DNA of 64,000 nucleotides from Lentimicrobiaceae bacterium. GTDB taxonomy: Bacteria; Bacteroidota; Bacteroidia; Bacteroidales; F082. The first letter of the stretch is position 1. Each line of letters opens with the position of its first letter. Both the position numbers and the translations under genes were made by a program. The notes beneath the pieces are model-generated. The model searched no databases. It saw only the letters and a list, made by a program, of their open reading frames with translations, and had not been told where the DNA came from. The stretch is from contig SUWT01000007.1 of the NCBI GenBank assembly GCA_015061335.1, forward strand, positions 897 through 64,896. Direction: 5' to 3'. Positions 1 to 64,000 of this stretch are shown here, one piece after another.

Positions 1-578
1 AATGTCGCCAAGGAAGCTCCTTTCACGCCCATGCCCATGTCTAAGATAAATATCGAGTCTAAGATGATGTTGAGCACCGCTCCCGATATGATTCCAATCA
101 TGGCGTAGTTGGCGTTGCCCTGTAGTCGGAGTTGACTGTTCAATGCTAATGCCGACATCATAAACGGCGTTCCTATCAGGATGAAAAACAGATATTCGTT
201 TGACAGGGACAAAATATCTGGTGTAGCTCCGATGGCTTTCGACAATGGCGTGATGAAGATAAGTCCCAATATTCCTGTGATGGCACCTAAGATGAAAGGC
301 GACAAGAATCCTGTCGCTGCCATTTTCTCGGCATCGGAATAGTTTTTGGCACCCAAAGCCTGAGAAATGAAGTTGCCCGAGCCATGACCGAAGAAAAATC
401 CGAAAGCGTTGATGAAAGTCATATATGCGAACGACACACCGACGGCTGCAGCGGCTTCGGTACTGATATGTCCGACAAAGGCAGCGTCGATAATGTTGTA
501 TAGCGAGGTGACCAACATGCTGACGATAGTAGGTCCCGACATCTTGAGGACGAGCTTCTTCACAGGAGCCTGCGTCAT
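1..578 (-). CDS. MATE family efflux transporter, N-terminal part (gene continues past window start)
   Basis: Manual translation of the minus strand from ATG at 578 gives MTQAPVKKLVLKMSGPTIVSMLVTSLYNIIDAAFVGHISTEAAAAVGVSFAYM..GHGSGNFISQALGAKNY, a typical MATE N-terminus. It is absent from the ORF track because it runs off the edge. A GTG at 644 is an alternative start. Confidence 0.7.
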   Translation of the reverse strand, partial: MTQAPVKKLVLKMSGPTIVSMLVTSLYNIIDAAFVGHISTEAAAAVGVSFAYMTFINAFGFFFGHGSGNFISQALGAKNYSDAEKMAATGFLSPFILGAITGILGLIFITPLSKAIGATPDILSLSNEYLFFILIGTPFMMSALALNSQLRLQGNANYAMIGIISGAVLNIILDSIFILDMGMGVKGASLAT

Positions 579-652
579 CAAGGTGTAACGTTCGTCTCGC
601 TTACGTTCGTCGTCTTCGATATTATGACTTCTTATATGTGCCACTGATGTTA

Positions 653-2248
653 TTATTTTTTAACAATCGGCATTTCTCTCATCGCAAAAGGCATAGGCGA
701 GATCGCCAAGACAGGCGCAAGTTGGAAACGCTTGAAGTCGTTACGGTAAACCATCTTCACGACCTTGTTAACAACAACTTCATCGTAACCTTGTTCAACG
801 ATTTCTTCAGCACTTTTTGATAGTTCAATATGTTGATATAAAATAGCGTCCAATATTGGATAATCCGGCAGACTGTCGGTGTCTTTCTGGTCGGGGCGCA
901 ACTCTGCTGATGGTGGTTTGTTGATTGTATGCCAAGGAATTATCTCTTTGTCACGGTTTATGTAACGGCAAAGTTCAAAGGCTTCTGTCTTATAAAGGTC
1001 GCCGATGACGGAGAGACTTCCGCAGAGGTCGCCGTATAAAGTTCCGTAGCCGACGGATGCCTCGCTTTTATTGCTTGTATTCAATAAGATGTTGCCGAAT
1101 TTATTTGAAATCGCCATCACGATAACGCCTCTGCTTCTTGCCTGAAGATTCTCTTCCGTCACATCGAAAGGCAAGTCTTTGAATATCGGTTTCAAAGTCT
1201 CTTCAAAAGCGTCGTATGCAGTTTTTATCGGCACGATGTGATAAGGACATCCGAGGTTTTCCGCTGATGCGATGGCATCGGTGACAGAATGGTCTGACGA
1301 ATATTGTGATGGCATCAAGATTCCCATTACGTTTTCCGGACCTAAAGCCTTTGCTGCCAATGCTATTACGAGAGCTGAGTCTAATCCGCCTGACAATCCT
1401 AAGACAGCTTTCTTGAAACCTTGTTTTTGGAAGAAGTCGCGGATGCCGAGAACCAAAGCATCGTGGATGAGTTCCATCTTTGAAGGAATGAGCTGATTGT
1501 CTTCTCTCTTCATCGAGATGAAAAGTTCGCAGTCGAACGTCGATATTTCCTCTTTGAAGAAAGGCAGACTTTTGATGACGTAGCCCATATAACCGAAAAC
1601 CATGGAGCCGCCGTCGTAAATAAGATTAGCATTTCCACCGACTTGATTTACGTAAATCAATGGTATCTCGTGTTTTAAGGCTGTCATGCGGAGAATCTCT
1701 CTTCTCTTGGCAGCACGTTGATAGTCGAAGCGGTCGGCGGCGAGGTTGACGATAATCTCAGGTTTCTCTTCAAAGTCGTCGATGCGGTTTGTCATCAGGA
1801 ATTCGTCTTCGCCAATATTATAAAGGTCTTCGCCAATAGTGACTGCGACTTTCATACAACCAAGTTGAAGTATGTTGGTTTCGTCGGCAGGTTCGAAATA
1901 ATTTGTTAAACCTACGTTTTTCTTTTTGAAGATCTGTCGTTTGCCTTGATGCAGGAATATTGCTGCGTTGAAGAGCGGCTTGCCTTTACCGGAAGTGTTT
2001 CTTACAGGCGCGCCTATTAATAGAGGTATGGTATCACATCGTTCAGCTATTTCGTCGATGGCTTTCTCGCAGCGGTCAATAAAGTCGGTGTATCCTAATA
2101 GATTAGAAGGAGGGAAACCGCAGAGCGATAATTCCGAAAATACCACTAAAGAAGAACCTTTCGACTGTTGAGCTGCGGCGATGATTTTTTCCTTGTTGCC
2201 ATCAATGTCGCCGACGATGAAGTTTATCTGAGCTAATGTTATCTTCAT
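653..2248 (-). CDS. nadE: glutamine-dependent NAD+ synthetase
   Basis: 531 aa. The N-terminal half is CN-hydrolase-like. The C-terminal half carries the PP-loop motif LGLSGGLDSA of NAD synthases. Confidence 0.9.
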   Translation of the reverse strand: MKITLAQINFIVGDIDGNKEKIIAAAQQSKGSSLVVFSELSLCGFPPSNLLGYTDFIDRCEKAIDEIAERCDTIPLLIGAPVRNTSGKGKPLFNAAIFLHQGKRQIFKKKNVGLTNYFEPADETNILQLGCMKVAVTIGEDLYNIGEDEFLMTNRIDDFEEKPEIIVNLAADRFDYQRAAKRREILRMTALKHEIPLIYVNQVGGNANLIYDGGSMVFGYMGYVIKSLPFFKEEISTFDCELFISMKREDNQLIPSKMELIHDALVLGIRDFFQKQGFKKAVLGLSGGLDSALVIALAAKALGPENVMGILMPSQYSSDHSVTDAIASAENLGCPYHIVPIKTAYDAFEETLKPIFKDLPFDVTEENLQARSRGVIVMAISNKFGNILLNTSNKSEASVGYGTLYGDLCGSLSVIGDLYKTEAFELCRYINRDKEIIPWHTINKPPSAELRPDQKDTDSLPDYPILDAILYQHIELSKSAEEIVEQGYDEVVVNKVVKMVYRNDFKRFQLAPVLAISPMPFAMREMPIVKK

Positions 2249-2253
2249 TTTAA

Positions 2254-2892
2254 TTAAAATAAGAATCCTATTTCGATGCCAATGTTGTTTAGCATAACAT
2301 CATGATTAAGATTGTTGTTGTTTTTATAAATGTTAACGAAATTATTATTATAGACTAAAGATGCTGTGATGCAACTCGATTTATACACATAATATTCTAC
2401 GCCTAATTTAACGATAAGAGCATGTCGCAATGAGTTAAATGCATTGTCTATCATAAGGTCATTGCCTTGATTGTCAATATGTTTATCGCTGCTGTTAAGT
2501 TTTATTCCTAATCCGTAACCTATGTTGCCAGTTATCCTAAGGTCACCGATTTTCTCTGTTCTCATCATAAGACTAAGAGGAATTTCTAGATATTGGTTTT
2601 TAATATTACAATCTATAATCTGTTGTTTTTCATTGTTATATGAGTAAGATGCATCAATATATTTAATGTTAAAACCTGTGGAGAAGCCGTAATTTTCAAC
2701 AAAATAGAAATTGCCAACGAAGCCCCAGTTAAAAGAAAAATCATTAGGTTCTTTGATCAGATTATCGGAATTGAGTTTTGCCCAGCCTATTCCTGGCTCA
2801 ACCTTTAATCCGAATTGAAATGGTTTGAATTGTGCTAATACACTGGTGGTCAGAGCTATAACTAAAGCTAGTGTTAAAAATATCTTTTTCAT
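2254..2892 (-). CDS. small outer-membrane beta-barrel protein
   Basis: 212 aa with signal peptide MKKIFLTLALVIALTTSVLAQ. Alternating aromatic/hydrophobic strand pattern and a C-terminal ..IGFLF. Confidence 0.6.
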   Translation of the reverse strand: MKKIFLTLALVIALTTSVLAQFKPFQFGLKVEPGIGWAKLNSDNLIKEPNDFSFNWGFVGNFYFVENYGFSTGFNIKYIDASYSYNNEKQQIIDCNIKNQYLEIPLSLMMRTEKIGDLRITGNIGYGLGIKLNSSDKHIDNQGNDLMIDNAFNSLRHALIVKLGVEYYVYKSSCITASLVYNNNFVNIYKNNNNLNHDVMLNNIGIEIGFLF

Positions 2893-2971
2893 ATTGAACT
2901 AAATTTTAAACGACTAAATTACAATTTTTTTTAAAAATAATTGCAAAATACTTTATTTAATAATTTTTCGT

Positions 2972-2979
2972 TATCTTTG
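2972..2979 (+). promoter_or_regulatory. Bacteroides-type -7 box TATCTTTG
   Basis: Exact TAnnTTTG match 24 nt upstream of the ATG at 3004. Confidence 0.45.
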
Positions 2980-3003
2980 TGGTAAATTTAAAAAAGAACA
3001 AAA

Positions 3004-3681
3004 ATGAAAAAAGTACTGTTATTATTCGCTGCGCTTTTCGTGGCAACAATCGCTAATGCGCAATTTGACATCTGTGTAGGTCCTAAAGTAGGTTACCAAG
3101 CAACAAAATTATCTTTAGATAAGCAAAGCATCAAATCGAGTTTCAAAGGCAATATGACATTCGGTGTTTTCGGTCGTGTGACCATCAAGAAATTTATCGT
3201 CCAGCCTGAGCTTTTATATTTCAAATCTGGTAAAGTCTTTGAAGTCAGTGTGTTAGGAGATAATTTTGGCATCGATAATCCGGCTTTAAATCCAACATTC
3301 ACTATCAACCAAGCTAATTTGGCTCTTCCTATTTTTCTAGGATATCAATTCCTTGATTTAGATTTGATTAAGATGAGAGCCAATGTTGGTCCTGTGTTTT
3401 ATTTTGCTGTAGGTGGAACGGAATATGTCTATCCGAGTCCTATAGGTAATGGAACGAGTTATGTAACAAATAACACTTCTCCTAATGAAGAAATGACGTT
3501 AGGTGCAGCTCTTAACCTTGGTGTTGATGTGTGGCGCTTTACTTTGGATATCAACTATAGCTTAGGTTTGACAGATGCTTTCGACGATGAGATTGAGATA
3601 CCTGGAGTTGGAGAGTTTGAGGTTGATGACGATACAAAACAAAATATCTTTACAGTAACATTAGGATTTAAACTTCTATAA
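3004..3681 (+). CDS. small outer-membrane beta-barrel protein
   Basis: 225 aa with signal peptide MKKVLLLFAALFVATIANAQ. Beta-strand periodicity and a C-terminal ..VTLGFKLL. Confidence 0.6.
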   Translation: MKKVLLLFAALFVATIANAQFDICVGPKVGYQATKLSLDKQSIKSSFKGNMTFGVFGRVTIKKFIVQPELLYFKSGKVFEVSVLGDNFGIDNPALNPTFTINQANLALPIFLGYQFLDLDLIKMRANVGPVFYFAVGGTEYVYPSPIGNGTSYVTNNTSPNEEMTLGAALNLGVDVWRFTLDINYSLGLTDAFDDEIEIPGVGEFEVDDDTKQNIFTVTLGFKLL

Positions 3682-3708
3682 TAGTCATAAAGACATAAAG
3701 TCTAAAGG

Positions 3709-3768
3709 ACGCAAAGTGGTGGAGTGATAAATCTTAAAATATGATTCTCTGCAACTTTGCGTTTTTTT
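3709..3768 (+). terminator. hairpin (ACGCAAAGT / ACTTTGCGT) followed by a T7 run
   Basis: 9-bp perfect stem (3709-3717 / 3754-3762) around a long 36-nt loop, then TTTTTTT. It lies 28 nt after the stop at 3681. Confidence 0.5.
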
Positions 3769-3780
3769 GTATAAAACTCT

Positions 3781-3812
3781 GCGACCTTGCGACCTTGCGA
3801 CCTTGTGACTCT
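3781..3812. repeat. octamer tandem array (GCGACCTT)x3 plus one degenerate unit
   Basis: The sequence reads GCGACCTT GCGACCTT GCGACCTT GTGACTCT directly. Confidence 0.9.
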
Positions 3813-3826
3813 AAAACTTAAAATAA

Positions 3827-5107
3827 ATGAATATAGATAACACCCTTTTCATAAATAACAGGAAGAACTTCGCTGAGAAGATGGCGAAAAATTCAATGGC
3901 TGTTTTCTGTGCCAACGAAGAGATGCCTCGTAATGGCGACCAGTTTTATCCATATCGCCAGCAGTCGGATTTCTTCTATCTCACAGGCATCGACCGCGAC
4001 TGCGCATACCTTATTATATACCCTGACCATCCGAATCCGGAGATGCGCGAGATTCTCTTCGTGGAACCTTATAGCGAATCGAAAGTGATTTGGCGCGGCG
4101 AGATGATTGACGCTAAAGAAGCCGCTGAAATATCAGGAGCCGCCAAGGTGATGTATAGCGACAAATTCAACTCGACACTTCAAGACCTCGCCCTTTCTTG
4201 CGAGACGATCTATCTCAACACTTACGAATATCCTCGTTATGAGTGTCCAGTCGTGACAATACAACAACGTTTCATCGATGAGATAAAAGCGAAATTCCCT
4301 CTGCATAAATTTGAACGCTCGGCACCTATATTAAATAAGCTCCGCATGGTTAAGTCGCAAGAGGAAATCGAAGTCACGAAACAAGCCTGTGACATCACGG
4401 CAGAAGCATTCCGTCGTTGCCTTAAAACAGTGAAACCGGAACGTTACGAATATCAGATACAAGCAGAGATAGAATACATATTCAAATATAACGGTGCAAA
4501 CGGTAATGCCTATCACCCGATAGTTGCTGCCGGTAAGAACGCCTGCTGTCTGCATTATTCGGCAAACAATAAAATTTTAAAAGACGGCGACCTAATTCTC
4601 TTCGACATAGGCTGCGAATTGAAGAACTATTCTTCTGACCTAAGCCGCACCATTCCTATCAACGGAAAATTCACTCAGAGACAGAAAGATTGTTATAACG
4701 CAGTCCTTCGTGTGATGAAAGAAATCACGAAGCTCTATAAACCGGGCGGAACCATCGACGAGATAAACAGGACGACATATAAGTTGATGGAAGAAGAGAT
4801 GATAAAACTCGGACTCTTCACTGCGGAAGATGTCGTTAATCAAGACCCGGATTTTCCATTGTATAGAAAATATCTCATGCACGGCATGGCGCATCATATC
4901 GGATTAGATGTTCACGACAGCGTTGATAAGTTCGAACCTTTCAAGCCGGGCATGATTCTCACCTGCGAGCCGGGAATCTACATCAGAGAAGAAGGCATCG
5001 GAATCAGGATCGAGAACGATTTGCTCATCACAGAAGGTGAACCGATAAACCTCTTTGAAGGACTTCCGATTGAGGTGGAGGAAATTGAGGGGTTAATGAG
5101 GAATTAG
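3827..5107 (+). CDS. Xaa-Pro aminopeptidase, M24B family (paralog 1)
   Basis: 426 aa. AMP_N-like N-terminus (YPYRQQSDFFYLTG) and M24 motifs DIGCE..SDLSRT, HGMAHHIGLDVHD, EPGIY, IRIEND. Confidence 0.85.
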   Translation: MNIDNTLFINNRKNFAEKMAKNSMAVFCANEEMPRNGDQFYPYRQQSDFFYLTGIDRDCAYLIIYPDHPNPEMREILFVEPYSESKVIWRGEMIDAKEAAEISGAAKVMYSDKFNSTLQDLALSCETIYLNTYEYPRYECPVVTIQQRFIDEIKAKFPLHKFERSAPILNKLRMVKSQEEIEVTKQACDITAEAFRRCLKTVKPERYEYQIQAEIEYIFKYNGANGNAYHPIVAAGKNACCLHYSANNKILKDGDLILFDIGCELKNYSSDLSRTIPINGKFTQRQKDCYNAVLRVMKEITKLYKPGGTIDEINRTTYKLMEEEMIKLGLFTAEDVVNQDPDFPLYRKYLMHGMAHHIGLDVHDSVDKFEPFKPGMILTCEPGIYIREEGIGIRIENDLLITEGEPINLFEGLPIEVEEIEGLMRN

Positions 5108-5251
5108 GAATTAGGAATTAGGAATTAGGAATGAGGAATGAGGAATGAGGAATGAGGAATTGTTGTAGAGACGCGTTAATGTAACCTGCAAAATAAAAAT
5201 ACATTGACACGTCTCAAATAATGAACAATTAACAATTGACAATTAATTATT
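5099..5251 (+). repeat. composite intergenic element, copy 1: (AGGAATT/AGGAATG)x9 - GTAGAGACG hairpin core - (AACAATT/GACAATT)x4
   Basis: Heptamer array at 5099-5161 (4x AGGAATT, 4x AGGAATG, 1x AGGAATT) contains the TAG stop of the upstream gene (5105-5107). Core arms are GAGACGCGTTAATGT (5168-5182) and ACATTGACACGTCTC (5201-5215), separated by an 18-nt loop. Second array at 5224-5251. Confidence 0.9.
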
Positions 5252-5294
5252 AACAAAATGGGCTAGTACTATTGTCCTTAAAAAAAGAAATACT

Positions 5295-6716
5295 ATGTTT
5301 TCAAAAGAAGTTTTCGCGTGCCGTCGCGCCGCTTTATTAAAATCTGGTCTCAAAGGTATAGCATTCTTTCCTGCTAACGACGAGGCTTCTCTCAATTATC
5401 CTGATAACACTTACCGCTATCGTCAAGACAGCAACTTCGCTTATTTCTTCGGTCTCGACACTCCTGACCTTGTCGGTGTCATCGACTTCGAATCAGGCGA
5501 GGAAATCCTCTTCGGTAGAGAAATAACAATCGACGATATTATCTGGTGCGGTAACCTTCCTTCTCTCACCGAACAAGGCGAGATGATCGCTGTGAAACAA
5601 ACCCGTGACATCAACGGTTTCGGCGAATATCTCCGCGAGGCTGTAGCTAAAGGAAGACAAATCCACATGCTTCCTCCTTACCGCGGCGATATGAAGATAA
5701 AACTCGCCAAATGGTTCAACACCGACATCGACAGTCTCTCAAAATATGTAAGTCAAGAACTTATCGCTGAGGTTGTTAAACTTCGTGAGATAAAATCTGA
5801 TGTCGAGATTGAAGATATGGAAAAAGCTGCCAACACAGCATATTTCATGCATACCACGGCGATGAAGATGTGTAAGCCAGGCGTCATCGAGCAAGAAATT
5901 GCTGGCGCTGTTGAAGGCATCGCTATCTCAAACGGTTATGGCGTTTCTTTCCCTGTGATATTAAGCGTCGATGGTCAGACATTGCACAACCACAGTCATA
6001 ACAACGTGCTTCAAGAAGGAAGAATGATGGTCTGTGACGCCGGCGCTGAGACTAAGAACTACTACGCTTCCGACTTCACACGTACAATTCCGGTAGGCGG
6101 CAAGTTCAACGCTCGTCAGGCTGACATCTACAATATCGTCTTGAAAGCCAATATGGAAGTCATCAACAACACACGTCCTTTCAACAGATATTTCGATATG
6201 CACGTCTTGGCTTGTCGTACCATCATTGAAGGCTTGAATGCAGTAGGTCTTATGAAAGGCAATGTCGATGACGCTCTCGCAGCAGGCGCACATTATTTAT
6301 TTATGCCTCACGGACTTGGTCATGCTCTCGGCATGGACGTTCACGATATGGAAGGTCTCGGTGAAAACAATGTAGGTTATGATGCAGAAACACCTCGTGC
6401 CACAAAAGAAGGCTTCAGAGGCTTACGCTGCGGCAAGGTTCTAAAACCTGGAATGGTTGTCACCGACGAACCTGGAATATATTTCATTCCGACATTAATC
6501 GATATCTGGAAGGCAGAAGGCAAACATAAAGACTTCATCAATTATGATAAGGTGGAGACTTACAAAGACTTCGGAGGAATCAGAATTGAAGACGATTTGT
6601 TAGTTACCAACGACGGCATCAGAGTTCTCGGTCGTCCGATACCAAAGACAGTGGCAGAGGTAGAAGCCTGCTGTGCTGAAGGCAGAGAATGGATGAGAAT
6701 TCCAGGAATTATTTGA
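5295..6716 (+). CDS. Xaa-Pro aminopeptidase, M24B family (paralog 2)
   Basis: 473 aa. Motifs YRYRQDSNFAYFFG, CDAGAE..SDFTRT, HGLGHALGMDVHD, EPGIYF, GIRIEDD. Confidence 0.85.
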   Translation: MFSKEVFACRRAALLKSGLKGIAFFPANDEASLNYPDNTYRYRQDSNFAYFFGLDTPDLVGVIDFESGEEILFGREITIDDIIWCGNLPSLTEQGEMIAVKQTRDINGFGEYLREAVAKGRQIHMLPPYRGDMKIKLAKWFNTDIDSLSKYVSQELIAEVVKLREIKSDVEIEDMEKAANTAYFMHTTAMKMCKPGVIEQEIAGAVEGIAISNGYGVSFPVILSVDGQTLHNHSHNNVLQEGRMMVCDAGAETKNYYASDFTRTIPVGGKFNARQADIYNIVLKANMEVINNTRPFNRYFDMHVLACRTIIEGLNAVGLMKGNVDDALAAGAHYLFMPHGLGHALGMDVHDMEGLGENNVGYDAETPRATKEGFRGLRCGKVLKPGMVVTDEPGIYFIPTLIDIWKAEGKHKDFINYDKVETYKDFGGIRIEDDLLVTNDGIRVLGRPIPKTVAEVEACCAEGREWMRIPGII

Positions 6717-6726
6717 TATTATTGCG

Positions 6727-6791
6727 ATGAGCAGTGAGCTATGAGCGGTGAGATAAATATTCTGCTCATGGCTTATGGCTCAAGGCTTATG
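6727..6791. repeat. inverted pair of heptamer arrays (RTGAGCN)x4 / (GCTYAWG)x4
   Basis: 6727-6754 reads ATGAGCA GTGAGCT ATGAGCG GTGAGAT. 6764-6791 reads GCTCATG GCTTATG GCTCAAG GCTTATG. The arms are reverse complements allowing G-U pairs. The last unit contains the ATG at 6789. Confidence 0.85.
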
Positions 6792-7178
6792 AAAGGCATC
6801 TTTAAAATATTGTCGATCCTTCTTGTTTTATCAGCGATGTTTTCGTGTTCATCGCCAGATTTTTCTTTGCAAGGCAGATGGATTGTCGAGAGAGTGAATT
6901 TTGATTTTGATGAGAGAAGGAACACTCCAGAGATGATTTCTCAGTTTGGCAGTGAGGAAAGCAAGGATGAGCTGATATTTAAAAACGATAGTGTTGTATA
7001 TATCAGCATGTTGGATTATAATGGTGATTATCAGTATATGATGAATGAGAATTCAGAGATTTTTTTTAAGGATAAAGCAGATGTCAATAGGTTAGGATTT
7101 TTGAAAGACAATAAGATTTATTCTGAACATAATACAGCTATAGGGAAGATGAGGATCACCTTTATCAAAGAAGATTGA
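6789..7178 (+). CDS. small lipoprotein, unknown function
   Basis: From the internal ATG the protein starts MKGIFKILSILLVLSAMFSCSS (signal peptide plus lipobox Cys). The 6741 start would translate the repeat array. Confidence 0.55.
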   Translation: MKGIFKILSILLVLSAMFSCSSPDFSLQGRWIVERVNFDFDERRNTPEMISQFGSEESKDELIFKNDSVVYISMLDYNGDYQYMMNENSEIFFKDKADVNRLGFLKDNKIYSEHNTAIGKMRITFIKED

Positions 7179-7245
7179 GGATATTAAGACTAAAAGCGGA
7201 AGACGAAAACTCAAGAGTGTTATTTAGATATTTTCAGCTTTTGTT

Positions 7246-7893
7246 TCATTCCGGGATGTCATAATTACATCTTTTTTCATCACCTATTGTTGTTTCAGGA
7301 CCGTGACCGCAATAGCATACTGTCTCGTTGGGAAGTTCATAAAGTTTATTTTTTATGCTATCCACGAGTTCTGTATATGAGCCGCCTGGCAAATCGGTGC
7401 GTCCTACGCCTCTGCAAAAGAGAGTATCGCCTGTGATTAAGAAGCCTTGTGCTTTGTTATAGAAGCAGCAGCAACCTTTAGCGTGTCCAGGTGTGTGTAT
7501 TACCTCTAATATGTCATCTCCGATATTAATAATTTGCTTGTCGTATAAACTGATAGTTGGATATATTGTGTTTTCATCCTCATAATATATTCCAAATGCT
7601 CCAGCGTATGCGTAAGCGGTCTTGAAATAATCGTAACCATCAGGATGAGAAGCCAGGGGAATATCATATTTTTTGACGGTGGCGAAGTTGCCTAAGATAT
7701 GGTCGATATGAGCATGGGTATTTAAAATCATTATTGGTTTTAGATGATTATTGTCGATGAATTCAAATATGGCATTATCTTCTCTGCTATTGCAGTTTCC
7801 TGCATCAATAATGATACAATCGTTTGATTCGTTGTAAATTACAAAAGTATTTACGCTAATTGGGTTAAATACGAAGCATTTTATTTTCAACAT
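7246..7893 (-). CDS. MBL-fold metallo-hydrolase (glyoxalase II-like)
   Basis: 215 aa. THAHIDH metal motif, TPGHAKG, GDTLF. Confidence 0.8.
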   Translation of the reverse strand: MLKIKCFVFNPISVNTFVIYNESNDCIIIDAGNCNSREDNAIFEFIDNNHLKPIMILNTHAHIDHILGNFATVKKYDIPLASHPDGYDYFKTAYAYAGAFGIYYEDENTIYPTISLYDKQIINIGDDILEVIHTPGHAKGCCCFYNKAQGFLITGDTLFCRGVGRTDLPGGSYTELVDSIKNKLYELPNETVCYCGHGPETTIGDEKRCNYDIPE

Positions 7894-8132
7894 GGAGGCT
7901 AATTTTTGATAGCTGTAAATATAGACATATTATTAACAAAAAGAGCACCAAAATGATTTTTTTTTAATGTTTTTTTTCAACAAATAGGGTTGATAAAATC
8001 TTAATTTTTTTTAATAATTTTTGTTCTGACATGTGTTTGTATTGATATAAATTTTATAATTTAGCAAACGCAAAAAAATGCTTCGGAAATAATTTAATAA
8101 AGAAATAATTCATTCAAAATCAATATTTAGCG

Positions 8133-10835
8133 ATGGGAAAGATCAAAACAGAAGAGCAAGATTTATTTTCTGCGATGGAATCTAAAGATATTAATATCGA
8201 GGATATGCAATTAACTCATGATGTTAACTTTCATTCTGGCATTAAGGATGAGGAGGTGACAGATTCTAAGGATGTCGTTGCTAATAGTGGTATGCCTAAG
8301 AAAGAGTATAAGGTTTATTCTGTAGAGGAAGTCAAGAAGGCTGCTTCGGAGTATTTTAAAGGAGATCAGTTGGCTGCTGATGTATGGATGAATAAATATG
8401 CTTTGAAGGATAGTGATGGAAATATTTTTGAGTTGACTCCAGATGATATGCATCATCGTATAGCGTCGGAGATTGCTCGTATAGAAGAGAAGTATCCTAA
8501 TCCTATGTCGGAAGGGGAGATTTTTGATGTTTTGAAGGATTTCAAATATATAGTGCCTCAAGGCAGTCCTATGGCGGGAATAGGAAATAATTTTCAGATA
8601 TCATCATTATCGAATTGCTTTGTAATAGGAACTAATGGCAGTTCTGACTCATATGGTGCTATTATGAAGATAGATCAGGAGCAGGTACAGCTTATGAAGC
8701 GTCGTGGAGGTGTTGGTCATGATCTTTCTCATATTCGTCCTGCAGGAAGTCCTGTGAAGAATTGTGCTCTTACATCAACGGGAGTAGTGCCTTTCATGGA
8801 GCGTTATTCTAATTCTACCAAGGAGGTCGCACAAGATGGTAGAAGGGGAGCTTTGATGATGAGTATTAGTATTAATCACCCTGATTCTGAATCGTTTATT
8901 GATTCAAAGATGGAGCAAGGTCGTATCACTAATGCTAATGTATCGGTACGTATCAGTGATGCTTTTATGCAATCGGTCAAGGAGAACAAGCCATTTGTTC
9001 AAAAATATCCTATTGATTCGGTAAATCCTCAATTTACGAAAGAGATAGATGCTAAGAAGTTGTGGGACAAGATTATACATAATGCATGGCAGTCGGCGGA
9101 ACCTGGTGTTCTTTTCTGGGATACAATAACACGTGAGTCTATTCCTGATTGTTATGCTGACTTGGGTTTCAAGACATTAAGTACTAATCCTTGTGGAGAG
9201 ATACCTTTGTGTGCATATGATAGTTGTCGTCTTTTGGCGATAAATCTTTATAGTTATGTTGAAAATCCATTTACACCAAAGGCACGTTTCAATGCAGAAT
9301 TATTCTCCAGACATGTTGCCATAGCTCAAAGAATGATGGACGACATTATTGATCTTGAGATAGAGAAGATTGATGCCATTTTAGCCAAAGTATATTCTGA
9401 TCCTGAAGATGATAATGTGAAGAAATGTGAGGTGGATTTATGGAATAATATCCGTAAGAAGGCACTTCAAGGTCGTCGTACAGGTATTGGTATCACAGCT
9501 GAAGGAGATATGTTAGCTGCTTTAGGTAAGCGTTATGCTTCTGATGAAGCTATCGAATTCTCCACATCTGTACAGAAACTCCTTGCTTTTGAGGCATATA
9601 GATCATCAGTGAGACTTGCTAAGGAGCGTGGAGCTTTTGAGATCTATGACGCTAAACGTGAAGAGAATAATCCTTTTATCAACCGTCTTCGCGAGATGGA
9701 TGAGAGTTTCTATCAAGATATGGTAAAATATGGACGTCGTAATATTGCGATGTTGACCATAGCTCCTACAGGAACGGTAAGTATCTGTACACAAACCACT
9801 TCTGGTATAGAGCCTGTGTTTATGGTTTCGTACAAACGTCGTCGTAAAGTCAATCCTAACGATAAAAATGCCAAGGTGTCTTTCACTGATAATGATGGTA
9901 ATTCATTTGAAGAATATAATGTATTTCATCCAAAATTTATCACATGGCTGGAAGTAAACGGTTATGATGTTGAAGAGGTTAAGAATTATAACGATGAGCA
10001 ACTTCAAGAGATAATTAATAAGTCGCCGTATTACAAGGCAACAGCAAATGATATTGATTGGGTCAGCAAGGTGAAGATGCAGGGTGAGATGCAGAAGTGG
10101 GTTGACCATTCAATCAGTGTTACGGTCAATATTCCTGCTGAGACGACAGAAGAATTGGTAAGTCAGATATATCTGACGGCATGGGAATGTGGATGTAAAG
10201 GTATGACTATCTATCGTGATGGTTCCCGTACAGGAGTTCTTGTTTCTAATAAATCTAAAGAAGATAAGAAAGTTTCTGATAATGATATTATTGAAACGCA
10301 TTCACCGGTTCGTCCTAAGACATTGGAATGTGATGTTGTTCGTTTCCAGAATAATTATGAGAAATGGATCGCATTTGTTGGTAAGATTAATAACAAGCCA
10401 TACGAGATATTCCTAGGTCAACAGGATGACTTTTATTTGCCTCCGTTTGTTGAAACTGCATGGATTATTAAGAATAAGGATGAAAATAATAAGACGAGAT
10501 ATGATTTGCAGTATGTTGATAGACAAGGATTTAAAGTCACGATGGAAGGTTTGTCTCGTTCGTTCAACAAAGAATTCTGGAATTATGCTAAGTTAATATC
10601 TGGAATTTTACGCCACGGAATGCCAATCAATAGTGTTGTCAATTTGATTCAAAACTTGAATGTTGATGAAGATAATATCAACACATGGAAGAATGGTATT
10701 GCACGAGCTTTGAAACGTTATATTCCTGATGGTACGAAAGTTGATAAGGAAGTTTGTCCTACATGTGGAGATCCACTAGTATATGAAGATGGTTGCAAGC
10801 ATTGCAAGAACTGTGGTTATTCAAAATGTGGATGA
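8133..10835 (+). CDS. nrdJ: adenosylcobalamin-dependent (class II) ribonucleotide reductase
   Basis: 900 aa. RNR barrel motifs (SLSNCFV, NPCGEIPL, TIAPTGT) and a C-terminal Cys-rich tail CPTCGDPLVYEDGCKHCKNCG. The first ~53 aa are acidic and low-complexity; ATG 8292 is an alternative start. Confidence 0.85.
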   Translation: MGKIKTEEQDLFSAMESKDINIEDMQLTHDVNFHSGIKDEEVTDSKDVVANSGMPKKEYKVYSVEEVKKAASEYFKGDQLAADVWMNKYALKDSDGNIFELTPDDMHHRIASEIARIEEKYPNPMSEGEIFDVLKDFKYIVPQGSPMAGIGNNFQISSLSNCFVIGTNGSSDSYGAIMKIDQEQVQLMKRRGGVGHDLSHIRPAGSPVKNCALTSTGVVPFMERYSNSTKEVAQDGRRGALMMSISINHPDSESFIDSKMEQGRITNANVSVRISDAFMQSVKENKPFVQKYPIDSVNPQFTKEIDAKKLWDKIIHNAWQSAEPGVLFWDTITRESIPDCYADLGFKTLSTNPCGEIPLCAYDSCRLLAINLYSYVENPFTPKARFNAELFSRHVAIAQRMMDDIIDLEIEKIDAILAKVYSDPEDDNVKKCEVDLWNNIRKKALQGRRTGIGITAEGDMLAALGKRYASDEAIEFSTSVQKLLAFEAYRSSVRLAKERGAFEIYDAKREENNPFINRLREMDESFYQDMVKYGRRNIAMLTIAPTGTVSICTQTTSGIEPVFMVSYKRRRKVNPNDKNAKVSFTDNDGNSFEEYNVFHPKFITWLEVNGYDVEEVKNYNDEQLQEIINKSPYYKATANDIDWVSKVKMQGEMQKWVDHSISVTVNIPAETTEELVSQIYLTAWECGCKGMTIYRDGSRTGVLVSNKSKEDKKVSDNDIIETHSPVRPKTLECDVVRFQNNYEKWIAFVGKINNKPYEIFLGQQDDFYLPPFVETAWIIKNKDENNKTRYDLQYVDRQGFKVTMEGLSRSFNKEFWNYAKLISGILRHGMPINSVVNLIQNLNVDEDNINTWKNGIARALKRYIPDGTKVDKEVCPTCGDPLVYEDGCKHCKNCGYSKCG

Positions 10836-10850
10836 TATTTGTTTTATTTG

Positions 10851-10894
10851 AGGATATTCGCAGGTTGAGCTAGGGTATCATCTGCGAATATCCT
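10851..10894. terminator. bidirectional hairpin between convergent genes
   Basis: Perfect 13-bp stem AGGATATTCGCAG (10851-10863) / CTGCGAATATCCT (10882-10894) with an 18-nt loop. It lies between the nrdJ stop and the stop of the minus-strand lipoprotein gene. Confidence 0.6.
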
Positions 10895-10899
10895 TGAAA

Positions 10900-11898
10900 T
10901 TACTTCGCAAACTGTAAGCTATACAAGATACTTTCTTGTTGTCTTAATAAATCTCTTTTATCTTTATTAGGGTAATAGACCCAGCCTTCTGCTGTAACGA
11001 TTTTATTTCTTTCTGGGTTGACTATGCTGTAAGATACGAAAGGACCAGCCATAAAGTCGCCAACTACGTTCCACAAGCCACGAGTTTCTACAGCGTAACC
11101 TGCTGGAAATTCAGGTAATGTCTTTGAAATTGGTTTCAGGAATTCTTTGTCTGTAGTCATATACGAACCATCGATGGGACCTGGGATATATTTTTTAACA
11201 ATAGAATCTCTCACTCTGATTATATTTTCCGGGTTCAAATCAGCAGTATCTTTATAAGGCAGCTCATAGATCAGGAACGCCATGCTCATATCTTGTGTCT
11301 CTTTACGGATCCACATGAAGTCGTTCTCGTCTATGCCGATGAAATATCCTTCGGGAACGTTCATAGTCACGCCGAATTGTTCCTTTAGCTGTGCGATAAT
11401 CTTGTGATCTCTCGTGGGACGGAAGAACTCATTGAAACGTTCTCTTTCATTTTCATCGAACATAAGTTTCAGCTTGTCTTTTTGTGAATCGAAAACCTTT
11501 GCCCATGACTCTTCTGATGGTGCTGTGATTCTTATTACAAATTGAGGTTCTGAAACCCAATTTTTCTGTGTTTCCACTAAAGGACTTTTTATATCTCTGT
11601 CGATTTTGGCGATGATGAGATTACGGTGTTTTTTGAACATATCGTTCAGAGCTTCTGTATTAATATGAGACACTCTGAAGTTTTTTTCAGGCTGAGGTAA
11701 ACCATATTGTTCCTGTTCAAAGAAATCACGTACAGTCTGTCCTAGCAAACCATTCCATTGATTATCGTTTTGTGTGACGAGGAGAATTTCTGATGTGCCG
11801 CCAACAGACCGGTCTTTTCTAGCATCTTTTATTTCTTCCTCGCATGATACTAAAGCGAAAAGTATCATTACCAATGTTAATATATTTCTACTTTTCAT
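10900..11898 (-). CDS. lipoprotein, unknown function (possibly DUF4837-like)
   Basis: 332 aa. Signal peptide plus lipobox MKSRNILTLVMILFALVSCEEE. The family assignment is from memory of Bacteroidota neighbourhoods only. Confidence 0.4.
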   Translation of the reverse strand: MKSRNILTLVMILFALVSCEEEIKDARKDRSVGGTSEILLVTQNDNQWNGLLGQTVRDFFEQEQYGLPQPEKNFRVSHINTEALNDMFKKHRNLIIAKIDRDIKSPLVETQKNWVSEPQFVIRITAPSEESWAKVFDSQKDKLKLMFDENERERFNEFFRPTRDHKIIAQLKEQFGVTMNVPEGYFIGIDENDFMWIRKETQDMSMAFLIYELPYKDTADLNPENIIRVRDSIVKKYIPGPIDGSYMTTDKEFLKPISKTLPEFPAGYAVETRGLWNVVGDFMAGPFVSYSIVNPERNKIVTAEGWVYYPNKDKRDLLRQQESILYSLQFAK

Positions 11899-11917
11899 AA
11901 AAAATTTAATTTGATTA

Positions 11918-13825
11918 TTATGCCTTTTTAATTTTTAACTTTTGTCCTACTTTAAGAATCGTATTCTTATTTAAACCATTGAGTTGCATGATTTGTTCTA
12001 CAGTGACACCATCAAACTTCTTTGCTATGGTCCATAAGCTATCGCCTGATTTTACGGTATAAATCACATAACCATTACTTGTTGTGGTATTTATATTTGC
12101 AGGTGGATATACCTTGAGTTTCTGTCCGATCTGTAGTGTGTTGGTTTTTAGATTATTCCATCTTTTTATTTCAGTGACGCTACATTTATATTTCTTGGCG
12201 ATAAGACTTAGGTTCTCGCCGGATTTTACAGTATGTATTTTCTGTTCTGTTGAGCGTTCTACAGGGCTACTATTTCCAGCTTGTGCCATAGGAGCTCCTG
12301 AACTATAGACAATGAGTTTTTGTCCTGGATAGATAGTGGTGCCTTTTAAATTATTCCATGCCTTTAACTGATTGACACTGATACGATATCTTTTAGCTAT
12401 GCTGCCAAGGTTCTCACCGCTCTTCACGATATGAACGCTTCTGTCGCTAACTTTTTTCATTTCTTCCTCTAGTTTCTCCTTGTCGATACCTCTTTTTGTC
12501 TTGAAGTTATAAAGTTCTTTTTCATGGACGATGAAGCTGTCGATATATTTTTCTGGGAGTCGTAATGACATAGGATTTTTTGCGTTAGCAGGGATGATAT
12601 TGGCTTTATATTGCGGGTTGAAGAACTTGATGTCTTCCATCGGGATGTTTAACATTTCGTTAAGTTGTTCAAAATGAAGAGGTTCGTGTACTGTGACGGT
12701 ATCTACACCATCTATTATTATTCCAGGATCAGTAGGATATAAGTTATGTTCTTGAGAATAGCTCATCACATAATTGACTGCGATGAAAGCCGGTACATAA
12801 CCTCTTGTTTCTTTCGGTAGGAACGGCCATATAGCCCAGTAGTTCTTCAAACCTCCTGCGCGATGAATAGCTTTGTTTACGTTGCCGGCACCTGAGTTAT
12901 ATGCTGCCAATGCCAAGAACCAGTCGTCATATTTATTATAAAGGTCGAGGAGATGCTGGCAGGCGGCTTCTGTGGCTTTCACCGGATCCATGCGGTCGTC
13001 AACCAATGATGTCACGTTTAACTTATAATTCTTTCCCGTTGCATACATAAACTGCCACAGACCTTTAGCTCCGGCATGAGAACCTGCGCGAGGATTTAAT
13101 GCAGACTCGACAACGGCGAGATACTTTATCTCTAACGGCATATCATATTTGTCTAAAGCCTGTTCGAACATAGGAAAATAAATGTCGGCGAGACCTAAGA
13201 TTCTGCTCGTATGATCGCGTTTCTTTACAGCATAAACATCAATAAAAGACTTGACATGCTTGTTGTAAACCAATTCTATTGTTGTCTGTCTTCTAAGTAT
13301 GTCGATACGTTCAGCGTAAACGCTGTCGGGGAAACTCGGTACATAATTTTCCGGATAATTATATATGTTCTCCGACTTGGAACTCGATTCCAATTTGTTT
13401 TGCTCGAAATAAGGAATGTCGGCTAAATCTTCTATCATTCCTAACATTACATCAGATTCTTCAACGATAGCCTCGCCGGAATTCTCCGAATCGATGCGTT
13501 CTTGCAAAGCTAAGGTAAGACTGTCAAGAGTGGTAGGGTCGGTGATGGAATCTGGAATCATTAAATCTATGTCGTTGGAAAAAATCAATGTGCTGTCGTG
13601 AAAAGCAATCTCATCTTCGTCAAATGTCTCTTCGTAAATATCTTCTTCATCGTAAAAAGAGATGGTGTCTGTACTTATATCATCGTCGGCGTGAGCTATA
13701 GTGTCTGTTCCTGCGTTAGCATCGATGTTCAGGAACGTTACTTTATCAAGCATAGAGCATGATGAAATTGATGTTAATAATATAAATAAGGAAATAATAG
13801 ATAGTTGATATATATGTCTTTTCAT
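11918..13825 (-). CDS. LysM-domain lytic murein transglycosylase (MltD-like)
   Basis: 635 aa. SLT catalytic motif [29 protein letters not shown] and three C-terminal LysM repeats (H/YxVKSGExLxxIAKxY...). Confidence 0.85.
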
Positions 13826-13866
13826 CTATGAATAATGATTTTACGAAACAATGATATTAATGTCTG

Positions 13867-13874
13867 CAAAGATA
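13867..13874 (-). promoter_or_regulatory. -7 box TATCTTTG (minus strand)
   Basis: Exact TAnnTTTG match 41 nt upstream of the ATG at 13825. Confidence 0.45.
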
Positions 13875-13896
13875 ACGTAATAATGTGAAAAAATTA

Positions 13897-13904
13897 TATT
13901 TTTG
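13897..13904 (+). promoter_or_regulatory. -7 box TATTTTTG
   Basis: Exact TAnnTTTG match 21 nt upstream of the ATG at 13926. This argues against the TTG start at 13902. Confidence 0.45.
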
Positions 13905-13925
13905 CAGAACAAAATTATAAAAAAA

Positions 13926-15920
13926 ATGAAGAGAAATTTTACTATTACAGTATTGTTTTTATGTTTAGTGTTGGGTTTGGGACTCAATGCTTTCTCGCAA
14001 CAACAAGAACTTCCTGAATGGAGATTGAAGAAATATCTTTCAGAGGAGGAGATGAGAATGCCAGTCAGAAACATTAATTTCACAGAGACGGATCCTCCGA
14101 CGGCTGAGGTTCGTTTTCCGGGCGAATATGAGCCAATGCAGGCTGCAATGGTTGTATATCCTCTTGGTATCCCTGTGGAGCTTGTAAGAGAGATGGCGGA
14201 AGATTGTAAAGTCATTGTTGTTGCAAGATCATCAGACCAATCGTATGCTGAGAATGAGTTTCAATCAGCAAATGTTAATATGGACAACATAGAATTCCTG
14301 AATGCTAATACAGATTCATACTGGATTCGTGACTTTGGTCCTTGGTATATCTTTAATGGCAAAGAGCCTGCTATTGTTGATAACAGATACAATCGTCCTC
14401 GTCCTAATGACGATGAAATTCCTGGACATTTTGCGGAATACTGGGATATTGAGATGTTCGGGATGAATGTTGTTCATACAGGAGGTAACATGATGGAAGA
14501 TGGTCGCTGTCATGGGGTTTCCGATGATATTGTTATTACAGAGAGTGCGTCATACGGCATCACTGAGGATGAGGTTTATGAAAGGATGAAAGCTTATCTT
14601 GGCATTGATCCTTATCATGTGACAATCGACCCACAAGGTGATTATATTGCTCACGTTGACTGCTGGGGAAAATATCTCGCTCCTGATAAGATCTTGTTGG
14701 CACGTGTTCCGGAGTCAAATCCTCGTTACCCTTACTATGAGGAGGTAGCAGAATATTTCGCCACCACAAATTGTTGCTGGGGTTATCCATATAAGATATA
14801 TCGTGTTGATATACCAGGTGGAAGTGTTATCTCTCCTTATACTAATAGTTTGATTCTCAATAATAAAGTTCTTATGCCATTGGGGTCTAACTCGGCATAT
14901 AATGAAGCTGCTCTCAATATATATCGTGAGGCGATGCCTGGTTATGAAGTTATAGGCGTAGAAAATAATAGTTATTGGGATGGCTGGTTAAATACCGACG
15001 CTCTCCACTGCCGTGTTCGTGGTGTGATGGATTTCAATATGTTCTATGTAGATCATCGTGATGTTGTTTTCGGTGAACAGGAATGGCAAGATTCTGTCGC
15101 CATCACATCTAAGTTCATCGCTTATAGCGGCGCTGAACTGAAACAAGATTCTCTCCTCGTATATTATAGCATCGACGGTGGGGAATATCAGACAGCAAAG
15201 ATGACTTCAACAGGAAATCCGGACGAATATGTAGGTTATATCAAAGGTTATAACGGAGGATCGAAAATAGATTATTATGTGTTCGGTGCTGATGAGTCAA
15301 ACCGCAGATACCAACAACCGGTCTTTGGTGAACTCGACCCTCATACATTTACAATGGGAGAACACGTAGAAACATTGTTGACTTTAAATCCTGAAGAGAT
15401 TGTTTTCGATGAGACTTATGAACATAATGTTCCACAAATCCTGACAATAACAAATAATACAGCTGCCGATGTCGTCATAAACGATATTATGATAAAAGAT
15501 CAAGATAGTTATAATATAGAATTTGATTTTTCATTGCCATATACAATTGCCGTTGGTGAATCGGCAGAAGTTGATGTTTATGCTACGTATGTATTCAAAT
15601 GGATCGGTTTCGAAACAGAAATCGTCATCACTTCATCAGTAGGCGAACAGGTAGTTACTGTTATGTATGACGGCACAGTCGGTCTCGAAGAAAACAGTTT
15701 CGCATCGACTGAGATTTATCCGAATCCTATGAACGATGTCCTTTATATCGAGTCTGAAAATATTATAAGTGTAACAATCTTCAATGCTGTAGGACAACAA
15801 GTATTATTCGTCGAAAACAGAAATGAAATTGATGTGACCGAATTAAATGACGGACTTTATTTCGTAAGACTTGTTGACGACAAAGGTAATACATTAACAA
15901 AGAAAATCATTAAGCAATAA
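13926..15920 (+). CDS. secreted agmatine deiminase / Porphyromonas-type peptidylarginine deiminase family protein with T9SS C-terminal sorting domain
   Basis: Signal peptide MKRNFTITVLFLCLVLGLGLNAFSQ. Guanidino-modifying motifs PGEYEP, WIRDFGPW, HTGGNMMEDG, AHVDCW, TDALHCR (Cys nucleophile). Ig-like middle region. Type-A CTD IYPNPMNDVLYIE...GLYFVRLVDDKGNTLTKKIIKQ. Confidence 0.8.
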   Translation: MKRNFTITVLFLCLVLGLGLNAFSQQQELPEWRLKKYLSEEEMRMPVRNINFTETDPPTAEVRFPGEYEPMQAAMVVYPLGIPVELVREMAEDCKVIVVARSSDQSYAENEFQSANVNMDNIEFLNANTDSYWIRDFGPWYIFNGKEPAIVDNRYNRPRPNDDEIPGHFAEYWDIEMFGMNVVHTGGNMMEDGRCHGVSDDIVITESASYGITEDEVYERMKAYLGIDPYHVTIDPQGDYIAHVDCWGKYLAPDKILLARVPESNPRYPYYEEVAEYFATTNCCWGYPYKIYRVDIPGGSVISPYTNSLILNNKVLMPLGSNSAYNEAALNIYREAMPGYEVIGVENNSYWDGWLNTDALHCRVRGVMDFNMFYVDHRDVVFGEQEWQDSVAITSKFIAYSGAELKQDSLLVYYSIDGGEYQTAKMTSTGNPDEYVGYIKGYNGGSKIDYYVFGADESNRRYQQPVFGELDPHTFTMGEHVETLLTLNPEEIVFDETYEHNVPQILTITNNTAADVVINDIMIKDQDSYNIEFDFSLPYTIAVGESAEVDVYATYVFKWIGFETEIVITSSVGEQVVTVMYDGTVGLEENSFASTEIYPNPMNDVLYIESENIISVTIFNAVGQQVLFVENRNEIDVTELNDGLYFVRLVDDKGNTLTKKIIKQ

Positions 15921-15929
15921 TTATTATTT

Positions 15930-15957
15930 GGGACGTTTTTATACGTCCCTTTTTTTT
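15930..15957 (+). terminator. rho-independent terminator GGGACG-loop-CGTCCC + T8
   Basis: Perfect 6-bp GC-rich stem with an 8-nt loop, then TTTTTTTT. It starts 10 nt after the stop at 15920. Confidence 0.75.
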
Positions 15958-15963
15958 ACCATT

Positions 15964-17031
15964 ATGAGACGCTTCATACAATTATCATCCATTTTAATAA
16001 TCTTAATATTTTTAGGAGGGTGTACATCAAATGCACTATATGATGATGTGTCCGACATCTCGGAAAAGAATATCGGCATACTTCATTCTAATGTTGAGAA
16101 GGATGTTATGAACGTTCTCTTTCCTCATGCCTCGGTTATGGAATATGACAAAGTGATTTCACTATTTCTTGATATGGAATCTAATCGTTGTGATGTTGCG
16201 GTGATGACGCAAGAAATCGCCGATATGGTTGTAAAACGTAATCAGGATTATGTGTTGCTTGGTTCTGTTGCAACGCCAGATGGCGAGGATTTTTTTGTTG
16301 TCGTACCACGTGAAAATATTGCGGTTGGCGAGGATATTTCAATCAAAGAGATATCTTTTTTCGAGAAGATAAAAGGCAGCCTTAGTCGTAACTTATTTAA
16401 TGAAAAGGCGATGCATCTGATATGGGGCGGTTTCAAGACTACCGTCATCATATTCTTCTTCGGCGCCATTTTAGCTATAATATTAGGTGCGTTCTTGGCG
16501 TATCTATCTATAAGTCATAAATGTCTTTGGCTATATAAACCTCTCAGTTGGTTTGTGATGACGATTCACGACATTCCGTCTGTCGTGCTGATGATGTTTT
16601 TCTTCTATGTCGTTTTTGCCGGAGCGATGAACGGAATATTCGTCTCAATAATAGCTCTCGGCATATATGCCTCTGGAGCGTTATATAAAGTATTTAAGAT
16701 ACATATCACGCAAGTCGGGAAAGGACAACTTGAGGCTGGACGTATGTTAGGGCTCAGCTCCTATAAATGTTATCGTTACATCATACTGCCTCAGGCTGTC
16801 AAGACGATGTTGCCTTTGGTGGGAGGCGAACTTAAGCTTTTGTTGAGAGCAACTTCCTACGCAGGTTACATAGCTCAGAAAGATCTGGTAAAAGCCGTCG
16901 ATGCCATAAGAGGATTCACCTACGATGCTTTCGTGCCTTTGTTGTTAGTATCGCTACTATATCTCCTCTTGTCATGGCTTATAGTGAAATCATTAGATTA
17001 TATATCAAAAAAAGTATTTAACAATGATTGA
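15964..17031 (+). CDS. ABC permease (polar amino acid HisM/GlnP-type TMD) with N-terminal lipoprotein signal and partial SBP_bac_3-like domain
   Basis: Starts MRRFIQLSSILIILIFLGGCTSN. About 130 aa are periplasmic-binding-like (CDVAVMTQEIADMVVKRNQDYVLLG). The TMD has an EAA-type loop GQLEAGRMLGLSSYKCYRYIILPQA. The TTG start at 15928 lies inside the terminator. Confidence 0.7.
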   Translation: MRRFIQLSSILIILIFLGGCTSNALYDDVSDISEKNIGILHSNVEKDVMNVLFPHASVMEYDKVISLFLDMESNRCDVAVMTQEIADMVVKRNQDYVLLGSVATPDGEDFFVVVPRENIAVGEDISIKEISFFEKIKGSLSRNLFNEKAMHLIWGGFKTTVIIFFFGAILAIILGAFLAYLSISHKCLWLYKPLSWFVMTIHDIPSVVLMMFFFYVVFAGAMNGIFVSIIALGIYASGALYKVFKIHITQVGKGQLEAGRMLGLSSYKCYRYIILPQAVKTMLPLVGGELKLLLRATSYAGYIAQKDLVKAVDAIRGFTYDAFVPLLLVSLLYLLLSWLIVKSLDYISKKVFNND

Positions 17032-18094
17032 ATTCTTACATATCAGTAAATCGTTTCAGGGTAAGGAGATTCTTCATGATGTGTCGTTGTCTGTCGAGGA
17101 AGGTCAGACGGTATGTATCATAGGAGCGTCAGGATGTGGTAAGACGACATTGTTACGTTGCATCGCAGGATTGGAAAGCAATCATCGCAGTCAGCTGTCG
17201 GCTGTCAGCTGTCAGCTAAAAGCTAAAATCGGTATGGTGTTCCAGAAATTCAATCTTTTTGAGAATATGAATGTATTGGATAATCTCACTTTTGCTCCTA
17301 TCCATGTTTTGAATATGAAGAAGGAAGATGCCGAACGTCTTGCGATGGAACATCTTAAGATGGTCGGCATGTCGGAGAGAGTCGCATATTATCCGAATCA
17401 GCTTTCGTCAGGACAGCAGCAGCGTGTCGCCATAGCACGATGTTTAGTGATGAAACCGGAGCTTCTGCTTCTCGACGAGCCGCTGTCATCTCTCGACCCT
17501 ATATCTCGCAGCGAGGTGATGGATGTCTTGCGTATAATAAAGAAAGATATAACAATGATAATGGTGTCGCACGACCTCGATGCCGTTGCTGAACTTGCAG
17601 ATCGCGTCATCTTTGTCAATAACGGCTCGATATGTGAAGAGGGAAAACCTGAGCAAATCTTGTCGTTACCTTTAAAAGAAGAGACACGGCATTTTATCAA
17701 CAGCCGGAAAAACCTTTTCTATACGATAAAGTCACATGACTTCGACCGTCCTGAACTTAATGCGCGTATCGAACACTATTGTAATAGATTCGGATTAGGC
17801 GGACAAGCGCATAGATTCGTACAGTTGGCAGTAGAAGAATCGCTTAATATCATACCTTTAGATAATAAAGTGGAACTCGTTTTGTCGAAGAAAAATGACG
17901 AGGTGAGAATGTCGTTGGATCTTACTTTTGATGATACAGGACATGATTGTCTTAATGAAGAAAATGTGTCGGAAGAGAATTTCTTAAGCCTCAATATCCT
18001 TCAAGGCTTATGCGATATAATAGAAGAGAAAGTAGAAAAAGATATGCGTCATATTCATCTTGAATTGAATCAAGAGAGACTGTTGTTGAGGTGA
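17024..18094 (+). CDS. ABC transporter ATP-binding protein with shortened beta-subdomain and C-terminal RsbW/GHKL-like (degenerate) domain
   Basis: Walker A GASGCGKT, Q-loop IGMVFQKF, signature LSSGQQQRV, Walker B LLLLDEP, H-loop VSHD. Only 17 aa lie between ..GLE and IGMVFQ, and they are encoded by a heptamer array. The C-terminal ~130 aa align to the kinase domain of the 19061 gene. Confidence 0.75.
   Translation: MIEFLHISKSFQGKEILHDVSLSVEEGQTVCIIGASGCGKTTLLRCIAGLESNHRSQLSAVSCQLKAKIGMVFQKFNLFENMNVLDNLTFAPIHVLNMKKEDAERLAMEHLKMVGMSERVAYYPNQLSSGQQQRVAIARCLVMKPELLLLDEPLSSLDPISRSEVMDVLRIIKKDITMIMVSHDLDAVAELADRVIFVNNGSICEEGKPEQILSLPLKEETRHFINSRKNLFYTIKSHDFDRPELNARIEHYCNRFGLGGQAHRFVQLAVEESLNIIPLDNKVELVLSKKNDEVRMSLDLTFDDTGHDCLNEENVSEENFLSLNILQGLCDIIEEKVEKDMRHIHLELNQERLLLR
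17192..17226 (+). repeat. intragenic heptamer array CAGCTGT CGGCTGT CAGCTGT CAGCTAA AAGCTAA
   Basis: Read directly from the sequence. It encodes ..QLSAVSCQLKAK.. inside the ATPase gene. The same unit family occurs at 22615-22677, 34395-34428 and 39438-39465. Confidence 0.9.
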
Positions 18095-18126
18095 TTGATA
18101 GTTGACAATTGACAATTAACAATTAA
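18093..18126 (+). repeat. heptamer array (GACAATT/AACAATT family) filling the intra-operon spacer
   Basis: TGATTGATAGTT GACAATT GACAATT AACAATT. It starts inside the TGA stop (18092-18094) and ends 2 nt before the ATG at 18129. Confidence 0.85.
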
Positions 18127-18128
18127 GG

Positions 18129-19064
18129 ATGAGAAAGATATTGTTTTTATTATTGATGTTTTTTATGATGATGGATGCTGTTGCTCAGCGGATAGTCTTC
18201 ACTCCGCAGTGGCTGCCTCAGAGTCAGTTTGCCGGTTATTACGTCGCGCAGGAAAAAGGATTCTATGAAGAGGTCGGTCTCGATGTCGTGATAGAACATG
18301 TGTCGGCTTCTGACTTTGCCATCAATCGTCTCAAGGAAGGAAAATGCGACGCCATCACCATGACGTTGTTCGACGCGATTGTCAATATCGACGCTGGCTT
18401 GGATATAGTCAATGTTCTACAGACGGCTATGCATACAGGTCTCGTTATCGTCCCTCGTAATAATGATATAAAGTCATTGGAGGATCTGCGTGATAAGCGT
18501 GTCGGGATTTGGCGAACTCATTACAACTATCTTTCTGAGATTATGGATAAAGACCATAACCTAAATATCGAATGGATACCTTTTGTACAAAGTATAAATC
18601 TTTATATCTCAGGTGCTGTCGATGCAACGATGGCGATGATTTATAACGAAGCATATCAGATTTATGCCTCAGGTTTTGAAGATGTTGAGTTTATCTCGCT
18701 TGCCGATTGCGGCTATGATTTCCCTGAAGAAGGAATATATTTTACAAAAGAATTCTATGAACAATATCCCGACAAGGCAAAAGCCTTTGCTCAGGCGTCG
18801 CGTCGTGGCTGGGAGTGGGCGCATCAGCATCCTGAAGAGACTCTCGACATCGTGATGAAAGTTGTTGAAGATAATAATATGCCCGCTGGTCGCCAGCATC
18901 AGGAATGGATGTTGAGAGAAGTCCTTAAACTTCAACTTGATAAAGATTTAAACATGCCAGCCTTCGAACTCAAGGAAGAGAAGATTAAACAGATTAATGA
19001 GTTGCTGTTAGAGAATAATCGTATCAAAAAAGCAGTGACAAAATCAAAGATTATAGGAGAATGA
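18129..19064 (+). CDS. NMT1/THI5-like (SsuA-type) periplasmic substrate-binding protein
   Basis: 311 aa with signal peptide MRKILFLLLMFFMMMDAVAQ. N-terminal motif FTPQWLPQSQFAGYYVAQEKGFYEEVGLDV is typical of this SBP class. Confidence 0.7.
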   Translation: MRKILFLLLMFFMMMDAVAQRIVFTPQWLPQSQFAGYYVAQEKGFYEEVGLDVVIEHVSASDFAINRLKEGKCDAITMTLFDAIVNIDAGLDIVNVLQTAMHTGLVIVPRNNDIKSLEDLRDKRVGIWRTHYNYLSEIMDKDHNLNIEWIPFVQSINLYISGAVDATMAMIYNEAYQIYASGFEDVEFISLADCGYDFPEEGIYFTKEFYEQYPDKAKAFAQASRRGWEWAHQHPEETLDIVMKVVEDNNMPAGRQHQEWMLREVLKLQLDKDLNMPAFELKEEKIKQINELLLENNRIKKAVTKSKIIGE

Positions 19065-21409
19065 CGATGAAACGTAAAAGAAATATATTGAATTCTTTGT
19101 CAACACGACTCAGTCTCTTCATATTGGCAGTCACAACATCATTGTTGATAACCATCGTTATTCTTAACTACAACTCATCGCGTAATCTCGTGAAAGAAGA
19201 ATCTATAGAGCGTGCGCAGTCGGTGCTCGACAATACTATCTTGCGAATCGACAATGTTCTGAACTCTGTAGAGACGGCGGTACATAATATCTCATGGACT
19301 GTGAAGGAGAATGTCGATAATCCGGAGTATATGTATGATGTGACAAAACGACTTATAGAAAGTGACGACTTTATTAGCGGTAGCGCCGTTGCTTTTGAAC
19401 CTGATTTCTATCCCGATAAAGGTCATTTCTATTCGCCTTATTCCTATCGTGACGGAGAAAAAATCGTAAGTAAACAACTTGGAAATCAGGATTACGACTA
19501 TCATTATATGGATTGGTATCAGATTCCAAAGCTGTTAGACAAGCCATATTGGAGCGAACCTTATTTCGATCAAGGTGGAGCCGATGTCATTATGACTACA
19601 TATTCATATCCTTTATATGACAGTGACGGAAAATTGTTCGCCATCATCACTGCCGACATCTCTTTGGAATGGTTCGCAGAACAGGTTAACTCTATCAAGA
19701 CTTATCCTAACTCGTTCAACCTGATGATTGGTCGTGGTGGAACGTATCTCGTTCATAAAGATACAAAAGCAATTCTGAATAAGACTATGTTTGAGGCAGC
19801 ATTGGCAAATGATGATGAAGTGATTTTCGAGACTGCTCACGAGATGGTAGAAGGTAAACGAGGAATGGCATATTTTGATTATGGTGAGAAATCGTATCTC
19901 TTCTATGCTCCTATTCAAGCGACGGGATGGTCGGTGGCAGTGACATGTTTGCAACAAGATATTTTCGCTAAAGTTGATGATATGAGAGCTCATGTCATGA
20001 TGGTGGCGATACCGGGATTGGTTTTGTTGGTGGTGTTATGTTATCTTCTTATTCGCTATATGATGAATCCTCTCAATGAGTTTGCTCTGTCGGCAATGGA
20101 GATAGCGAAAGGTAATTTCAAGGCTGAACTGCCAAAACGTAAGAAAAACTACGAGATGAGAACCCTGCATAACTCGTTCAGTTTTATGCAGAAGTCATTG
20201 CAGAATTATATTGACGAACTGCAACTCACGACGGTGAATAAAGAACGTATCGAGAGTGAGTTGCGTATCGCTCGCGACATACAGATGGGGATGGTTCCTA
20301 AGATTTTCCCTCCTTTCCCAAAACGCGATGACGTGGATTTATACGGTATGCTTATCCCCGCCAAAGAAGTAGGAGGCGACTTATACGACTTTTTTATCGA
20401 AGATGATAAGTTGCATTTCATTATCGGTGACGTCTCCGGAAAAGGTGTGCCCGCTTCATTGGTCATGGCTGTGACATGTCGTCTGTTCAGAACTGTAGCA
20501 TCGAGTGTTCACTCTCCTTCGCAGATAATAAATATATTGAACAACGCGATAGCAGAGTCTAACGAATCGAATATGTTCTGTACGGCTTTTGTCGGCGTAT
20601 TGGATCTGAGAACAGGACATCTGCAATATTGTAACGCTGGACATAATCCTCCTGTCGTCATAACATCTGAAGGAAAGACTTCTTTCTTGTCGGTGAAACC
20701 TAATCTCGCCATGGGACTTTGGGAAGGCTTTGAATATCAAGAACAAGAATGTGTGATAGAGAAAGGAACAAATATCTTCCTTTATACCGATGGCGTGAAC
20801 GAGGCGGAAAATATCACGAAAGAATTATATGGCGACGACAGATTGCTGCAATTCTTGTCGAGACATTTTAAGAGCAAACCTCGTAATATAGTTGAAGAAT
20901 TATATGACGACATTAAACTTCATTCGAAAGATGCTGAACAAAATGACGACATTACGATGCTGTGTTTTACCGTGCTTGAGGATCTGCCTAAATCAGATTC
21001 TTGTAAAAGACTCGTGATGCGTAACGATATAGCCGACATTGCTCTTATGGCGGAATTCATAGAAACATTATGCGATGAGAACCAACTTCCGATGGATGTT
21101 TGTTTCAACCTCAATCTCGCTCTGGAAGAAGCCGTATCTAACGTGATGAAATATGCCTATCCCGAAAATGAAACGCATGAGATTATGCTTACTGCAGACA
21201 TAAAAGACAATAGCATCATATTCGAGTTGAGCGATACGGGCAAGCCTTTTGATCCTACAGAAGTGGAAGATGCCGACGTGACTCTTTCTGCCGAAGAACG
21301 TCCTATCGGCGGATTAGGAATATTCCTCATAAGAAAGATAATGAAATCTGTGGCATATAAAAGAGATGGGAATAGGAATGTATTGACTATGATATTTACT
21401 TTAAACTGA
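19061..21409 (+). CDS. membrane sensor: dCache - HAMP - PP2C (SpoIIE/RsbU-type) phosphatase - RsbW-like anti-sigma kinase domain
   Basis: 782 aa with two TM segments flanking a Cache-like domain (YMDWYQIP..PYWSEPYFDQGG..YSYPLYDSDGKLFAIITADISLEWF). PP2C motifs GGDLYDF, GDVSGKGVPASL, AGHNPP, LYTDGVNEA, DDITMLC. GHKL motifs LEEAVSNVMKYA, SDTGKPFDP, GGLGIFLIRK. ATGA overlap with the upstream gene. Confidence 0.8.
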   Translation: MTMKRKRNILNSLSTRLSLFILAVTTSLLITIVILNYNSSRNLVKEESIERAQSVLDNTILRIDNVLNSVETAVHNISWTVKENVDNPEYMYDVTKRLIESDDFISGSAVAFEPDFYPDKGHFYSPYSYRDGEKIVSKQLGNQDYDYHYMDWYQIPKLLDKPYWSEPYFDQGGADVIMTTYSYPLYDSDGKLFAIITADISLEWFAEQVNSIKTYPNSFNLMIGRGGTYLVHKDTKAILNKTMFEAALANDDEVIFETAHEMVEGKRGMAYFDYGEKSYLFYAPIQATGWSVAVTCLQQDIFAKVDDMRAHVMMVAIPGLVLLVVLCYLLIRYMMNPLNEFALSAMEIAKGNFKAELPKRKKNYEMRTLHNSFSFMQKSLQNYIDELQLTTVNKERIESELRIARDIQMGMVPKIFPPFPKRDDVDLYGMLIPAKEVGGDLYDFFIEDDKLHFIIGDVSGKGVPASLVMAVTCRLFRTVASSVHSPSQIINILNNAIAESNESNMFCTAFVGVLDLRTGHLQYCNAGHNPPVVITSEGKTSFLSVKPNLAMGLWEGFEYQEQECVIEKGTNIFLYTDGVNEAENITKELYGDDRLLQFLSRHFKSKPRNIVEELYDDIKLHSKDAEQNDDITMLCFTVLEDLPKSDSCKRLVMRNDIADIALMAEFIETLCDENQLPMDVCFNLNLALEEAVSNVMKYAYPENETHEIMLTADIKDNSIIFELSDTGKPFDPTEVEDADVTLSAEERPIGGLGIFLIRKIMKSVAYKRDGNRNVLTMIFTLN

Positions 21410-21417
21410 CAAAAACT

Positions 21418-21717
21418 ATGGAATTAAAGATTCGTCAAGAAAATGCAGCGACTGTTGTTGAGATTATAGGTCGCTTAGATACTATCACAGCCCCTGACTT
21501 GGATGCAGCTGTGAAACCGCTTATCGTCGATGGAGTGGAGCTTATCTTCGATTGCGAGGGATTAGAATATATCAGCAGTTCGGGATTGAGAGTCGTCATC
21601 GCGACGCACAAACAGATGATGACATGCTCCGGAAAACTTATAATACGTCATCTCAATAGAGAGGTGAAATCGGTTTTTGACCTCACAGGATTTTCAAATA
21701 TCCTGAATATCTGTTAA
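21418..21717 (+). CDS. STAS-domain anti-sigma-factor antagonist (RsbV/SpoIIAA-like)
   Basis: 99 aa. Contains the conserved phosphorylatable serine context LEYISSSGLRVVI. Confidence 0.85.
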   Translation: MELKIRQENAATVVEIIGRLDTITAPDLDAAVKPLIVDGVELIFDCEGLEYISSSGLRVVIATHKQMMTCSGKLIIRHLNREVKSVFDLTGFSNILNIC

Positions 21718-21883
21718 CGGGAACGGGGATTGCGGGGACGGGATTTAGTAGAGACACACGGACGTGTATCTTAAATTGAAAATTCAGGTAGAGACGCGTC
21801 AATGACACCTTAAAAAAATAAACAAGATGTCATTGACACGTCTCAACTTATTCCCCGTTCCCCGCTCCCCGTTCCCCGCTCCC
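21716..21883 (+). repeat. composite intergenic element, copy 2: inverted CCCCGTT-type arrays bracketing a truncated and a full GTAGAGACG hairpin core
   Basis: Left array (AACGGGG-type) at 21716-21746. Mini core GTAGAGACACACG-GA-CGTGTATCT at 21748-21771. Full core arms GAGACGCGTCAATGACA (21791-21807) and TGTCATTGACACGTCTC (21828-21844). Right array TTCCCCG TTCCCCG CTCCCCG TTCCCCG CTCCC at 21851-21883. Confidence 0.9.
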
Positions 21884-21954
21884 AATGGTTATGAATTTGG
21901 CGGTGTAAAAATAAAAAAATGGCGGTGTAAATAAATTCGTATGACAAAAAGTAT

Positions 21955-21962
21955 TATCTTTG
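21955..21962 (+). promoter_or_regulatory. -7 box TATCTTTG
   Basis: Exact TAnnTTTG match 36 nt upstream of the ATG at 21999. Confidence 0.45.
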
Positions 21963-21998
21963 TTATTGAGGTTAAATCACTTTAAATAATAATGATTT

Positions 21999-22610
21999 AT
22001 GAAGAAAATACTTCTCCATATCACAATGATTCTGCTCGTGACTATCATGTCGTCGTGCAGAGCGGTTTGGGATATGGCGGTAATGCCTTTCGTGGAATAT
22101 GATATGGAAGAGACCGATATCAAATGGCCTAAATATTATCCCGATTGCGATTATCTTTCATTTAAAGTCGATTCATCGTTGCGAGACGTTCTGTTAAATG
22201 ACGAAAGATTTCGCACCTACAGATGGAAATTGAAATACGACGAACCGGCATCACCGATTCAGACCATCATGTTCGATAAAGACAAGAAGTGCTGCGGAGG
22301 ATACGAATTCTGTTACGGAAATGCGGAGATGCTCGATGTCTATGACGATGTTCCAATCTTTAAAAAGAACATTTACAACGACACCATCTTTGAGATTATC
22401 AGATTTGAAAACTACATCGAGTTGTTCGTTACAGACAAAGAGGACAAAGACGAAATCGTAAAGTCGTATCATGATTACGATTATCACATCATTGTCGTCT
22501 GGAGTTTTTACGGCGGCTATTACATGAAACGCCATCTTCGTCAAGTAAGAAATTACATCAAAAAGTTCAATGAAGAATATGATTTCAGGGTGATATATTT
22601 GGAAGTTTAG
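21999..22610 (+). CDS. lipoprotein, unknown function
   Basis: 203 aa, starting MKKILLHITMILLVTIMSSCRAV (lipobox). I recognise no family motif. Confidence 0.5.
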   Translation: MKKILLHITMILLVTIMSSCRAVWDMAVMPFVEYDMEETDIKWPKYYPDCDYLSFKVDSSLRDVLLNDERFRTYRWKLKYDEPASPIQTIMFDKDKKCCGGYEFCYGNAEMLDVYDDVPIFKKNIYNDTIFEIIRFENYIELFVTDKEDKDEIVKSYHDYDYHIIVVWSFYGGYYMKRHLRQVRNYIKKFNEEYDFRVIYLEV

Positions 22611-22614
22611 CAAA

Positions 22615-22708
22615 CAGCTGTCAGTATCTAAAGTCACATATTGCTGAAAGCTGATAGCTAAAAGCCAAAAGCTAAAAAAATCTGTTGTCCGTTGTCTGTA
22701 GTCTGTTG
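22615..22708. repeat. two adjacent heptamer arrays (CAGCTGT..GCTNAAA x9; TCYGTWG x4)
   Basis: 7-nt periodicity runs across 22615-22677 and ends GCTGAAA GCTGATA GCTAAAA GCCAAAA GCTAAAA. 22681-22708 reads TCTGTTG TCCGTTG TCTGTAG TCTGTTG. Confidence 0.8.
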
Positions 22709-22716
22709 ACTTTTTG

Positions 22717-22724
22717 TATATTTG
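22717..22724 (+). promoter_or_regulatory. -7 box TATATTTG
   Basis: Exact TAnnTTTG match 37 nt upstream of the lysS ATG at 22762. Confidence 0.5.
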
Positions 22725-22761
22725 CAACTTCCCGAAATGTAGATAAACAATTCAATATATT

Positions 22762-24483
22762 ATGTTAAGCGAACAAGAACAAATAAGAAGAAACTCCTTA
22801 AACGAGTTATACAAATTAGGTATCAATCCTTATCCACAGGCAGCTTTTGAAGTCAATGTCAACACTGCTCAGATTGCTGAAGAATTTGATGACAACGACT
22901 TGACAAAATTCGAGAACGTAAGCATAGGCGGTCGTATCATGAGCCGTCGTATCATGGGCGCAGCTTCGTTCTGCGAACTTCAAGATGCTCACGGTCGCGT
23001 ACAGATCTATATCAAACGTGACGAGATCTGTCCTGGCGAGGATAAGACTTTATATAACGTGGCTTTCAAACGTCTCTTAGACATCGGCGACTTCATCGGC
23101 GTTAAAGGTTTCGTCTTCCGCACACAAGCCGGCGAGGTGTCAATCCACGTAAAAGAATTGACAGTGCTCAGCAAGTCATTGCGTCCGCTTCCAATAGTGA
23201 AAGAGAAAGACGGCGTTGTCTATGACGCTTTCACAGATCCTGAACAACGCTATCGTATGCGTTACGTCGATTTGGTGGTTAACGAAAACGTGAAGAACAT
23301 CTTCATCGCTCGTACCAAAATCATCAACTCGATGCGTAACTTCTTCAACGAAAACGGATACTTAGAAGTAGAGACTCCGATATTACAATCTATCCCTGGC
23401 GGCGCTACAGCACGTCCTTTCATCACTCACCACAACGCTCTCGACATCCCGATGTATATGCGTATCGCTAACGAGCTTTACCTTAAACGTCTCATCGTAG
23501 GTGGTTTCGACGGAGTTTATGAGTTTTCACGTAACTTCCGTAACGAAGGTATGGACCGCACTCATAACCCAGAGTTCACATGTATGGAAATTTACGTCGC
23601 TTATAAAGACTACATCTGGATGATGGACTTCACAGAAAGAATGATAGAACGCGTCGTGACAGAAGTGTTCGGCACTGATACAGTGAAAGTCGGCGACAAT
23701 GAAATATGCTTCAAACGTCCTTTCAAACGTATCTCCATGATCGACTCTATCAAGGAAAAGACAGGCGTTGACATCACTGGCATGGACGAAGCTCAACTTC
23801 GTGAAGTATGTAAAAACCTCGATATTGAAATCGACGACACTATGGGTAAAGGCAAGTTGATTGACGAGATCTTCGGAGCAAAATGCGAAGGCACTTATAT
23901 CCAACCAACTTTCATCACCGACTATCCTGTCGAGATGTCGCCATTATGTAAACGTCACCGCGAGAATCCGGAACTCACAGAACGTTTCGAGTTGATGGTC
24001 AACGGCAAAGAACTCGCTAACGCATATACAGAGTTGAACGACCCTATCGACCAACGTGCTCGTTTCGAGGAACAGATGAAACTCTCGGAACGTGGCGACA
24101 ACGAAGCTATGTTCATCGACCAAGACTTCTTACGTGCTATGGAATATGGTATGCCTCCAACATCAGGTATGGGTATCGGCATCGACCGTCTCGTGATGTT
24201 GCTCACTGGTCAGCTCGCAATACAGGAAGTTCTTTTCTTCCCGACAATGCGTCCTGAAAAAGTCAAGAAAATAGCTACAGAACAAGACTTCATGGCAATC
24301 GGCGTCCCAGAGGTGTGGGCTGGCGTTTTGGTAAAAGCAGGTTATACTTCCATCGATATGATGAAGTCGGAGAAACCTGCTGCTCTCCGTGAGAAACTGA
24401 ACGGACTTCGTAAGAAAAACAAAATGGATGTCCCGGCTCTTCAGTTGGAGGAAGTGACACAATGGATTGAAGGTAACGAATAA
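22762..24483 (+). CDS. lysS: lysine--tRNA ligase (class II) with C-terminal extension
   Basis: 573 aa. OB-fold N-domain and class II motifs ([25 protein letters not shown]). About 70 extra aa at the C-terminus. Confidence 0.9.
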
Positions 24484-24556
24484 TTCATAATGCATAATTC
24501 ATAATTTGTAGAGACGTGTCAATGTGTTTTAATTGCATGATACATTGACGCGTTTC
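24481..24556 (+). repeat. composite intergenic element, copy 3: (TAATTCA/TAATGCA)x4 - GTAGAGACG hairpin core
   Basis: The array TAATTCA TAATGCA TAATTCA TAATTTG (24481-24508) begins with the lysS TAA stop. Core arms are GAGACGTGTCAATGT (24511-24525) and ACATTGACGCGTTTC (24542-24556), with a 16-nt loop. Confidence 0.9.
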
Positions 24557-24581
24557 CATGATAAAAAATAATAATCACAAT

Positions 24582-27500
24582 ATGAAGAAGATTTTACTGA
24601 CATTAGGTCTGATGTTAATGCTGGTCTTTTCACTCTCTGCACAGATGGTCGAGAAGACTTTCTTTTTTAACAACCCGCAATTTGAACAATATCAAAATTA
24701 TGAACAAATCACTTTGGATTGTTCCGTAGGTACACTCTCATTAGAATCTGTACAAGGAGCTGAAGTGGGAAATCCTAACCTTCCTTGGTATTCAGTGTCA
24801 TTGCTACTACCGCAAAATACGGAAGCACAGGAAGTCGAATTTGAATTCTCAGATTTCATAGAAATAGAAGGATCACATCTTTTGTATCCTTATCAGGCAC
24901 CGCGCCCGCTTTCTGTGACAAAGGATATTCCTTTTGCAAAAAATGAAAACGTCTATGCTTCAGAAGATTTATATCCTACAAAATATTCTTCTGATGTCGA
25001 GACACAGTATCTTAACGGTTATTCTATCGCATTATCAGGATTTACTCCTGTGAGATATGTGCCTTCTACAGGAAAATTGTCGTACGCACAGAATGTTACA
25101 GTAAGAATTTCATATACAACATCAAGAGTTGACAAAAGTAAGATGTTGAACACAGCTCCAGAGATAAAATCACGTGTTGAGCGTTTGGCGCAAAATCCTG
25201 AGTTATTAGTGTTATATGCTGATAATCAAAAACAAAGATCTATAAGTGGATATGAGTTGTTGGTTATAACACCGGAAGAATGGGTCTCTCATTTTGATGA
25301 ATATAAATCTTTTTATGATGCAAAAGGTTTAAGAACTAGAGTAAGGTCTCTCGAAGAGATTTATTCTTCTACAGATGGTCGTGATGATCAAGAGAAGATC
25401 CGTACGTATATTGCGCAAGAATATGAAAATGAAGGTGTTATGATGGTCCTCCTTGGCGGTGACTCTAATGTGGTGCCTTATCGTTCTTTGTATTGTTATG
25501 TGTCTTCAGAATATGTTGATAATCTCCCTGCTGATATGTATTACGTATGTTTAGATGGTTCTTGGGATGATGATAATGATGGATTATGGGGTGAAGTAGG
25601 TGAGGATGACTTATTGCCGGAATTAGCTATCGCTCGTATGCCTTTTAATAATGAGGATCAGTTTAATAATATGATGCACAAGACATTAGAATATCAAGCT
25701 AATCCTGTCTTGGGTGAATTTAACGATATCGTTTTCGGAGGAGAACACCTAGGTGATGGTTATTATGGCAGCAACGACTTAGAACTTCTTATCGGAGAAC
25801 ATGATGATGATGGCTATACTACTATCGGTATCCCTGAGCATTATACCTTCCATCGCATCTATTCCGATGGTCCTTCCGGATGGAATGGAACTATCTTCAG
25901 GAACAAAATCAATGAGGTAGGAGGAGGTTATGTACATCACGTAGGTCATGCTAATACTGATTATGTGGCAGGTTGGTATGTAAACTCTACTAATGATAAT
26001 TCTTTCATACACCTGAATGGTGAAACGCATAACTATAACTTCTTCCATTCACATGGCTGTATTTGCGGCGACTTCACAAGCACATGTATTCTTGAAAGAT
26101 TGGTGAATATATCAACAGGTTTTGTAGCAGCGACAGGTAACTCACGTTATGGATGGTATATCCCATGGGGCGATGGACCAGCTCGTCACCTTCATCGTGA
26201 GTTCGTTGATTCATATTACCACGATAGACTTCCTTATATCGGTACAGCCTTTGTGGAAATGAAAATAATGACAGCACCTTTGGTTAATATGGCTTGGGGA
26301 GAGAATGCTGCTCTCCGCTGGAACTTCTATTGTATCAATATTTTAGGTGATGTAGCTGTCAGTCCGTGGCTCGACGAACCTTTTATCCCTGAGATTGAAT
26401 ACGAAAAAGCTCTCGTCAATGGAACAACCTCAACAAATATAATTGTTAACAAAGAAGGTGAAGCTCAAAGTAATTTCCGTTGTAGTTTGTTCTATGGTGA
26501 TGATCTTATCGCTTTCGCAATGACAGATGAAAATGGACTCGCTTCTCTAGAACTTGCTGAACCTCTTGATATAGTGGATACTTTGCAGTTGATAATAACA
26601 GGTCCTAACGCATGGTGTCAGAATTATGATGTTATTGCTATGGCAGAAAATTCAGCATACGTTTATGCTGATGACATTCAGATAGATGATGCCCAGTGTA
26701 ATGGTAATGAACAACTGGATTATGATGAGACTGTTAGCCTTAATATCAATTTCTATAATCCAGGCACAATAGCTGCTAATAACGTAAGTGCAACACTTAC
26801 AACACTTTCTCCAGAATATGTAGAGATGATTGATACTGAAGCTAATGTGGGTAATGTCTCAGCTAACTCTAGTATCTCTGTAAACGAAGCTTTTAGCTTC
26901 AAAATTTCTGATAACATACAAGATCAGGAATATGTTTATTTCATTCTTGAATGCAATGACGGTACTAATACCTGGGCACAAGAACTATTATTCAAAGTGT
27001 TAGCTCCTGTTTTTGATGTTCACGAGTTAATTTATGATGATAGCATGGGTAATAATAATGGTTTTGTTGATCCTGGTGAAACAATACAAATTCATTTCTC
27101 AGGTAAAAATGTTGGACATAGCCTATGCCATGATCTATTAGTGCATGCTAGTTCTGCTAATCCTTATATCACTTTTGTAGAGAATGATATAAATATTGAG
27201 GAACTTGACGTAAACGAAGAGTTTACGGCAACAATGCTGCTGCAAATAGATGATAACACTCCTGATGGAGAATTCTTTACCGTCAATGTTAATATGACCT
27301 CAGGATCTTATCAGATAGAGAAAAACCTGATGTTTACTGTCGGTACTGTTAAAGAGGACTTTGAAGTCGGTGATTTCTCTCATCTTAATTGGCAGTTTGC
27401 TTATGATAAACCTTGGTTAGTTACAGATAATCAGGTATTTAATGGAAATTATGCCGCTGAGTCAGGACATATCGGCGATGATGAGATAAGTTCTCTTATT

Positions 27501-28019
27501 GTTGAAATTAGCACTACTACTGATGGCGTCATATCATATTACTTTAAGACATCAACGGAAGAGAACAGAGACTATCTGGTGTTTTATATTGATGGTCAGA
27601 TGCAAGATCGCTGGAGTGGAGAAAACGATTGGCAACAAATTTCTTATGACATCCCTTCAGGACTCCATACTCTGGAATGGCGTTACGATAAAAATCAAAG
27701 AGATTCAGAAGGTGAGGATCGTTGCTGGATAGATGACATCGTATTCCCTGGTAACTGTATGATAATGGATATTAATTCAGTAACAGAGAATAAGAACTTT
27801 ATCATTTATCCTAATCCTGCAAATAATTTCGTTGTTGTAGAAGGTGATGATATTCAGGAAGTTGAGCTTTATAATATCATGGGTGTAAAACTTTATTCCC
27901 AAGAAGTCGAAAACTCAAAAATAGTTATGGATCTAGATGATGTTTCTAATGGAATGTATCTTATTCGTATCTTAGATTCAGATGCTAAGGTCTATACAAA
28001 AAAAATAGTTAAGAAATAA
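24582..28019 (+). CDS. C25 (gingipain-like) cysteine peptidase with T9SS C-terminal sorting domain
   Basis: Signal peptide MKKILLTLGLMLMLVFSLSAQ. C25 catalytic-domain pattern (YELLVITPEEW..VLLGGDSNVVPYR..HHVGHAN..FFHSHGCICGDF). Several Ig/lectin-like domains. CTD IIYPNPANNFVVVEG...GMYLIRILDSDAKVYTKKIVKK. Confidence 0.75.
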   Translation: MKKILLTLGLMLMLVFSLSAQMVEKTFFFNNPQFEQYQNYEQITLDCSVGTLSLESVQGAEVGNPNLPWYSVSLLLPQNTEAQEVEFEFSDFIEIEGSHLLYPYQAPRPLSVTKDIPFAKNENVYASEDLYPTKYSSDVETQYLNGYSIALSGFTPVRYVPSTGKLSYAQNVTVRISYTTSRVDKSKMLNTAPEIKSRVERLAQNPELLVLYADNQKQRSISGYELLVITPEEWVSHFDEYKSFYDAKGLRTRVRSLEEIYSSTDGRDDQEKIRTYIAQEYENEGVMMVLLGGDSNVVPYRSLYCYVSSEYVDNLPADMYYVCLDGSWDDDNDGLWGEVGEDDLLPELAIARMPFNNEDQFNNMMHKTLEYQANPVLGEFNDIVFGGEHLGDGYYGSNDLELLIGEHDDDGYTTIGIPEHYTFHRIYSDGPSGWNGTIFRNKINEVGGGYVHHVGHANTDYVAGWYVNSTNDNSFIHLNGETHNYNFFHSHGCICGDFTSTCILERLVNISTGFVAATGNSRYGWYIPWGDGPARHLHREFVDSYYHDRLPYIGTAFVEMKIMTAPLVNMAWGENAALRWNFYCINILGDVAVSPWLDEPFIPEIEYEKALVNGTTSTNIIVNKEGEAQSNFRCSLFYGDDLIAFAMTDENGLASLELAEPLDIVDTLQLIITGPNAWCQNYDVIAMAENSAYVYADDIQIDDAQCNGNEQLDYDETVSLNINFYNPGTIAANNVSATLTTLSPEYVEMIDTEANVGNVSANSSISVNEAFSFKISDNIQDQEYVYFILECNDGTNTWAQELLFKVLAPVFDVHELIYDDSMGNNNGFVDPGETIQIHFSGKNVGHSLCHDLLVHASSANPYITFVENDINIEELDVNEEFTATMLLQIDDNTPDGEFFTVNVNMTSGSYQIEKNLMFTVGTVKEDFEVGDFSHLNWQFAYDKPWLVTDNQVFNGNYAAESGHIGDDEISSLIVEISTTTDGVISYYFKTSTEENRDYLVFYIDGQMQDRWSGENDWQQISYDIPSGLHTLEWRYDKNQRDSEGEDRCWIDDIVFPGNCMIMDINSVTENKNFIIYPNPANNFVVVEGDDIQEVELYNIMGVKLYSQEVENSKIVMDLDDVSNGMYLIRILDSDAKVYTKKIVKK

Positions 28020-28027
28020 TAAATTTG
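28020..28027 (+). promoter_or_regulatory. -7 box TAAATTTG
   Basis: Exact TAnnTTTG match only 5 nt upstream of the ATG at 28033. Confidence 0.35.
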
Positions 28028-28032
28028 CTGAG

Positions 28033-29169
28033 ATGTTATTTTCTGAAATTATTGGTCATGATGATATAAAACAGAAACTCATTCAGAGTGTTAAGGAGAG
28101 CAGGGTGGCTCATGCACAATTATTCCTTGGTCCGGATGGTACAGGAAAGCTGGCTTTGGCTATAGCTTACGCTCAATATATCAATTGCACCAATAAGAAA
28201 GATAATGACAGCTGTGGCGAATGTCCTTCGTGTAGGAAATATAATGCTTTGGCTCATCCTGATACTCACTTTATATTTCCTACCGTCACAAATAAGACAG
28301 TGAAAAAAGAACCCGAATCGGATCTCTTTCTGTCAGAATGGCGTGATTATCTTATCTCATGCAAAGGATATGCTTCATTATCATCATGGTATGATACCCT
28401 TGGTATAGAGAACAAACAAGGTGTCATCAATGTGCGAGATGCCGCAAACATAATGAAAAAACTGAGCCTTAAGTCTTATGAAGCAGAGTATAAAATTGCC
28501 ATAATATGGATGGCAGAGAAACTTAATAATCAAGCTGCCAATAAACTACTTAAGCTTCTTGAGGAACCTGCTGAGAAAACAGTTTTTATCCTGGTCGCTG
28601 AAAATCAAGAGGAACTGCTTGCCACCGTGCGCTCTCGTACAGTCTTGGTGAAAATCCCTAAATTGAGACTGCATGATGTGGAAAATGCTCTGATGAAACA
28701 ACATAACTGTACTGAGCAGGAAGCAAATAAAGCTGCGTCTTTGGCAAATGGTAATTGGTCGTTGGCTCTTCATTATCTTAATGATCAGGAAAATGAGAAC
28801 TTTTACTCTCGCTGCTTCCAAAAATGGATGCGTTACTGCTTCAGATTCAGTGCTTCAGAATTGATAGATTTTATAGCTAATGATATCAAACCATTGGGAC
28901 GCGAGAAACAAAAAGACTTCCTGACATACGGACTTAATATGTTTCATAATGTGCTGTTGGTTAATAATGGATTGATTAACCATGTATTAATTCCTGATGA
29001 TGAGAAAACCTTCCTTAATAATTTCGCTCCTTTTGTCACCTATAATAATATAGATCTGATATGTGAACTATTCGAAGAGAGTATTAATCAGATCGAACGT
29101 AACGGTAATGCTTCTTTGATATTCTTAGACAATAGCTTCAAAATTTATAATTATTTTAAAATGAAATAA
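28033..29169 (+). CDS. holB: DNA polymerase III subunit delta-prime
   Basis: 378 aa. AAA+ clamp-loader pattern (AHAQLFLGPDGTGK, Zn module CGECPSCRK, LLKLLEEP, SRT). Confidence 0.8.
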   Translation: MLFSEIIGHDDIKQKLIQSVKESRVAHAQLFLGPDGTGKLALAIAYAQYINCTNKKDNDSCGECPSCRKYNALAHPDTHFIFPTVTNKTVKKEPESDLFLSEWRDYLISCKGYASLSSWYDTLGIENKQGVINVRDAANIMKKLSLKSYEAEYKIAIIWMAEKLNNQAANKLLKLLEEPAEKTVFILVAENQEELLATVRSRTVLVKIPKLRLHDVENALMKQHNCTEQEANKAASLANGNWSLALHYLNDQENENFYSRCFQKWMRYCFRFSASELIDFIANDIKPLGREKQKDFLTYGLNMFHNVLLVNNGLINHVLIPDDEKTFLNNFAPFVTYNNIDLICELFEESINQIERNGNASLIFLDNSFKIYNYFKMK

Positions 29170-30792
29170 ATGAAAAGTATTACAAAGATAGCACTGGCAT
29201 TGTTAAGTGGTTTGTTGATTGCCTTTTCATGGCCGACATACGGTTTTACTCCTTTGATTTTCATAGCATTTGTTCCTTTGTTGTTTTTACAGGATCGTAT
29301 TGGAGATAAAAATAATAACGAGAAGGGAAGTGTATTCTGGCTTTCTTTCCTGACTTTCTTGGTATGGAATAGTATCACAACATGGTGGGTGTGGAATAGT
29401 ACTGCTGCAGGTGCGGTTGCTATGTTACTGCTAAATAGTGTTTTTATGGCTACAATATTTTGGCTCTATCATTTTACCAGAAAACACATCTTCTTCAATA
29501 AAAATGGTTTCTTCTTGTTGATATTTTTCTTTTTAGCTTTTGAATATCTTCATTATAACTGGCAGCTTAATTGGCCCTGGCTCTCATTGGGAAATGTATT
29601 TTCCAGTACACATAGCTGGATACAATGGTATGAGTTTACAGGTGTTGCGGGAGGAACAATATGGGTACTACTTTCAAATATCTTGGTGTATAAGGTTATC
29701 ATAGGACTTAAGACAAAAGACAAAAGACAAACGATTCTGTTAATGATATCACTTTTGGCATTACTTTTTATTCCATTAATAATAAGTAAGATAATGTATA
29801 ATACGTACGATACTCGTAAAGACTCTGATGTTGCTGAATCTAATGAGGTTGAAGTCGTTGTTGTTCAGCCAAATATAGATCCATATAATGAAGAGTTTTC
29901 TCTAACACCCGCAGAGATCCTATGGAGAAACTTTTCTCTTGCAGATACTTGTATCACTGACAAGACCCGTTTCGTAATAAGTCCAGAATCTTCTATACAT
30001 GAGAATATTTGGTTAGATAAGTTTGATAAATATTATTCAATTAAGAAGATAAGAGAATTCTCAGGAAAACATAATAACATAGCATATATCATAGGAGCCA
30101 GTACTTTCGGAATGGTGCCTGAAGGAGATGAAGATGATTTTGCTGCGCGAAAGTTCTATGATGCTGATGAGTATTATTATGCTTATAATACTGCCTTGAT
30201 GATCAGTGATAGTGCTGATATTCAGTATCATCAGAAATCAAGGCTTACTCCTGGAGTAGAGATGATGCCTTCATGGTGGTTTTTGCGACCAATACGTAAT
30301 TATGCTATTGATCTTGGGGGTATAGTAGGTACTCTTAAAAGAGAGAATGAGCCCACTGTTTTATCATTTGATGATTATAATATAGCTACTCTTATATGTT
30401 ATGAATCTGTTTTTGGCGACTATGTAACTCAATTTGCTAGAGAAGGAGCTAATCTGTTTTTCGTTATCACCAATGATGGCTGGTGGGGAGATACGGAGGG
30501 ACATAGACAACATCTTGAACTTTCCAAATTACGTGCTATTGAGAACCGACGCAGTATCGCTCGCTCGGCTAACACAGGTATCTCTGCGATTATCAATGAA
30601 AGAGGTGATATTGTAGAACAGACATCTTATTGGGAACCTGATGCTATATGCAGTAATATCACGGTAAATGACGAACTTACTTTCTATTCAAAACATGGAG
30701 ATTATCTCTATAGAGTAGCTACATTCCTCGCTATAATTACTTTATGTTTTAGTATTGTTTTATGTATTATGAACAAAAAATGGTACAATTAA
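29170..30792 (+). CDS. lnt: apolipoprotein N-acyltransferase
   Basis: 540 aa. N-terminal polytopic membrane domain plus a C-terminal CN-hydrolase domain (VVQPNIDPY, LICYESVF, TNDGWW). The ATG immediately follows the holB stop. Confidence 0.85.
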   Translation: MKSITKIALALLSGLLIAFSWPTYGFTPLIFIAFVPLLFLQDRIGDKNNNEKGSVFWLSFLTFLVWNSITTWWVWNSTAAGAVAMLLLNSVFMATIFWLYHFTRKHIFFNKNGFFLLIFFFLAFEYLHYNWQLNWPWLSLGNVFSSTHSWIQWYEFTGVAGGTIWVLLSNILVYKVIIGLKTKDKRQTILLMISLLALLFIPLIISKIMYNTYDTRKDSDVAESNEVEVVVVQPNIDPYNEEFSLTPAEILWRNFSLADTCITDKTRFVISPESSIHENIWLDKFDKYYSIKKIREFSGKHNNIAYIIGASTFGMVPEGDEDDFAARKFYDADEYYYAYNTALMISDSADIQYHQKSRLTPGVEMMPSWWFLRPIRNYAIDLGGIVGTLKRENEPTVLSFDDYNIATLICYESVFGDYVTQFAREGANLFFVITNDGWWGDTEGHRQHLELSKLRAIENRRSIARSANTGISAIINERGDIVEQTSYWEPDAICSNITVNDELTFYSKHGDYLYRVATFLAIITLCFSIVLCIMNKKWYN

Positions 30793-31733
30793 GTTTAGCA
30801 CCTTTTCAAGGGATCACCGATTCTGTTTATCGTAATTTATATCAGAATTATTTTTCTGGGATAGATAAATTTTATACCCCTTTCTTCACGGGAATTCATA
30901 AGGATAATAGTAGAAGTTTAAAGGGAGAAGAGATTGACATAAGCTGTAATGATGTCAATATTTTAACACCGCAGATACTTGGTAATGACGCAGATGAAAT
31001 TATTAGATTTGCAAATCAATGTCAGTCAATGGGTTATAAGGAGATAAATCTTAATATGGGATGTCCTTTCCCAAGAGTTGCCAATAAGGTGAGAGGTTGT
31101 GGTCTTATGGCTGAGCCTCAGAGGGTTAGAGAGATATTCGACAAGGTGTTTAATAATATCACAATAAAATTTAGTCTCAAATGCCGTCTTGGATATTTTA
31201 GAGATACTGAAATAAATGAATTAATAGAGAGTTTTAATACTTATCCGTTTAGCGAGATTATTATTCATCCTAGGATTGGTAAACAATTATATACAGGATG
31301 TGCCGATGTCGATAGATTTGCCGAAGTAGCAGCTCAAATCAAACGTCCGTTGGTTTATAATGGAGATATCTTTTCTGTTGGCGATTTCCAAAAGATTAGC
31401 GCTAAATTGCCACAGGTATCAATGTTTATGTTGGGAAGAGGTATTCTCACAAATCCTTTCCTGGCAGATGAGATAAAAGGATATATCGTGAAAGATGATG
31501 AGAAAATAGAGATACTTCATCGATTTGTAGTATCTCTATATCTCGAAAGATTACGTCATGCAGGAGGAAGCCCTAAAATTATAGGCTGTATGAAAGAATT
31601 GTGGTCATATCTGATGAATTCGTTTGAAGATCCTCAGAATATATGGCGTAAAATCAAGAAGATAAATAACTTGGATGTTTATGAAGAAACGGTAGAACGT
31701 ATCTTCAGAGATGAGAAACTTAAAGTTAATTAG
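30780..31733 (+). CDS. tRNA-dihydrouridine synthase family protein
   Basis: Starts LAPFQGITD. Contains NLNMGCP (catalytic Cys context) and a TIM-barrel pattern. The start is either 30762 or 30780; both overlap the lnt 3' end. Confidence 0.7.
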   Translation: MVQLSLAPFQGITDSVYRNLYQNYFSGIDKFYTPFFTGIHKDNSRSLKGEEIDISCNDVNILTPQILGNDADEIIRFANQCQSMGYKEINLNMGCPFPRVANKVRGCGLMAEPQRVREIFDKVFNNITIKFSLKCRLGYFRDTEINELIESFNTYPFSEIIIHPRIGKQLYTGCADVDRFAEVAAQIKRPLVYNGDIFSVGDFQKISAKLPQVSMFMLGRGILTNPFLADEIKGYIVKDDEKIEILHRFVVSLYLERLRHAGGSPKIIGCMKELWSYLMNSFEDPQNIWRKIKKINNLDVYEETVERIFRDEKLKVN

Positions 31734-31831
31734 GAATTAGGAATTAGGAATTAGGAATTATTGTAGAGACGTGTCAATTACACCGATGAAAATGATAATA
31801 TGTAATTGATGCGTCTGATTAATTAGGAATT
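31732..31831 (+). repeat. composite intergenic element, copy 4: (AGGAATT)x4 - GTAGAGACG hairpin core - AGGAATT
   Basis: The array at 31732-31759 overlaps the TAG stop (31731-31733). Core arms are GAGACGTGTCAATTACA (31766-31782) and TGTAATTGATGCGTCTG (31801-31817), with an 18-nt loop. A single AGGAATT unit lies at 31825-31831. Confidence 0.9.
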
Positions 31832-31841
31832 TATAATTATT

Positions 31842-32897
31842 ATGAAAAAGATTCTTGTAATTCGGTTTAGTTCTATAGGTGATATTGTTTTGACAACGCC
31901 TGTGATCCGTTGCTTGAAGAATCAACTTCAGGAGGCAGAGATTCATGTCCTGACAAAAAAGAAATTCAGCGGTCTTTATAAGACAAACCCACACATTGAT
32001 AAGGTGTATGAATTTGATTCTTCATTGAAAGACAATATTACAGAACTGAAGCTGGAGAATTACGATTATGTTGTTGATTTACAGAAGAACAAACGTAGTG
32101 TGAGAGTGACGCGAGCATTGTCATGCCCACATTCTTCATTTCCTAAACTTAATTTCAGAAAGTTTCTGCTTTCAACGTTTAAGATTAACATAATGCCTGA
32201 TATTCATATCGTTGACAGATATTTCAAAGCGGTTGAGAAATTGGGAGTTAAAAATGATTATCAAGGACTTGATTTCTTTATCTCAGAGAAAAACAATTAT
32301 AATTTAACAGAATTGCCCCAAGAATTTCATAATGGATATTATGCTTTTGTTATTGGCGGAACATATAAAACCAAAATTCTACCTGCCGTAAAAGTCGCTG
32401 AAGTCATACAAAAAATTAATAAACCTGTAGTACTTCTTGGTGGACCTGATGATGTGGAGAGAGCGGAAGAGATTCTTTCTTTAGTCAACAAGTCAACAAG
32501 TCAACAAGTCAACAAGTTGAGGGAGCAGGGAACAGGGAATAAGGAGCTTGATGATTTACAACTCTATTGCTCCAAAGTCCTTAATCTAGTCGGCAAGATA
32601 AACCTTGAGCGGTCGGCTTCTCTTGTAAAGAATGCGGAATCTGTCTTGACGAACGACACCGGTTTGATGCACATAGCGGCTGCTTTTCATAAGAATATAG
32701 TATCTGTCTGGGGAAATACCGTCCCTGAATTGGGAATGTATCCGTATCTTCCTAAAGAGCCGGAGAAATGTCATATTGTTGAATGTAAGTGTGTTAGATG
32801 TCGCCCGTGCAGCAAATTGGGATTTAAAGAATGTCCAAGGAAACATTTTAAATGTATGATGGATATTGACGTTAGGTTTATAGTTGATAGTTTATAG
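31842..32897 (+). CDS. glycosyltransferase family 9 (LPS heptosyltransferase-like) with repeat-encoded insertion
   Basis: 351 aa. GT9 pattern MKKILVIRFSSIGDIVLTTPVIRCLK ... VVLLGGPDDVERAEEI ... NDTGLMHIAAAF..VSVWGNT. Residues VNKSTSQQVNKLREQGTGNKE are encoded by tandem arrays. Confidence 0.8.
   Translation: MKKILVIRFSSIGDIVLTTPVIRCLKNQLQEAEIHVLTKKKFSGLYKTNPHIDKVYEFDSSLKDNITELKLENYDYVVDLQKNKRSVRVTRALSCPHSSFPKLNFRKFLLSTFKINIMPDIHIVDRYFKAVEKLGVKNDYQGLDFFISEKNNYNLTELPQEFHNGYYAFVIGGTYKTKILPAVKVAEVIQKINKPVVLLGGPDDVERAEEILSLVNKSTSQQVNKLREQGTGNKELDDLQLYCSKVLNLVGKINLERSASLVKNAESVLTNDTGLMHIAAAFHKNIVSVWGNTVPELGMYPYLPKEPEKCHIVECKCVRCRPCSKLGFKECPRKHFKCMMDIDVRFIVDSL
32484..32548 (+). repeat. intragenic arrays: (GTCAACAA)x4 perfect octamers, then GGGAGCA GGGAACA GGGAATA AGGAGCT heptamers
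   Basis: Four perfect 8-nt units at 32484-32515 (+GT). Heptamers at 32521-32548. Confidence 0.95.
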
Positions 32898-32933
32898 TCT
32901 AATAATTGTTGGTTCGTCGTGAGTGAAAATATT

Positions 32934-33644
32934 ATGTCTCAGATATTTGATGCCATGATTTCTCGTTCTGATGATGAGAAGAAGGTCGTTTTGCCTCGTT
33001 TTTTCAAGACGGGGAAAGGACAGTATGGTGAGGGTGATAAATTTATTGGCGTGACGGTCCCAAATATCAGAGTTGTAGCAAAGGAATTCAAAGATGTTGA
33101 TTTTGAAGTCATCAGAGAATTGATGAAAAGTCCATGGCATGAGATGCGCATGTGTGCATTGTTAATTCTTGTTAATAATTCTAAAAAGAATGTCTCAAAA
33201 GAAACATTCGATTTCTATCTCATGCAGACTAAATATATAAACAATTGGGATTTGGTAGATTTAAGTGCACCACAGATTGTTGGGAAATACCTTCTTAACA
33301 AAGAGTGTGATGTTCTTTATAGATTAGCAGAGAGTGAGTTGTTGTGGGACAATAGAATAGCTATTGTTTCTACACTTGCTTTTATAAGAAACAACGACTT
33401 GGAAGATACTTATAATCTGTCTATTAAGATGATGCGGCATAAACATGATTTAATGCATAAGGCTATAGGATGGATGTTACGTGAGGCTGGTAAGCGTGAT
33501 CCTGAACGATTATATTTTTTTGTTAAAGAATGGAAATCGCAGATGCCAAGGACAATGCTCCGCTACGCTATAGAGAAATTTGATGTCGAGATACGCAAAG
33601 AGTTGATGTCAAAGCCTCTTCATACCGCAAATAAACGCAAATGA
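32934..33644 (+). CDS. DNA alkylation repair protein (AlkD/AlkC-like HEAT-repeat family)
   Basis: FFKTGKGQYGEGDKFIGVTVPNIR, NNWDLVDLSAPQIVG, HKAIGWMLREAGKRD. A GTG at 32919 is an alternative start. Confidence 0.7.
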   Translation: MSQIFDAMISRSDDEKKVVLPRFFKTGKGQYGEGDKFIGVTVPNIRVVAKEFKDVDFEVIRELMKSPWHEMRMCALLILVNNSKKNVSKETFDFYLMQTKYINNWDLVDLSAPQIVGKYLLNKECDVLYRLAESELLWDNRIAIVSTLAFIRNNDLEDTYNLSIKMMRHKHDLMHKAIGWMLREAGKRDPERLYFFVKEWKSQMPRTMLRYAIEKFDVEIRKELMSKPLHTANKRK

Positions 33645-33789
33645 AACGCTAAGCTATATGTTATTTGTAGCAACCTCCCGGCTATAAGTTTCATAAAAAT
33701 GATATTTTAAGGTTCTTCTTTTACCGCTAATCAGAGCGAAGTTATGTTATAGATATGTGAAAGCTATAGCCTTTATGATCATAAACAAA

Positions 33790-33816
33790 AAAGAATCACC
33801 ATTACAGCAATTCTTT
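33790..33816 (-). terminator. hairpin plus T-run downstream of tRNA-Glu
   Basis: The minus strand reads AAGAAT-loop-ATTCTT followed by TTTTTTG. It starts 7 nt after the tRNA 3' end. Confidence 0.45.
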
Positions 33817-33822
33817 TTCTTG

Positions 33823-33895
33823 TATCGGGTAGGGGATTCGAACCCCTGTTTCGACAGTGAGAGTGTCGTTACCTGACCGACTAGTAGAACCCGAC
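33823..33895 (-). tRNA. tRNA-Glu (anticodon CUC)
   Basis: Manual cloverleaf of 73 nt. Acceptor GTCGGGT/ACCCGAT (G1-U72 wobble), D arm TACT/GGTA, anticodon stem CGACA/TGTCG with loop CTCTCAC, 4-nt variable loop, T arm AGGGG-TTCGAAT-CCCCT. No encoded CCA. Confidence 0.85.
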
Positions 33896-33905
33896 AATTT
33901 CGCTG

Positions 33906-33913
33906 CAAAGATA
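33906..33913 (-). promoter_or_regulatory. -7 box TATCTTTG (minus strand) for tRNA-Glu
   Basis: Exact TAnnTTTG match 10 nt upstream of the tRNA 5' end. Confidence 0.55.
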
Positions 33914-33955
33914 AATATTTTTTTTATAAACAGCATTTATTTTTTTAGTTTTTTT

Positions 33956-33963
33956 TATCTTTG
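33956..33963 (+). promoter_or_regulatory. -7 box TATCTTTG
   Basis: Exact TAnnTTTG match 5 nt upstream of the ATG at 33969. Confidence 0.4.
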
Positions 33964-33968
33964 TATGC

Positions 33969-34391
33969 ATGAATTGGTTTAATACAATATCAGAGAATGA
34001 TAAGATTAAAGTCTTCGATCCTATTCGCAAGATTTATTGTATATTAACTCCAGAAGAAGAGGTTAGACAAAAGACCCTTTATTATCTTGTGGAAAAGAAA
34101 AGATACCCTGTTGGTCGTATTGCTGTTGAATATTCCATTAGGGTTAATAATTTGCCGAAACGTTGCGATATTGTTGTTTTTAACAAAACAGCTCGTCCGT
34201 TGATGATAGTGGAGTGTAAAGCTGAGACTATACCGATAACACAAAAAGTCCTCGATCAGGCAATACGTTATTATTCAGGATTGAATGCAGATTATCTTTT
34301 GCTTACAAATGGAAAGACAATGTTCTGCTATCATATTGATGTTGAGAACAAGAAGATCGAGGCGATGAAGGAAGTGCCGAATATTAATTGA
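33969..34391 (+). CDS. stand-alone type I restriction enzyme HsdR N-terminal-like (PD-(D/E)xK) domain protein
   Basis: 140 aa. Pattern EEEVRQKTLYYLVEKKRYP..CDIVVF..PLMIVECKAE..QAIRYY..YLLLTNG matches the HSDR_N-type nuclease-fold module. Confidence 0.6.
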   Translation: MNWFNTISENDKIKVFDPIRKIYCILTPEEEVRQKTLYYLVEKKRYPVGRIAVEYSIRVNNLPKRCDIVVFNKTARPLMIVECKAETIPITQKVLDQAIRYYSGLNADYLLLTNGKTMFCYHIDVENKKIEAMKEVPNIN

Positions 34392-34394
34392 AAA

Positions 34395-34466
34395 TTAGCT
34401 GTCAGCTATTAGCTGTCAGTACTTAGTTCCACGTTCCCGTTTCCCGTCCCCCGTTCCCCGTTCCCC
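34395..34466. repeat. adjacent heptamer arrays (TTAGCTG/TCAGCTA type, then TTCCCCG type)
   Basis: TTAGCTG TCAGCTA TTAGCTG TCAGTAC TTAGTTC, then TTCCACG TTCCCGT TTCCCGT CCCCCG TTCCCCG TTCCCC. It begins 4 nt after the TGA at 34389-34391. Confidence 0.85.
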
Positions 34467-34605
34467 AAAATTGCGTTAGGGATTGAAGCGGCATCCTTGC
34501 TTCCTCTCTTTGCCAATAATTTATCTATGCCGAAGACGGCGGAAGTTGCCTATATTAATTAATAAAAGGTAATAAATGATGACTTTTGTTAGCAAGATTG
34601 TGAAA

Positions 34606-34655
34606 GTCAACAAGACAACAAGACAACAAGCTTGTTGTCCTGTTGTCTCGTTGTC
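34606..34655. repeat. 50-nt near-perfect palindrome made of (GACAACAA)x3 / (TTGTTGTC)x3, centred on AAGCTT
   Basis: 22 of 25 base pairs form, with no loop. It ends 6 nt from the rocD stop (34662-34664) and is a likely rocD terminator or stabiliser. Confidence 0.85.
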
Positions 34656-34661
34656 TTAATA

Positions 34662-35888
34662 TTAGAACGACAAAATTGTTTCTTTGATGATTTCTATCGC
34701 TGCGCGTAATTCTTCCTCAGTGATTACTAATGGAGGAGCGAAGCGGATGATATGTTGGTGTGTTGGTTTTGCCAAGACGCCGTTTTCTTTCATCTTCATA
34801 CAGACATCCCATGCTTCCTTACCGTCTTTAGGTTTGATGATGACTGCGTTGAGGAGACCTTTACCACGTACCAATTCAATCATCGGGCTGTCGATCTTTC
34901 TCATCTCTTCACGGAAGATATTACCGAGATATTCTGCTTTTTCCATGAGGTTTTCGTCTTTGATGACTTGAAGAGCAGCCATACTTACCTTAGCGGCGAT
35001 TGGGTTTCCGCCGAATGTTGAGCCGTGTTCTCCTGGTTTGATGTTCATCATGATGTAGTCGTCAGCCAATACTGCTGATACTGGAACTACGCCGCCGCTC
35101 AAAGCCTTACCTAATATTAATATGTCAGGGCGGACGTTTTCGTGGTCGCAAGCCAACATCTTACCTGTACGTGCGATACCGCTTTGTACTTCGTCGGCCA
35201 TGAACAAGACGTTGTATTTCTTACAGATGTCGTAGCATTTTTTGAGATAACCTTCATCTGGGACATAAACACCAGCTTCACCTTGGATAGGTTCTAACAA
35301 GAAACCTGCGATTTTGTGACCATGTTCTTTCAATACAGCTTCCAATGCGTCAGGATCGTTATAAGGAATACGGATGAAACCTGGTGTGAGAGGACCATAA
35401 TTCGCGTATGAGTCAGGGTCGTTCGACATGGTGATGATGGTGATGGTACGACCGTGGAAGTTGCCTTCGCAGCAGACTATCGTTACTTCGTCATTCGGTA
35501 TGCCTTTGCAGACGGTACCCCAACGACGTGCTAACTTAAGAGCTGTCTCGTCAGCCTCAGCACCGGTGTTCATAGGAAGAACTTTGTCGTAACCGAAATA
35601 TTCTGTGATGTATTTTTCCCAAACGCCGAGACTGTCGTTATAGAAAGCACGTGAACTTAAAGTGAGATTTTCAGCTTGCTCGCATAAAGCCTTAATGATA
35701 GCAGGATGACAGTGTCCTTGATTTACAGCGGAATAAGCTGATAAGAAATCGTAATATTCTTTTCCTTCAACATCCCATACCTTTGCGCCTTTACCTTTTG
35801 CTAAAACTACAGGAAGTGGATGGTAGTTGTGAGCGCCGTATTTAGCTTCCAACTCCATGGCTAATTGTGAAGTCATTTTTTCTGACAT
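34662..35888 (-). CDS. rocD: ornithine aminotransferase (class III PLP aminotransferase)
   Basis: 408 aa. N-terminus [55 protein letters not shown], and the PLP-Lys region ILGKALSGG. Confidence 0.85.
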
Positions 35889-35932
35889 AATGTTATGATT
35901 TAAAGTGTTTTACCTAGTTTATTTTAACTTTT

Positions 35933-35964
35933 CAGATTCTCAGATACTCCGATTCTCATGTTCT
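35933..35964. repeat. octamer array CAGATTCT CAGATACT CCGATTCT CATGTTCT
   Basis: Read directly from the sequence. It lies between the rocD ATG and its candidate -7 box, so it would fall in the rocD 5' leader. Confidence 0.75.
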
Positions 35965-35978
35965 GAAAAAGTCACTCA

Positions 35979-35986
35979 CAAAGATA
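35979..35986 (-). promoter_or_regulatory. -7 box TATCTTTG (minus strand)
   Basis: Exact TAnnTTTG match 90 nt upstream of the rocD ATG at 35888. Confidence 0.4.
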
Positions 35987-36020
35987 TGAATTTTTTTTGG
36001 AGAAAAAAAGAATTTTGGAT

Positions 36021-36028
36021 TATCTTTG
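36021..36028 (+). promoter_or_regulatory. -7 box TATCTTTG
   Basis: Exact TAnnTTTG match 17 nt upstream of the ATG at 36046. Confidence 0.5.
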
Positions 36029-36045
36029 CGACAAAATTCATCACC

Positions 36046-36918
36046 ATGATCAAATCAATGACTGGCTACGGAAAAGCCGAACAGATATATCTCACAAAAA
36101 AAATCGTTGTTGAAATAAAGACATTGAACTCTAAACAATTAGATCTGTCTGTAAAATTACCTCAAGAGATAAGACCTCAGGAATTGGATTATAGAAACCT
36201 GATATCTTCTGCTTTGCAGAGAGGTAAAATCGATGTGGTTGTTTCTATTACCGATACTAATGTGGAGCAAAACACTCATATCGAGAAAGAAGTCATCGCT
36301 TCTTATCTTAAACAAGTGAAAGAGATTTCTGAAGAATATAATATTCCCCAATCTTCTGATTTAGCGATGCTTCTCTTTAAGATGCCTGGAATCTTCGTCA
36401 CGCCGGAACAAGAATATGATGAGACTTTCTTAGAAAAAGTCAAGGAAACCTTGCTTTCCGCTATTACAACGACAGACGACTTCCGTCAAAAAGAGGGCGA
36501 GATTCTTAAAAAAGATTTGCTTAAAAGAAAAGACCTCATCATGCAATATCTTGGCGAAGTCGCTCCTTACGAACAAAACCGTCACGAGAATATTAAAAAT
36601 AAATTAATTAAGAATCTTACAGAACTCACTGCTTCCGGTCAATATGACGAAAATCGTTTTGAACAAGAGCTGATTTTCTATCTTGAAAAACTTGACATTA
36701 CGGAAGAGAAAGTACGTCTCGAAAAACATTGCTCCTATTTTGATGAGACAATCGATGAAGAAGGCGCAGGTAAGAAATTAGGTTTCATCGCTCAGGAAAT
36801 GGGTCGTGAGATAAACACTCTCGGTTCTAAAGCCAACGACGCTGATATTCAACGTATCGTTGTTAATATGAAAGACGAACTCGAGAAAATTAAAGAGCAA
36901 CTCTTCAATATACTTTAA
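36046..36918 (+). CDS. yicC: YicC family stress-induced protein
   Basis: Starts MIKSMTGYGKAE (canonical YicC N-terminus) and has the C-terminal motif EMGREINTLGSKAND. The GTG start at 35905 is rejected (see rejected list). Confidence 0.85.
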   Translation: MIKSMTGYGKAEQIYLTKKIVVEIKTLNSKQLDLSVKLPQEIRPQELDYRNLISSALQRGKIDVVVSITDTNVEQNTHIEKEVIASYLKQVKEISEEYNIPQSSDLAMLLFKMPGIFVTPEQEYDETFLEKVKETLLSAITTTDDFRQKEGEILKKDLLKRKDLIMQYLGEVAPYEQNRHENIKNKLIKNLTELTASGQYDENRFEQELIFYLEKLDITEEKVRLEKHCSYFDETIDEEGAGKKLGFIAQEMGREINTLGSKANDADIQRIVVNMKDELEKIKEQLFNIL

Positions 36919-36921
36919 AAT

Positions 36922-37506
36922 ATGAGACATAATAAGATCGGTCTGTTCTTCGGTTCGTTCAATCCTGTTCATAACGGACATTTGATACTCGCTAATTATT
37001 TAGTGGAATATGCCGATCTTGATCATGTATGGTTCGTGATAAGCCCTCATAATCCTTTTAAAGAAAAGAAATCATTACTCACAGATCATCATCGTCGCGA
37101 TATGCTAGAAGTGGCAATAAAAGACGATCCTCGTTTCGAAGTCTGTGATATAGAGTTCTTTATGCCTCAGCCGTCTTATACTATCGACACCCTTGTGCGT
37201 CTCTCAGAACGTTATCCTAATACCGACTTCTATCTTATTTGCGGAATGGATAACCTGACGAACTTTAAGAAATGGAAAAACTATCAGCTGATATTGGATA
37301 ATTATCATCTTTTGGTTTATCCAAGAAAAGGCTATGAAGGTGGCGAATTGATGAATCATAATTCAGTGCAAGTTGTTGACGCTCCAATAATTGAAATCTC
37401 TTCAACATTTATAAGAAAAGCCAGATCCGAAAATAAAGATGTCAGGCATTTTATGCCGGAAAAAGCATATAAGTATATGATAGACATGCACTTCTATGAA
37501 TATTGA
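36922..37506 (+). CDS. nadD: nicotinate-nucleotide adenylyltransferase
   Basis: 194 aa. GLFFGSFNPVHNGH (HxGH motif) and ISSTFIR. Confidence 0.85.
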   Translation: MRHNKIGLFFGSFNPVHNGHLILANYLVEYADLDHVWFVISPHNPFKEKKSLLTDHHRRDMLEVAIKDDPRFEVCDIEFFMPQPSYTIDTLVRLSERYPNTDFYLICGMDNLTNFKKWKNYQLILDNYHLLVYPRKGYEGGELMNHNSVQVVDAPIIEISSTFIRKARSENKDVRHFMPEKAYKYMIDMHFYEY

Positions 37507-37561
37507 CATGTATTAGAACTTTATTAATACTTCGTTGTTTTTCATATAAAAATCTATCAAT

Positions 37562-38398
37562 ATGAAAACAACAATCGATTTGTCCTCACCTAAATTACTG
37601 AACTCCCTGATTTTTCTCACCGATGAACCTGATGAACATCTGTATATCAGTATAGCGAATGAGATACTTGCATACGGTACGGCTGCTCTCCCTTTCTTGA
37701 AAGAGAAAATAAAATCTATTTCTAATGTTTTTCATGAGGAAAGATTAAATAATCTGATTTATAGTATTGAACAACAGAGTGTTAGGGAGAAGCTTCAGCT
37801 GTGGAGTGAGAAAAGAGAAAATGATCTCATGGAACCTTATTTCATATTGTCGAGAAATCGTTTCCCAGAAGAAGACTGGGCATGGATAGGTTTTCAGATG
37901 GTGATGTTGATAGAACAGGCAGAGAAAGAACTAAATCCTGACCTTACACCATTGGAGCAGGTTAAAATACTGAACCATATTATTTATGATGTAAATAAAT
38001 TTCGTGCTGATATGAATACAATCAACGTCTCTGATTATTATTACATCAACACATTATTTGAGACACATTTGGGAAATCCTCTATCACTGGGAATGTTATA
38101 TTGTATTGTGGCAGAACGCCTTAATATCCCAATCTATGGTATAGATCTGCCGAATCATTTTATACTTGCTTTCTGTAAGAAAACAGAACGACATCCTCGG
38201 TTAGAAGATGTCCTATTCTATATAAACCCTTTTAACAAGGGTAACGTGCTGACAAGAAAAGACATACGTAATTATCTTTATGAGTTGAGAATCAATCCTG
38301 AACTAAAATATTTCGAACCTACAAGAAATATCTCTATCATAAAGAAACTGCTGAAAACTGTGAAAAATGTAGAAACAATACTGAAAAATGAGGAATGA
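37562..38398 (+). CDS. transglutaminase-like / SirB1-type family protein
   Basis: 278 aa. The region GNPLSLGMLYCIVAERLNIPIYGIDLPNHFIL resembles the SirB1/UPF0162 family. Confidence 0.45.
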   Translation: MKTTIDLSSPKLLNSLIFLTDEPDEHLYISIANEILAYGTAALPFLKEKIKSISNVFHEERLNNLIYSIEQQSVREKLQLWSEKRENDLMEPYFILSRNRFPEEDWAWIGFQMVMLIEQAEKELNPDLTPLEQVKILNHIIYDVNKFRADMNTINVSDYYYINTLFETHLGNPLSLGMLYCIVAERLNIPIYGIDLPNHFILAFCKKTERHPRLEDVLFYINPFNKGNVLTRKDIRNYLYELRINPELKYFEPTRNISIIKKLLKTVKNVETILKNEE

Positions 38399-38424
38399 AA
38401 AATTAGTAATAATATAGTAAAAAC

Positions 38425-38463
38425 AATTCCTAATTCCTAATTCCTCATTCCTAATTCCTAATT
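38425..38463 (-). repeat. (AGGAATT/AGGAATG)x5 array in purC sense orientation
   Basis: The plus strand reads AATTCCT AATTCCT AATTCCT CATTCCT AATTCCT AATT. On the minus strand the array directly follows the purC TAA stop. A single AGGAATGA unit supplies the TGA of the convergent gene (38391-38398). Confidence 0.9.
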
Positions 38464-39412
38464 AATCAAGTTTTTCAAGACAATCAGCGATATTCTTTTC
38501 TATACGTGTCAAAATATCGTCAGAATCGTCGGCTTTCTCAAATTTCTTGCCTGTAACCTTTTCGTAAAGTTCTATATAACGTTCAGAAATACTATTTACG
38601 ATTTCAGCTGTCATTTCTGGAACTTGCTGTCCTTCTTGACCTTGGAATCCGTTTGCCATCAACCATTCGCGTACGAATTCCTTTGAGAGTTGTTTTACAG
38701 GGAGACCTTTTTCGAAACATTCCTCATATTGGTCGGCGATGAAATAACGTGACGAGTCAGGAGTATGAATCTCGTCCATGAGATAAATCTGATCGCCTAT
38801 TTTACCGAACTCGTACTTTGTATCAACGAGGATAAGTCCGTGTTTAGCTGCTATTTCACTTCCGCGTTGGAACAATTTATAAGTTATTTCTTCAATTTGT
38901 TTGTAATCCTCTTCGCTGATAAGACCTTGACGGATAATCTCTTCGCGGGAGATGTCTTCATCGTGACCTTCATCGGCTTTTGTTGTAGGGGTGATGATTG
39001 GTTTTTCAAAACGTTGATGTTCTCTCATGCCGTCAGGAATTGGCACGCCGCATATTTCACGTTTGCCGCTTTTGTATGTGCGCCAAGAACTTCCGGTGAG
39101 GTAGCCACGGATAATCATCTCTACAGGAAAAGGTTTGCAAAGTTTACCGACAGTCACCATCGGGTCTGGTGTGGCGATTTTCCAGTTTGGAACGATGTCG
39201 CTGGTCTCGTCTAAAAACAAAGCAGCTATCTGGTTTAAAACCTGACCTTTATAAGGAATACCTTCTGGAAGAATGACATCGAAAGCAGAGATACGATCGC
39301 TGGCAACCATCACAAGATATTTATCATCAATGAAATATACATCACGAACCTTGCCATGATATACTTTTGTCTGTCTTTTGAAATTAAATTCTGTTTTTGT
39401 TAAAGCATTCAT
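38462..39412 (-). CDS. purC: phosphoribosylaminoimidazole-succinocarboxamide synthase
   Basis: 316 aa. [27 protein letters not shown]. Confidence 0.9.
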
Positions 39413-39437
39413 TTTTATATTTTTTAAGTTAATTCTT

Positions 39438-39514
39438 CAGTTGTTAGCTGTCAGTCTTTAGCTATCAGTGTGGTCTTGCTGACCACTGACCACTGACGGC
39501 TGATTGCTGATCGT
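39438..39514. repeat. eleven-unit heptamer array (CAGYTNT type then TGACCAC type) spanning the phoH stop
   Basis: CAGTTGT TAGCTGT CAGTCTT TAGCTAT CAGTGTG GTCTTGC TGACCAC TGACCAC TGACGGC TGATTGC TGATCGT. Includes a 6-bp hairpin GTGGTC-TTGCT-GACCAC. Confidence 0.85.
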
Positions 39515-40477
39515 TTTTTCATTATCATCAAATTGATAAAACTTCTTATACGCATTCACAATATCGGTGACGAGTTTATGGCGAACAACATCTTTTTCAT
39601 TAAGATAAATAAATTCAATGCCTTTAACATCTTTTAACACTTCCATTGCCTGTGGCAAACCAGAAGGCTGGTTTTTAGGCAGGTCAATCTGTGTAATGTC
39701 ACCTGTAATAACGAATTTTGCTGAGCGACCCATTCTTGTCAGGAACATTTTCAGTTGCGATTGCGTGGCATTCTGAGCTTCGTCAAGAATTACGAAAGCA
39801 TGGTCGAGGGTGCGTCCTCTCATGAACGCCAATGGAGCAATCTCAATGGTTCTGTCCTCCATAAAAGCTTCTAACTTCGATTGTGGCAACATATCGCGCA
39901 AAGCATCATAAAGAGGTTGTAAATATGGATCTAACTTCTCTTTTAAGTCGCCAGGTAAGAAACCTAAATTCTCACCAGCTTCAACGGCTGGACGTGTTAA
40001 GATTATACGACGTACTTCCTTGTTTTTCAATGCTCTCACCGCCAATGCCACAGCAGTATATGTCTTTCCTGTTCCAGCTGGTCCAATGGCGAATATCATG
40101 TCTTTTTCCTCTGAGGCTTTGACCATCAACTTCTGATTCGCCGTCATGGCTTTAATCTGTAATCCATTACGACCATAAACAAGAACTTCGCTATCGTTGA
40201 GACTCTTGATATAATCCGACTCCCCGGCACATAACATGATCTCTTCTATGACCTTGGAACTGATGTTGCCATATCGCTCCAAATGCGTATTCAGCAAATT
40301 CAACCTATTGATGAAATATTCAACTTCTTCATCCTTACCTATGACCTTGATAAAATCGCCTCTCGCAATGATCTTGATCTTCGGAAATAATGATTTTATC
40401 ATCGTAAGATGTTGATCATTAGGACCATATAAATCACTAGGATTGATATTCTCTATTTGAACAATTTGTTCCGACAT
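39458..40477 (-). CDS. phoH: PhoH family ATPase with repeat-encoded C-terminal tail
   Basis: 339 aa. Walker A GPAGTGKT and FVILDEAQN. The last ~17 aa (ISNQPSVVSGQQDHTDS) are encoded by the heptamer array. Confidence 0.85.
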   Translation of the reverse strand: MSEQIVQIENINPSDLYGPNDQHLTMIKSLFPKIKIIARGDFIKVIGKDEEVEYFINRLNLLNTHLERYGNISSKVIEEIMLCAGESDYIKSLNDSEVLVYGRNGLQIKAMTANQKLMVKASEEKDMIFAIGPAGTGKTYTAVALAVRALKNKEVRRIILTRPAVEAGENLGFLPGDLKEKLDPYLQPLYDALRDMLPQSKLEAFMEDRTIEIAPLAFMRGRTLDHAFVILDEAQNATQSQLKMFLTRMGRSAKFVITGDITQIDLPKNQPSGLPQAMEVLKDVKGIEFIYLNEKDVVRHKLVTDIVNAYKKFYQFDDNEKTISNQPSVVSGQQDHTDS

Positions 40478-40507
40478 CCTTAATATTTATAATTTCAAAA
40501 ATATCTA

Positions 40508-40515
40508 CAAAGATA
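40508..40515 (-). promoter_or_regulatory. -7 box TATCTTTG (minus strand)
   Basis: Exact TAnnTTTG match 30 nt upstream of the phoH ATG at 40477. Confidence 0.45.
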
Positions 40516-40590
40516 AATCATATATTTTATCTGATGAAAAAATGTTTATAAAATTTTTAAGAATGAGTTATTTTAATTTTCCTAAAGATG

Positions 40591-40598
40591 TATATTTG
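40591..40598 (+). promoter_or_regulatory. -7 box TATATTTG
   Basis: Exact TAnnTTTG match 50 nt upstream of the ATG at 40649. Confidence 0.4.
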
Positions 40599-40648
40599 CA
40601 TGAGTAGTTTCTATTATAATATTTTTATTACTTTTTAACATAATATCA

Positions 40649-41431
40649 ATGGCAATCATTACATTAACAAGCGACTGGGGACTTTCAGATTATTATGTTC
40701 CGGCGGTAAAAGGTGCATTGTATTCTGCTCTGCCAGATGCAAATGTCGTTGATATTACTCATAATATCGATTCCTTCGATATTCGCTCAGCAGCCTTCAT
40801 AGTGAAAAATAGCTACCGTCACTTCCCGGAAGGTACAATTCATATCTTGGCTATAGAGACTGAAGAGTCGCTGAATAATCCTCATGCCGTGGTGAAAGTT
40901 AATGGTCATTATTTCGTCGGAACGGATAACGATATATTCTCCTTAATAGTAGAAGGTGATGATTATGAGGCTGTTATGATAGATGTGGTGCAGGATACCG
41001 ACTTCTTTACCTTCAGTACACGCGATCGCTTCGTAAAAGTGGCGGTAATGTTGTCGCAAGGTAAAACCCTCTCAGAAATAGGCTCCCCTTATACTATTAA
41101 GGAAAAAATCGCTTTCCAACCAGCATTCGACTCTAACTCAATTCATGGAATCGTAATATTTGTCGATGCCTACGAAAATCTGGTCACCAATATCACAAAA
41201 TCATTGTTTGAAAAAGTTAGAGCAGGTAGAAACTTCTCTATAAAATTGTGCTGCGGCCTTTATTCTATAAATAAAATCAGAAAAAGCTATAAAGAAGTCC
41301 AAGAACCCGACCTGCTCGCTCTCTTCGGAACACACGGATTTCTCGAAATAGCCCTTAACCACGGTAAAGCATCTTCTCTGTTGGGCATAGAACGCGACTC
41401 CGCCATCGATATTTATTTCTATGATGAATAA
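40649..41431 (+). CDS. SAM hydrolase / SAM hydroxide adenosyltransferase (DUF62) family protein
   Basis: 260 aa. N-terminus ITLTSDWGLSDYYVPAVKGAL..VVDITHNI. Confidence 0.7.
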   Translation: MAIITLTSDWGLSDYYVPAVKGALYSALPDANVVDITHNIDSFDIRSAAFIVKNSYRHFPEGTIHILAIETEESLNNPHAVVKVNGHYFVGTDNDIFSLIVEGDDYEAVMIDVVQDTDFFTFSTRDRFVKVAVMLSQGKTLSEIGSPYTIKEKIAFQPAFDSNSIHGIVIFVDAYENLVTNITKSLFEKVRAGRNFSIKLCCGLYSINKIRKSYKEVQEPDLLALFGTHGFLEIALNHGKASSLLGIERDSAIDIYFYDE

Positions 41432-41478
41432 AATTCTTAAAAAAAGTTAAAAAATTCATTACCAATTTCTTTTAGTCG

Positions 41479-41486
41479 TATATTTG
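41479..41486 (+). promoter_or_regulatory. -7 box TATATTTG
   Basis: Exact TAnnTTTG match 66 nt upstream of the ATG at 41553. Confidence 0.35.
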
Positions 41487-41552
41487 TAAATCGTGAATCA
41501 GATTTTCTTTGTCATGATTCTCTGAATTATATATGATTTGAATTATAAATAA

Positions 41553-42572
41553 TTGATTATGAATAGGATAATAATTTTTGCGATTGTAATATCTGCTTCT
41601 TTGCTTCTTTCTTGTAAAGATAATAGGACTTATAAGAACAAATTGAACGTCCATTATGAAAACCTTGAACCTCAAGTGCTGGAAATAAAGAGTTATAACT
41701 CAGCCTTGTTTGAATTGGATACGGCAAATTTTGAAGAGGAATTGAAATCAATTCAGAATGAGTATTCTTTATTCATTGGCGATAATCTCGATAATCCTGC
41801 TGCGATAACTTATATCAGAAATTTTGTCACCGACACCTTCTGTATTAGGATAAATGAAATGGTTGAGCAGAAATTCAAAGATAAATCATCTCTTAATAAA
41901 GATATAAGATCCGTATATCAACGTTTTAGATATTATTATCCTGAGATTGAACTTCCTCAGCCTTATTTTTATATCTCAGGTATTGATTATGAGACTCCAA
42001 CAGTCATTGTCGCTCCGGAGGGCGTGGCGATAAGTCTTGATTATTATCTGACTAATGACGATAAGATTTATGATTACGTCGGAATGCCTCGTTTTCGTTC
42101 CCTTCGTTGTCAGCCATTATATATCACACGCGATCTGGCGATGTCTTTATATGGCACATTCGTTGAGAAAGCTCATAGACAGAAAGATGTTTTGTCGGAG
42201 ATGATATATCTTGGAAAAAAATATTATTTTGTTGAAGCCATGAATCCTAATTTGCCGGACTCTGTCTTGCTGGGTTATTCTTCAAAACAGATGCAGTGGG
42301 CTTACGATCATGAGGGCGATGTCTGGGCTTCTATAGTAGGCAATGATATGTTGTATGCAAAGGGACTTGATGTTTTCCGTAACCTCTTCGGCGATGGTCC
42401 TTTTACTCAGGCTTTCTCTAATGATGCTCCGGCACGACTGGGTGAATTTATCGGTTTGCAAATAGTTCGTTCTTTTATGACTAATAACGAGATGAGCTTG
42501 CAAGACTTGATGCTTAATGATGATGTTCAACAAATATTCCAATCTTCTATGTATAAACCATTAAAACAATAG
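41553..42572 (+). CDS. lipoprotein, GldB-like / DUF2268-like
   Basis: 339 aa with lipobox ASLLLSCKDN. The overall pattern resembles GldB-family lipoproteins of Bacteroidota, recalled from memory only. Confidence 0.4.
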   Translation: MIMNRIIIFAIVISASLLLSCKDNRTYKNKLNVHYENLEPQVLEIKSYNSALFELDTANFEEELKSIQNEYSLFIGDNLDNPAAITYIRNFVTDTFCIRINEMVEQKFKDKSSLNKDIRSVYQRFRYYYPEIELPQPYFYISGIDYETPTVIVAPEGVAISLDYYLTNDDKIYDYVGMPRFRSLRCQPLYITRDLAMSLYGTFVEKAHRQKDVLSEMIYLGKKYYFVEAMNPNLPDSVLLGYSSKQMQWAYDHEGDVWASIVGNDMLYAKGLDVFRNLFGDGPFTQAFSNDAPARLGEFIGLQIVRSFMTNNEMSLQDLMLNDDVQQIFQSSMYKPLKQ

Positions 42573-42602
42573 AAATTATTTCTAAACCAAAACCAAAATA
42601 TC

Positions 42603-44135
42603 ATGTTAGTAAAAACATTTGGAAGTGCCTTAAATGGCATAGAGGCTATTACTGTCACCATAGAGGTAAATATTGACAGAGGCGTTCAATTTTTTTTAGT
42701 AGGTCTGCCTGATAGTGCAGTCAAAGAGAGTCAGCAGCGTATTGAAGCCGCATTGAGTAATAACGGTTTGAAGTATCCTAAGAGGAAGATTACCATCAAT
42801 ATGGCTCCAGCCGACATCAGAAAAGAGGGCTCATCGTACGATCTGCCTATTGCCATAGCTATTTTGGCGGCGTCGGAGCAGATAAGTGCCGACCTTCTTG
42901 ATAAATATATAATCATGGGCGAGCTCTCTCTCGATGGAAGCCTTAATCCTATTAAAGGTGTACTCCCCATTGCTATACGTGCCATGCAGGATGGCTTTAA
43001 AGGTTTGATACTGCCTGCCGCTAATGCCAAAGAGGCCGCTGTGGTGGAAGATATTGAAGTATATGGACTTAATGATATTAAAGAAGTAATATCTTTCCTG
43101 AACGGCGCTTCTGACTTTGTTCCCGTAGAAATATCAAAATATGAGGAGGAAGTCGATGATATATATGCCTTCGACTTTGCAGATGTACGTGGACAGGAAA
43201 ATATAAAAAGAGCTCTTGAGGTCTCTGCCGCAGGCTCTCATAACGTCATCCTTATCGGAAGCCCAGGAAGCGGTAAGACAATGTTAGCCAAACGTTTACC
43301 AACAATAATGCCTCCCATGACATTGAAAGAGGCTCTGGAGACTACCAAGATACATTCCGTGGTGGGACTGCTAGGTCATGGATTGTCGCTGCTTAAGACA
43401 CGACCTTTCAGAAGCCCGCATCATACAACATCTTACGTCGGTCTGGTGGGAGGAGGTACCTATCCTCAACCTGGTGAAATATCTCTGGCTCATAACGGCG
43501 TGCTCTTCCTCGATGAGCTGCCGGAATTTAAACGCTCCGTATTAGAAGTGCTGCGACAACCTATGGAGGATAGAGTGGTGACAATAGCTCGTGCTCGCCA
43601 AACAATAGAATTCCCTTCTAACTTCATGCTCGTTGCCGCTATGAACCCCTGCCCATGCGGATATTATAACCACCCTACACAAGAATGTACCTGCCAGCCT
43701 GGCTCAGTGGAAAAATATCTTAACAAAATATCAGGACCTCTTCTCGACAGAATAGACCTCCATGTGGAAGTGGTGCCTGTCCCCTTTGAAGAATTATCGA
43801 AACATAATACCGGAGAAAATAGTAAAACCGTCAGAGAAAGAGTTATAAAAGCTCGTAAAATTCAAACAGAACGCTTCGCTGATGTGCCTAACGTGCACTC
43901 TAATGCTCAAATGACTACCAAACTGATTCAACGTTATTGCCATCTCGATGAGAAATGCTCCTTATTACTAAAAAATGCTATGGAAAAACTGGATCTCTCA
44001 GCTAGGGCATACGACAGAATATTAAAGGTGGCAAGGACAATAGCCGATCTGGATGCTTCCGAAAATATACAAACTCAACATCTTGCAGAAGCTATTCAGT
44101 ATAGAAGCCTCGATAGAGAAAACTGGGGTAAATAG
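42603..44135 (+). CDS. YifB/ComM family Mg-chelatase-like AAA+ ATPase
   Basis: 510 aa. Lon-protease-like N-domain, Walker [17 protein letters not shown], and a C-terminal ChlI-type domain. Confidence 0.85.
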
Positions 44136-44190
44136 TATTACATAAAGAAAAATTCTGCCTCTGATCGTCTGCTGCCTGTCGTATTTTTAC

Positions 44191-44198
44191 TATATTTG
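44191..44198 (+). promoter_or_regulatory. -7 box TATATTTG
   Basis: Exact TAnnTTTG match 31 nt upstream of the ATG at 44230. Confidence 0.45.
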
Positions 44199-44229
44199 TG
44201 ACAAATTTGACTTGCAGACTTAATTAATT

Positions 44230-44643
44230 ATGTTGTCGTTGGAAGAAATAAAAGAGATTAACGAGGGTACTATGATGGAGGCTCTCGGTATAGAATATCT
44301 TGAACTAAGAGAAGGTTTCGTCTATGCTCGTATGTTTGTGAAGAAAGAGTTGTCGCAGCCTTATGGAATGCTTCATGGTGGCGCCAGCATGGCAATGGCG
44401 GAAAGTATAGGTGGAGTAGGCTCCGCTTATTATCTCGGTATTAAAGATTATATCATAAGAGGTATGCAGTTTAGCGCTAATCATGTTAAAGCCGCTAAGG
44501 TCGGAACATACGTGTATGCTACAGCAACAATTATTCATAAAGGACGACAGACTCATGTGTGGAATATCGATATAAAGAATGAGGATGATGAGCTGGTGTC
44601 AAGCTGCCGTCTTACTAACTTTATCCTAAAAGTAGAGAAATAA
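44230..44643 (+). CDS. PaaI-family hotdog-fold thioesterase
   Basis: 137 aa. MLHGGASMAMAESIG motif. Confidence 0.75.
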   Translation: MLSLEEIKEINEGTMMEALGIEYLELREGFVYARMFVKKELSQPYGMLHGGASMAMAESIGGVGSAYYLGIKDYIIRGMQFSANHVKAAKVGTYVYATATIIHKGRQTHVWNIDIKNEDDELVSSCRLTNFILKVEK

Positions 44644-44647
44644 AAAA

Positions 44648-44672
44648 AACGGAGCTTAAAAAACTCCGTTTT
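44648..44672. terminator. bidirectional terminator AACGGAG-loop-CTCCGTT flanked by A-run and T-run
   Basis: 7-bp stem (44648-44654 / 44664-44670) between convergent genes. Confidence 0.7.
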
Positions 44673-44686
44673 CCTTATCATTGCTC

Positions 44687-44935
44687 TTAGTCTTTCTTTC
44701 TCCTGATGCCATACAAAACACCCATGCCAGCTAATAGTAGCAAACCGCTTCCTAGTGGCGCCGCTACAGTATAATCTAAACCATGTTGTCCTGGAAGTGC
44801 AGGAAGATCTCCCCAGTCTGGTTCACCATCACGGTATTCCGTATAATTAGTGGTGAAAAAACCATCTGTTCCCTGTGCATTAACATTCAAACTTAATGCT
44901 GCTATTATTGATATTGTTATTAAGAATCTTTTCAT
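44687..44935 (-). CDS. small secreted protein with C-terminal hydrophobic segment plus basic tail (sorting-signal-like)
   Basis: 82 aa. Signal peptide MKRFLITISIIAALSLNVNAQ and C-terminus APLGSGLLLLAGMGVLYGIRRKKD. Confidence 0.55.
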   Translation of the reverse strand: MKRFLITISIIAALSLNVNAQGTDGFFTTNYTEYRDGEPDWGDLPALPGQHGLDYTVAAPLGSGLLLLAGMGVLYGIRRKKD

Positions 44936-44982
44936 TTCTCTGTTTCCTTTATCATGACCTTGAGCTAAATGCTCTTGGCAAA

Positions 44983-47898
44983 TTAATCAATTATAACTTT
45001 TTGTACCTTAATTCCGTTCTCGTCAATCATTCTGACTACATAGACACCATCACTGAATGATGCCGTTGGGATATTTGCAGAAGAACTGACGTTATATTCT
45101 GCAACAGGGCGTCCAAGAATATCGTAGATCTGGATAAATCCTTGACCTTCTATATCGTTGATAATCAATTCCTCATTGCTAATGTATATAAAATGACTGT
45201 TGTCTGATGTCCCTTGACTGTTGTCTAATCTTATCATGAAACGATTAGGATTATCATTTGATTTAGCAATGAAACTATATGTGTCTGTAAGCATATTTGT
45301 TTCTTTTCCTGTGAGAAGGTCAACTAAGATGATGTCTTCTAATGTACAGTCTTGTGCCTTAATGCCGATGGTGTATTCTCCCATGTTTTTGACTTCAACA
45401 CAAAGTGGTATCTCTTTGATTTCGCTATCCACTGATGCAATAGCATAGTTGATGCCATCTATAGGAATATAAACCATAGGTATGTTCTCATTACGGTGAT
45501 TTATCTTGTCGAGACCTATAGCTTCGCTAAATGTGACGTATGCCACATCTTGATAATCTTTACCTGATAAGTCTATCTTTAACATAGCATCTTGTGATGA
45601 CTTGGCTGTTACTGCTTGATTATTTTTTTTGATAGTGAGATTTTCAATTCCTGCATTAGCCTTTGTTAGGAAGCCTTCTCCTGCTTTGATAGCTTGGGTA
45701 TTTGTTCTTGCTGTCCATTCTCCTGCATTTCCTAATACATAATAACCTGTAGCAAGAGAAGTGTTGTTTATAGCAGCAAGTTGCTTTTCACTCTTATAAA
45801 TATCATGAGTGAAAGGATTGCCTATAAGATGTATTCCTGCTAACGCTCCGCTTGTGCTTGTGAAAGTAAGAGGTCCAATATTAACATCTTTGGTATTCTC
45901 TATACCTGTAAATGTGAGTTCTGTGTCATCAGAGTTGGCATACAAATAACCATGCCCGACTTCTAATTCATTAAAACCTTCTCCTTGTTTATAGTTTAAC
46001 CAATAATTATATTCTTCAACATAACTATAAAGGTCGTATGTATTATCTAGCAAATTTTCTACATCTGTTACAGCAACATTAGTATTTAAAGGTGAACTGA
46101 TAGTGTACCAGCCGCTTTTAGTATTATTATCACTACCAAATCCAGTAATACTTTTTGTTATTTTGATGTCTTTGCCGTATCTGCTGCCGCTGATTAATTG
46201 TCCATTATCCATATCTAGTGTGAGAGATGCACTCTCGTTATTCATTACGTAGTATGATGCAACATCAAAAACATTGTTTGTAATTTCATAGTGAGCTGAT
46301 ATTACAACATTCATGTCTGTTATATCTGTAATGTTTTCAAGACTACTATTATCCTTATTATACATTTTCCAACTTCCAGTTCCTTTACTATCTACACTAT
46401 AATAAGGCATAAAATGAGTAATATTTTTATATGGATTTTCTATATATTTAACATAATACTGGCTGGAAACATATATTCCTGATGGAGAATTATAGAATAT
46501 ATTTTCACTTATAGTGGTATTTTCACCATAGATAATAAGTTTTGTTTTATCTTTACTAGATGATGAAGCGAATTTAAATGCAGAATATCCTATGTATGAT
46601 ATACTTTCAGGAAGGAATAATTCTTTAAGTGTAGAACTAGAAAATGCATTATTTCCAATATATGATATAGAACTATTATATGGGAAGTTAATCTCATTAA
46701 ACTGACCTCTTTCACCTTCTTCTAAATCTTCAATAGTTGTAATTGTATAATCTTCTTCTAAGATCTTTACTGTATTTTTTAGATTTAATGGATAAGATAC
46801 AGATTCATTTCCGCAAATAAATTTGTTTATAGCACATTTTTTATTATTCAAGTCTGTGATGGAATATACAATGCTGTATTTGTAATCTGGATAATCTTCT
46901 TTTACTGAAGCATTTTTTATTTCATTAAAGTAAGCTCTCCAGCTGTTATATGATTCATCAATAATTAGAGAATTATCATCATTCAATTTACCTCTTACGT
47001 ATAGCGTTGGTTTATTAGTTTGATTAAAACCAGATAAAGCATTTTCTCCTAATAATGTAGGTGCAGTCTCTGAATCAGATAAAACGTTTGTGAAGTAGGA
47101 GCAATATTCATTTGCAAAGCCATCTGCTGCAATAGCAGTAACATTAAAAGATGTACCACTGATAACAATCTTGCTTGGTATTGTTAAAGAACATGGCGCA
47201 GTTGGCGCATCACCTAATTTAACATTTAAAGATTCATAATTAGTATTATTATAGTTGAAAACTAGAGAATAATTATCATATTCTACCTCTTTATTATCTA
47301 TAAGTTGTTTATAATATGGATAATTTTGACCTTGTGCTAAACCCCATGCCGTCTTATATGCTTCTGGATCATTAACAAATATATGCATATGTCTTACAAA
47401 AGGATTTGTCTCACCTACAGTAGGTGGGGTGGCAGCTTTACAAATAAGGGTAGTAAATTTTTCACCTGCATATGCGAAAGCTCCATTTCCAATTACCATT
47501 TCATTACCTTCGTATAAAATTATTAATTTTGTGTTAAGAAATTCAAATGCATGCTCCCCTATGGTTACGACAGTGGCAGGTATGGTTAATGTACCTTCTA
47601 ACCATATCGCTTGAGTAAAAAAATCTGAAAACGCATTGTCAGCAATAGCGGTTACAGAATATTCTTTTTCTCCATAACTTGCTTTTTCTGGGATGCTTAA
47701 TTCTATTGCACTTTGGGGAGCGCTTGAAAATCCTAATAATGTACATGTACGGTTTGTTTCGCTGATAATTTTATATCCTAAACCATAAGCATAATCACCA
47801 CTGCCATAACTAACTGTGAACTCCGTATTATCTTGCGCACACAGATTGGTAGTAAAAAGCAACAATAATGTTAACAAAAAGGTAAATCGTTTCATCAT
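44983..47898 (-). CDS. BspA-type leucine-rich-repeat surface protein with T9SS C-terminal sorting domain
   Basis: 971 aa with a signal peptide. Repeated ..IGxxAFxxC.. LRR_5-like units (TAIADNAFS, IGNGAFAY, IGNNAFSS, IGYSAFKF). CTD IQIYDILGRPV...DGVYVVRMIDENGIKVQKVIID. Confidence 0.7.
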   Translation of the reverse strand: MMKRFTFLLTLLLLFTTNLCAQDNTEFTVSYGSGDYAYGLGYKIISETNRTCTLLGFSSAPQSAIELSIPEKASYGEKEYSVTAIADNAFSDFFTQAIWLEGTLTIPATVVTIGEHAFEFLNTKLIILYEGNEMVIGNGAFAYAGEKFTTLICKAATPPTVGETNPFVRHMHIFVNDPEAYKTAWGLAQGQNYPYYKQLIDNKEVEYDNYSLVFNYNNTNYESLNVKLGDAPTAPCSLTIPSKIVISGTSFNVTAIAADGFANEYCSYFTNVLSDSETAPTLLGENALSGFNQTNKPTLYVRGKLNDDNSLIIDESYNSWRAYFNEIKNASVKEDYPDYKYSIVYSITDLNNKKCAINKFICGNESVSYPLNLKNTVKILEEDYTITTIEDLEEGERGQFNEINFPYNSSISYIGNNAFSSSTLKELFLPESISYIGYSAFKFASSSSKDKTKLIIYGENTTISENIFYNSPSGIYVSSQYYVKYIENPYKNITHFMPYYSVDSKGTGSWKMYNKDNSSLENITDITDMNVVISAHYEITNNVFDVASYYVMNNESASLTLDMDNGQLISGSRYGKDIKITKSITGFGSDNNTKSGWYTISSPLNTNVAVTDVENLLDNTYDLYSYVEEYNYWLNYKQGEGFNELEVGHGYLYANSDDTELTFTGIENTKDVNIGPLTFTSTSGALAGIHLIGNPFTHDIYKSEKQLAAINNTSLATGYYVLGNAGEWTARTNTQAIKAGEGFLTKANAGIENLTIKKNNQAVTAKSSQDAMLKIDLSGKDYQDVAYVTFSEAIGLDKINHRNENIPMVYIPIDGINYAIASVDSEIKEIPLCVEVKNMGEYTIGIKAQDCTLEDIILVDLLTGKETNMLTDTYSFIAKSNDNPNRFMIRLDNSQGTSDNSHFIYISNEELIINDIEGQGFIQIYDILGRPVAEYNVSSSANIPTASFSDGVYVVRMIDENGIKVQKVIID

Positions 47899-48049
47899 AT
47901 TCTTAAAAATTAATTAATAATTCAAACTCATACAACAATAATTAATAACAACATCAGCTGAAACAAGTCAGCTATTATTGTTACCTAAAACTTTTATCTT
48001 ATTTAAAATCAACAACATAGTCTCTTGTTATTGAGAGGCTATGAGTGTG

Positions 48050-48057
48050 CAAAGATA
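48050..48057 (-). promoter_or_regulatory. -7 box TATCTTTG (minus strand)
   Basis: Exact TAnnTTTG match 151 nt upstream of the ATG at 47898 and 10 nt from the stop of the upstream TonB-dependent receptor gene. Confidence 0.35.
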
Positions 48058-48067
48058 TAAATAAATT

Positions 48068-50590
48068 TTAGAATTCAGCTACTAATTTTAAATTAATTTG
48101 TCTTGGTGTAAGATAATTTGGTACTGCATATTGTATATTGTAAATATCTGTCACCCACATATAAGAGCTTACGTTATTAATGCCAAGCAGGTTGAAGATT
48201 TCCAGGCTTATCCAGCTGTTTCTTATAAATCTGAGCGGGTTGTTTTTGTCGAAGCTGGTTTTGTCGCTTATTAGCTGTTTGCTGAAGCCTATGTCTATTC
48301 TTCTGTAAGCCGACATTCTTCTTGTTTGTTGATAACGTTCGCTATGAGGAGCTCCAAAAGGCATGCCTGTTCCAAAGACAAGTTTCAGGTTTACTTTAAA
48401 TGAAGGTATGAAAGGAACATAGTCTTGGAAGAACAAGGAGAAGTTAAGTCTTTGGTCGGAAGGGCGTGGTATTCCTTTTATGAGGGTGTCGCTTACGAAG
48501 ATTTCTCCATTATTCACATCTGTTTGTGATAGTATGGTTCCGTTAGGGGAGATATAATATCTTATGTTCTCTTCAGATTTCATGATAGAGAGGCTTGCCC
48601 AGCTTTCTATTCCTTTCACGAATTCGCCGTTGAGGCGTAAATCCAGGCCTGTTGCGTAGCCCTGTGCTTTCTGGTCGGCGTAATAGCGGATACGGATATT
48701 ATCCACTTCGTAAGGGATGATGTCTTTGAGATATTTGTAATAGAGTTCTGTTGTGAGCACGAAAGGTCTGTCCCATGCTCTGAAGTTATATTCGTGTGTG
48801 AAGACCAGCTGATAGGATTTCTGTGTCGATGCTTCTTCAGGGCTTATAAGGCTTCCGTCGAACATGCGTAATTCGCGGTAGAAAGGAGGCTGTACATAAA
48901 CGCCGCCGGAGATGCGGAAAAGCATGTCGTTATTCCATCCGGGTCTGAATGCGAATCCCGCACGAGGACTTATGTTGACCTTTTTGTTATAACCCCAATA
49001 GTTGGCTCTCAATCCTAAGGAGAATGTCATGACATCGGCATTTGCGCTATTGAATGTCCATTCATTATGTATGAAGCCGTCTAGATTATTGATACGTAAT
49101 ATGTTATTTCCTTTGGAGAGATTGTTTATCTCGAAAGGATATACAGGTGGATTAGGGCTGCCTATGGAGTCATGAGGATGAGGCAGGCTGAATCCTGCCG
49201 AGTCGATGAGCTCCCATTCTTTTATGACATCGTCGAAGTACTGATGTTGATAACGTGCTCCCCATTTTATGGTGTAGAAGTCCTTCTTATAGGCACCTTT
49301 ATGGTCGATATTAAACACCTGTGAGTAGAAGTCGTTACGTGCATGTTCAATGAAGGTTCCAATACCTTGATTGGATATGACATCACCGCTTTGTTCACTT
49401 CCGGGGTTCGTCTCCAGTTGCCCGATCCAATATTGTCCCATGATGTCATAATTCTCGGCTTCTACAGCGGAATATGTTGAAGCTATGAGTTTCAGGTTAA
49501 GATCCTCATGAGGACTGTAATTGAGGGTTATAGCACCTAGTCCGACATTATAATTGCTAGCTTCTTTACCGTCGAAATATATTGTCAGTCGATGAGCGGC
49601 TTGGATGTTGCCGAAGTCGGTCTGACGTGTTTCCGGTATCATCTTATAGCTGTTACGAGAGTAATATCCAAAGGCAGATATTTCAAGTTTGGTGTTGATA
49701 TTATACGACATGACACCCTGTACATCGGTGAAGTTAGGCTGATAAGAGCCTTTGGTCTCCATATTGCCAAGGATATACTTGTTGTTTTTATATCTCGCTC
49801 CTATGAGGTATGACAGTCTGTGATGTAGGGCAGAGCCTTCTGTGTGGGCTTCTACGCCAAGGAAGCTAAGTGTTAGGGAAGCTGCCGGTATTAGAGGCTT
49901 TTTGTAAGTGATGTCGAGAGCTGATGATAATTTATCGCCGTATTCTGCGGAGAAGCCTCCTGCTGAGAAGTCGATGTTAGAGACGAGTTTGGGGTTGATG
50001 ATGCTCATTCCTTCTTGTTGACCTGAGCCTACGAGGAAAGGCTTATAAACTTCGATTCCATTGATGTAGATGAGGTTCTCATCGAAGTTGCCGCCTCTCA
50101 CATTATACTGGGAACTTAGTTCGTTAGTTGACGATACTCCGGGTAAGGTCTTTACCAGGTCTTCCACGCCACCCGCTCCGGAAGAAGGTACCATGTCGAT
50201 CTTGCGAGCGTCAAGACGTGTGATTGATGCCGATTTTATCTGGCGGTCTGATACTATGGCATCGGGAAGAGTGGTGGAGATGGATTGCATGACGACATCA
50301 AGCTTACGTTCTTCACCTTTTCTCAGTGTGATGTCGCGTTTCTCTTGTTGATAGCCTACAAAAGAAAAAACGACCTCCAATGTGGTGTCGGAAGGAAGAT
50401 GCAACTCATATTGCCCACGAGCGTTCGATGAGGTGCCGTATGATGTGCCCATCACCGCAATGTTGACAAGTTCAATAACATTATTGTTATTATCAACGAC
50501 TTTGCCATAGATAGAAGCATCGTCTTTCCGCTGAGCAAAAAGCACGATAGGAATCATCAATAATATCAATAATGTATATCTCAATCTCAT
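48068..50590 (-). CDS. TonB-dependent receptor with N-terminal carboxypeptidase-regulatory-like domain
   Basis: 840 aa. Signal peptide, CarbopepD_reg-like start (IYGKVVDNNNNVIELVNIAV), plug region (..VRGGNFDENLIYINGIEVY), and a terminal ..LKLVAEF. Confidence 0.8.
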   Translation of the reverse strand: MRLRYTLLILLMIPIVLFAQRKDDASIYGKVVDNNNNVIELVNIAVMGTSYGTSSNARGQYELHLPSDTTLEVVFSFVGYQQEKRDITLRKGEERKLDVVMQSISTTLPDAIVSDRQIKSASITRLDARKIDMVPSSGAGGVEDLVKTLPGVSSTNELSSQYNVRGGNFDENLIYINGIEVYKPFLVGSGQQEGMSIINPKLVSNIDFSAGGFSAEYGDKLSSALDITYKKPLIPAASLTLSFLGVEAHTEGSALHHRLSYLIGARYKNNKYILGNMETKGSYQPNFTDVQGVMSYNINTKLEISAFGYYSRNSYKMIPETRQTDFGNIQAAHRLTIYFDGKEASNYNVGLGAITLNYSPHEDLNLKLIASTYSAVEAENYDIMGQYWIGQLETNPGSEQSGDVISNQGIGTFIEHARNDFYSQVFNIDHKGAYKKDFYTIKWGARYQHQYFDDVIKEWELIDSAGFSLPHPHDSIGSPNPPVYPFEINNLSKGNNILRINNLDGFIHNEWTFNSANADVMTFSLGLRANYWGYNKKVNISPRAGFAFRPGWNNDMLFRISGGVYVQPPFYRELRMFDGSLISPEEASTQKSYQLVFTHEYNFRAWDRPFVLTTELYYKYLKDIIPYEVDNIRIRYYADQKAQGYATGLDLRLNGEFVKGIESWASLSIMKSEENIRYYISPNGTILSQTDVNNGEIFVSDTLIKGIPRPSDQRLNFSLFFQDYVPFIPSFKVNLKLVFGTGMPFGAPHSERYQQTRRMSAYRRIDIGFSKQLISDKTSFDKNNPLRFIRNSWISLEIFNLLGINNVSSYMWVTDIYNIQYAVPNYLTPRQINLKLVAEF

Positions 50591-50658
50591 CTGAATATTT
50601 TATGTAATAACTTTAAATAATTAAAATTATTGTCTCTTTCCCTGTTGACTTCTTGTCT

Positions 50659-50690
50659 AAAAAAAAAGTCGTCAAAAAAGACGACTTTTT
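50659..50690. terminator. bidirectional terminator AGTCGTC-A6-GACGACT with flanking A/T runs
   Basis: 7-bp stem (50667-50673 / 50680-50686), 22 nt downstream of the rpmB stop on the minus strand. Confidence 0.7.
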
Positions 50691-50712
50691 CATTCTTATT
50701 TCGAAAAAATTA

Positions 50713-50955
50713 TTACCAACGGTTTAAATTACCTTGAGCTGATGCGTCAAGAATAGCTTGGTAAATACCTTTCTTGTCAATTGTACGTAAGCCAGCTGCA
50801 GAAACTTTTAATACAACCCATTCATCCCATTCTGGAACGTAGAATCTCTTTATCTGTAAATTAGGTTTGAATGTTCTCTTTGTCTTTCTGTTTGAGTGAG
50901 AAACGTTATTTCCGGTAATGACTTTTTTACCTGTGATTTGACAAATTTTTGACAT
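50713..50955 (-). CDS. rpmB: 50S ribosomal protein L28
   Basis: 80 aa. [34 protein letters not shown]. Confidence 0.9.
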
Positions 50956-51124
50956 GACTCTTATATTTTTATGTTAAATTATATACCCTGAAAATTGGAG
51001 TGCAAAATAACGATTAATTTTTGAAATACGCAAGAGTTTTTTAAAAAAAGTTTAAACTTTTTTGTTACAATCATTTACATCATATTTTTCTATATAAAAC
51101 CGCCCGATTTTTAATATAATTTTT

Positions 51125-51132
51125 TATTTTTG
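51125..51132 (+). promoter_or_regulatory. -7 box TATTTTTG
   Basis: Exact TAnnTTTG match 18 nt upstream of the ATG at 51151. It overlaps the TTG start of the ORF-track call. Confidence 0.45.
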
Positions 51133-51150
51133 CAAAAATATATAATTAAT

Positions 51151-52278
51151 ATGTATAACATACCTATGGTTGACCTTGTAGGTCAATATAATAAGATAAA
51201 AACAGAGGTCGATGCCTCTATTCAGGACATCTTATCTAAGGCTTCTTTCATTGGAGGTCCTTATGTGAAACAGTTTCAAGAGAATTTACAGTCTTATCTG
51301 AACGTAAAACATGTGATTCCATGTGCTAATGGAACTGATGCTTTGCAGGTTGCAATGATGGCTCTTAATCTTCAGCCGGGAGATGAGGTTATCACCACAA
51401 CTTTTACTTTTATAGCAACTGCCGAGGTGATTGCGCTTCTTCGTTTGACGCCTGTTCTGGTTGATATTGAGAAAGATTCGTATAATATTGACCCTCAGGC
51501 TATTGAGAGAGCTATCACGCCTAAGACCAAGGCTATTGTGCCCGTTCATATTTTTGGTCAGTGCGCTAATATGGAGGCTATCTTGGATATAGCAAAGCGT
51601 CATAATCTTTATGTGATAGAAGATAATGCGCAGGCGATAGGTGCTGACTATTCTTTCAGTGACGGGTCTGTGATGAAGTCGGGAACTATAGGAACTATCG
51701 GATGTACCTCGTTTTTCCCGTCAAAGAATCTGGGCTGCTATGGAGATGGAGGCGCTCTCTTTACCAACGACGATGAACTGGCAGATCAGATACGTATTGT
51801 GGTAAATCACGGTATGAAAACACGTTATTATCACGATTATGTGGGTGTCAACTCACGCCTCGATGCTATACAAGCTGCCGTTCTTGACATTAAACTAAAA
51901 CATCTTGACGAATATATAGCGGCTCGTCAGTATGCGGCTGCTTATTATGACAAGGCTTTCTCAATTACCGATAAAATCATCACTCCCAAGAAATCTGCTT
52001 TTACAACTCATGTTTATCATCAATATGTGATTGTTCTCAATGGTGTTGATAGAGCGAAATTGATGGAACATCTTCAATCTAAAGGTATTTCCTGCGCTAT
52101 ATATTATCCTGTGCCTCTCCATGAACAAAAGGCTTATCAGGATCCTCGTTATAAAAAAGGCGATTTCCCGGTTAGCGAATATCTGTGTGACAACGTTATC
52201 GCTCTTCCAATGCATACCGAATTTACAGATGAACAACTAGAGTATGTGACAAAATCAGTTTTGGAATTCATAGGATAA
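51151..52278 (+). CDS. DegT/DnrJ/EryC1/StrS family sugar aminotransferase
   Basis: PLP-Lys context FFPSKNLGCYGDGGA and DNAQAIGA. The start is ATG 51151 (or 51166) rather than TTG 51130. Confidence 0.8.
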   Translation: MYNIPMVDLVGQYNKIKTEVDASIQDILSKASFIGGPYVKQFQENLQSYLNVKHVIPCANGTDALQVAMMALNLQPGDEVITTTFTFIATAEVIALLRLTPVLVDIEKDSYNIDPQAIERAITPKTKAIVPVHIFGQCANMEAILDIAKRHNLYVIEDNAQAIGADYSFSDGSVMKSGTIGTIGCTSFFPSKNLGCYGDGGALFTNDDELADQIRIVVNHGMKTRYYHDYVGVNSRLDAIQAAVLDIKLKHLDEYIAARQYAAAYYDKAFSITDKIITPKKSAFTTHVYHQYVIVLNGVDRAKLMEHLQSKGISCAIYYPVPLHEQKAYQDPRYKKGDFPVSEYLCDNVIALPMHTEFTDEQLEYVTKSVLEFIG

Positions 52279-52289
52279 AATATAAGATA

Positions 52290-53330
52290 ATGAGAATTTT
52301 AGTAACAGGAGGAACAGGATATATAGGTTCTCATACAGTTGTAGAATTGCAGAAAAAAGGCTTCGAAGTCATAATAGTTGATGCCTTGTTTAATTCTCGT
52401 AAGGAATCTCTGGATGCAATAGAGAAAATCTCAGGCATCCGTCCGCAGTTTGAGTGCTTCGATCTTGCCGATAGCACCTTAACAGATGATTTCTTTGCCC
52501 GTCATAACGATATCAAAGGCATTATTCATTTCGCAGCTCATAAGGCTGTGGGTGAGTCGGTGGAACAACCGATAAAGTATTATCGTAACAACCTCGACTC
52601 TTTGATGAATATTCTGGATGCAATGCGTAAATATAGTGTGCAAAATCTGGTCTTCTCTTCTTCATGTACTGTTTATGGACAACCTGATGCCGAACATCTT
52701 CCTGTGTCGGAACGAGCTCCGATAAAAAAGGCGGAGAGCCCTTATGGTAATACAAAACAGATCGCTGAAGAGATTATCAGTGAGTCAATATCTGCCTATA
52801 AAGGCTTGAACGCTATAGCATTACGTTATTTTAATCCTGTAGGTGCTCACGATAGCGCCATGTTGGGCGAACTGCCTCTCGGAGTGCCTAACAACCTTAT
52901 GCCTTTTATCACTCAGACTGCCTACGGTATTAGAAAATGCCTCAAAGTCTTTGGTGATGATTATCCAACTCCTGATGGAACAGCAATACGCGATTATATC
53001 CATATTATGGACCTCGCCAAAGCCCACGTCATTGCAGTGGAGAGAATGATAGGGGAGAGGATGAAAAACAGTTTTGAAATCTTTAACCTTGGAACAGGAA
53101 CAGGTTATTCTGTATTGGAAGTCATAAAATCATTCGAGAAGGTCTCAGGTGTAAAACTGAATTATGAAATTGTAGGACGACGTAGCGGCGATATAGAAAA
53201 AGTATGGGCTGATCCTACCTATTCCAATAATGAGTTGGGCTGGAAAGCAGAACGTTGTCTTGATGAGATGACTTTATCAGCATGGAAATGGGAACAAGCT
53301 TACCGTAAAGGTGAAACCTGCTTTGAATAA
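52290..53330 (+). CDS. galE: UDP-glucose 4-epimerase
   Basis: 346 aa. GGTGYIGSH, SSSCTVYG, YGNTK (YxxxK). Confidence 0.9.
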   Translation: MRILVTGGTGYIGSHTVVELQKKGFEVIIVDALFNSRKESLDAIEKISGIRPQFECFDLADSTLTDDFFARHNDIKGIIHFAAHKAVGESVEQPIKYYRNNLDSLMNILDAMRKYSVQNLVFSSSCTVYGQPDAEHLPVSERAPIKKAESPYGNTKQIAEEIISESISAYKGLNAIALRYFNPVGAHDSAMLGELPLGVPNNLMPFITQTAYGIRKCLKVFGDDYPTPDGTAIRDYIHIMDLAKAHVIAVERMIGERMKNSFEIFNLGTGTGYSVLEVIKSFEKVSGVKLNYEIVGRRSGDIEKVWADPTYSNNELGWKAERCLDEMTLSAWKWEQAYRKGETCFE

Positions 53331-53350
53331 TTATTATCAGGTATAAAAAA

Positions 53351-53385
53351 AACTCCTGATTCATTTGAATCAGGAGTTTTTTTAT
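53351..53385. terminator. bidirectional terminator, 13-bp stem AACTCCTGATTCA / TGAATCAGGAGTT plus T7
   Basis: Perfect stem at 53351-53363 / 53366-53378, flanked by A8 and T7. It lies between convergent galE and the PpiD-like gene. Confidence 0.85.
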
Positions 53386-53400
53386 CGTGTTACTTATCAA

Positions 53401-55512
53401 TTAGAAGAATAATACGCTGTTATCTTCAATCTTGACATTTTCTTTAATGGCTGAGAATGCAACGTTGTTGTTAATATTGTTATTATATTTTGAACGTTGT
53501 TCTTTAATAATATTGTCATAGTTCTGTGGTGTTGCTGCGGCTTCGTGTTTGTTAACTTTTACAACGAAGAAACCGTTGCCACCGATTATAGGTTCTGATA
53601 TTTCACCTTCTTTCATACCCATTACTGTACCAATGACTTTATCTTCAACGCCGAAGTTGCCGAAGCCACGACCTTCAAATGTGATGTTATCTACTGTTGT
53701 GTTTTCACCTTTGAGGTTATCAACCATCTTCTTGTAATCGTTGCCGTAAGCCTTAGCTTTTTCTGCTATGAGTTCACCTTTCTTATCTTTTATGATGACA
53801 TATTTATAACGATCAACGATGTCTTCATAAACTGGATCACCTTCTTCAACGCTCTTTGTGAGAACTGCTACCACATACATATCATCGAGGTCAAAGATTG
53901 TTGACATATCACCAACTTTAGTGTTTTCATCAAATGCCCAACGTACTATCTGACGTGGATTGCTGATTCCTGTGATAAAGTTTGTAGTTGTTCTTAATGA
54001 AGGGTAAGTACGTTTGTTAAGTCCTTGAGCCTCGATAGCTTTGTTAAAATCTTCAGCTGTTGTGTTTTCTGTGACGAATCTGTTAGCTTCAGCGAAGATA
54101 TTGTGGTAAGTGTTTGTACTTGCTGTGATTTCGTGTGCCAAGACAGCAACGCGAGCTTTAGGTTGAGCTTCTGTGCGGTCTGTGACTTTAATAATATGGA
54201 AACCGAAAGGAGTTTCAACCATGCCTACTGTACCTACCTTATTGTTTTGTACGAATTCATTAAATGTGTGTACCATTGTGCCGTCTGTGAACCAGCCGAG
54301 ATCACCGTTGTTTGTTTGTGCACTTGGGTCGTCTGATAATGACTTAGCCAATGTCTCGATCTTTGAGCTGTCTTTCTTAACAACGTTGTAAATACTGTCT
54401 GCAAGAGCTTGAGCTTCTTCCTTAGTACGTGTCTCGGTGCTGCGTAAGGCATTAGCGTAGCTTACTAAAATGTGTGAAGCCATCAATGAATCTGAACGTT
54501 CTGATAAGTCCATGATTCTTGCGATGTTGTAATAACCTTCGTTTTCGTATGGTCCATAAACGAAACCAACGCCATTGTTTTCATCGAATATTGCTGTCTC
54601 AAGTTCTACAGGAAAATCTTTTCTTGCTTTCCATGCACTGTCGTATGGAAGATCTGAATTTGCATTGACAAAGTTAGCTGCATTTTGAATTTCAGCGAAG
54701 TCATTCTTTAAATCAGCTACATAATTTTTTGAATATTCAATATCAGCTTCTGATGGTTCGATCTCAAATATGATATAGTCGATTGCGCGTGTGGCATCTG
54801 TCTGATATTTTTTCTTGTTCTTTTCGTAGAAAGCTTTGTTGTCAGCTTCAGCTACAACTACTGTCGAGTCGGCAATAGTGTTGTAACGAACAGCATAAAC
54901 TTCAGCTGATGTTTTGTCGTTCTTGTCAGCATAATAACGTGCTGCCAATTTGTTAGGAAGATAGTAAGCTTTCTTAAGGAGATTATCGTATTTCGTGTTT
55001 AATCTGTCGTTTTTAATAGCTTGTTCAAAATTAAGCCATGATGACTTCATCTCTGGTGAAAGAGTTTGGAAGTCTCTGATGTATGTAGTGACGAGTTCTC
55101 TGTTAAACTTGCCATCTGCATCTGTAAAGCTTTGAACTACATATTGGTTAGGATTTTCACCTAAAAATTGATCATATAACTCATCAGATGACACGGTGAC
55201 ACCAAGTTTGTCATATTCGTTTGTCATGATAATTTCTCTAATCATCTGATCCAAGGTATTAGCATGGATTGAGTAGTTATCTTGTGAACTTAATGATCCA
55301 CCATTGTTAGCTTTTGCATTTTCAAGATTCATGTTGACTACATTGCTGTAATCTTGATAAGTGATTTTTTCCTTGCCAACAGTAGCTACGTTTGTTCTTT
55401 GACCGCTGTTAGTGCTCTTTAAAAGGTCACCCATAACAAAAGCCAAAAGTGCAAGACCTACAATGACTACTAACAGTCCATAATGCTTTCTAATGTTTCC
55501 AATTGCTGCCAT
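53401..55512 (-). CDS. periplasmic chaperone / peptidyl-prolyl isomerase (PpiD/SurA-like)
   Basis: 703 aa. N-terminal membrane anchor and a parvulin domain (ASHILVSY...GDLGWFTDGTMVHTFNEFV..GFHIIKV). Confidence 0.75.
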   Translation of the reverse strand: MAAIGNIRKHYGLLVVIVGLALLAFVMGDLLKSTNSGQRTNVATVGKEKITYQDYSNVVNMNLENAKANNGGSLSSQDNYSIHANTLDQMIREIIMTNEYDKLGVTVSSDELYDQFLGENPNQYVVQSFTDADGKFNRELVTTYIRDFQTLSPEMKSSWLNFEQAIKNDRLNTKYDNLLKKAYYLPNKLAARYYADKNDKTSAEVYAVRYNTIADSTVVVAEADNKAFYEKNKKKYQTDATRAIDYIIFEIEPSEADIEYSKNYVADLKNDFAEIQNAANFVNANSDLPYDSAWKARKDFPVELETAIFDENNGVGFVYGPYENEGYYNIARIMDLSERSDSLMASHILVSYANALRSTETRTKEEAQALADSIYNVVKKDSSKIETLAKSLSDDPSAQTNNGDLGWFTDGTMVHTFNEFVQNNKVGTVGMVETPFGFHIIKVTDRTEAQPKARVAVLAHEITASTNTYHNIFAEANRFVTENTTAEDFNKAIEAQGLNKRTYPSLRTTTNFITGISNPRQIVRWAFDENTKVGDMSTIFDLDDMYVVAVLTKSVEEGDPVYEDIVDRYKYVIIKDKKGELIAEKAKAYGNDYKKMVDNLKGENTTVDNITFEGRGFGNFGVEDKVIGTVMGMKEGEISEPIIGGNGFFVVKVNKHEAAATPQNYDNIIKEQRSKYNNNINNNVAFSAIKENVKIEDNSVLFF

Positions 55513-55558
55513 AATTCTATGCTATTATTTATTTAAATTTATTTCTTTTTTAAGTCTG

Positions 55559-55566
55559 CAAATTTA
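55559..55566 (-). promoter_or_regulatory. -7 box TAAATTTG (minus strand)
   Basis: Exact TAnnTTTG match 46 nt upstream of the ATG at 55512. Confidence 0.4.
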
Positions 55567-55644
55567 CAAAACCATTCGATATAATCGACATTTTTATTAA
55601 AATTTTCTTTATGCTTTTAAAATGCCTGTTGAGTATTATATAAC

Positions 55645-56910
55645 TCATTGATTATTCTTGATTTCCACTTCCTCCAGCTTGGTGTCGGAGGCTTTTATAA
55701 TTTTGAAAATATAGTTCCCAATACTTATCTCTTCATCTTTTTTGGGGATACTTTCATGATAATGAATTATATAACCTGCTAATGTTTCATAGTCGTCCGA
55801 CTCAGGAAAATTGAACTTGTAATTCTTGTTTAAATAATCAATTTCCAATCGTGCTGAAAAGATATGGTCATTGGCATTAATGGTCTTTTCTACGGTATCT
55901 TCCTCATCAAATTCGTCTTCTATCTCACCGAAAATCTCTTCAATAAGATCTTCAATGCTGATAATTCCTGATGTTCCTCCAAATTCATCAACTACAACCG
56001 CTATACTTTGATGATGTTTTGACAATTTCTTTAATAATTCCTGTGCCGAATACGACTCGGGATAAAATTCTATAGGACGTATCTTCTGCCTCAGATCTGT
56101 TGTTGTCGTAAGCACGTCGTTTATATGGATATAACCTATTATGTTATCTATATTACCTTCAAATACAAGCAGTTTTGAGTGTTTCGTCTCTTGAAAGACT
56201 GTCTTAACTTCATTAATATCGTTTTCTATGTTGATTGCCTGAATCTCAGTCCTCGGAACCATACATTCTCTTAATTTTACATTGTGAAACTCTATGGCGT
56301 TTTGAAATAACTCTATTCCTTGCTGAACATCCTCATTGACCTCATCGGGATTAGCATATTCCTTGATGTAATCGTTGAGATCGACAGTGTTTAGTTTATA
56401 ATCGTCATGAGGTATGTCAACTCTTAGTATATACTTGATTACCAATTCTGAAATACTTATAAAGATAAGGATGATAGGATATAAAACCACGAATAATATC
56501 ATTGCGGGCAATGCGAATATCTGCATGCTTTTATTAGGATTGATTCCAAATATCATCTTCGGTAAGAACTCGCCTGTTATAAGTACCAGAATCGTTGATA
56601 AGATGGTTTGACATAATAATACGACAAAGTCGTTGTTTAATGCGCTTGGTAGTATATTAATCAGGAATGGTTCTAGTATTCTTGCTATAGCGATACCGTA
56701 AATTACGTTTGCGATATTGTTGCATAGTAATAAAAGTCCAATAAATTGCGATTGATTTTTAAAGAATTTATTGATTATTTTTGCTGAGAATTTTGATTTC
56801 TTTAGATCTAGCTCTAGCTGTAACCTATTGGTGCTCAGGAATGCTATTTCCATTCCTGAAAACATTGCCGATGCTGTCAAAGATAATATTACAATATATA
56901 TGTCTTTCAT
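55645..56910 (-). CDS. CNNM/hemolysin-family membrane protein (DUF21-CBS-CorC_HlyC; GldE-like)
   Basis: 421 aa. Four N-terminal TM helices, a CBS pair, and a C-terminal CorC/HlyC transporter-associated domain. Confidence 0.75.
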   Translation of the reverse strand: MKDIYIVILSLTASAMFSGMEIAFLSTNRLQLELDLKKSKFSAKIINKFFKNQSQFIGLLLLCNNIANVIYGIAIARILEPFLINILPSALNNDFVVLLCQTILSTILVLITGEFLPKMIFGINPNKSMQIFALPAMILFVVLYPIILIFISISELVIKYILRVDIPHDDYKLNTVDLNDYIKEYANPDEVNEDVQQGIELFQNAIEFHNVKLRECMVPRTEIQAINIENDINEVKTVFQETKHSKLLVFEGNIDNIIGYIHINDVLTTTTDLRQKIRPIEFYPESYSAQELLKKLSKHHQSIAVVVDEFGGTSGIISIEDLIEEIFGEIEDEFDEEDTVEKTINANDHIFSARLEIDYLNKNYKFNFPESDDYETLAGYIIHYHESIPKKDEEISIGNYIFKIIKASDTKLEEVEIKNNQ

Positions 56911-56919
56911 TTTTCGATC

Positions 56920-57492
56920 TTAGAAGCCGTTTTCGTCATCTTCAATTTCGAGAGTAGCTCTCATTCCATGGATGACTCTTTGTGTAAAATCTTCATTTGC
57001 TGTGAGGCTGTCGCCATAGATGATTTTATCGGGGCTGGTTATTTTAACGAAGTTGTTGGTATAAATTTTTTTATTTTTTTGGTTCCAGAATAATGTTTCT
57101 GTCGAGAGGGTCTCCTGTGTTTCGAGATTCTCTACCACTACGCTGTCACGGGCAAAAAGAAGCTCTTCTTTCTCATAACGTATCCCGTATTCTGCTCTTA
57201 TTTTTGATTCTGCCGTGCTGTCTTTGTCGTATATGTATGCTAAAAATCCTTTGGGAAATTCCAATATGGCACTGTCGCCTTCAACCTTATGCATTATAGG
57301 CGCAAAAAGTCGGGCTTGTATATAACCGGAATCGCTCCTTGTGAATACCACATCGTATGCCAAAACTCCATTGATGGTGTCGGTGTCAATAAATTGTTTG
57401 ACTTTATCCAGTGAGTTTTCACAAGAAAACAACACCATAGCCATATTAGCTATGATGTTGATTCCTATAAATATTTTAAATATACTTTTCAA
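56920..57492 (-). CDS. lptC: LPS export periplasmic protein LptC-like lipoprotein
   Basis: 190 aa with lipobox VLFSCENS. The pattern LFWNQKNKKIYTNNFVKITSPDKIIYGDSLTANEDF is typical of Bacteroidota LptC. GldD is an alternative. Confidence 0.5.
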   Translation of the reverse strand: MKSIFKIFIGINIIANMAMVLFSCENSLDKVKQFIDTDTINGVLAYDVVFTRSDSGYIQARLFAPIMHKVEGDSAILEFPKGFLAYIYDKDSTAESKIRAEYGIRYEKEELLFARDSVVVENLETQETLSTETLFWNQKNKKIYTNNFVKITSPDKIIYGDSLTANEDFTQRVIHGMRATLEIEDDENGF

Positions 57493-57494
57493 AA

Positions 57495-58844
57495 TTACTT
57501 AGCTGCTCTAACTTTTGTTGTTTCCTTGATCCAGCAGTTGTCGAGTGTGAAATCTTGACCTTCTTCAAAACCATTGAAGAAAATAGTTTCTACTGTCGGG
57601 AAATAATGTGAGTATGAATTGATGAGTTCGTCAGCTTTTTCTTTCAATGAAGAATCAATTTGTTTAGCTTTTTGGAATTGGTCAACAGCTGCCCAAAATG
57701 CTGTCTTTGAATAGAAATCACCTGAACCACAATCTTTTGCACCTGCTGCATACAACTGACCAATGATGATGAAAGGCTCACCTTTGCTGTTATCAAGAGC
57801 GTATGCTTTTCTTGCATATTCACGACCTTTTTCGTAGTTTTTATACATGTTCATGATTTGAGCGAGGTAAATATATGACTGATAAGCCCATTCTTTGTTT
57901 TCACATTTTGTTGCTTCACCAAGGTATAATATTGCTTTGTCATAATCTTTGTCGCTGATGTATCTTTTGCCGATAAGGTATGCTGATTCCGGTGATGGGT
58001 TGAACTTGTGTAAGTTAACAGCTACGCTGAGATATAAGTCAGTGTTGTCGCAGCCTCTTTTCTCAAGAATCTCAGCAATTTTTGTCAATAACTCAACATC
58101 ATTAGGATTAGCATTGAATTTAGGTTGGTATATACGAACTAAATCTTCACAATTAGCATATGGCTGAACTGCTACATCAAGATTGCTCTTTGCTGAGTTG
58201 AAATTGTTTAATGCTTTCTCGTTACCGCTTTCTGTTAAATTTTTGATGTTGAAATCAAGAATTTCCATGAGACGTCCGTATTCGTCGAGGATAACACTCT
58301 CTTCTAACTTGCCGTTTTTTACCATTGTGATGACTGAGTTGAAGTATGAGTCGATGAATGCGTAACTGCTGTTATTACCGTCTAAATCAATAGCTTGTTT
58401 AAGAGCGTTGTATGCTTCTTCATAACGATGTGGTGCTACTGTCAATAAATCGAGACCTTTACGACCCATGATGTTACCAACTTGTGAACCCTTAGAATTT
58501 GTTGGGAAATATTCAGCTCTCTTGTCATAAATCATAACGAGAGTGTCAATATATTTATCTTTTAATGCTTGATCTTTGGTTGTTCTGATGAATGCATACT
58601 TCATGATATTAACACCATCAAGATATGTGTTTTGCTTGAATGTCGGACAATTGAGATAAACATTTCTCCATGATGTGATCATTTGAGGATTAATGTTCTC
58701 TGGATTGTACTTGGTTTGTTCCCATTGCTTGATGTATTCACGATAAAGTGAATAATCAACTTCACAATTTTCCTGTGCTTTCAATGAAACTGTTCCTGCA
58801 AGAAGGAATGTTACACCTAATAGTAAAAATCTTCTAATTTTCAT
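57495..58844 (-). CDS. TPR-like secreted protein, unknown function
   Basis: 449 aa with a signal peptide and helical-repeat composition (Y/A/L-rich 34-aa-like units). Confidence 0.4.
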   Translation of the reverse strand: MKIRRFLLLGVTFLLAGTVSLKAQENCEVDYSLYREYIKQWEQTKYNPENINPQMITSWRNVYLNCPTFKQNTYLDGVNIMKYAFIRTTKDQALKDKYIDTLVMIYDKRAEYFPTNSKGSQVGNIMGRKGLDLLTVAPHRYEEAYNALKQAIDLDGNNSSYAFIDSYFNSVITMVKNGKLEESVILDEYGRLMEILDFNIKNLTESGNEKALNNFNSAKSNLDVAVQPYANCEDLVRIYQPKFNANPNDVELLTKIAEILEKRGCDNTDLYLSVAVNLHKFNPSPESAYLIGKRYISDKDYDKAILYLGEATKCENKEWAYQSYIYLAQIMNMYKNYEKGREYARKAYALDNSKGEPFIIIGQLYAAGAKDCGSGDFYSKTAFWAAVDQFQKAKQIDSSLKEKADELINSYSHYFPTVETIFFNGFEEGQDFTLDNCWIKETTKVRAAK

Positions 58845-58876
58845 TTTTAATAATTTTGTTTATTGATTTTTTTATT

Positions 58877-60157
58877 CTATTTGTATTTCTTTTTAATGAA
58901 CCATCTGTCGTAAATAGACATGCTTATTGATATGTTGAAATATGATTCTTTGACAAGATTGTTGTTGGTTGTACCTAATGCACCGAATTCTACAGCTACA
59001 TTAAATGTTGTAAGTGATCTCTGAACAGGCAAGCCGAGACCTAATGTTACACCATATTTATTTATGGATGTGCCATACACATTATAATAGGTCTGGTCAT
59101 AATGAAAACCTGCTCTATATGTTATCTTCTTGAAATAACTTGAAATAGATGTGGAAGCTGGTTTATACGAACCTCCTATTGCAATGTTCCATGCATTTTG
59201 TAAGGAGTCGTTAACGCCATTCATGCTGAATCCTTTCCATCCCGACCAGTTAAAATCTGCACCAAGAAGCCAACGATTGTTCTTCTCCAATGTGAAACCT
59301 ACACCAAAACCATCAGGAATACTTATTTCCACTTTCTCATCTTGTTCAAATTCAAGAGTATCAATTGGATTCTCTGATTGTCCCTCAAATCCCTTGAACA
59401 TATTCCTTATGAATAGATCTCTTTTCGATGATAGATTGGTGTTTTGTGAATATGTCGCTCCAATATTTAACTTACAACTATTGATAGGAATAGAATAAAT
59501 AAATCCATAGTCGAACTTGAAATCACTCACTCTCGTATCTATAGAACGTCTTCCGTTGATAAAGAACACAGAATCAGGATAATAGACAGATGTGATGTCA
59601 GATAGTTTTCCGAATAGATATGATGCTGTTACACCTAATGACAAGTTTTTACCTATCTTGAATCCATTGGCAATATAAACCTTAGTTATTCCACCTTCGC
59701 CTTGGAAAGATACATTATATGAGCCTAAATCGTTATGATTAGTTATGACATTATATTCTTTGTTGCTGTATGGTGTGACACCAACACCTAATTTCCACCA
59801 TTTTGTGGCACTTAATCCTATGTTGGCGTATTCAAATGAGGCATTTGATCCGCTTTCTGTCATTGATGTTGTTGAAAATGAAGCTGTTTTAATATAAAAA
59901 CCAGCGTCAAAAAGTATTGACAAAGTGTCTATCGCGGCAAAAGAAGCAGGATTGTTAGGGCTGAGTATGGTGTTATTACTGATAGCGTTAGAGATGCCTC
60001 CCATACCTTTTAGCTTTGTATTTGGACTGCCGACGAAGAGGTCTCCCAAACCAAATCTTGAATAAGGAGAACTTAAATCAGCCTGCCCAAACGCATTAAT
60101 TCCTATCGTAAAGATGGAAATGAGTAAGATAAAATATTTAAATTTTTTATATGTCAT
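58877..60157 (-). CDS. putative outer-membrane beta-barrel protein
   Basis: 426 aa. Signal peptide, conserved SPYSRFGLGDL start of the mature protein, and amphipathic beta-strand periodicity. Confidence 0.5.
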   Translation of the reverse strand: MTYKKFKYFILLISIFTIGINAFGQADLSSPYSRFGLGDLFVGSPNTKLKGMGGISNAISNNTILSPNNPASFAAIDTLSILFDAGFYIKTASFSTTSMTESGSNASFEYANIGLSATKWWKLGVGVTPYSNKEYNVITNHNDLGSYNVSFQGEGGITKVYIANGFKIGKNLSLGVTASYLFGKLSDITSVYYPDSVFFINGRRSIDTRVSDFKFDYGFIYSIPINSCKLNIGATYSQNTNLSSKRDLFIRNMFKGFEGQSENPIDTLEFEQDEKVEISIPDGFGVGFTLEKNNRWLLGADFNWSGWKGFSMNGVNDSLQNAWNIAIGGSYKPASTSISSYFKKITYRAGFHYDQTYYNVYGTSINKYGVTLGLGLPVQRSLTTFNVAVEFGALGTTNNNLVKESYFNISISMSIYDRWFIKKKYK

Positions 60158-60867
60158 TGATAATCAAGAATATATCTTAAACCGTTAAAAGTAAACTTTG
60201 CGTCTGCAAATATGCAACATTTTAACATATTTTCAAAGAAAATATTGTCTCCACCTATAATAAAAACATTTAAATTTTTAAAAATGTTTGAATATGCTCT
60301 AATAAAGCCCTCAATTTCAAAGGCAATGCCATTCATGACCCCAGATCGCAGACAAGCTTCTGTAGTTTTATGAATGTAATTTATCTCATCTTTCTTCGGC
60401 ATACATAAGGGAAGTTTATTGGTATAATCATTCATCGATTTAAACCTCAGATTTATTCCCGGACTTATGGATCCTGCATAGTGAATTTTGTCGGACGTAA
60501 TAATATCGTATGTGATGCATGTCCCGATGTCAATGACAAGACTATTTTGATGTGGTTTTTCTTTTATTGCAGCTGCTACAGCCACAATTCTGTCGCTGCC
60601 TATCTCATTATATGCTAATTTAAATGGCAGTGGAGTAGTGCCGGATAGTGTGATAACTTCTATCTTTTGTAGTTGTTTCAAGCATTCTTCTATCTTTCCA
60701 CCTACTGAAGACAAAATACCTTTCTCTATGTTGGGATATTTCTGTAAAACTCTTTCTAAATCATCACTATAAGGGTCGAAGACGGACAATTCTATCATGA
60801 TGTCATCTTCAAATATGGCATATTTCGCTCTTGTATTTCCAATATCTATAGTTATGATTTGTTTCAT
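60154..60867 (-). CDS. coaX: type III pantothenate kinase
   Basis: Starts MKQIITIDIGNTRAKYAIF (the DxGNT motif). The ORF-track N-terminal extension reads through the tRNA-Phe gene and is rejected. Confidence 0.85.
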   Translation of the reverse strand: MKQIITIDIGNTRAKYAIFEDDIMIELSVFDPYSDDLERVLQKYPNIEKGILSSVGGKIEECLKQLQKIEVITLSGTTPLPFKLAYNEIGSDRIVAVAAAIKEKPHQNSLVIDIGTCITYDIITSDKIHYAGSISPGINLRFKSMNDYTNKLPLCMPKKDEINYIHKTTEACLRSGVMNGIAFEIEGFIRAYSNIFKNLNVFIIGGDNIFFENMLKCCIFADAKFTFNGLRYILDYQ

Positions 60868-60878
60868 TATTTTTTTTG

Positions 60879-60886
60879 CAAATATA
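60879..60886 (-). promoter_or_regulatory. -7 box TATATTTG (minus strand)
   Basis: Exact TAnnTTTG match 11 nt upstream of the coaX ATG at 60867. Confidence 0.45.
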
Positions 60887-60958
60887 CTGATAATCAGAAT
60901 ATGTATATATTTTTTAAAAAAAATTATTTTTTTTTGTTGAATGTATAAAAAAATGTTG

Positions 60959-60966
60959 TACCTTTG
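60959..60966 (+). promoter_or_regulatory. -7 box TACCTTTG for tRNA-Phe
   Basis: Exact TAnnTTTG match 18 nt upstream of the tRNA 5' end. Confidence 0.5.
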
Positions 60967-60984
60967 CACTCGCAAACCGACGGA

Positions 60985-61057
60985 GGTACCATAGCTCAGT
61001 TGGTAGAGCAATGGACTGAAAATCCATGTGTCGCTGGTTCGAATCCCGCTGGTACCA
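60985..61057 (+). tRNA. tRNA-Phe (anticodon GAA)
   Basis: Manual cloverleaf. Acceptor GGTACCA/TGGTACC, D arm GCTC-AGTTGGTA-GAGC, anticodon stem ATGGA/TCCAT with loop CTGAAAA, T loop TTCGAAT (one T-C mismatch in the T stem), discriminator A. No encoded CCA. Confidence 0.9.
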
Positions 61058-61065
61058 CAAAAAAA

Positions 61066-61092
61066 AGCTGACCTTTAGGTCAGCTTTTTTTG
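61066..61092. terminator. bidirectional terminator AGCTGACC-TTTA-GGTCAGCT plus T-run
   Basis: Perfect 8-bp stem flanked by an A-run and a T-run. It lies between tRNA-Phe (+) and the convergent dipeptidase gene (-). Confidence 0.8.
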
Positions 61093-61096
61093 TTTC

Positions 61097-62686
61097 TTAG
61101 AAGTTCACCCAGAATTTCTCCCAGAAGCTATGTTCCATCTCTTTCCAAGCTTGAGCTGTGGCTGCTTCGAAATCGGCTGTATATCTGTTGAGTAATTTCT
61201 GTGCATCTTCTTTCTTGCCTTCATCTAATAACGCTTTCACTTCCTCTTCCAATGCAGGAATTTCTTTGAATGCTTTGTCTTCAAAACGTAAGATATTGTC
61301 TATCATAGTTTTCTTAGTGCTGCCCCATTGTATTTGAGCAAGTTTATTCGCTTTACGATAGCGCCATAATGCTGTTTCTTCGTTATAATTGCCATGACCG
61401 CATTGATCAAAACATGACGGTAATTGTGTTGAGCCAGTGAAGATAGGTATTCTTGGGCTTTGACCTGGATTCTCTACGCCAAACCAGCAGATACCGCCAA
61501 TCTCGTTAGGCATCCAGCTTCTTAATTGAGCCACGAATGAGTATGAGCACCATGAAACAGATACCGTACGTTTTGAATCAACTGTGCCAGGAACTATGAA
61601 ATTGTATGTGTTGATGTCATTGCCTCCCATCCATGGATTGGCGATTGGGCTAACAATGGTATCGCCTTTTCTGTTGACGATCTTTAAGTTGCGAGTCATG
61701 TCCATATCAGTTCCTTCGTAAGTACTTCTGAGTAATTCCATTACTTTACGTACATCTACTTTTTCATCTGGTTTTACTGAGAAAGGCAGATCAGGGTCAT
61801 CCATACTTAATCCTAATGATGGTGCTAATGAGTTGAGTATAAACCATTCGCGTTCACGGAAATTCTTACCGTTAGAATAGTCATTACCAAAGGCTTTGTA
61901 CCAGATAAATTCGCCTTCTCCATCCCATAATCCATGTTTCTTTGCGACTTTCTCTATATTGTCGGAGCATAGGAAGTTATCAGGGTCGTCTCTGTTGATA
62001 TATTTTATTCTTGGAATATTAGCTGACACACTGACTTCACCGTCAGGTACTCTTTGTGCTGCCCAGATACCTCCAATTTTTTTCTTGCCTTCGCCCATGA
62101 TTTCCATGCACCATACCTCATTTGGGTCAGCGATTGTGATGCATTCTCCGCCATCACCATAGCCGTATTCGGCTACAAGTTCGCCTATAAGTTTAATGGC
62201 ATCTCTTGCGTTATCACAGCGTTGAAGAGCGATACGTTCTAATTCCTCAATCATGAATAAACCATCAGGGTTGACAAGTGTATCAGGTCCTGAGAAAGTC
62301 GTTTCTCCTATTGCTAATTGTTTCTCGTTAAGACAAGGATAAGCGGTGTTGAGATAAGAATAGGTGTAAGGAACTTGTGGAATCTCACCTACTTCTTTTA
62401 AACCTTTACTATCGTATGGATCTTGTGTATGCATAGTGCCTTTATAGATCTTTTGCATATCACCTTTTTTGTGTTCTTGAGCCTTCTCCCAACGAACCCA
62501 TGTGCGATACCAGCTGTCGCAGGTATGTGAGGTGATGACAGAACCATCGGATGAGGCTTCTTTTCCTACCATGATACTAGTGCAACTTGCACCTTCAAAA
62601 TCTTGTGCATCAACATCTTGCGCATTGATATTGAATGTTAGCGACATCAATGCCAATAATGCTAACAATGATAATCTTGTTTTCAT
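61097..62686 (-). CDS. C69 family dipeptidase (Ntn-hydrolase type)
   Basis: From ATG 62686 the protein starts MKTRLSLLALLALMSLTFNINAQ (signal peptide), followed by CTSIMVGKEASSDGSVITSHTCD (nucleophile Cys context). The longer ORF-track start overlaps rsmD. Confidence 0.75.
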   Translation of the reverse strand: MKTRLSLLALLALMSLTFNINAQDVDAQDFEGASCTSIMVGKEASSDGSVITSHTCDSWYRTWVRWEKAQEHKKGDMQKIYKGTMHTQDPYDSKGLKEVGEIPQVPYTYSYLNTAYPCLNEKQLAIGETTFSGPDTLVNPDGLFMIEELERIALQRCDNARDAIKLIGELVAEYGYGDGGECITIADPNEVWCMEIMGEGKKKIGGIWAAQRVPDGEVSVSANIPRIKYINRDDPDNFLCSDNIEKVAKKHGLWDGEGEFIWYKAFGNDYSNGKNFREREWFILNSLAPSLGLSMDDPDLPFSVKPDEKVDVRKVMELLRSTYEGTDMDMTRNLKIVNRKGDTIVSPIANPWMGGNDINTYNFIVPGTVDSKRTVSVSWCSYSFVAQLRSWMPNEIGGICWFGVENPGQSPRIPIFTGSTQLPSCFDQCGHGNYNEETALWRYRKANKLAQIQWGSTKKTMIDNILRFEDKAFKEIPALEEEVKALLDEGKKEDAQKLLNRYTADFEAATAQAWKEMEHSFWEKFWVNF

Positions 62687-62696
62687 AAGCATAAAT

Positions 62697-63227
62697 TTAT
62701 TTGAAAAAACTAAAATTAACTTTACCATATCTGCGTTGTTCAAAGAAACGCGGATGATCCTTGAAATCAAGGAATTTGTTATGTTCAACCACGAATAAAC
62801 CTCCTTCATTGAGAAGCTCGTTTTCGAAAACTAATTTTACGAGTAGGTCATAATGCTGACTGTCATACGGAGGATCCGCAAAAATCAGGTCATATTTGAT
62901 CCTTTGCATTGGGATGAAACGGAATACGTCGGAACGTACTACCAGAAGCTCTTCCATTTCCAACTTGCTGGCTGTATCTCTCATAAATTTCACGCAATTA
63001 TTGTTCTCATCAACAGCAGTGACGCGCGGACAACCTCTTGAAACTAATTCATAGGAAATGTTTCCTGTGCCAGCAAAGAGATCTAGTGCTATAATATCTT
63101 CAAAATCAATATGATTTTCTAAAATGTTGAATAAACTCTCTTTTGCCATGTCTGTGGTAGGACGTACCGGCAAACTGCTTGGAGCAGTGATTTGTCGTCT
63201 CTGATATCTTCCTCTTATTATTCGCAT
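62697..63227 (-). CDS. rsmD: 16S rRNA (guanine966-N2)-methyltransferase
   Basis: 176 aa. RPTTDMAKESLFNIL, DLFAGTGNISYE, FADPPY. Confidence 0.85.
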   Translation of the reverse strand: MRIIRGRYQRRQITAPSSLPVRPTTDMAKESLFNILENHIDFEDIIALDLFAGTGNISYELVSRGCPRVTAVDENNNCVKFMRDTASKLEMEELLVVRSDVFRFIPMQRIKYDLIFADPPYDSQHYDLLVKLVFENELLNEGGLFVVEHNKFLDFKDHPRFFEQRRYGKVNFSFFK

Positions 63228-64000
63228 GAAACTGAATTGTATAAGGTGTAATAATAATAATAAGGTACGGAATCTAATTCCGTGATGTATTCGTAATCAT
63301 TGTTTCTGTTGTAAAAACGAATGTTTCTTATGAAACGAGAACAGAGTTCCACAATGGTCGATTTTTCTTCAATAAATCCCATGAAATATAGGGGAACTAT
63401 TTCATTATCTAGATGCAATTGCTCAAAAGTGAATAGAATGAAATACAGGAAATCTTCCTTTGTATTGAAATAAAAATAATTATGGAAGATCAAGTCACAG
63501 TTGTTTATGATGGTCAGTTCGTAATAATTATTCTTTACATTGACGAAGGCTCTTGCTTCAGGGGTTCTGTTCTTGAATTCTTTTATGAGGCTTTCGACAA
63601 GTATTGTAGATGAATGTCGTATCTTTATTGTATCATTAAAACTACTTATTGAGCTTTCAATATCTTTAAAAATAGGATAAACATTACGAATGTTGAAATA
63701 TGATATATCATCTGTCTCAATGAGATCGTCATGAGGGATATTGAGCAGGTCTAAATATCTTTCTTTGAGATTATTTTGATATAATTGAGATGGGATGAAG
63801 GTATTATATTGATTATCAATGATGAAATATACTTTGTAAAAGTCATTTATTTTCCATCCCTCATTATCTTGTAGTTCTGAAAGAAGAATGTCTAGTGGTA
63901 TGTTCTTTTCTGTCTTATAATGTTTTAGGCTTACGAACTTTTGATTCTCTATGTCAAAAATGATAAAACAAAGACCATCCAATGAGTATTGGATGGTCAA
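63218..64000 (-). CDS. DUF3822-like protein, C-terminal part (gene continues past window end)
   Basis: The ORF is open to the window edge, so the TTG start there is an artefact. It sits just upstream of and overlaps rsmD, as I recall for DUF3822 genes in Bacteroidota. Confidence 0.45.
   Translation of the reverse strand: MTIQYSLDGLCFIIFDIENQKFVSLKHYKTEKNIPLDILLSELQDNEGWKINDFYKVYFIIDNQYNTFIPSQLYQNNLKERYLDLLNIPHDDLIETDDISYFNIRNVYPIFKDIESSISSFNDTIKIRHSSTILVESLIKEFKNRTPEARAFVNVKNNYYELTIINNCDLIFHNYFYFNTKEDFLYFILFTFEQLHLDNEIVPLYFMGFIEEKSTIVELCSRFIRNIRFYNRNNDYEYITELDSVPYYYYYTLYNSVSCE

Follow-up and report, generated by a model that had tools for sequence, protein, structure and literature searches.

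At the end of the aminopeptidase P gene of this DNA, a tandem array of 7-nt units runs into a hairpin, and a similar arrangement recurs after three other genes of the window (i.e., the whole 64-kb stretch of DNA analyzed). The locus raises the question of whether array and hairpin form one element, and of what kind of element the hairpin is. A sequence-only reading had favored a REP/BIME-like or MITE-like family over ordinary intrinsic terminators; our analysis upholds the REP type and the rejection of terminators, but not the MITE option. We conclude that the hairpin is very probably a GTAG-tagged REP, i.e., a non-autonomous repeat spread or homogenized by a RAYT/TnpAREP enzyme, and that the arrays beside it belong to a separate repeat class.

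Four hairpins and the family to which they belong

Searching the window for the core GTAGAGACGYGTCAAT with at most three mismatches yielded seven matches against 0.71 expected, namely, four 5' arms on the + strand (5165, 21788, 24508, and 31763) and three 3' arms. A covariance model (R1), trained on 101 copies, recovered only these four elements (46-71 bits, best strand always +), and nothing beyond them in the window rose above noise. The four hairpin copies described previously were thus confirmed as exactly four, all on the + strand and all singlets; they are given here together with a smaller hairpin:

5165..5216, + strand: REP copy 1, with GTAG head, 5' arm AGACGCGTTAATGT, 16-nt loop, and 3' arm ACATTGACACGTCTC (67.6 bits)
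21788..21845, + strand: REP copy 2, of a long-stem subtype, GTCAATGACA / TGTCATTGAC (71.2 bits)
24508..24557, + strand: REP copy 3, a variant with 5' GACGTGTC / 3' GACGCGTT and U.G at stem position 7 (46.4 bits)
31763..31816, + strand: REP copy 4, a variant with 5' GACGTGTC / 3' GATGCGTC and tandem U.G / G.U (57.1 bits)
21747..21770, + strand: second, smaller GTAG-headed hairpin, GTAGAGACACACGGACGTGTATCT, of another sub-family (11.3 bits, outside R1)

Orientation was set from the GTAG head, since nhmmer mis-oriented copy 3. As single-stranded DNA, the + strands of the four copies fold as predicted (dG -9 to -16 kcal/mol, z -3.2 to -6.7). The stem of copy 1 contains a single C.A mismatch as well as a U.G pair, and copy 2 has a C.A mismatch at stem position 7. 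The sub-family of the smaller hairpin also adjoins REPs in three other loci (L033, L125, and L126).

Further copies, which the sequence-only reading had suggested looking for, are numerous in other Bacteroidales MAGs. The exact 16-nt core occurs in at least 111 stretches; among the matches listed, about 98 come from about 29 species-level MAGs of uncultured Bacteroidales from the guts of ruminants and other herbivores, and about 13 come from other phyla, all of them lacking the 3' arm. We found 170 copies in about 100 loci of 8 kb, representing about 29 species. Only a few of them lie within long ORFs; a crude ORF caller placed 13 inside ORFs, and several of these calls are artifacts of spurious or over-extended ORFs. 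Among 161 oriented copies there are 16 pairs within 150 nt, which speaks against a REPIN (an inverted REP doublet as the unit); nine tail-to-tail inverted doublets occur at this spacing, counting those beside the RAYT-like gene described below, and direct clusters also exist (e.g., four tandem copies in L091). The 16-nt core is identical between species whose syntenic DNA is about 75% identical, which argues for continuing copying or homogenization rather than for the decay of ancient insertions. No Rfam family matched the hairpins, whether the gathering threshold or a permissive one was applied. The earlier statement that no formal description exists therefore stands for this sequence family, as judged from Rfam and literature searches, but not for its kind: GTAG REPs and RAYT/TnpAREP are well described, including Bacteroidetes subclasses (PMC2817692, PMC3733652, PMC6006769).

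The head GTAGAGAC is present in 155 of the 170 detected copies, including all four in the window. Elements are 50-60 nt long with 33-42% GC, a stem of 13-17 bp, and a 16-20 nt loop that reaches about 40 nt in a long-loop subtype. The loop had been taken to be non-conserved, but across 101 copies it shows the consensus ..ACCTnnAAAAATAAACA... Differences between copies had been described as transitions giving G-C, G-U, or C-A; such changes occur, but not as scatter, for 98 of the 101 copies have a non-Watson-Crick combination at stem position 7 (84 neither Watson-Crick nor wobble, 14 U.G), and the 84 mismatches essentially represent one arm pair, 5' ACGCGTCA / 3' GACACGTC, which gives C.A. The inner stem pairs 20-51 and 21-50 covary, with 27 and 36 double changes, respectively, in the same 101 copies. 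In E. coli, RAYT cleavage is abolished when the REP stem is made fully paired (PMC3733652); the GTAG head and imperfect stem of the present family may likewise be its enzyme's recognition features.

Position-frequency analysis revealed no flank conservation beyond (T)GTAG...CGTCT(C), and a conserved 3' extension (..ATTAGGAATT) suggested by single copies was dropped, being absent from that analysis. Inspection 5' of GTAG for a fixed target showed a weak A/T preference alone (AATT 11%, T at -1 61%). Neither terminal inverted repeats nor target-site duplications were seen at the element borders, nor in the comparison of site 3 across species described below. A MITE was ruled out because the borders carry neither conserved flanks nor duplications and the associated gene is of the HUH-Y1 type; transposases of this type make no target-site duplications.

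A RAYT-like gene bracketed by inverted hairpins

No RAYT gene lies within the 64-kb window; RAYT-like genes are known from contigs L090 and L113-L115. By tblastn with E. coli RayT we identified an N-terminally truncated ORF with REPs on either side (L090:6274-6582), and full-length homologs (P0001, P0002, and P0006; 177-179 aa) are present in L113, L114, and L115. Each of the latter three contigs carries a REP copy on the - strand upstream of the gene. A complete + strand REP follows 5-10 nt past the stop codon in L113 and L115, and in L114 the sequence 5 nt past the stop comprises just GTAG and the first part of the 5' arm. Inverted REPs thus bracket the gene in L113, L115, and L090, with their GTAG heads gene-proximal.

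The proteins match the NCBIfam profile NF047646 (REP_Tyr_transpos) over positions 5-130 of 146 (E 1e-13 to 1e-14), at 51-54 bits against a cut-off of 80, and the Pfam family PF01797 (Y1_Tnp) at 15-19 bits against a cut-off of 23. When the proteins are aligned with E. coli RayT, PNHVH, WQxRF, and YIxxN do not vary, and P-N-H-V-H, Y165, and N169 fall opposite H-M-H, Y115, and N119 of that protein; its PVKHG segment is missing from the RAYT-like proteins. The motif NP(L/V)(R/K)xG after the catalytic Tyr, given as RAYT-specific by Nunvar et al. (PMC2817692), is absent, the corresponding sequence being YI[EQK][QN]N-[VI]xxW (e.g., YIEQN-VSNW). For an AF2 model of the protein (pLDDT 76.4, pTM 0.73), the top Foldseek match was the E. 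coli RAYT-REP complex, 4er8_A (E 3.8e-7), followed at ranks 2-30 exclusively by IS200/IS605 Y1 transposases; the TM-scores are modest (0.45-0.49). Several metagenomes contain full-length genes, at 57-65% mutual identity, in which the HUH and Tyr motifs are intact; together with the invariant catalytic residues, this indicates purifying selection on the RAYT-like gene. Several other homologs are fragments of 99-133 aa.

Gene context, heptamer arrays, and alternative explanations

The hairpins had been noted to share the polarity of the upstream gene, and across the family their orientation is indeed non-random, with 72 sense versus 15 antisense copies (p=4e-10) and sense copies lying a median of 28.5 nt past the stop codon. 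Copies fall into 87 co-directional, 22 convergent, and 6 divergent contexts, versus a baseline of 308/72/85 (chi-square p=0.0013). The same location pattern, i.e., unidirectional or convergent regions just after genes, is typical of REPs generally (PMC3733652). With replication strand assigned from residual GC skew, 44 of 71 copies lie on the inferred leading strand (p=0.057), the split being 13 versus 11 where gene direction is uninformative. The strong sense-strand bias goes beyond what RAYT action alone explains.

Could the hairpin, then, be mainly an RNA element, i.e., a 3' stem-loop serving as Rho-independent-like terminator, 3' exonuclease barrier, or processing site, and repeated by selection rather than by mobility? 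Its position and co-orientation after stop codons, the avoidance of divergent promoter regions, and the covariation in the inner stem are consistent with such a role, and for REPs elsewhere, transcription and an action on mRNA have been proposed (PMC3733652). Yet no U-tract follows the stem: the lack of a T-run noted previously was confirmed, bases +2 to +8 being 28-57% A and 27-55% T without a run, and none of the four sites was called as a terminator, so that an intrinsic terminator was rejected as the primary explanation. Moreover, a canonical terminator (GC-hairpin plus T-run) lies downstream of the REP at L024, L044, L091, L104, and L005/L042. The dominant variant places a destabilizing C.A on the transcribed sense strand where the antisense strand would have G.U, the opposite of what selection for RNA stability would favor. 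Convergent selection for terminators would also leave unexplained the identical core at non-orthologous sites in about 29 species, the unpaired GTAG, and the linkage to a RAYT-like gene. We consider a primarily RNA-based origin unlikely, while an RNA role can still hold as a secondary, co-opted function of the hairpin.

Arrays in the window were detected with TRF, the output of which is dominated by period 7. Those at the four hairpin loci are as follows:

5095..5160, + strand: AGGAATT/AGGAATG (AGGAATK) array, 9.4 units, holding the aminopeptidase P stop codon and adjoining copy 1
5220..5256, + strand: AATTAAC-type array, 5.3 units, downstream of copy 1
21716..21746, + strand: degenerate AACGGGG-type array, beginning at the STAS stop codon
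21851..21883, + strand: TTCCCCG/CCCCGTT array, 4.7 units, downstream of copy 2
24480..24506, + strand: AATTCAT/AATGCAT array (ATAATTC in TRF), 3.9 units, running from the stop codon of LysS directly up to the GTAG head of copy 3
31728..31760, + strand: AGGAATT array (AATTAGG in TRF), 4.7 units, containing the Dus stop codon

The array at 21716..21746 is the inverted complement of that at 21851-21883, and one further AGGAATT unit follows copy 4 (31823-31829). The placement of arrays at, or at most 3 nt from, stop codons was confirmed: each of the ORFs 3827-5107, 21418-21717, 22762-24483, and 30762-31733 ends in a stop codon that either falls within the array or is no more than 3 nt away from where the array starts. 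By contrast, the claim that array plus hairpin constitutes a composite architecture did not survive: under a strict criterion, 31% of copies have an upstream array, 39% have any array, and 61% have none, the flanks are unconserved, and sites 3 and 4 are REP-free in relatives. Arrays of 7- and 8-nt units without a hairpin occur at about 18 more places in the window, two of them inside ORFs, and array density is 2.39 per kb in intergenic versus 0.086 per kb in coding DNA. The unit differs between REP copies, and unit number and type at one site differ among related species. These 7/8-nt arrays are a separate, genome-wide, fast-evolving class of tandem repeat and no part of the REP.

Orthologous sites were compared between species, as LysS homologs at 96-98% amino acid identity mark different species with about 75% nucleotide identity; at this distance a clean insertion junction was not obtained, and absences could in principle be deletions. 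Sites 3 and 4 (24508 and 31763) carry no REP in eight related species. At site 3, relatives have the same AATTCAT/AATGCAT unit as the window with the REP absent (L127 and L128 also lack the array), which indicates that the array predates the REP. At 34595-34680 the window has no REP, and one is present in L051 and two inverted copies in L080 and L095; site 2 holds one to three copies in relatives. Five loci from a metagenome search with the DNA pol III delta' protein carried no element, and none was near enough for site comparison. REP presence thus differs at orthologous sites between species; the sequence-only reading had proposed looking for such polymorphism between strains. That reading had also named an absence of further copies and a random orientation as observations that would count against it; further copies, non-random orientation, and presence/absence differences were found instead.

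In light of these data, it is highly improbable that array and hairpin, with or without a second array, move as a unit in one composite MITE- or BIME-like mobile element. Upstream arrays, where they exist, do abut GTAG (0-1 nt in 35 of 47 cases), and at 31% they are about five times as frequent as in random intergenic windows (6.5%), but the majority of copies are array-free, array units vary, no flank position is conserved, and REP-free gene 3' ends are nearly as array-rich as those with a REP (20% versus 29%; OR 1.58, p=0.07). At site 2 in L121-L124, a module of GAAAATT/GAAAGTT array plus REP occurs two to three times in succession, at a spacing of about 97 nt. In seven of eight related species at each of sites 3 and 4, however, the array stands without a REP. 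The REPs beside the RAYT-like gene need no arrays, and the missing terminal inverted repeats and target-site duplications likewise speak against a composite element.

The link of heptamer arrays to REPs is positional only. There is a small but real chance that the spread of the two is mechanistically coupled, either because REPs insert at the 3' edge of AT-rich arrays (between ..AATT and GTAG), which would act as single-stranded or slipped-strand landing pads, or because nicking and repair at REP borders would seed and extend arrays. If so, array-plus-REP modules would propagate themselves, reshaping the 3' ends and stop codons of genes and even adding in-frame inserts to coding sequence. As a parallel, cyanobacterial heptamer arrays reportedly harbor small dispersed repeats (work of Elhai et al. 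in 2008).

Hardly credible, finally, is the notion that the repeats are relics, namely, host-protein (gyrase/IHF-like) binding sites or the outcome of gene conversion or recombination, with an active transposase lacking and the RAYT-like ORFs being decayed passengers: the truncated L090 gene and the short homologous fragments would fit, but intact full-length genes persist in several metagenomes and conservation of the REP core far exceeds that of neutral intergenic sequence.

We return to the GTAG-tagged REP. Its family membership, anatomy, distribution, and orientation bias, its linkage to the RAYT-like gene, and its independence from the arrays are shown by the data above, and we infer enzyme activity, a role of the mismatch in recognition, and the mechanism and timing of spread as follows. 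When single-stranded, the REP would fold into a 13-17 bp stem with one fixed mismatch and an unpaired GTAG at its 5' foot. A RAYT/TnpAREP enzyme, presumed to be a HUH-Y1 single-strand nuclease whose own gene would be the one bracketed by inverted REPs, may make, move, or homogenize the copies. These persist mainly just 3' of stop codons in sense orientation, where they would be transcribed into 3' UTRs and leave promoters undisturbed, and they may secondarily serve as mRNA 3' hairpins. The 3' edge of AT-rich arrays may often be where REPs land or survive, with array-plus-REP modules then duplicating together.

Significance and comparison with known systems

Work on REPs and RAYTs has so far been almost confined to Proteobacteria, and descriptor-based REP finders such as that of PMC6006769 require a loop of 2-5 nt and a stem GC content of at least 50%, so that an AT-rich, large-loop form would be missed. 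With the present family, a large group of uncultured Bacteroidales from herbivore guts gains a well-defined REP/RAYT pair; the family's fixed stem mismatch and strong sense-strand bias are testable by biochemistry and 3'-end mapping. Much of the intergenic DNA in these MAGs consists of REPs, dense heptamer arrays, and Flavo-1-like elements. All three are likely sources of assembly breaks and mis-called gene ends.

The arrays resemble the cyanobacterial STRRs, TAACTGA arrays (PMC4679880), and the LSSRs of Mrazek et al. 2007 cited there, in being tandem heptamers concentrated between genes, with recurring unit families and a copy number that varies between relatives; such arrays had already been known from a few Bacteroidetes. 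Unlike those repeats, the arrays studied here are very dense, comprise many unit families as well as 8-nt units, start at or in stop codons, form long hairpins through inverted array pairs, and include in-frame arrays inside genes.

As in REPINs (PMC3116915) and BIMEs, some inverted doublets and some direct clusters occur; unlike in REPINs, most copies are singlets, and the repeat is the hairpin unit itself rather than a doublet of two REPs. The closest likeness is to the GTAG REP plus RAYT 'REPtron' (PMC2817692, PMC3733652, structure 4er8), with which the family shares (i) an imperfect hairpin with an unpaired GTAG at its 5' foot, (ii) many extragenic copies in unidirectional or convergent regions just after genes, (iii) a HUH-Tyr gene bracketed by inverted copies, and (iv) a conserved stem imperfection. 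It differs in that REPtron REPs are 20-40 nt, GC-rich, and small-looped, whereas ours are AT-rich and 50-60 nt long with a partly conserved loop of 16-20 nt, mostly single, strongly biased to the sense strand, and hosted by Bacteroidales, and in that the protein lacks NP(L/V)(R/K)xG and scores below the NCBIfam equivalog cut-off. Bacteroidetes were not listed in the 2013 survey of GTAG REPs (PMC3733652). Compared by described features, TnpAY1 subclasses 2.4 and 2.6 (PMC6006769) share the Bacteroidetes host and the motifs NH[IVL]H, WQ, and YIx[QN]N, and subclass 2.6 also the protein length near 179 aa, but the Y motif here ends in N[VI] rather than NP. Genes of subclass 2.6 lie between 'atypical' weak hairpins that recur elsewhere in the genome and are described as devoid of GT[AG]G, in contrast to the clear GTAG found here. 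Long REPs and 'double-foot' REPs (GTAG...CTAC) are found in subclass 2.4 (PMC6006769); the latter form occurs here in L039, with a GTAC form in L006, L019, and L045.

A GTAG-headed hairpin family and the pairing of its stems

With up to three mismatches, the hairpin core GTAGAGACGYGTCAAT matched the window seven times against 0.71 expected, at the four plus-strand 5' arms (5165, 21788, 24508, and 31763) and at three complementary 3' arms. When the window was scanned, filters off, with R1, a covariance model made from 101 distinct hairpin copies, exactly these four hairpins were recovered, each scoring best on the plus strand (46 to 71 bits; next-best match in the window, 11 bits). The four loci of the sequence-only reading are thus real and as described there, including their polarity, which is that of the upstream plus-strand gene. 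These genes encode aminopeptidase P, a STAS protein, LysS, and Dus, and their stop codons lie, as had been claimed, inside a heptamer array or no more than 3 nt from its start. The hairpins, which we call REPs (repetitive extragenic palindromes), and the neighboring arrays called by Tandem Repeats Finder are as follows:

5095-5160, 7-nt array
5165-5216, plus strand, REP hairpin, site 1
5220-5256, 7-nt array
21788-21845, plus strand, REP hairpin, site 2
21851-21883, 7-nt array
24480-24506, 7-nt array
24508-24557, plus strand, REP hairpin, site 3
31728-31760, 7-nt array
31763-31816, plus strand, REP hairpin, site 4

As single strands, all four elements were predicted to fold into the expected hairpin. 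The loop, previously taken to be non-conserved, has the consensus ..ACCTnnAAAAATAAACA.. across the 101 copies. The differences between copies, described earlier as almost all transitions giving G-C, G-U, or C-A pairs, are structured by position. Because one arm pair dominates (5' ACGCGTCA with 3' GACACGTC, 82 of 134 copies), 84 of the 101 copies have at stem position 7 a combination, essentially C.A, that can form no Watson-Crick or wobble pair; 14 have U.G, and just 3 are Watson-Crick. Covariation was seen at inner pairs 20-51 (27 double changes) and 21-50 (36 double changes), and flank analysis across copies found no conserved positions outside (T)GTAG...CGTCT(C). Further GTAG-headed hairpins were seen in the window and in fetched loci from related metagenome-assembled genomes (MAGs) and metagenomes (L-numbers): a mini-hairpin (GTAGAGACACACGGACGTGT..) just 5' of the REP (window 21747-21770; L033, ~1690; L125/L126, ~9640) and a third type (GTAGAGACGTCACCCCTGTGGC..) in L032 and L079. 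The head GTAGAGAC is common to several REP sub-families.

Heptamer arrays as a separate phenomenon

The proposal that array and hairpin form one composite element did not hold, as there is no conserved flank, most copies are array-free, and relatives carry arrays without a REP. When arrays were called strictly (three or more units with a lag identity of 85% or higher, upstream counted within 32 nt), a 7/8-nt array stood upstream of 47 of 150 REP copies, downstream of 18, and on neither side of 92, compared with 6.5% of random intergenic windows containing such an array. Gene 3' ends without a REP carried arrays almost as often (53 of 260) as those with one (36 of 125; odds ratio 1.58, p=0.07); arrays were rarer at gene 5' ends (10%), and their density was 2.39 per kb of intergenic versus 0.086 per kb of coding DNA. 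The window has about 18 more sites with period-7 or -8 arrays and no hairpin, two of them inside ORFs (17190 and 32483). At site 3, the AATTCAT/AATGCAT array of the window is found without a REP in seven related species (2.5 to 5 units), the unit differs in one other relative, and no array is present in L127/L128, which are more distant; at site 4, occupied in the window by AGGAATT and a REP, seven relatives carry units of AATTCAT type and one is array-free. These REP-free arrays indicate that arrays came before the REPs, remain at a site over time, and change quickly in unit and length. Arrays are therefore a phenomenon separate from the REP. A weaker link is kept alive by the abutment of the upstream array on GTAG (0 to 1 nt in 35 of 47 cases, often ..AATT|GTAG) and by a [GAAAATT/GAAAGTT array + REP] module repeated in tandem, with a period of ~97 nt, at site 2 in relatives; nonetheless, we consider mechanistic coupling of REP insertion to heptamer arrays improbable.

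Several other arrays were observed. Two convergent genes are separated at 38425-38463 by an array of 5.6 AATTCCT units (AGGAATT in reverse complement), and the orthologous site in L080 has a different, degenerate GTTCTGA/GTTTCTT-type array. In the GT9 heptosyltransferase ORF (31842-32897), an in-frame insert at 32483-32539 consists of AGTCAACA x4.4 and AGGGAAC x2.9; different units occupy the same codon position in L121-L126, with protein lengths of 351 to 384 aa, and the insert is a hypervariable, array-derived peptide linker. In the ABC transporter ATPase ORF (17024-18094), GTCAGCT x4 and AGCTAAA x2 are read in frame at 17190-17228, between the LLRCIAGLE and IGMVFQKFNLFE motifs.

A RAYT-like gene bracketed by REPs

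REPs, which are associated with a tyrosine transposase (RAYT, or TnpAREP), have as their hallmark an imperfect palindrome preceded by a 5' GTAG (PMC2817692, PMC3733652). A tblastn search of all fetched loci with RayT from the E. coli K-12 record gave a single weak match, in L090, directly between REP copies; this ORF is truncated at its N-terminus, and its homologues have 176-179 aa. Full-length RAYT-like genes are present in three independent metagenome contigs (L113, L114, and L115), each with a minus-strand REP ~70 nt upstream. A complete plus-strand REP begins 5-10 nt past the stop codon in L113 and L115, followed in L113 by a further inverted copy; in L114, just GTAG with the first part of the 5' arm is present 5 nt past the stop. 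In all three contigs the GTAG heads face the gene, and such bracketing by inverted REPs is the defining arrangement of RAYT genes. The proteins match almost the entire NCBIfam REP_Tyr_transpos profile (E ~1e-14; 51-54 bits against an equivalog cut-off of 80) and score under threshold for Pfam Y1_Tnp. Their PNHVH (HUH motif), WQxRFHDRIIRN, and YIxxN line up with the E. coli RayT catalytic motifs; NP(L/V)(R/K)xG, held to be RAYT-specific by Nunvar et al. (PMC2817692), is absent from them in this alignment. The best PDB match of an AlphaFold2 model (pLDDT 76, pTM 0.73) was the E. coli RAYT-REP complex 4er8 (E 3.8e-7), and the next 29 were IS200/IS605 Y1 transposases. The protein family is very large (4,029 cluster representatives at E<=1e-10). 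A leader (TTTTAACATTTTTTAACTTTTTTATT...TTAATTTTGCAG) is conserved between upstream REP and RAYT-like start (L113 58-131, L114 842-911, L115 760-831, L090 6210-6273). The Bacteroidetes -7 promoter consensus is TAnnTTTG, and TAATTTTG in the leader agrees with it, which we take to be a candidate promoter element. Overall, the hairpin family is real and, as the sequence-only reading had proposed, REP-like.

Orientation of the REPs was non-random, extending the shared polarity of the window copies. Of the 115 copies flanked on each side by a called ORF, 72 were sense (co-directional with both genes) versus 15 antisense (p=4e-10), 22 lay between convergent and 6 between divergent genes, a distribution differing from the intergenic baseline (308/72/85 co-directional/convergent/divergent; chi-square p=0.0013). 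For sense copies, the median distance from stop codon to REP was 28.5 nt, and 96 nt separated the REP from the next start; this placement agrees with that described for REPs elsewhere (PMC3733652). A terminator role was rejected: as noted originally, no T-run follows the four window stems, where no terminator-like call was made, and separate canonical terminators stand 3' of the REP at several loci, making it a 3' UTR passenger. In the commonest variant, the C.A mismatch would be in the sense transcript and G.U in the antisense strand, which argues against selection for RNA stem stability. The mismatch would fit a feature recognized at the DNA level; in E. coli, repair of REP stem mismatches abolishes RAYT cleavage (PMC3733652). 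More speculatively, the sense bias could arise from single-stranded non-template DNA serving as substrate. Two sense copies lie within long ORFs whose frame stays open throughout (L075 2934-2989; L065 5245-5293), one with an octamer array; these may be in-frame intragenic REPs, as in other REP families, or artefacts of crude ORF calling.

Turnover between species and relation to known systems

For the REP sites of the window, the syntenic region was retrieved from related species, ten loci in all. We compared eight (L121-L126, L130, and L131; 75-77% nucleotide identity to the window, LysS 97-98% identical in amino acids), L127/L128 being more distant; L129, in which synteny is lost downstream of LysS, was left out. 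None of the eight has a REP at site 3 or site 4, and L121-L126 have one to three at site 2. Between conserved flanks at 34595-34680, the window has inverted octamer arrays and no REP, one REP is present in L051, and an inverted pair in each of L080 and L095. Presence/absence differences were thus seen at orthologous sites between species; as these comparisons were not between strains, whether a REP was gained or lost at a site is a matter of inference. Non-orthologous sites share an identical 16-nt core across species whose genes are only ~75% identical, which points to continuing copying or homogenisation.

Other repeats were observed around this site. At 34604-34656, between convergent genes and exactly where relatives have one or two REPs, an octamer array (AAGACAAC)x3 and its inverted complement form a 20-bp hairpin called terminator-like. 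An ~83-nt repeat (GCGTTAGGGATTGGAGCGGCATCC...) matching Rfam Flavo-1 RNA (RF01705; 42.6 bits, gathering score 42) is complete in L121-L126 (~9447-9529) and L080 (~7330-7410) and is just a truncated fragment in the window (34472-34503); of the 129 fetched loci, 26 contain its 24-nt core, and for 9 of 23 copies a REP is no more than 123 nt away. A 30-codon remnant (..LLTKVIIYYLLLINIGNFRRLRHR*) of a small membrane-protein gene, whole in L080 (92 aa, 6976-7254), lies on the minus strand at 34521-34613; its break adjoins the Flavo-1-like fragment, and the gene was therefore truncated beside repeat DNA.

An exact-match core scan, with one genome per species, returned at least 111 stretches. About 98 of the matches listed come from ~29 species-level Bacteroidales MAGs (Candidatus Limimorpha, 'Lentimicrobiaceae' SIG104/106/107, and unnamed Bacteroidales) from cattle, yak, buffalo, deer, and other faecal samples; ~13 in other phyla lack the 3' arm and were rejected as chance. 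The window is 80-83% identical in nucleotides to parts of three REP-bearing MAG loci and so belongs to this clade (Bacteroidales incertae sedis).

GTAG REPs have been reported from Proteobacteria, Cyanobacteria, Chloroflexi, and the PVC group, Bacteroidetes not being among them (PMC3733652). The present element behaves like them in most respects, including gene context, but differs in form, being AT-rich and 50-60 nt long with a large, partly conserved loop. Heptamer LSSRs/STRRs, with which the present arrays belong, were already noted in a few Bacteroidetes (PMC4679880). Compared with RAYTs, the protein lacks one family-specific motif and falls below curated cut-offs, but it agrees in fold, catalytic motifs, and genomic context and is predicted to work as a RAYT. 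Quentin et al. (2018; PMC6006769) described two TnpAY1 (RAYT) subclasses in Bacteroidetes: 2.4 (NH[IFV]H, WQ, YIxNNP; REPs long or 'double-foot' GTAG...CTAC) and 2.6 (~179 aa, NH[LIV]H, WQ, YIH[QN]NP; 'atypical' hairpins without GT[AG]G). In length and motifs the present protein appears near both, and, as in subclass 2.4, double-foot REP variants occur here too (L039; GTAC-ended in L006, L019, and L045).

Follow-up and report, generated by a model that had tools for sequence, protein, structure and literature searches.

An ABC importer encoded together with a partner-switching module: predicted RsbW-like pseudokinase on the transporter ATPase

Layout of the operon and its importer

The window, i.e. 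the whole stretch of DNA that was analysed, is 64 kb long. Between positions 15964 and 21717 it contains five tightly packed, co-directional open reading frames. All features described here are on the + strand unless stated otherwise. The genes code for a permease (15964-17031, 355 aa), an ABC ATPase which consists of a nucleotide-binding domain (NBD) and a C-terminal tail (17024-18094), an NMT1-type binding protein (18129-19064, 311 aa), a sensor (19061-21409, 782 aa) and a STAS protein (21418-21717, 99 aa). The permease and ATPase genes overlap by 8 nt. A 34-nt gap containing TTGACAA TTGACAA TTAACAA (18095..18128) separates the ATPase from the NMT1 gene, the NMT1 stop and the sensor start share a 4-nt ATGA overlap, and 8 nt lie between the sensor and STAS genes. 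A preceding sequence-only reading had proposed these five genes, with these coordinates and junctions and with the domains named below. The analysis confirmed all of this, and the domain content of the operon is shown.

Upstream of the permease gene we identified a terminator-like hairpin, GGGACG-loop-CGTCCC (15930-15949), followed by the T-run TTTTTTTT (the entire element spans 15930..15959). We infer, from sequence alone, that it terminates the upstream PAD_porph/T9SS gene and sets the 5' boundary of the operon. Directly 3' of the STAS gene are nested inverted repeats (21719..21884, strand not assigned) with arms at 21719-21755/21840-21876 and 21788-21811/21824-21847; they include the heptad repeats TCCCCGT/TCCCCGC. 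Possibly, this is the operon terminator or a REP-like element.

The NBD (residues 1-228; 17024..17707) matched ABC_tran with E=5e-35. Its motifs are complete: Walker A GASGCGKTT, signature LSSGQQQR, Walker B LLLLDEP and the H-loop VSHD. It resembles GlnQ and ArtP (GlnQ, E=1.5e-66), and the best PDB matches were ATPases of ArtP/ArtJ systems. With these NBD motifs and a HisM/GlnP-like permease (BPD_transp_1) the locus has the ATPase and membrane components expected of a polar amino-acid (PAAT-type) importer. Because the catalytic motifs of the NBD are intact and because distant relatives possess a complete fused SBP_bac_3 domain (L025), real transport is likely. Frameshifted ATPase genes were seen in several relatives (L001-L004).

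The membrane domain of the permease (BPD_transp_1, residues 171-350) is of the polar amino-acid type, with EhuD, HisM and GlnP permeases as profile matches. The N-terminus has a lipoprotein signal with the lipobox LGGC and Cys20. Residues 1 to about 145 yielded weak sequence matches, all to amino-acid binding proteins and always to their second half. In the PDB, family-3 solute-binding proteins (SBPs) accounted for 10 of 10 matches (4i62, E=2.3e-4); the match to TIGR01096 covers positions 121-218 of 250. On this weak support we regard the segment as half of a family-3 solute-binding domain, and to this extent the earlier claim of a lipoprotein half-SBP fused to the permease held. The half-SBP is absent from the permeases of many relatives, and in some the importer binding protein is missing entirely (L014). 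The half-domain in the window is likely a relic of the complete fusion found in L025. It is all that the window retains of a cognate family-3 SBP; the adjacent binding protein is of the NMT1/SsuA family, with which polar amino-acid-type permeases do not usually pair.

The partner-switching proteins

The sensor starts with a periplasmic, MCP-like dCache/PDC domain (residues 43-295; 19187-19945) and a HAMP domain (residues 329-381; 20045-20203), both assigned by profile matches. These are followed by a PP2C/SpoIIE phosphatase (residues 448-638; 20402-20974; SpoIIE E=3e-54, model positions 2-191 of 192) and an RsbW-type Ser kinase, HATPase_c_2 (residues 655-779; 21023-21397; E=1e-25). The PP2C motifs GGDLYDF, GDVSGKG, TDGVNE and NDDITML are legible in the translation. 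The kinase has intact N, G1 and G2 boxes and matched RsbW/SpoIIAB families of NCBIfam; lEEAv.N, D.G..FDPT and R.iGGLGiF are conserved in all 16 of 16 sequences. The integrity of the kinase and phosphatase motifs is thus shown.

The STAS protein is a single-domain protein (21418..21717; STAS E=3e-15; TIGR00377, anti-sigma antagonist, E=7e-21). Phosphorylation is predicted at Ser54 (codon 21577-21579), the second of the three Ser in ISSSGL; after alignment to SpoIIAA we take it to be equivalent to SpoIIAA Ser58. This Ser is invariant in 21 sequences of relatives, which include both paralog groups. The Cache-HAMP-PP2C-RsbW-like sensor, the NMT1 SBP and the STAS protein with a phosphorylatable Ser were all read from the bare sequence beforehand; domains and Ser held up, phosphorylation itself is a prediction.

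The NMT1/SsuA-family protein is secreted (18129..19064; NMT1 E=1.6e-34). Its gene co-occurs perfectly with that of the Cache-PP2C sensor, which it always immediately precedes; the minimal loci L014, L016, L025 and L029 have neither of the two. Because the gene tracks the sensor and not the transporter, the NMT1 protein is more likely a co-sensor than the binding protein of the importer. We therefore disfavour the latter assignment and consider a function as co-sensor for the Cache phosphatase likely, yet this role is inferred.

A STAS protein with its Ser, an RsbW-type kinase and a PP2C phosphatase are present at the locus as in partner-switching systems; a sigma-factor partner was not found. 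When the 43 other ORFs of the 64-kb window (>=100 aa) were searched with Pfam models for sigma factors, STAS, HATPase_c_2 and SpoIIE (E<=1e-5), none matched. This agrees with the earlier statement of a window without a sigma factor, and another candidate target was not seen in it either. Beside the operon, a conserved sigma factor is likewise absent from the loci of more than 20 relatives. SigB/SigF-type sigma factors (group 3) are not known from Bacteroidales. It remains possible that a sigma factor or another target is encoded elsewhere in the genome, as a window of 64 kb cannot exclude this. A reading as anti-phage defence was rejected: PADLOC returned only generic ABC/AAA ATPase matches for the NBD and nothing for the other four proteins.

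The ATPase tail and its gene neighbourhood

The NBD is followed by a tail of 128 residues (229-356; 17708..18094). Searches of this tail against sequence families gave no matches in Pfam (E<=10), NCBIfam (E<=1) or a PDB profile search (E<=10). An AF2 model was obtained with a pLDDT of 82.8, a pTM of 0.76 and the topology b-a-a-b-b-a-b-b. When it was compared with the PDB by Foldseek, the top 20 matches were all kinases of the RsbW/SpoIIAB/UsfX/SiaB type: UsfX 8ih8/8jzt (E=1.6e-5), RsbW 6m36/6m37, SpoIIAB 1tid/1thn/1til/1th8/1l0o and SiaB 6kko. Target-normalised TM scores were 0.56-0.73, with two SiaB chains lower at 0.44-0.47. The majority of these matches were from PDB entries that include the STAS partner. 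In the wider tail family 2 of 33 members reached Pfam HATPase_c_2. The extra C-terminal RsbW-like domain that had been proposed for the ATPase thus held, and the check whether the tail has a GHKL/RsbW (Bergerat) fold came out in favour.

The tail retains the N-box (LAVEESLN in the window, vEE.lN across the family). Family members do not share a conserved G1 box (an example is LPFSETMY), and the G2 box is replaced, LSLN in the window and an LSLS/LSFS pattern in all 21 sequences. In contrast, the sensor-type kinase domains retain all three of the motifs given above. The loss of the ATP motifs is shown. Because the N-box is kept and the conserved G1 and G2 motifs are missing, we predict, from fold model and motif loss, that the tail is a catalytically dead RsbW-like domain, i.e. 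a pseudokinase. The most conserved segment in the family alignment is the first helix, PELNARIEQYCNRFGLG.

Did the tail arise by recent duplication of the kinase domain in the sensor? BLASTP between the two gave only a misaligned match (E=0.027) and nothing meaningful. In hhalign comparisons of the tail with kinase-domain alignments, both of which were small, the N-boxes aligned and E was 0.004, yet the probability was only 8.6%. The pair is barely alignable, and recent duplication was rejected. As the sequence comparison with the kinase is statistically weak, the RsbW-like assignment rests mainly on the predicted fold. The uncatalogued domain merits a family entry of its own.

The tail family is rare, with 54 representatives among 1.84 billion (1.84e9) proteins. 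The loci span Bacteroidales families and metagenome lineages. Of 26 distinct loci that bear the tail, about 22 have genes for STAS and/or RsbW-type kinase proteins next to the tail-ATPase (window, L002, L003, L006-L017, L019-L021, L023, L024, L025/26, L029), in seven different gene orders. Flanking genes are shared with the window in L006-L009 only and are unrelated in the other loci. Because the association recurs in about 22 of 26 loci with unrelated flanks, it is more than chance. These loci are partly related to each other and do not represent 22 independent events. The linkage extends to very distant members in which the tail can only just be recognised (P0057, E=1e-7; P0068, E=1e-5), and it is seen in minimal loci that comprise transporter, kinase and STAS only (L014, L016, L025/26). 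At four tail-bearing loci, L018, L001, L005 and L028, no partner-switching genes were present in the DNA in view. Two further loci were uninformative: L022 is a 'Clostridia' MAG contig with a tail fragment ending in poly-G, and the contig of L036 begins within the sensor gene. The check on conservation of the neighbourhood across relatives thus also came out in favour, and conserved linkage is shown.

Some relatives possess additional genes. In L003, L010-L012, L014 and L024 a second STAS paralog with the same conserved Ser is located directly upstream of the permease gene; there, two STAS proteins are available for two RsbW-like domains. A gene with an alarmone-synthetase-like RelA_SpoT domain lies inside or beside the operon in L019, L021, L023 and L029. 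Three distant STAS relatives (<=43% identity) were looked up and none is beside a tail-bearing ABC ATPase: the first has genes for a histidine kinase and for a PrsW protease next to it, the second stands alone in the vicinity of a peptidase gene, and the neighbour of the third is a MATE exporter. In L032/L033, STAS, kinase and SpoIIE genes adjoin a MATE exporter to which a partly degenerate HATPase_c_2 domain is fused. This repeats the theme and is an independent parallel to the ABC case. The MATE exporter of L032 also adjoins an NRPS cluster.

Proposed output, rival explanations and known systems

We propose that the output of the partner-switching module is the ABC importer of the same operon and not a sigma factor. 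In this model the dCache domain of the sensor would read a periplasmic ligand, probably helped by the NMT1 protein encoded directly upstream. Via the HAMP domain the signal would set the balance between the PP2C phosphatase and the sensor's own C-terminal RsbW-type Ser kinase, with Ser54 of the STAS protein as the predicted substrate of both. As ABC ATPases work as dimers, each transporter should have two tails. These dead RsbW-like domains would be placed under the NBD dimer, where MalK, MetN and ModC carry regulatory domains. Unphosphorylated STAS protein would dock on the pseudokinase tail as RsbV does on RsbW. Because the tail cannot phosphorylate STAS, the complex would persist until the real kinase phosphorylates free STAS protein. 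Docking may alter NBD closure or ATPase turnover, and transport would be switched on or off after translation. The sequence-only reading had suggested that the STAS phosphorylation state directly gates or reads out the transporter; fold and linkage support this, whereas contact and direction of control are unproven. The contact of STAS protein and tail is inferred, with neither binding data nor a modelled complex, and the model might as well prove wrong as right. The ligand and the sign of the effect, activation or inhibition, are equally matters of inference. Docking may also not be RsbW-like, as the ATP-lid region of the tail is shortened and the G2 box is lost. In SpoIIAB (structures 1TH8/1THN) the ATP-lid region helps to contact SpoIIAA.

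A bolder reading is conceivable. Partner switching may be a general, unrecognised means of post-translational transporter gating, in which a fused dead RsbW-like domain captures unphosphorylated STAS protein and a PP2C/kinase sensor turns a periplasmic signal into a change of transport within seconds. Such a design would have at least two origins, one on the ABC importer ATPase here and one on the MATE exporter (L032). We lean slightly against so wide a generalisation.

Three rival explanations were considered; we regard each as unlikely. The first retains the transporter as output and makes a kinase domain the partner of the tail. The active kinase domain of the sensor, or a stand-alone kinase, would bind the tail or form a heterodimer with it, and unphosphorylated STAS protein would pull the kinase off; the tail would replace the sigma factor. 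The genomic linkage is identical to that behind the docking model, the tail fold belongs to the dimerising RsbW-type family, and the first helix is the most conserved part of the tail. The N-terminal helix of RsbW/SpoIIAB is known to contribute to partner and dimer contacts. Further, at most loci the kinase is membrane-tethered in the sensor and hence near the transporter. Against this, the two tails of the ABC dimer are already placed to homodimerise, and a one-to-one pairing of STAS proteins with RsbW-like domains is the simpler account of the loci that have two of each. RsbW-type kinases are not known to form heterodimers with a pseudokinase.

The second rival reverses the flow. The importer would be a co-sensor whose tail reports conformation or flux and sequesters or releases STAS protein; free STAS protein or kinase would then control a target elsewhere or nearby, e.g. 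the RelA_SpoT-domain protein. The 'reads out' of the sequence-only reading allowed for this, and the RelA_SpoT-domain gene recurs at four loci. The missing importer binding protein in L014 and the degenerate half-SBP would be in keeping with a transporter that has become a sensor. Co-sensing by transporters is an established principle, e.g. BceAB-BceS and DctA-DcuS. However, the intact NBD motifs and the complete fused SBP_bac_3 in L025 make real transport likely, a conserved downstream target is absent (RelA_SpoT is restricted to these four loci and absent from the window), and a dedicated periplasmic sensor is already present.

The third is conventional partner switching, in which the kinase holds a sigma factor or regulator encoded elsewhere. 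The ABC genes would be transcribed along as cargo or belong to the regulon, and the tail would serve regulation or dimerisation without any relation to the switch. This reading can draw on a genome that is not wholly visible in a 64-kb window, on the scattered Rsb genes of Chlamydia with their debated target (PMC11619594) and on the three distant relatives of the STAS protein, none of which adjoins a tail-bearing ABC ATPase. However, it faces a window without a sigma gene and leaves unexplained the fold of a STAS-binding kinase fused to an ATPase, the almost constant company of STAS and kinase which so rare a tail keeps through seven rearrangements, and the same fusion logic on a MATE exporter.

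Returning to STAS docking on the tail, how does it relate to known systems? The PP2C phosphatase, the HATPase_c_2 Ser kinase with intact motifs and the single-domain STAS protein with a conserved Ser are those of RsbU-RsbV-RsbW and SpoIIE-SpoIIAA-SpoIIAB in Bacillus. Kinase and phosphatase share one polypeptide also in SypE of the Vibrio fischeri SypE-SypA system (PMC10120452) and in M. tuberculosis Rv1364c, whose structure 3ke6 was among the fold matches of the tail. Unlike the RsbU-RsbV-RsbW type, the window has no sigma factor, a second, dead RsbW-like domain on an ABC ATPase, and an input by periplasmic dCache-HAMP with an adjacent NMT1 binding protein. Chlamydia Rsb is similar in its membrane PP2C with a periplasmic ligand-binding domain, its two STAS paralogs (as in some window-type loci) and the absence of a clear SigB-type target (PMC11619594). 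It differs in having no transporter fusion, a kinase on a polypeptide of its own and genes that are not clustered.

The freeing of sigma factors is the textbook role of partner switching, and the few non-transcriptional outputs were found recently. In SiaABCD (diguanylate cyclase), HsbR/HsbA, BtrUVW and Anabaena HenR-All4160 (glycosyltransferase) the phosphorylation state of a STAS-type protein directly controls an enzyme or machine, not transcription (bioRxiv 10.64898/2026.04.08.717354). The SiaB-SiaC structure 6kko was among the fold matches of the tail. The window differs from this class in its proposed output, a membrane transporter, and in its proposed docking surface, a pseudokinase fused to the target. 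None of the literature searched describes an ABC or MATE transporter that carries an RsbW-like domain. If the STAS-tail contact is true, partner switching gains a direct transporter output. Gut and rumen Bacteroidales carry the system, and therefore it may possibly govern nutrient-uptake decisions in the microbiome.

Post-translational regulation of ABC transporters is known for only a handful of cases. MalK (inducer exclusion by EIIA-Glc), MetN C2, ModC and OpuA CBS likewise have an extra domain after the NBD which takes regulatory input (this class is cited in PMC7367683), and as in these the tail is expected to pair under the NBD dimer. MalK receives this input from a small protein that binds in a phosphorylation-dependent manner. 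The tail differs by its GHKL/RsbW-like fold, which is not TOBE, ACT-like or CBS, and the proposed ligand is a STAS protein with a dedicated kinase and phosphatase. If the contact is true, the tail would extend the regulatory domains of ABC ATPases by a new class.

On the STAS side MlaFEDB invites comparison; there the ABC ATPase MlaF is bound and regulated by MlaB, a single-domain STAS protein. MlaB has a conserved Ser/Thr at the interface, and a phosphomimetic at Thr52 weakens binding (PMC7367683). MlaB, however, binds the NBD itself, at the helical subdomain, MlaF is without an RsbW-like domain, and a kinase or phosphatase for MlaB is not known. Mla is an MCE lipid transporter and not a polar amino-acid-type importer; neither MlaE nor MCE genes are present at the operon, the permease of which is BPD_transp_1. 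Whether MlaB is ever phosphorylated was stated as open (PMC7367683). If the STAS-tail contact is true, this question, the control of an ABC transporter by STAS phosphorylation, becomes directly testable with all parts in one operon.

Operon layout and products

All five + strand ORFs of the operon were found at exactly the coordinates claimed by the sequence-only reading, i.e. a permease (15964-17031), an ATPase (17024-18094), an NMT1 protein (18129-19064), a sensor (19061-21409) and a STAS protein (21418-21717). The claimed junctions held as well: permease and ATPase overlap by 8 nt, ATPase and NMT1 are 34 nt apart, NMT1 and sensor overlap in ATGA, and 8 nt separate sensor and STAS. A mechanical ORF list started the permease at an upstream TTG. 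The ATG at 15964 was preferred because a hairpin with a T-run at 15930-15959 closes the gene upstream of the operon. The 34 nt separating ATPase and NMT1 (18095-18128) contained a short tandem heptamer, TTGACAA TTGACAA TTAACAA. Possibly this is an internal regulatory site; its conservation in relatives was not checked. Just 3' of the STAS gene were nested inverted repeats with GGGAACG/GGGAGCG heptads (21719-21884), and their 11-mer family was seen again at intergenic 34428-34465 (9 matches vs 0.25 expected). These repeats resemble a REP-like intergenic element, which may double as a terminator.

Every domain named in that reading was confirmed by Pfam and NCBIfam, and the domain assignments are thus shown. 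The permease carried BPD_transp_1 of the EhuD/HisM/GlnP type, the ATPase a GlnQ-like ABC_tran domain (E=1.5e-66) and the third product an NMT1 domain of the SsuA family (E=1.6e-34). The sensor combined an MCP-like PDC/dCache domain, HAMP, SpoIIE (E=3e-54) and HATPase_c_2 (E=1e-25). The last product was a STAS protein (NCBIfam TIGR00377, E=7e-21). Of the 43 remaining window ORFs with ≥100 aa, not one was matched by models for sigma factors, STAS, HATPase_c_2 or SpoIIE. The claim that no sigma factor is encoded within the window therefore held; the remainder of the genome was outside our view. GldB, three T9SS sorting domains, a C25 peptidase and a PAD_porph protein marked the lineage as Bacteroidota. 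The operon is flanked by two T9SS-sorted secreted proteins (13902-15920 and 24558-28019), a Porphyromonas-type peptidyl-arginine/agmatine deiminase homolog and a gingipain-like C25 peptidase. Between them a lysyl-tRNA synthetase (22762-24483) carries a C-terminal DUF4332 extension.

The permease N-terminus bears a lipobox, LGGC, and was proposed to be a fused half-SBP. Its sole similarities, all of them weak, were to family-3 amino-acid binding proteins (10/10 PDB matches, best 4i62 at E=2.3e-4; positions 121-218 of 250 in TIGR01096). The proposal is reasonable because these matches always fell in the second half of the binding proteins. In the related locus L025 the binding domain is fused in full, and the segment aligned to its N-terminal part; many relatives lack the segment, which looks like a relic. 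At the start of the fused SBP_bac_3::permease of L025 (732-2177), one segment is similar to the second half of a binding protein and the next matches the first lobe (Pfam positions 3-91); the window permease retains just the first of the two. The binding domain of L025 might be permuted or one-and-a-half.

The C-terminal tail of the ATPase

The tail of the ATPase, residues 229-356, had no sequence match in Pfam, NCBIfam or the PDB. A word-indexed search returned 34 relatives, all metagenome fragments of 48-66% identity, and their alignment defined a strongly conserved domain. When 1.84 billion representatives were searched exhaustively with a profile, only 54 tail proteins were found. Those with a recognisable Pfam domain were GlnQ-like ATPases (ABC_tran in 13/33 scanned), several of them about 350-370 aa long, and a few were fused to SBP_bac_3 and a permease; those without one were short fragments.

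With the relatives' alignment as input, AlphaFold predicted (pLDDT 82.8) secondary-structure elements in the order b-a-a-b-b-a-b-b, as in a Bergerat fold. The 20 best Foldseek matches of this model in the PDB were all RsbW-type anti-sigma kinases (UsfX, RsbW, SpoIIAB, SiaB), followed by histidine-kinase CA domains; ABC proteins were not among the matches. Motifs were then compared between 21 tails and 16 cognate kinase domains. The kinases retained the N, G1 and G2 boxes; judged by their motifs, the kinase and phosphatase of the module are intact. The tails retained the N-box, EE..N, alone; G1 was not conserved and LSLS replaced G2. The N-boxes of tail and kinase were in register by hhalign, and similarity to HATPase_c_2 at the sequence level was marginal. 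The motif loss is shown, as is the fold match of the predicted model. Together they indicate that the tail is, in all likelihood, an uncatalogued RsbW-like pseudokinase domain. In this respect, too, the earlier reading of the tail as RsbW-like held.

Relatives of the operon and of its STAS protein

The tail alignment was run once against species-representative genomes and yielded 17 loci, all in gut or rumen Bacteroidales MAGs apart from one dubious 'Clostridia' fragment. The nine domains of the window were mapped onto these loci, and contigs of more distant tail proteins were also looked up. The tail-bearing loci are phylogenetically related to one another. The tail-ATPase, STAS and an RsbW-type kinase occurred together in seven architectures. 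Architecture A, permease-ATPase-NMT1-sensor(kinase)-STAS, is that of the window, L006-9, L013 and L015; B has an additional STAS gene 5' of the permease (L010-12, L024). In C kinase and sensor are separate, and in some cases a RelA_SpoT gene is inserted (L017, L019, L021). D is STAS2-permease-ATPase-kinase-STAS without NMT1 and PP2C sensor (L014, partly L016), and in E the STAS gene lies between ATPase and NMT1 (L020, L023). The more distant F and G read kinase-STAS-[SBP_bac_3::permease]-ATPase (L025/26, tail E=1e-7) and kinase-STAS-...-APH-permease-ATPase (L029, tail E=1e-5). Only in L018, L001, L005 and L028 were no partner-switching genes seen in the DNA in view. Flanking genes were common to the window and L006-L009 only; therefore the operon itself is the conserved unit. 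This linkage is shown, as is the invariance of the phospho-acceptor serine in both STAS paralog groups. No locus had NMT1 without the Cache-PP2C sensor or this sensor without NMT1, and the NMT1 gene always lay directly upstream of the sensor gene. This points to a co-sensor rather than the importer's binding protein, a role which is probable and inferred only.

In several relatives (L003:2-277, L010:6057-6359, L011:2-358, L012:1625-1969, L014:6209-6499, L024:878-1171) the permease gene is immediately preceded by the second STAS paralog, which shares about 41-45% identity with the downstream STAS and retains the serine in ICS*SGL. The number of STAS proteins then equals that of RsbW-like domains, two of each. 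Four relatives have, within or beside the operon, a gene with a RelA_SpoT domain that the window lacks (L019:8518-9390, L021:8656-9528, L023:11-886, L029:1156-2241 on the minus strand). Its product is small alarmone-synthetase-like (Pfam E=2e-13, weak YjbM match) and may serve as an accessory output or input. Frameshifts interrupt the tail-bearing ATPase gene in several metagenome relatives (L002:1350-1400, L004, L003, L001:5694-6765). In L002 and L004, from two different samples, the frame is shifted by 1 nt at an identical position immediately ahead of the H-loop (EVM|LRKLKK); the breaks differ in L003, a third sample with the same tail protein, and in L001. Pseudogenes, assembly errors or recoding are conceivable. 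The contig binned as 'uncultured Clostridia' (L022:4176-4664) carries a Bacteroidales-like tail fragment (about 50% identity) that lacks an upstream NBD and has a poly-G run at its end, presumably an assembly or binning artefact. In L001 (6802-8574) and L005 (817-2580) a CitMHS/TrkA_C (SLC13-like) transporter follows the tail-ATPase, with no partner-switching genes visible in either; in L001 GATase, M20 peptidase and GCV_T genes precede it. Possibly these neighbours hint at an amino-acid or organic-acid metabolic context.

With the STAS protein as a query 114 clusters were obtained, and genomic context was looked up for four. P0181, a relative of 53% identity, directly follows a gene truncated by the contig start, which we take to be the sensor's C-terminus (the gene was not scanned); ABC genes were out of view. 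Two distant relatives (≤43% identity) occur away from the tail-ATPase arrangement, one with a CHASE4 histidine kinase and a PrsW protease as neighbours, the other as an isolated gene not far from one for a peptidase. A third belongs to a cluster (L032:5411-11807; same in L033) directly downstream of a large NRPS gene. It encodes a MatE (MATE) exporter of 584 aa with a C-terminal HATPase_c_2 (residues 477-572, E=1.6e-6), in which the N and G1 boxes are retained and G2 is degenerate. The exporter gene is followed by those for a PPTase, a STAS protein, a stand-alone RsbW-type kinase, an acyltransferase and a SpoIIE phosphatase. So an unrelated transporter class carries the same kind of RsbW-like fusion beside the same kind of module.

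Putative gating of the transporter by STAS

The sensor's opposing PP2C and kinase activities would set phosphorylation of STAS Ser54 according to a periplasmic ligand, read by dCache, probably together with the NMT1 protein. Unphosphorylated STAS would dock on the tails, RsbW-like but catalytically dead, under the NBD dimer and alter ATPase turnover. We consider this the most economical reading, and as likely to be wrong as right: the contact between STAS and tail, its sign and the ligand are inferred, with neither a model of the complex nor binding data.

Three alternatives appear unlikely. The transporter may report its own state to STAS for an output encoded elsewhere, a possibility hinted at by the recurring RelA_SpoT gene. 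Or the kinase domain, not STAS, may bind the tail, which would then be a sigma surrogate. The remaining alternative, ordinary partner switching on a sigma factor encoded outside the window, would leave both the tail's fold and its tight linkage unexplained.

Gating by STAS would resemble RsbV-RsbW binding joined to the logic of MalK/EIIA-Glc or MlaF/MlaB regulation. In MlaB-MlaF a STAS protein regulates an ABC ATPase, and phosphoregulation is explicitly an open question there (PMC7367683). An RsbW-like pseudokinase on a transporter ATPase, tied to its own STAS, kinase and phosphatase, was not described in the literature searched. The single elements have precedents: C-terminal regulatory domains on importer ATPases, kinase-phosphatase fusions (SypE, Rv1364c) and partner switching with non-sigma outputs (SiaABCD, the Anabaena HenR-All4160 system). 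Possibly, transporter-fused RsbW-like domains with partner-switching sets represent a broader principle beyond this operon.

Follow-up and report, generated by a model that had tools for sequence, protein, structure and literature searches.

An ABC importer ATPase from a Lentimicrobiaceae bacterium (Bacteroidales; F082) carries behind its nucleotide-binding domain (NBD) a diverged RsbW/SpoIIAB-type domain (HATPase_c_2, GHKL), which occupies residues 228-356 and is here called the tail. Its motifs support a kinase-dead pseudokinase. The window, that is, the whole 64,000-nt stretch analysed (assembly GCA_015061335.1, contig SUWT01000007.1, forward strand, positions 897-64,896), is by its predicted proteins furnished with partner-switch parts: an intact RsbW-type kinase, a PP2C phosphatase and a phosphorylatable STAS protein. 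From gene context and by analogy, we lean towards the view that the tail is a kinase-dead STAS receptor through which a Cache-PP2C-kinase sensor would gate import post-translationally by a partner switch.

Organization of the locus

The features of the locus are collected in Table 1. The permease gene runs 8 nt into the ATPase gene, and the gene of the NMT1-like binding protein, whose synteny is kept in most Bacteroidales loci, overlaps the sensor gene by 4 nt. In the permease, the N-terminal extracytoplasmic region of about 150 aa gave no Pfam match, and the EhuD/HisM/GlnP-like NCBIfam matches all fell under their cut-offs; in relatives, SBP_bac_3 is fused to the permease.

Inspection of the translated NBD revealed Walker A (GASGCGKT), Q-loop (Q74), signature (LSSGQ), Walker B (LLLLDE) and H-loop (H183) motifs. 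Its fold is ArtP/HisP-like (Foldseek rmsd 2.0-3.2 Å), with ArtP chain 2ouk_B matched at E 6e-25 and an rmsd of 2.0 Å over 232 columns. Judged by sequence, it is a functional-looking ABC ATPase of the polar-amino-acid (GlnQ/HisP/ArtP) type; it is no GlnQ orthologue, since its score on the GlnQ equivalog model (224 bits) lies below the 379-bit cut-off.

The kinase domain of the membrane sensor keeps its N, G1 and G2 boxes in all orthologues, and the NCBIfam SiaA model matched the sensor below cut-off (E 6e-20). The STAS protein, which exceeds the TIGR00377 cut-off of 53.45 bits, bears the phosphorylatable-serine motif YISSSGLR, and Y[IV]SS[AS]GLR is invariant in 37 orthologues; the second Ser of SSSGL presumably corresponds to Ser58 of SpoIIAA. 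The 64-kb window holds no second copy of the STAS, kinase, PP2C or tail.

Table 1. Features of the importer and partner-switch locus (positions in the window)
Feature	Coordinates	Strand	Evidence
ABC importer permease, polar-amino-acid type	15928..17031	+	Pfam BPD_transp_1 E 1.4e-11, residues 183-362
ABC ATPase, 356 aa	17024..18094	+	NBD plus C-terminal RsbW-like tail
ATPase NBD, residues 1-227	17024..17704	+	Pfam ABC_tran E 5.4e-35; NCBIfam GlnQ model over 1-226
ATPase tail, RsbW/SpoIIAB-like GHKL domain, residues 228-356 + stop	17705..18094 (17705-18091 without stop)	+	AF2, Foldseek, hhalign, broad-family HMM
NMT1/THI5-like (SsuA-family-like) periplasmic binding protein	18129..19064	+	Pfam NMT1 E 1.6e-34; NCBIfam SsuA_fam E 1e-15, below cut-off
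Membrane sensor, 782 aa	19061..21409	+	dCache_1, HAMP, PP2C/SpoIIE, RsbW-type Ser kinase domain
Sensor dCache_1	19187-19945	+	Pfam dCache_1 2e-17; MCP-like_PDC_1 5e-30
Sensor HAMP	20045-20203	+	Pfam HAMP 5e-5
Sensor PP2C/SpoIIE phosphatase domain	20402-20974	+	Pfam SpoIIE 3e-54
Sensor RsbW-type Ser kinase domain, intact	21023-21397	+	Pfam HATPase_c_2 1e-25; RsbW 6m36_A E 1.3e-4
Single-domain STAS protein, RsbV/SpoIIAA-like anti-sigma antagonist, 99 aa	21418..21717	+	Pfam STAS 3e-15; TIGR00377 74.2 bits

The ATPase tail is a diverged RsbW-type domain

The first-pass annotation had described the tail as an RsbW/GHKL-like domain, and fold, profile-profile and transitive sequence evidence agree on that identity. 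AF2 modelled the tail alone with a pLDDT of 81.6, and within the full-length model (mean pLDDT 91.4, pTM 0.83) the tail reached 84-95. Foldseek comparison of the tail model with the PDB revealed that the top 19 matches were all UsfX, RsbW or SpoIIAB chains, the best being 8ih8_C (E 4e-6, target-normalised TM 0.73), with TM values of up to 0.78 among the top matches. The topology (β-strand, two helices, two strands, lid, helix, two strands) is likewise that of RsbW, SpoIIAB and UsfX.

Profile comparison by hhalign of 65 tail sequences with 14 operon kinase domains gave probabilities of 93-95% (E 5e-8) over 110-127 columns. The window tail matched the broad-family HMM with an E-value of 1.5e-18, and 16 of 22 broad-family tails matched Pfam HATPase_c_2 (PF13581) at E ≤ 0.01 (best 7.5e-8); one broad-family tail scored 27.1 bits on this model, just below the gathering cut-off of 27.4 bits. 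Direct comparisons were uninformative, which we ascribe to the insensitivity of the methods: BLASTP between the tail and the kinase domain of the sensor fell short of significance (E 0.024-26), residues 228-356 matched no Pfam model at E ≤ 1 and no NCBIfam model, a shallow 24-sequence tail profile gave 0.9% in hhalign against a single sequence, and phmmer and hmmsearch runs against the PDB with the tail or the narrow profile returned no tail match, the A1 profile matching only ABC ATPases via an NBD remnant.

The deep-profile hhalign alignment places the tail and the sensor C-terminus in the same register as had been proposed from their motifs, with RIEHYCNRFGL...LAVEESLN facing FIETLCDENQL...LALEEAVSN. 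The suggested pairings of the G2 lid and the final strand were also recovered, as LSLNILQGL against LGIFLIRKI and IHLEL against VLTMI, respectively. Conservation along the tail is highest in helix 1, at the EE pair of the N-box helix and in the G2 remnant; in SpoIIAB, helix 1, the N-box EE and the G2 region make up what we take to be the SpoIIAA-facing side (1TH8/1TID).

A TOBE, MetN-C2 or MalK-type regulatory domain was rejected as the identity of the tail, as Foldseek matched GHKL domains only and Pfam gave no TOBE or NIL match. An unrelated fold of this sort had been named beforehand as the refuting outcome, and the searches did not return one: the solved MetN, PotA, MalK, GlcV and CysA chains superpose on the full model over the NBD only, with whole-chain rmsd values of 9-13 Å. 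The tail had further been called paralogous to the sensor's kinase domain, of which the homology stands; a recent duplication of that domain was rejected as its origin, because the fusion is old and spread across several phyla.

The ATP site of the tail has decayed

Motif statistics bear out the earlier suggestion that the tail is probably a non-catalytic pseudokinase. The first two G2 glycines are deleted in 134 of 134 tails and the lid is about 10 residues shorter (14 residues in tails against 24 in kinases), whereas the neighbouring true kinases retain all motifs (48/48). In the subfamily of the window protein the third G2 glycine is replaced by Ser, giving LSLN in place of GGLG. The N-box EE pair is retained in at least 97% of tails (E271-E272 in the window protein); the N-box Asn is found in the window protein (N275) and 43 of 65 close tails and is Gln in 67 of 69 broad-family tails, and the helix that follows it is about 6 residues shorter in tails.

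Only 17 of 65 close and 2 of 69 broad-family tails contain the G1 D-x-G (absent in 48/65 and 67/69), against an Asp in 48/48 true kinases. The window protein keeps a DDTG remnant, and its proposed pairing with SDTG of the sensor held to within 1-2 residues in the computed alignments, although the motif is not conserved among relatives. On these motifs the kinase-dead assignment is supported. Residual nucleotide binding by the window tail is possible, because N275 and DDTG are kept.

A widespread family linked to STAS and kinase genes

The NBD-tail fusion was found in at least 343 metagenome loci and in several phyla; gut Bacteroidales and anaerobes of sediment and freshwater commonly carry the family. 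Candidate carriers among cultivable bacteria are isolates of Alistipes, Phocaeicola or Bacteroides, or a relative of Trichlorobacter/Geobacter type. The narrow A2 profile gave 47 matches in 1.84 billion representatives and the genome scan 16 loci; a tiny Bacteroidales-only family, as this narrow profile suggested, was rejected when a more diverse profile showed a much larger one. No described fusion of an NBD with a pseudokinase had been known to the first-pass annotation. A full-text literature search of incomplete coverage found no paper on an ABC NBD fused to HATPase_c_2, but the architecture is neither rare nor invisible, precomputed Pfam annotations of ABC_tran plus HATPase_c_2 being already attached to some relatives. 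The NBD-RsbW-like fusion defines a widespread and apparently undescribed family.

Sixteen Bacteroidales loci share the gene order permease, NBD-tail, (SBP, sensor), STAS. Minimal variants consist of the NBD-tail gene followed by a 136-aa kinase and STAS (L013; L015 has the same order, but its ATPase gene is truncated) or directly by STAS (L018). Distant members (L022, L023, L024/25, L028 and L030) keep the link to STAS and kinase genes in differing orders. The L024/25 operon (kinase, STAS, SBP-permease, NBD-tail), flanked downstream by opposite-strand genes, is self-contained, and the transporter is therefore its only available output.

Among the 55 informative metagenome loci, defined as those with at least 1.5 kb downstream, a STAS gene immediately follows the NBD-tail gene in 34, and an RsbW-like kinase gene is nearby, usually as the next gene, in 32; examples of these calls were confirmed by Pfam. 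The NBD-tail family is strongly linked to STAS proteins with the phospho-serine motif and to intact RsbW-like kinases, often with a Cache-HAMP-PP2C sensor. Since neither STAS nor kinase adjoins the NBD-tail gene in the other 21 loci (38%) and in the Bacteroides locus L017, the tail may function independently of both or rely on partners whose genes lie elsewhere. Neighbouring genes include no conserved sigma factor or regulator, a Sigma70_r4 gene occurring in L028 only, and no extra target gene conserved across loci was seen. RelA_SpoT genes lie near two family loci.

A partial Mantel test of STAS against tail divergence, beyond that of the NBD on the same polypeptide, gave r = 0.63 (p = 2e-4), the test being anticonservative with phylogenetically related data; the reverse test gave r = 0.10 (p = 0.09). 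STAS-tail co-evolution is weakly indicated. A Xan_ur_permease gene comes after the STAS and kinase genes in L045, L049 and L053/L054 and directly after the NBD-tail gene in L052, and these permeases have a degenerate RsbW-like C-terminal domain of their own (hhalign 94.7%). The presence of the domain on a second transporter class points to a modular transporter-borne receptor.

A partner switch proposed to act on the transporter

In the mechanism we propose, the PP2C domain of the sensor would dephosphorylate the STAS protein and its kinase domain would re-phosphorylate it, the balance being set by a ligand at the periplasmic dCache domain, possibly helped by the co-translated NMT1-like binding protein. 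Dephosphorylated STAS would dock on the RsbW-like tails beneath the NBD dimer, and the complex, which is proposed to be stable because the tail cannot phosphorylate STAS, would alter NBD closure or ATPase activity and so switch import either on or off. Unphosphorylated STAS classically competes for an anti-sigma factor with its sigma factor; in this locus the tail is, by context, the candidate target. The output of the switch would then be a transporter instead of a sigma factor. STAS control of an ABC ATPase has a precedent, which we count for this reading, in the STAS protein MlaB, which binds and regulates the ABC ATPase MlaF, and whose binding is weakened by a phosphomimetic at a conserved Thr (PMC7367683).

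Extended beyond this locus, the proposal would be that kinase-dead RsbW-like domains on transporters, both on the NBDs of ABC importers and, at some loci, on permeases of the NCS2 family, serve as receptors for phospho-regulated STAS proteins, and that a partner switch, its input coming from a Cache-PP2C sensor or from cellular ATP acting via the kinase, gates uptake directly as a widespread, previously unrecognised control. We put this extended form at somewhat under an even chance.

Alternatively, the transporter could itself be the sensor (a transceptor), its tail recruiting STAS or the true kinase to the NBDs, such that the transport cycle or the flux of substrate would determine how far STAS is phosphorylated, the switch then acting on a target outside the locus. 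The kinase accompanies the NBD-tail almost as often as STAS does (32 versus 34 loci), a tail-kinase heterodimer is conceivable because RsbW-type proteins are dimers, and the RelA_SpoT genes by two family loci hint at nutrient-signalling links. We consider this unlikely, as the window sensor already has a periplasmic dCache input of its own, the L024/L025 operons comprise only kinase, STAS, SBP-permease and NBD-tail and offer no other candidate output, and the loci share no extra target gene.

RsbW holds sigma-B and MalK holds MalT, and the tail could correspondingly be a membrane-tethered, anti-sigma-like sequestering domain from which STAS displaces a held transcription factor, coupling transport to expression. 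Its best structural matches are indeed anti-sigma factors complexed with sigma or antagonist (8jzt, 1l0o, 8ih8), the top match UsfX being an anti-sigma factor. This possibility appears improbable, given that no sigma or regulator gene is conserved nearby except for the single Sigma70_r4 of L028 and that sigma-B/F-type sigma factors are not known from Bacteroidales.

We likewise give little credence to a dimerising regulatory domain apart from any partner switch, acting for instance by small-ligand trans-inhibition like MetN C2 or ModC, with the nearby STAS, kinase and PP2C genes controlling expression or some other part of the pathway. C-terminal regulatory domains are common on importer NBDs (PMC10710835), which favours such a role, as does the lack of an adjacent STAS gene in 38% of informative loci. 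Against it, the kinases to which the tail is homologous are precisely those that bind STAS, and the adjacency recurs across gene orders and phyla. The best-conserved segments of the tail also coincide with what is presumably the SpoIIAA-facing side of SpoIIAB.

Finally, it is very improbable that the tail still works as a Ser kinase, or at the least binds ATP, and phosphorylates STAS at the transporter. Although the window protein retains N275, E271/E272 and DDTG and 17 of 65 close relatives a D-x-G remnant, all 134 tails have the G2 GG deleted and a lid 10 residues shorter, D-x-G is missing from 48/65 close and 67/69 broad-family tails, Gln takes the place of the N-box Asn in 67 of the 69 broad-family tails, and a dedicated intact kinase stands alongside in most loci.

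Significance and comparison with known systems

Post-translational on/off control of ABC importers is known in only a handful of cases, namely MalK-EIIA, MetN, ModC and PII with NrtCD. The locus described here brings together in one operon a sensor phosphatase, a kinase, a phosphorylatable STAS protein and an ATPase with a domain derived from a STAS-binding kinase. The MlaFB study left open the phospho-regulation of a STAS protein that controls an ABC ATPase (PMC7367683), and with all parts in one operon this question becomes directly testable. Should the proposed partner switch be true, transporters would join the short list of its non-sigma outputs, and the tail would offer a clear bacterial example of a pseudokinase domain put to new use in docking. 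Given how commonly gut Bacteroidales and anaerobes from sediments and freshwater carry it, the family may control how bacteria of ecological importance take up amino acids.

With RsbW, SpoIIAB and UsfX the tail shares fold, topology, detectable homology, the N-box EE pair and a STAS partner encoded alongside. Those proteins stand alone, whereas the tail extends an ABC NBD at its C-terminal end, lacks the G2 pair, has a shorter lid and conserves neither the G1 Asp nor the N-box Asn; the window locus also has no cognate sigma factor.

MlaFEDB resembles the locus in the genetic coupling of a single-domain STAS protein to an ABC ATPase, a coupling that in Mla is also physical, with a conserved phospho-site residue at the MlaB-MlaF interface (PMC7367683). 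In that lipid transporter, MlaB, for which no kinase or phosphatase is known, docks directly on the NBD of MlaF, which has a C-terminal 'handshake' extension, while the NBD of the amino-acid-type importer studied here has an RsbW-like domain and its locus supplies both enzymes. MlaF has no such domain, and MlaF chain 6xbd_I matched the window ATPase by Foldseek over the NBD only, a generic resemblance.

An extra domain of about 120-130 aa after a type I importer NBD is also found in MalK/TOBE, MetN C2, ModC, PotA and CysA, and like these regulatory domains the tail probably sits under the NBD dimer to modulate closure. Their folds are unrelated to that of the tail, and their ligands are small molecules or EIIA/MalT, not STAS proteins.

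Non-sigma partner switches, such as SiaABCD of Pseudomonas and the Anabaena HenR/STAS-glycosyltransferase system (PMC13555669), likewise combine PP2C and an RsbW-like kinase with a STAS protein that can be phosphorylated, and in these systems as in the window the likely output is not a sigma factor but an enzyme or machine. They differ in that the putative output in the window is an ABC transporter, the putative STAS-receiving surface is a kinase-derived pseudokinase domain, and a single Cache-HAMP sensor unites phosphatase and kinase. SLC26/SulP transporters, too, carry a partner-switch-type domain at their cytoplasmic end; there the transporter bears the STAS half, whereas the importer described here bears the kinase-like half and the STAS protein is separate.

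Cluster organization and the ABC ATPase

The ABC ATPase is encoded within a tightly packed cluster of five genes, with overlaps or gaps of no more than 34 nt. Its residues 1-226 form a GlnQ/ArtP-type nucleotide-binding domain (NBD) with every catalytic motif, and residues 228-356, hereafter the tail, gave no match in Pfam or NCBIfam. Residues 50-67 (window 17171-17224), which join Walker A to the Q-loop in an unusually short stretch, vary in length among orthologues and have pLDDT below 60 (below 50 at residues 56-65). In the permease, about 150 N-terminal, extracytoplasmic residues (15928-16450) lack a Pfam match; in more distant family members SBP_bac_3 domains are fused to the permease, and in one relative, P0068 (1129 aa), a single chain combines NBD and tail with the permease and two SBP domains. 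The gene immediately 5' of the permease (13902-15920) encodes a peptidylarginine/agmatine deiminase-like protein (PAD_porph) that bears the T9SS signal Por_Secre_tail; this synteny is retained in the four closest genomes (L006-L009) and may hint at the transporter substrate.

Coordinates of the cluster genes in the window and of variant genes in related loci
Feature	Sequence	Position	Strand	Place in cluster
Permease	window	15928-17031	+	1 of 5
ABC ATPase, 356 aa	window	17024-18094	+	2 of 5
NMT1-like binding protein	window	18129-19064	+	3 of 5
dCache-HAMP-PP2C-HATPase_c_2 sensor	window	19061-21409	+	4 of 5
STAS protein	window	21418-21717	+	5 of 5
Second STAS paralogue	L010	71-361		
Second STAS paralogue	L011	6015-6305		
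Second STAS paralogue	L013	6155-6445		
Second STAS paralogue	L023	878-1171		
Kinase split from sensor	L016	11367-11780		
Kinase split from sensor	L019	12236-12646		
Kinase split from sensor	L020	12406-12816		
Xan_ur_permease (NCS2-family secondary transporter)	L045	6420-8123		
Xan_ur_permease	L049	1277-2980		
Xan_ur_permease	L052	6398-8128		
Xan_ur_permease	L053, L054	7231-8934		

The tail is related to RsbW-type kinases

Pairwise sequence comparison of the tail with the sensor's kinase domain was not significant, and a shallow profile gave a probability of only 0.9%. The resemblance is nevertheless real, since three independent lines of evidence, structural, profile-profile and transitive, agree on it. 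AF2 models of the tail alone (pLDDT 81.6) and of the whole ATPase (pLDDT 91.4, pTM 0.83, tail blocks 84-95) share one order of elements: a strand, two helices, two strands, a loop, a helix and two final strands. Foldseek analysis of the tail model against the PDB revealed anti-sigma kinases as all of the top 19 matches, followed by SiaB and histidine-kinase CA domains; matches include UsfX (8ih8_C, E 4e-6), RsbW (6m36/6m37) and SpoIIAB (1tid). Comparing the profile of 65 close-relative tails with that of 14 same-operon kinase domains resulted in 93-95% probability (E 5e-8, 110-127 columns). Finally, the HMM of a broader tail family matched the window tail (E 1.5e-18), 16 of 22 broad-family tails matched Pfam HATPase_c_2 (best E 7.5e-8, model positions 7-126 of 127), and the broad family reached 97.5% against true kinases. 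The first-pass annotation had proposed an RsbW/GHKL-like domain from sequence motifs; the structural matches and the Pfam matches of broad-family tails support this, and the profile-profile alignment reproduces its register to the sensor. A TOBE-like or another regulatory fold usual in ABC ATPases, which it had named as the contrary outcome, was rejected, as MetN, PotA, MalK, GlcV and CysA chains superpose over the NBD only.

The ATP site of the tail is degenerate

We aligned 65 close and 69 broad-family tails with 48 true RsbW-like kinases encoded in these loci and compared their motifs. The N-box Asn, present in 48/48 kinases, is kept in 43/65 close tails and is Gln in 67/69 broad tails, and the acidic pair (E or D, then E, in the kinases) persists in at least 97% of tails. 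The G1 Asp is likewise found in 48/48 kinases, whereas 17/65 close tails and 2/69 broad tails have D-x-G. N275 and DDTG are retained in the window protein and, judging from the alignment, are evidently under no family-wide selection. The G2 motif GG-L-G occurs in 48/48 kinases; its first two glycines are deleted in all 134 tails, whose lid measures 14 rather than 24 residues, in keeping with the non-catalytic pseudokinase suggested earlier. The G2 loop binds phosphate in the GHKL fold, and with both this loop and the lid lost there is a strong case against the tails binding ATP.

Distribution of the NBD-tail fusion

The window corresponds to metagenome contig Ga0187909_10001224 (JGI 3300018493), and its closest relatives come from animal-gut MAGs labelled Bacteroidales or Lentimicrobiaceae. 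A narrow profile recovered 24 close relatives, 47 representative clusters and 16 genome loci, 15 of them in gut Bacteroidales-type MAGs (Lentimicrobiaceae, Rikenellaceae/Alistipes, Muribaculaceae, Bacteroides, Phocaeicola) and one a fragment in a bin labelled Clostridia. A diverse profile recovered at least 153 clusters, with source names including Trichlorobacter, Methylococcaceae, Aminicenantes, Marinimicrobia and Syntrophomonas, and a metagenome scan confirmed at least 343 loci. From this distribution the fusion is both widespread and old. An origin by local duplication from the kinase domain of this sensor was thus rejected, and the "paralogous" of the first-pass annotation should read "homologous". 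The ABC_tran + HATPase_c_2 architecture whose survey it had proposed is already annotated on some diverse-profile clusters, and the family proved broad.

In two independent samples (L002 ~1360-1370, L004 ~500) a shared 4-nt deletion in a AATGAATG tandem of the NBD coding region splits the ATPase gene by frameshift; the repeat is intact in a third (L003 ~1690). This is a population-level frameshift polymorphism, not an assembly error.

Conserved linkage to partner-switch genes

Gene order is conserved in the Bacteroidales loci: permease first, then NBD-tail, SBP, sensor and STAS. Many loci carry an extra STAS paralogue 5' of the permease (96-97 aa, divergent, ~45% identical to the downstream STAS, SSGLR motif retained), absent from the window and its closest relatives. 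The sensor is replaced by a stand-alone 136-aa kinase in L013 and also in L015, there with a truncated ATPase gene, and in L018 STAS directly follows the ATPase gene. In three Bacteroides/Phocaeicola-type loci a separate kinase ORF of 136-137 aa follows a sensor ending in PP2C, so phosphatase and kinase are not always fused as they are in the window. In distant members the association with STAS/kinase persists in different gene orders, such as SBP-permease, NBD-tail, STAS (L030) or the self-contained operon kinase, STAS, SBP-permease, NBD-tail (L024/25).

In the 55 metagenome loci whose sequence extends far enough downstream, STAS lies immediately 3' of the NBD-tail gene in 34, an RsbW-like kinase is nearby, usually as the next gene, in 32, and a Cache-PP2C sensor is nearby in 14; examples were verified with Pfam. 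The phospho-site motif of STAS, Y[IV]SS[AS]GLR, is invariant in 37 orthologues. STAS and tail divergence correlate when the NBD is controlled for (partial Mantel r 0.63, p 2e-4; reverse test r 0.10), which is supportive but weak evidence.

RelA_SpoT small alarmone synthetase genes adjoin two distant NBD-tail/STAS loci (L022 11-886; L028 7827-9501, the latter also with an HD_4 hydrolase gene), and may connect the control of amino-acid import with (p)ppGpp signalling.

Xan_ur_permease genes belong to the cluster in L045, L049 and L053/L054, where they come after STAS and kinase, and in L052, where the NBD-tail gene immediately precedes. By hhalign the last ~130 aa of their products match RsbW-type kinases (94.7%, E 6e-8); in these tails the N, G1 and G2 motifs are degenerate. 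This is a second class of transporter, encoded in the same loci, whose RsbW-like tail is predicted to be kinase-dead.

Proposed mechanism and comparison with known systems

From the domain identities, motif decay and conserved linkage observed here, we infer that the tail would be a kinase-dead receptor for dephospho-STAS, so that the Cache-PP2C-kinase sensor, or the stand-alone kinase, would set transporter activity. The main caveat is that adjacent STAS is absent in ~38% of informative loci. That the transporter itself acts as the sensor is unlikely, and the direction from STAS to transporter is favoured because the transporter is the sole possible output in self-contained operons. An anti-sigma-like sequestrator, a role in keeping with the Foldseek matches, seems improbable, and equally so an unrelated regulatory domain. 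Residual kinase activity, for which N275 and DDTG might speak, is very improbable with the G2 glycines deleted throughout.

The nearest precedent is MlaB-MlaF, in which a STAS protein binds an ABC ATPase, less tightly when the conserved Thr is replaced by a phosphomimetic (PMC7367683). STAS and anti-sigma mechanisms go unmentioned in a 2023 review on how transporters are regulated (PMC10710835), and our literature search found no paper on the NBD-tail architecture or its tie to partner switching. Three known kinds of system meet here: ABC ATPases regulated by a STAS protein, NBDs that carry a regulatory domain at the C-terminus, and partner switches whose output is not a sigma factor. Their combination appears to be new.
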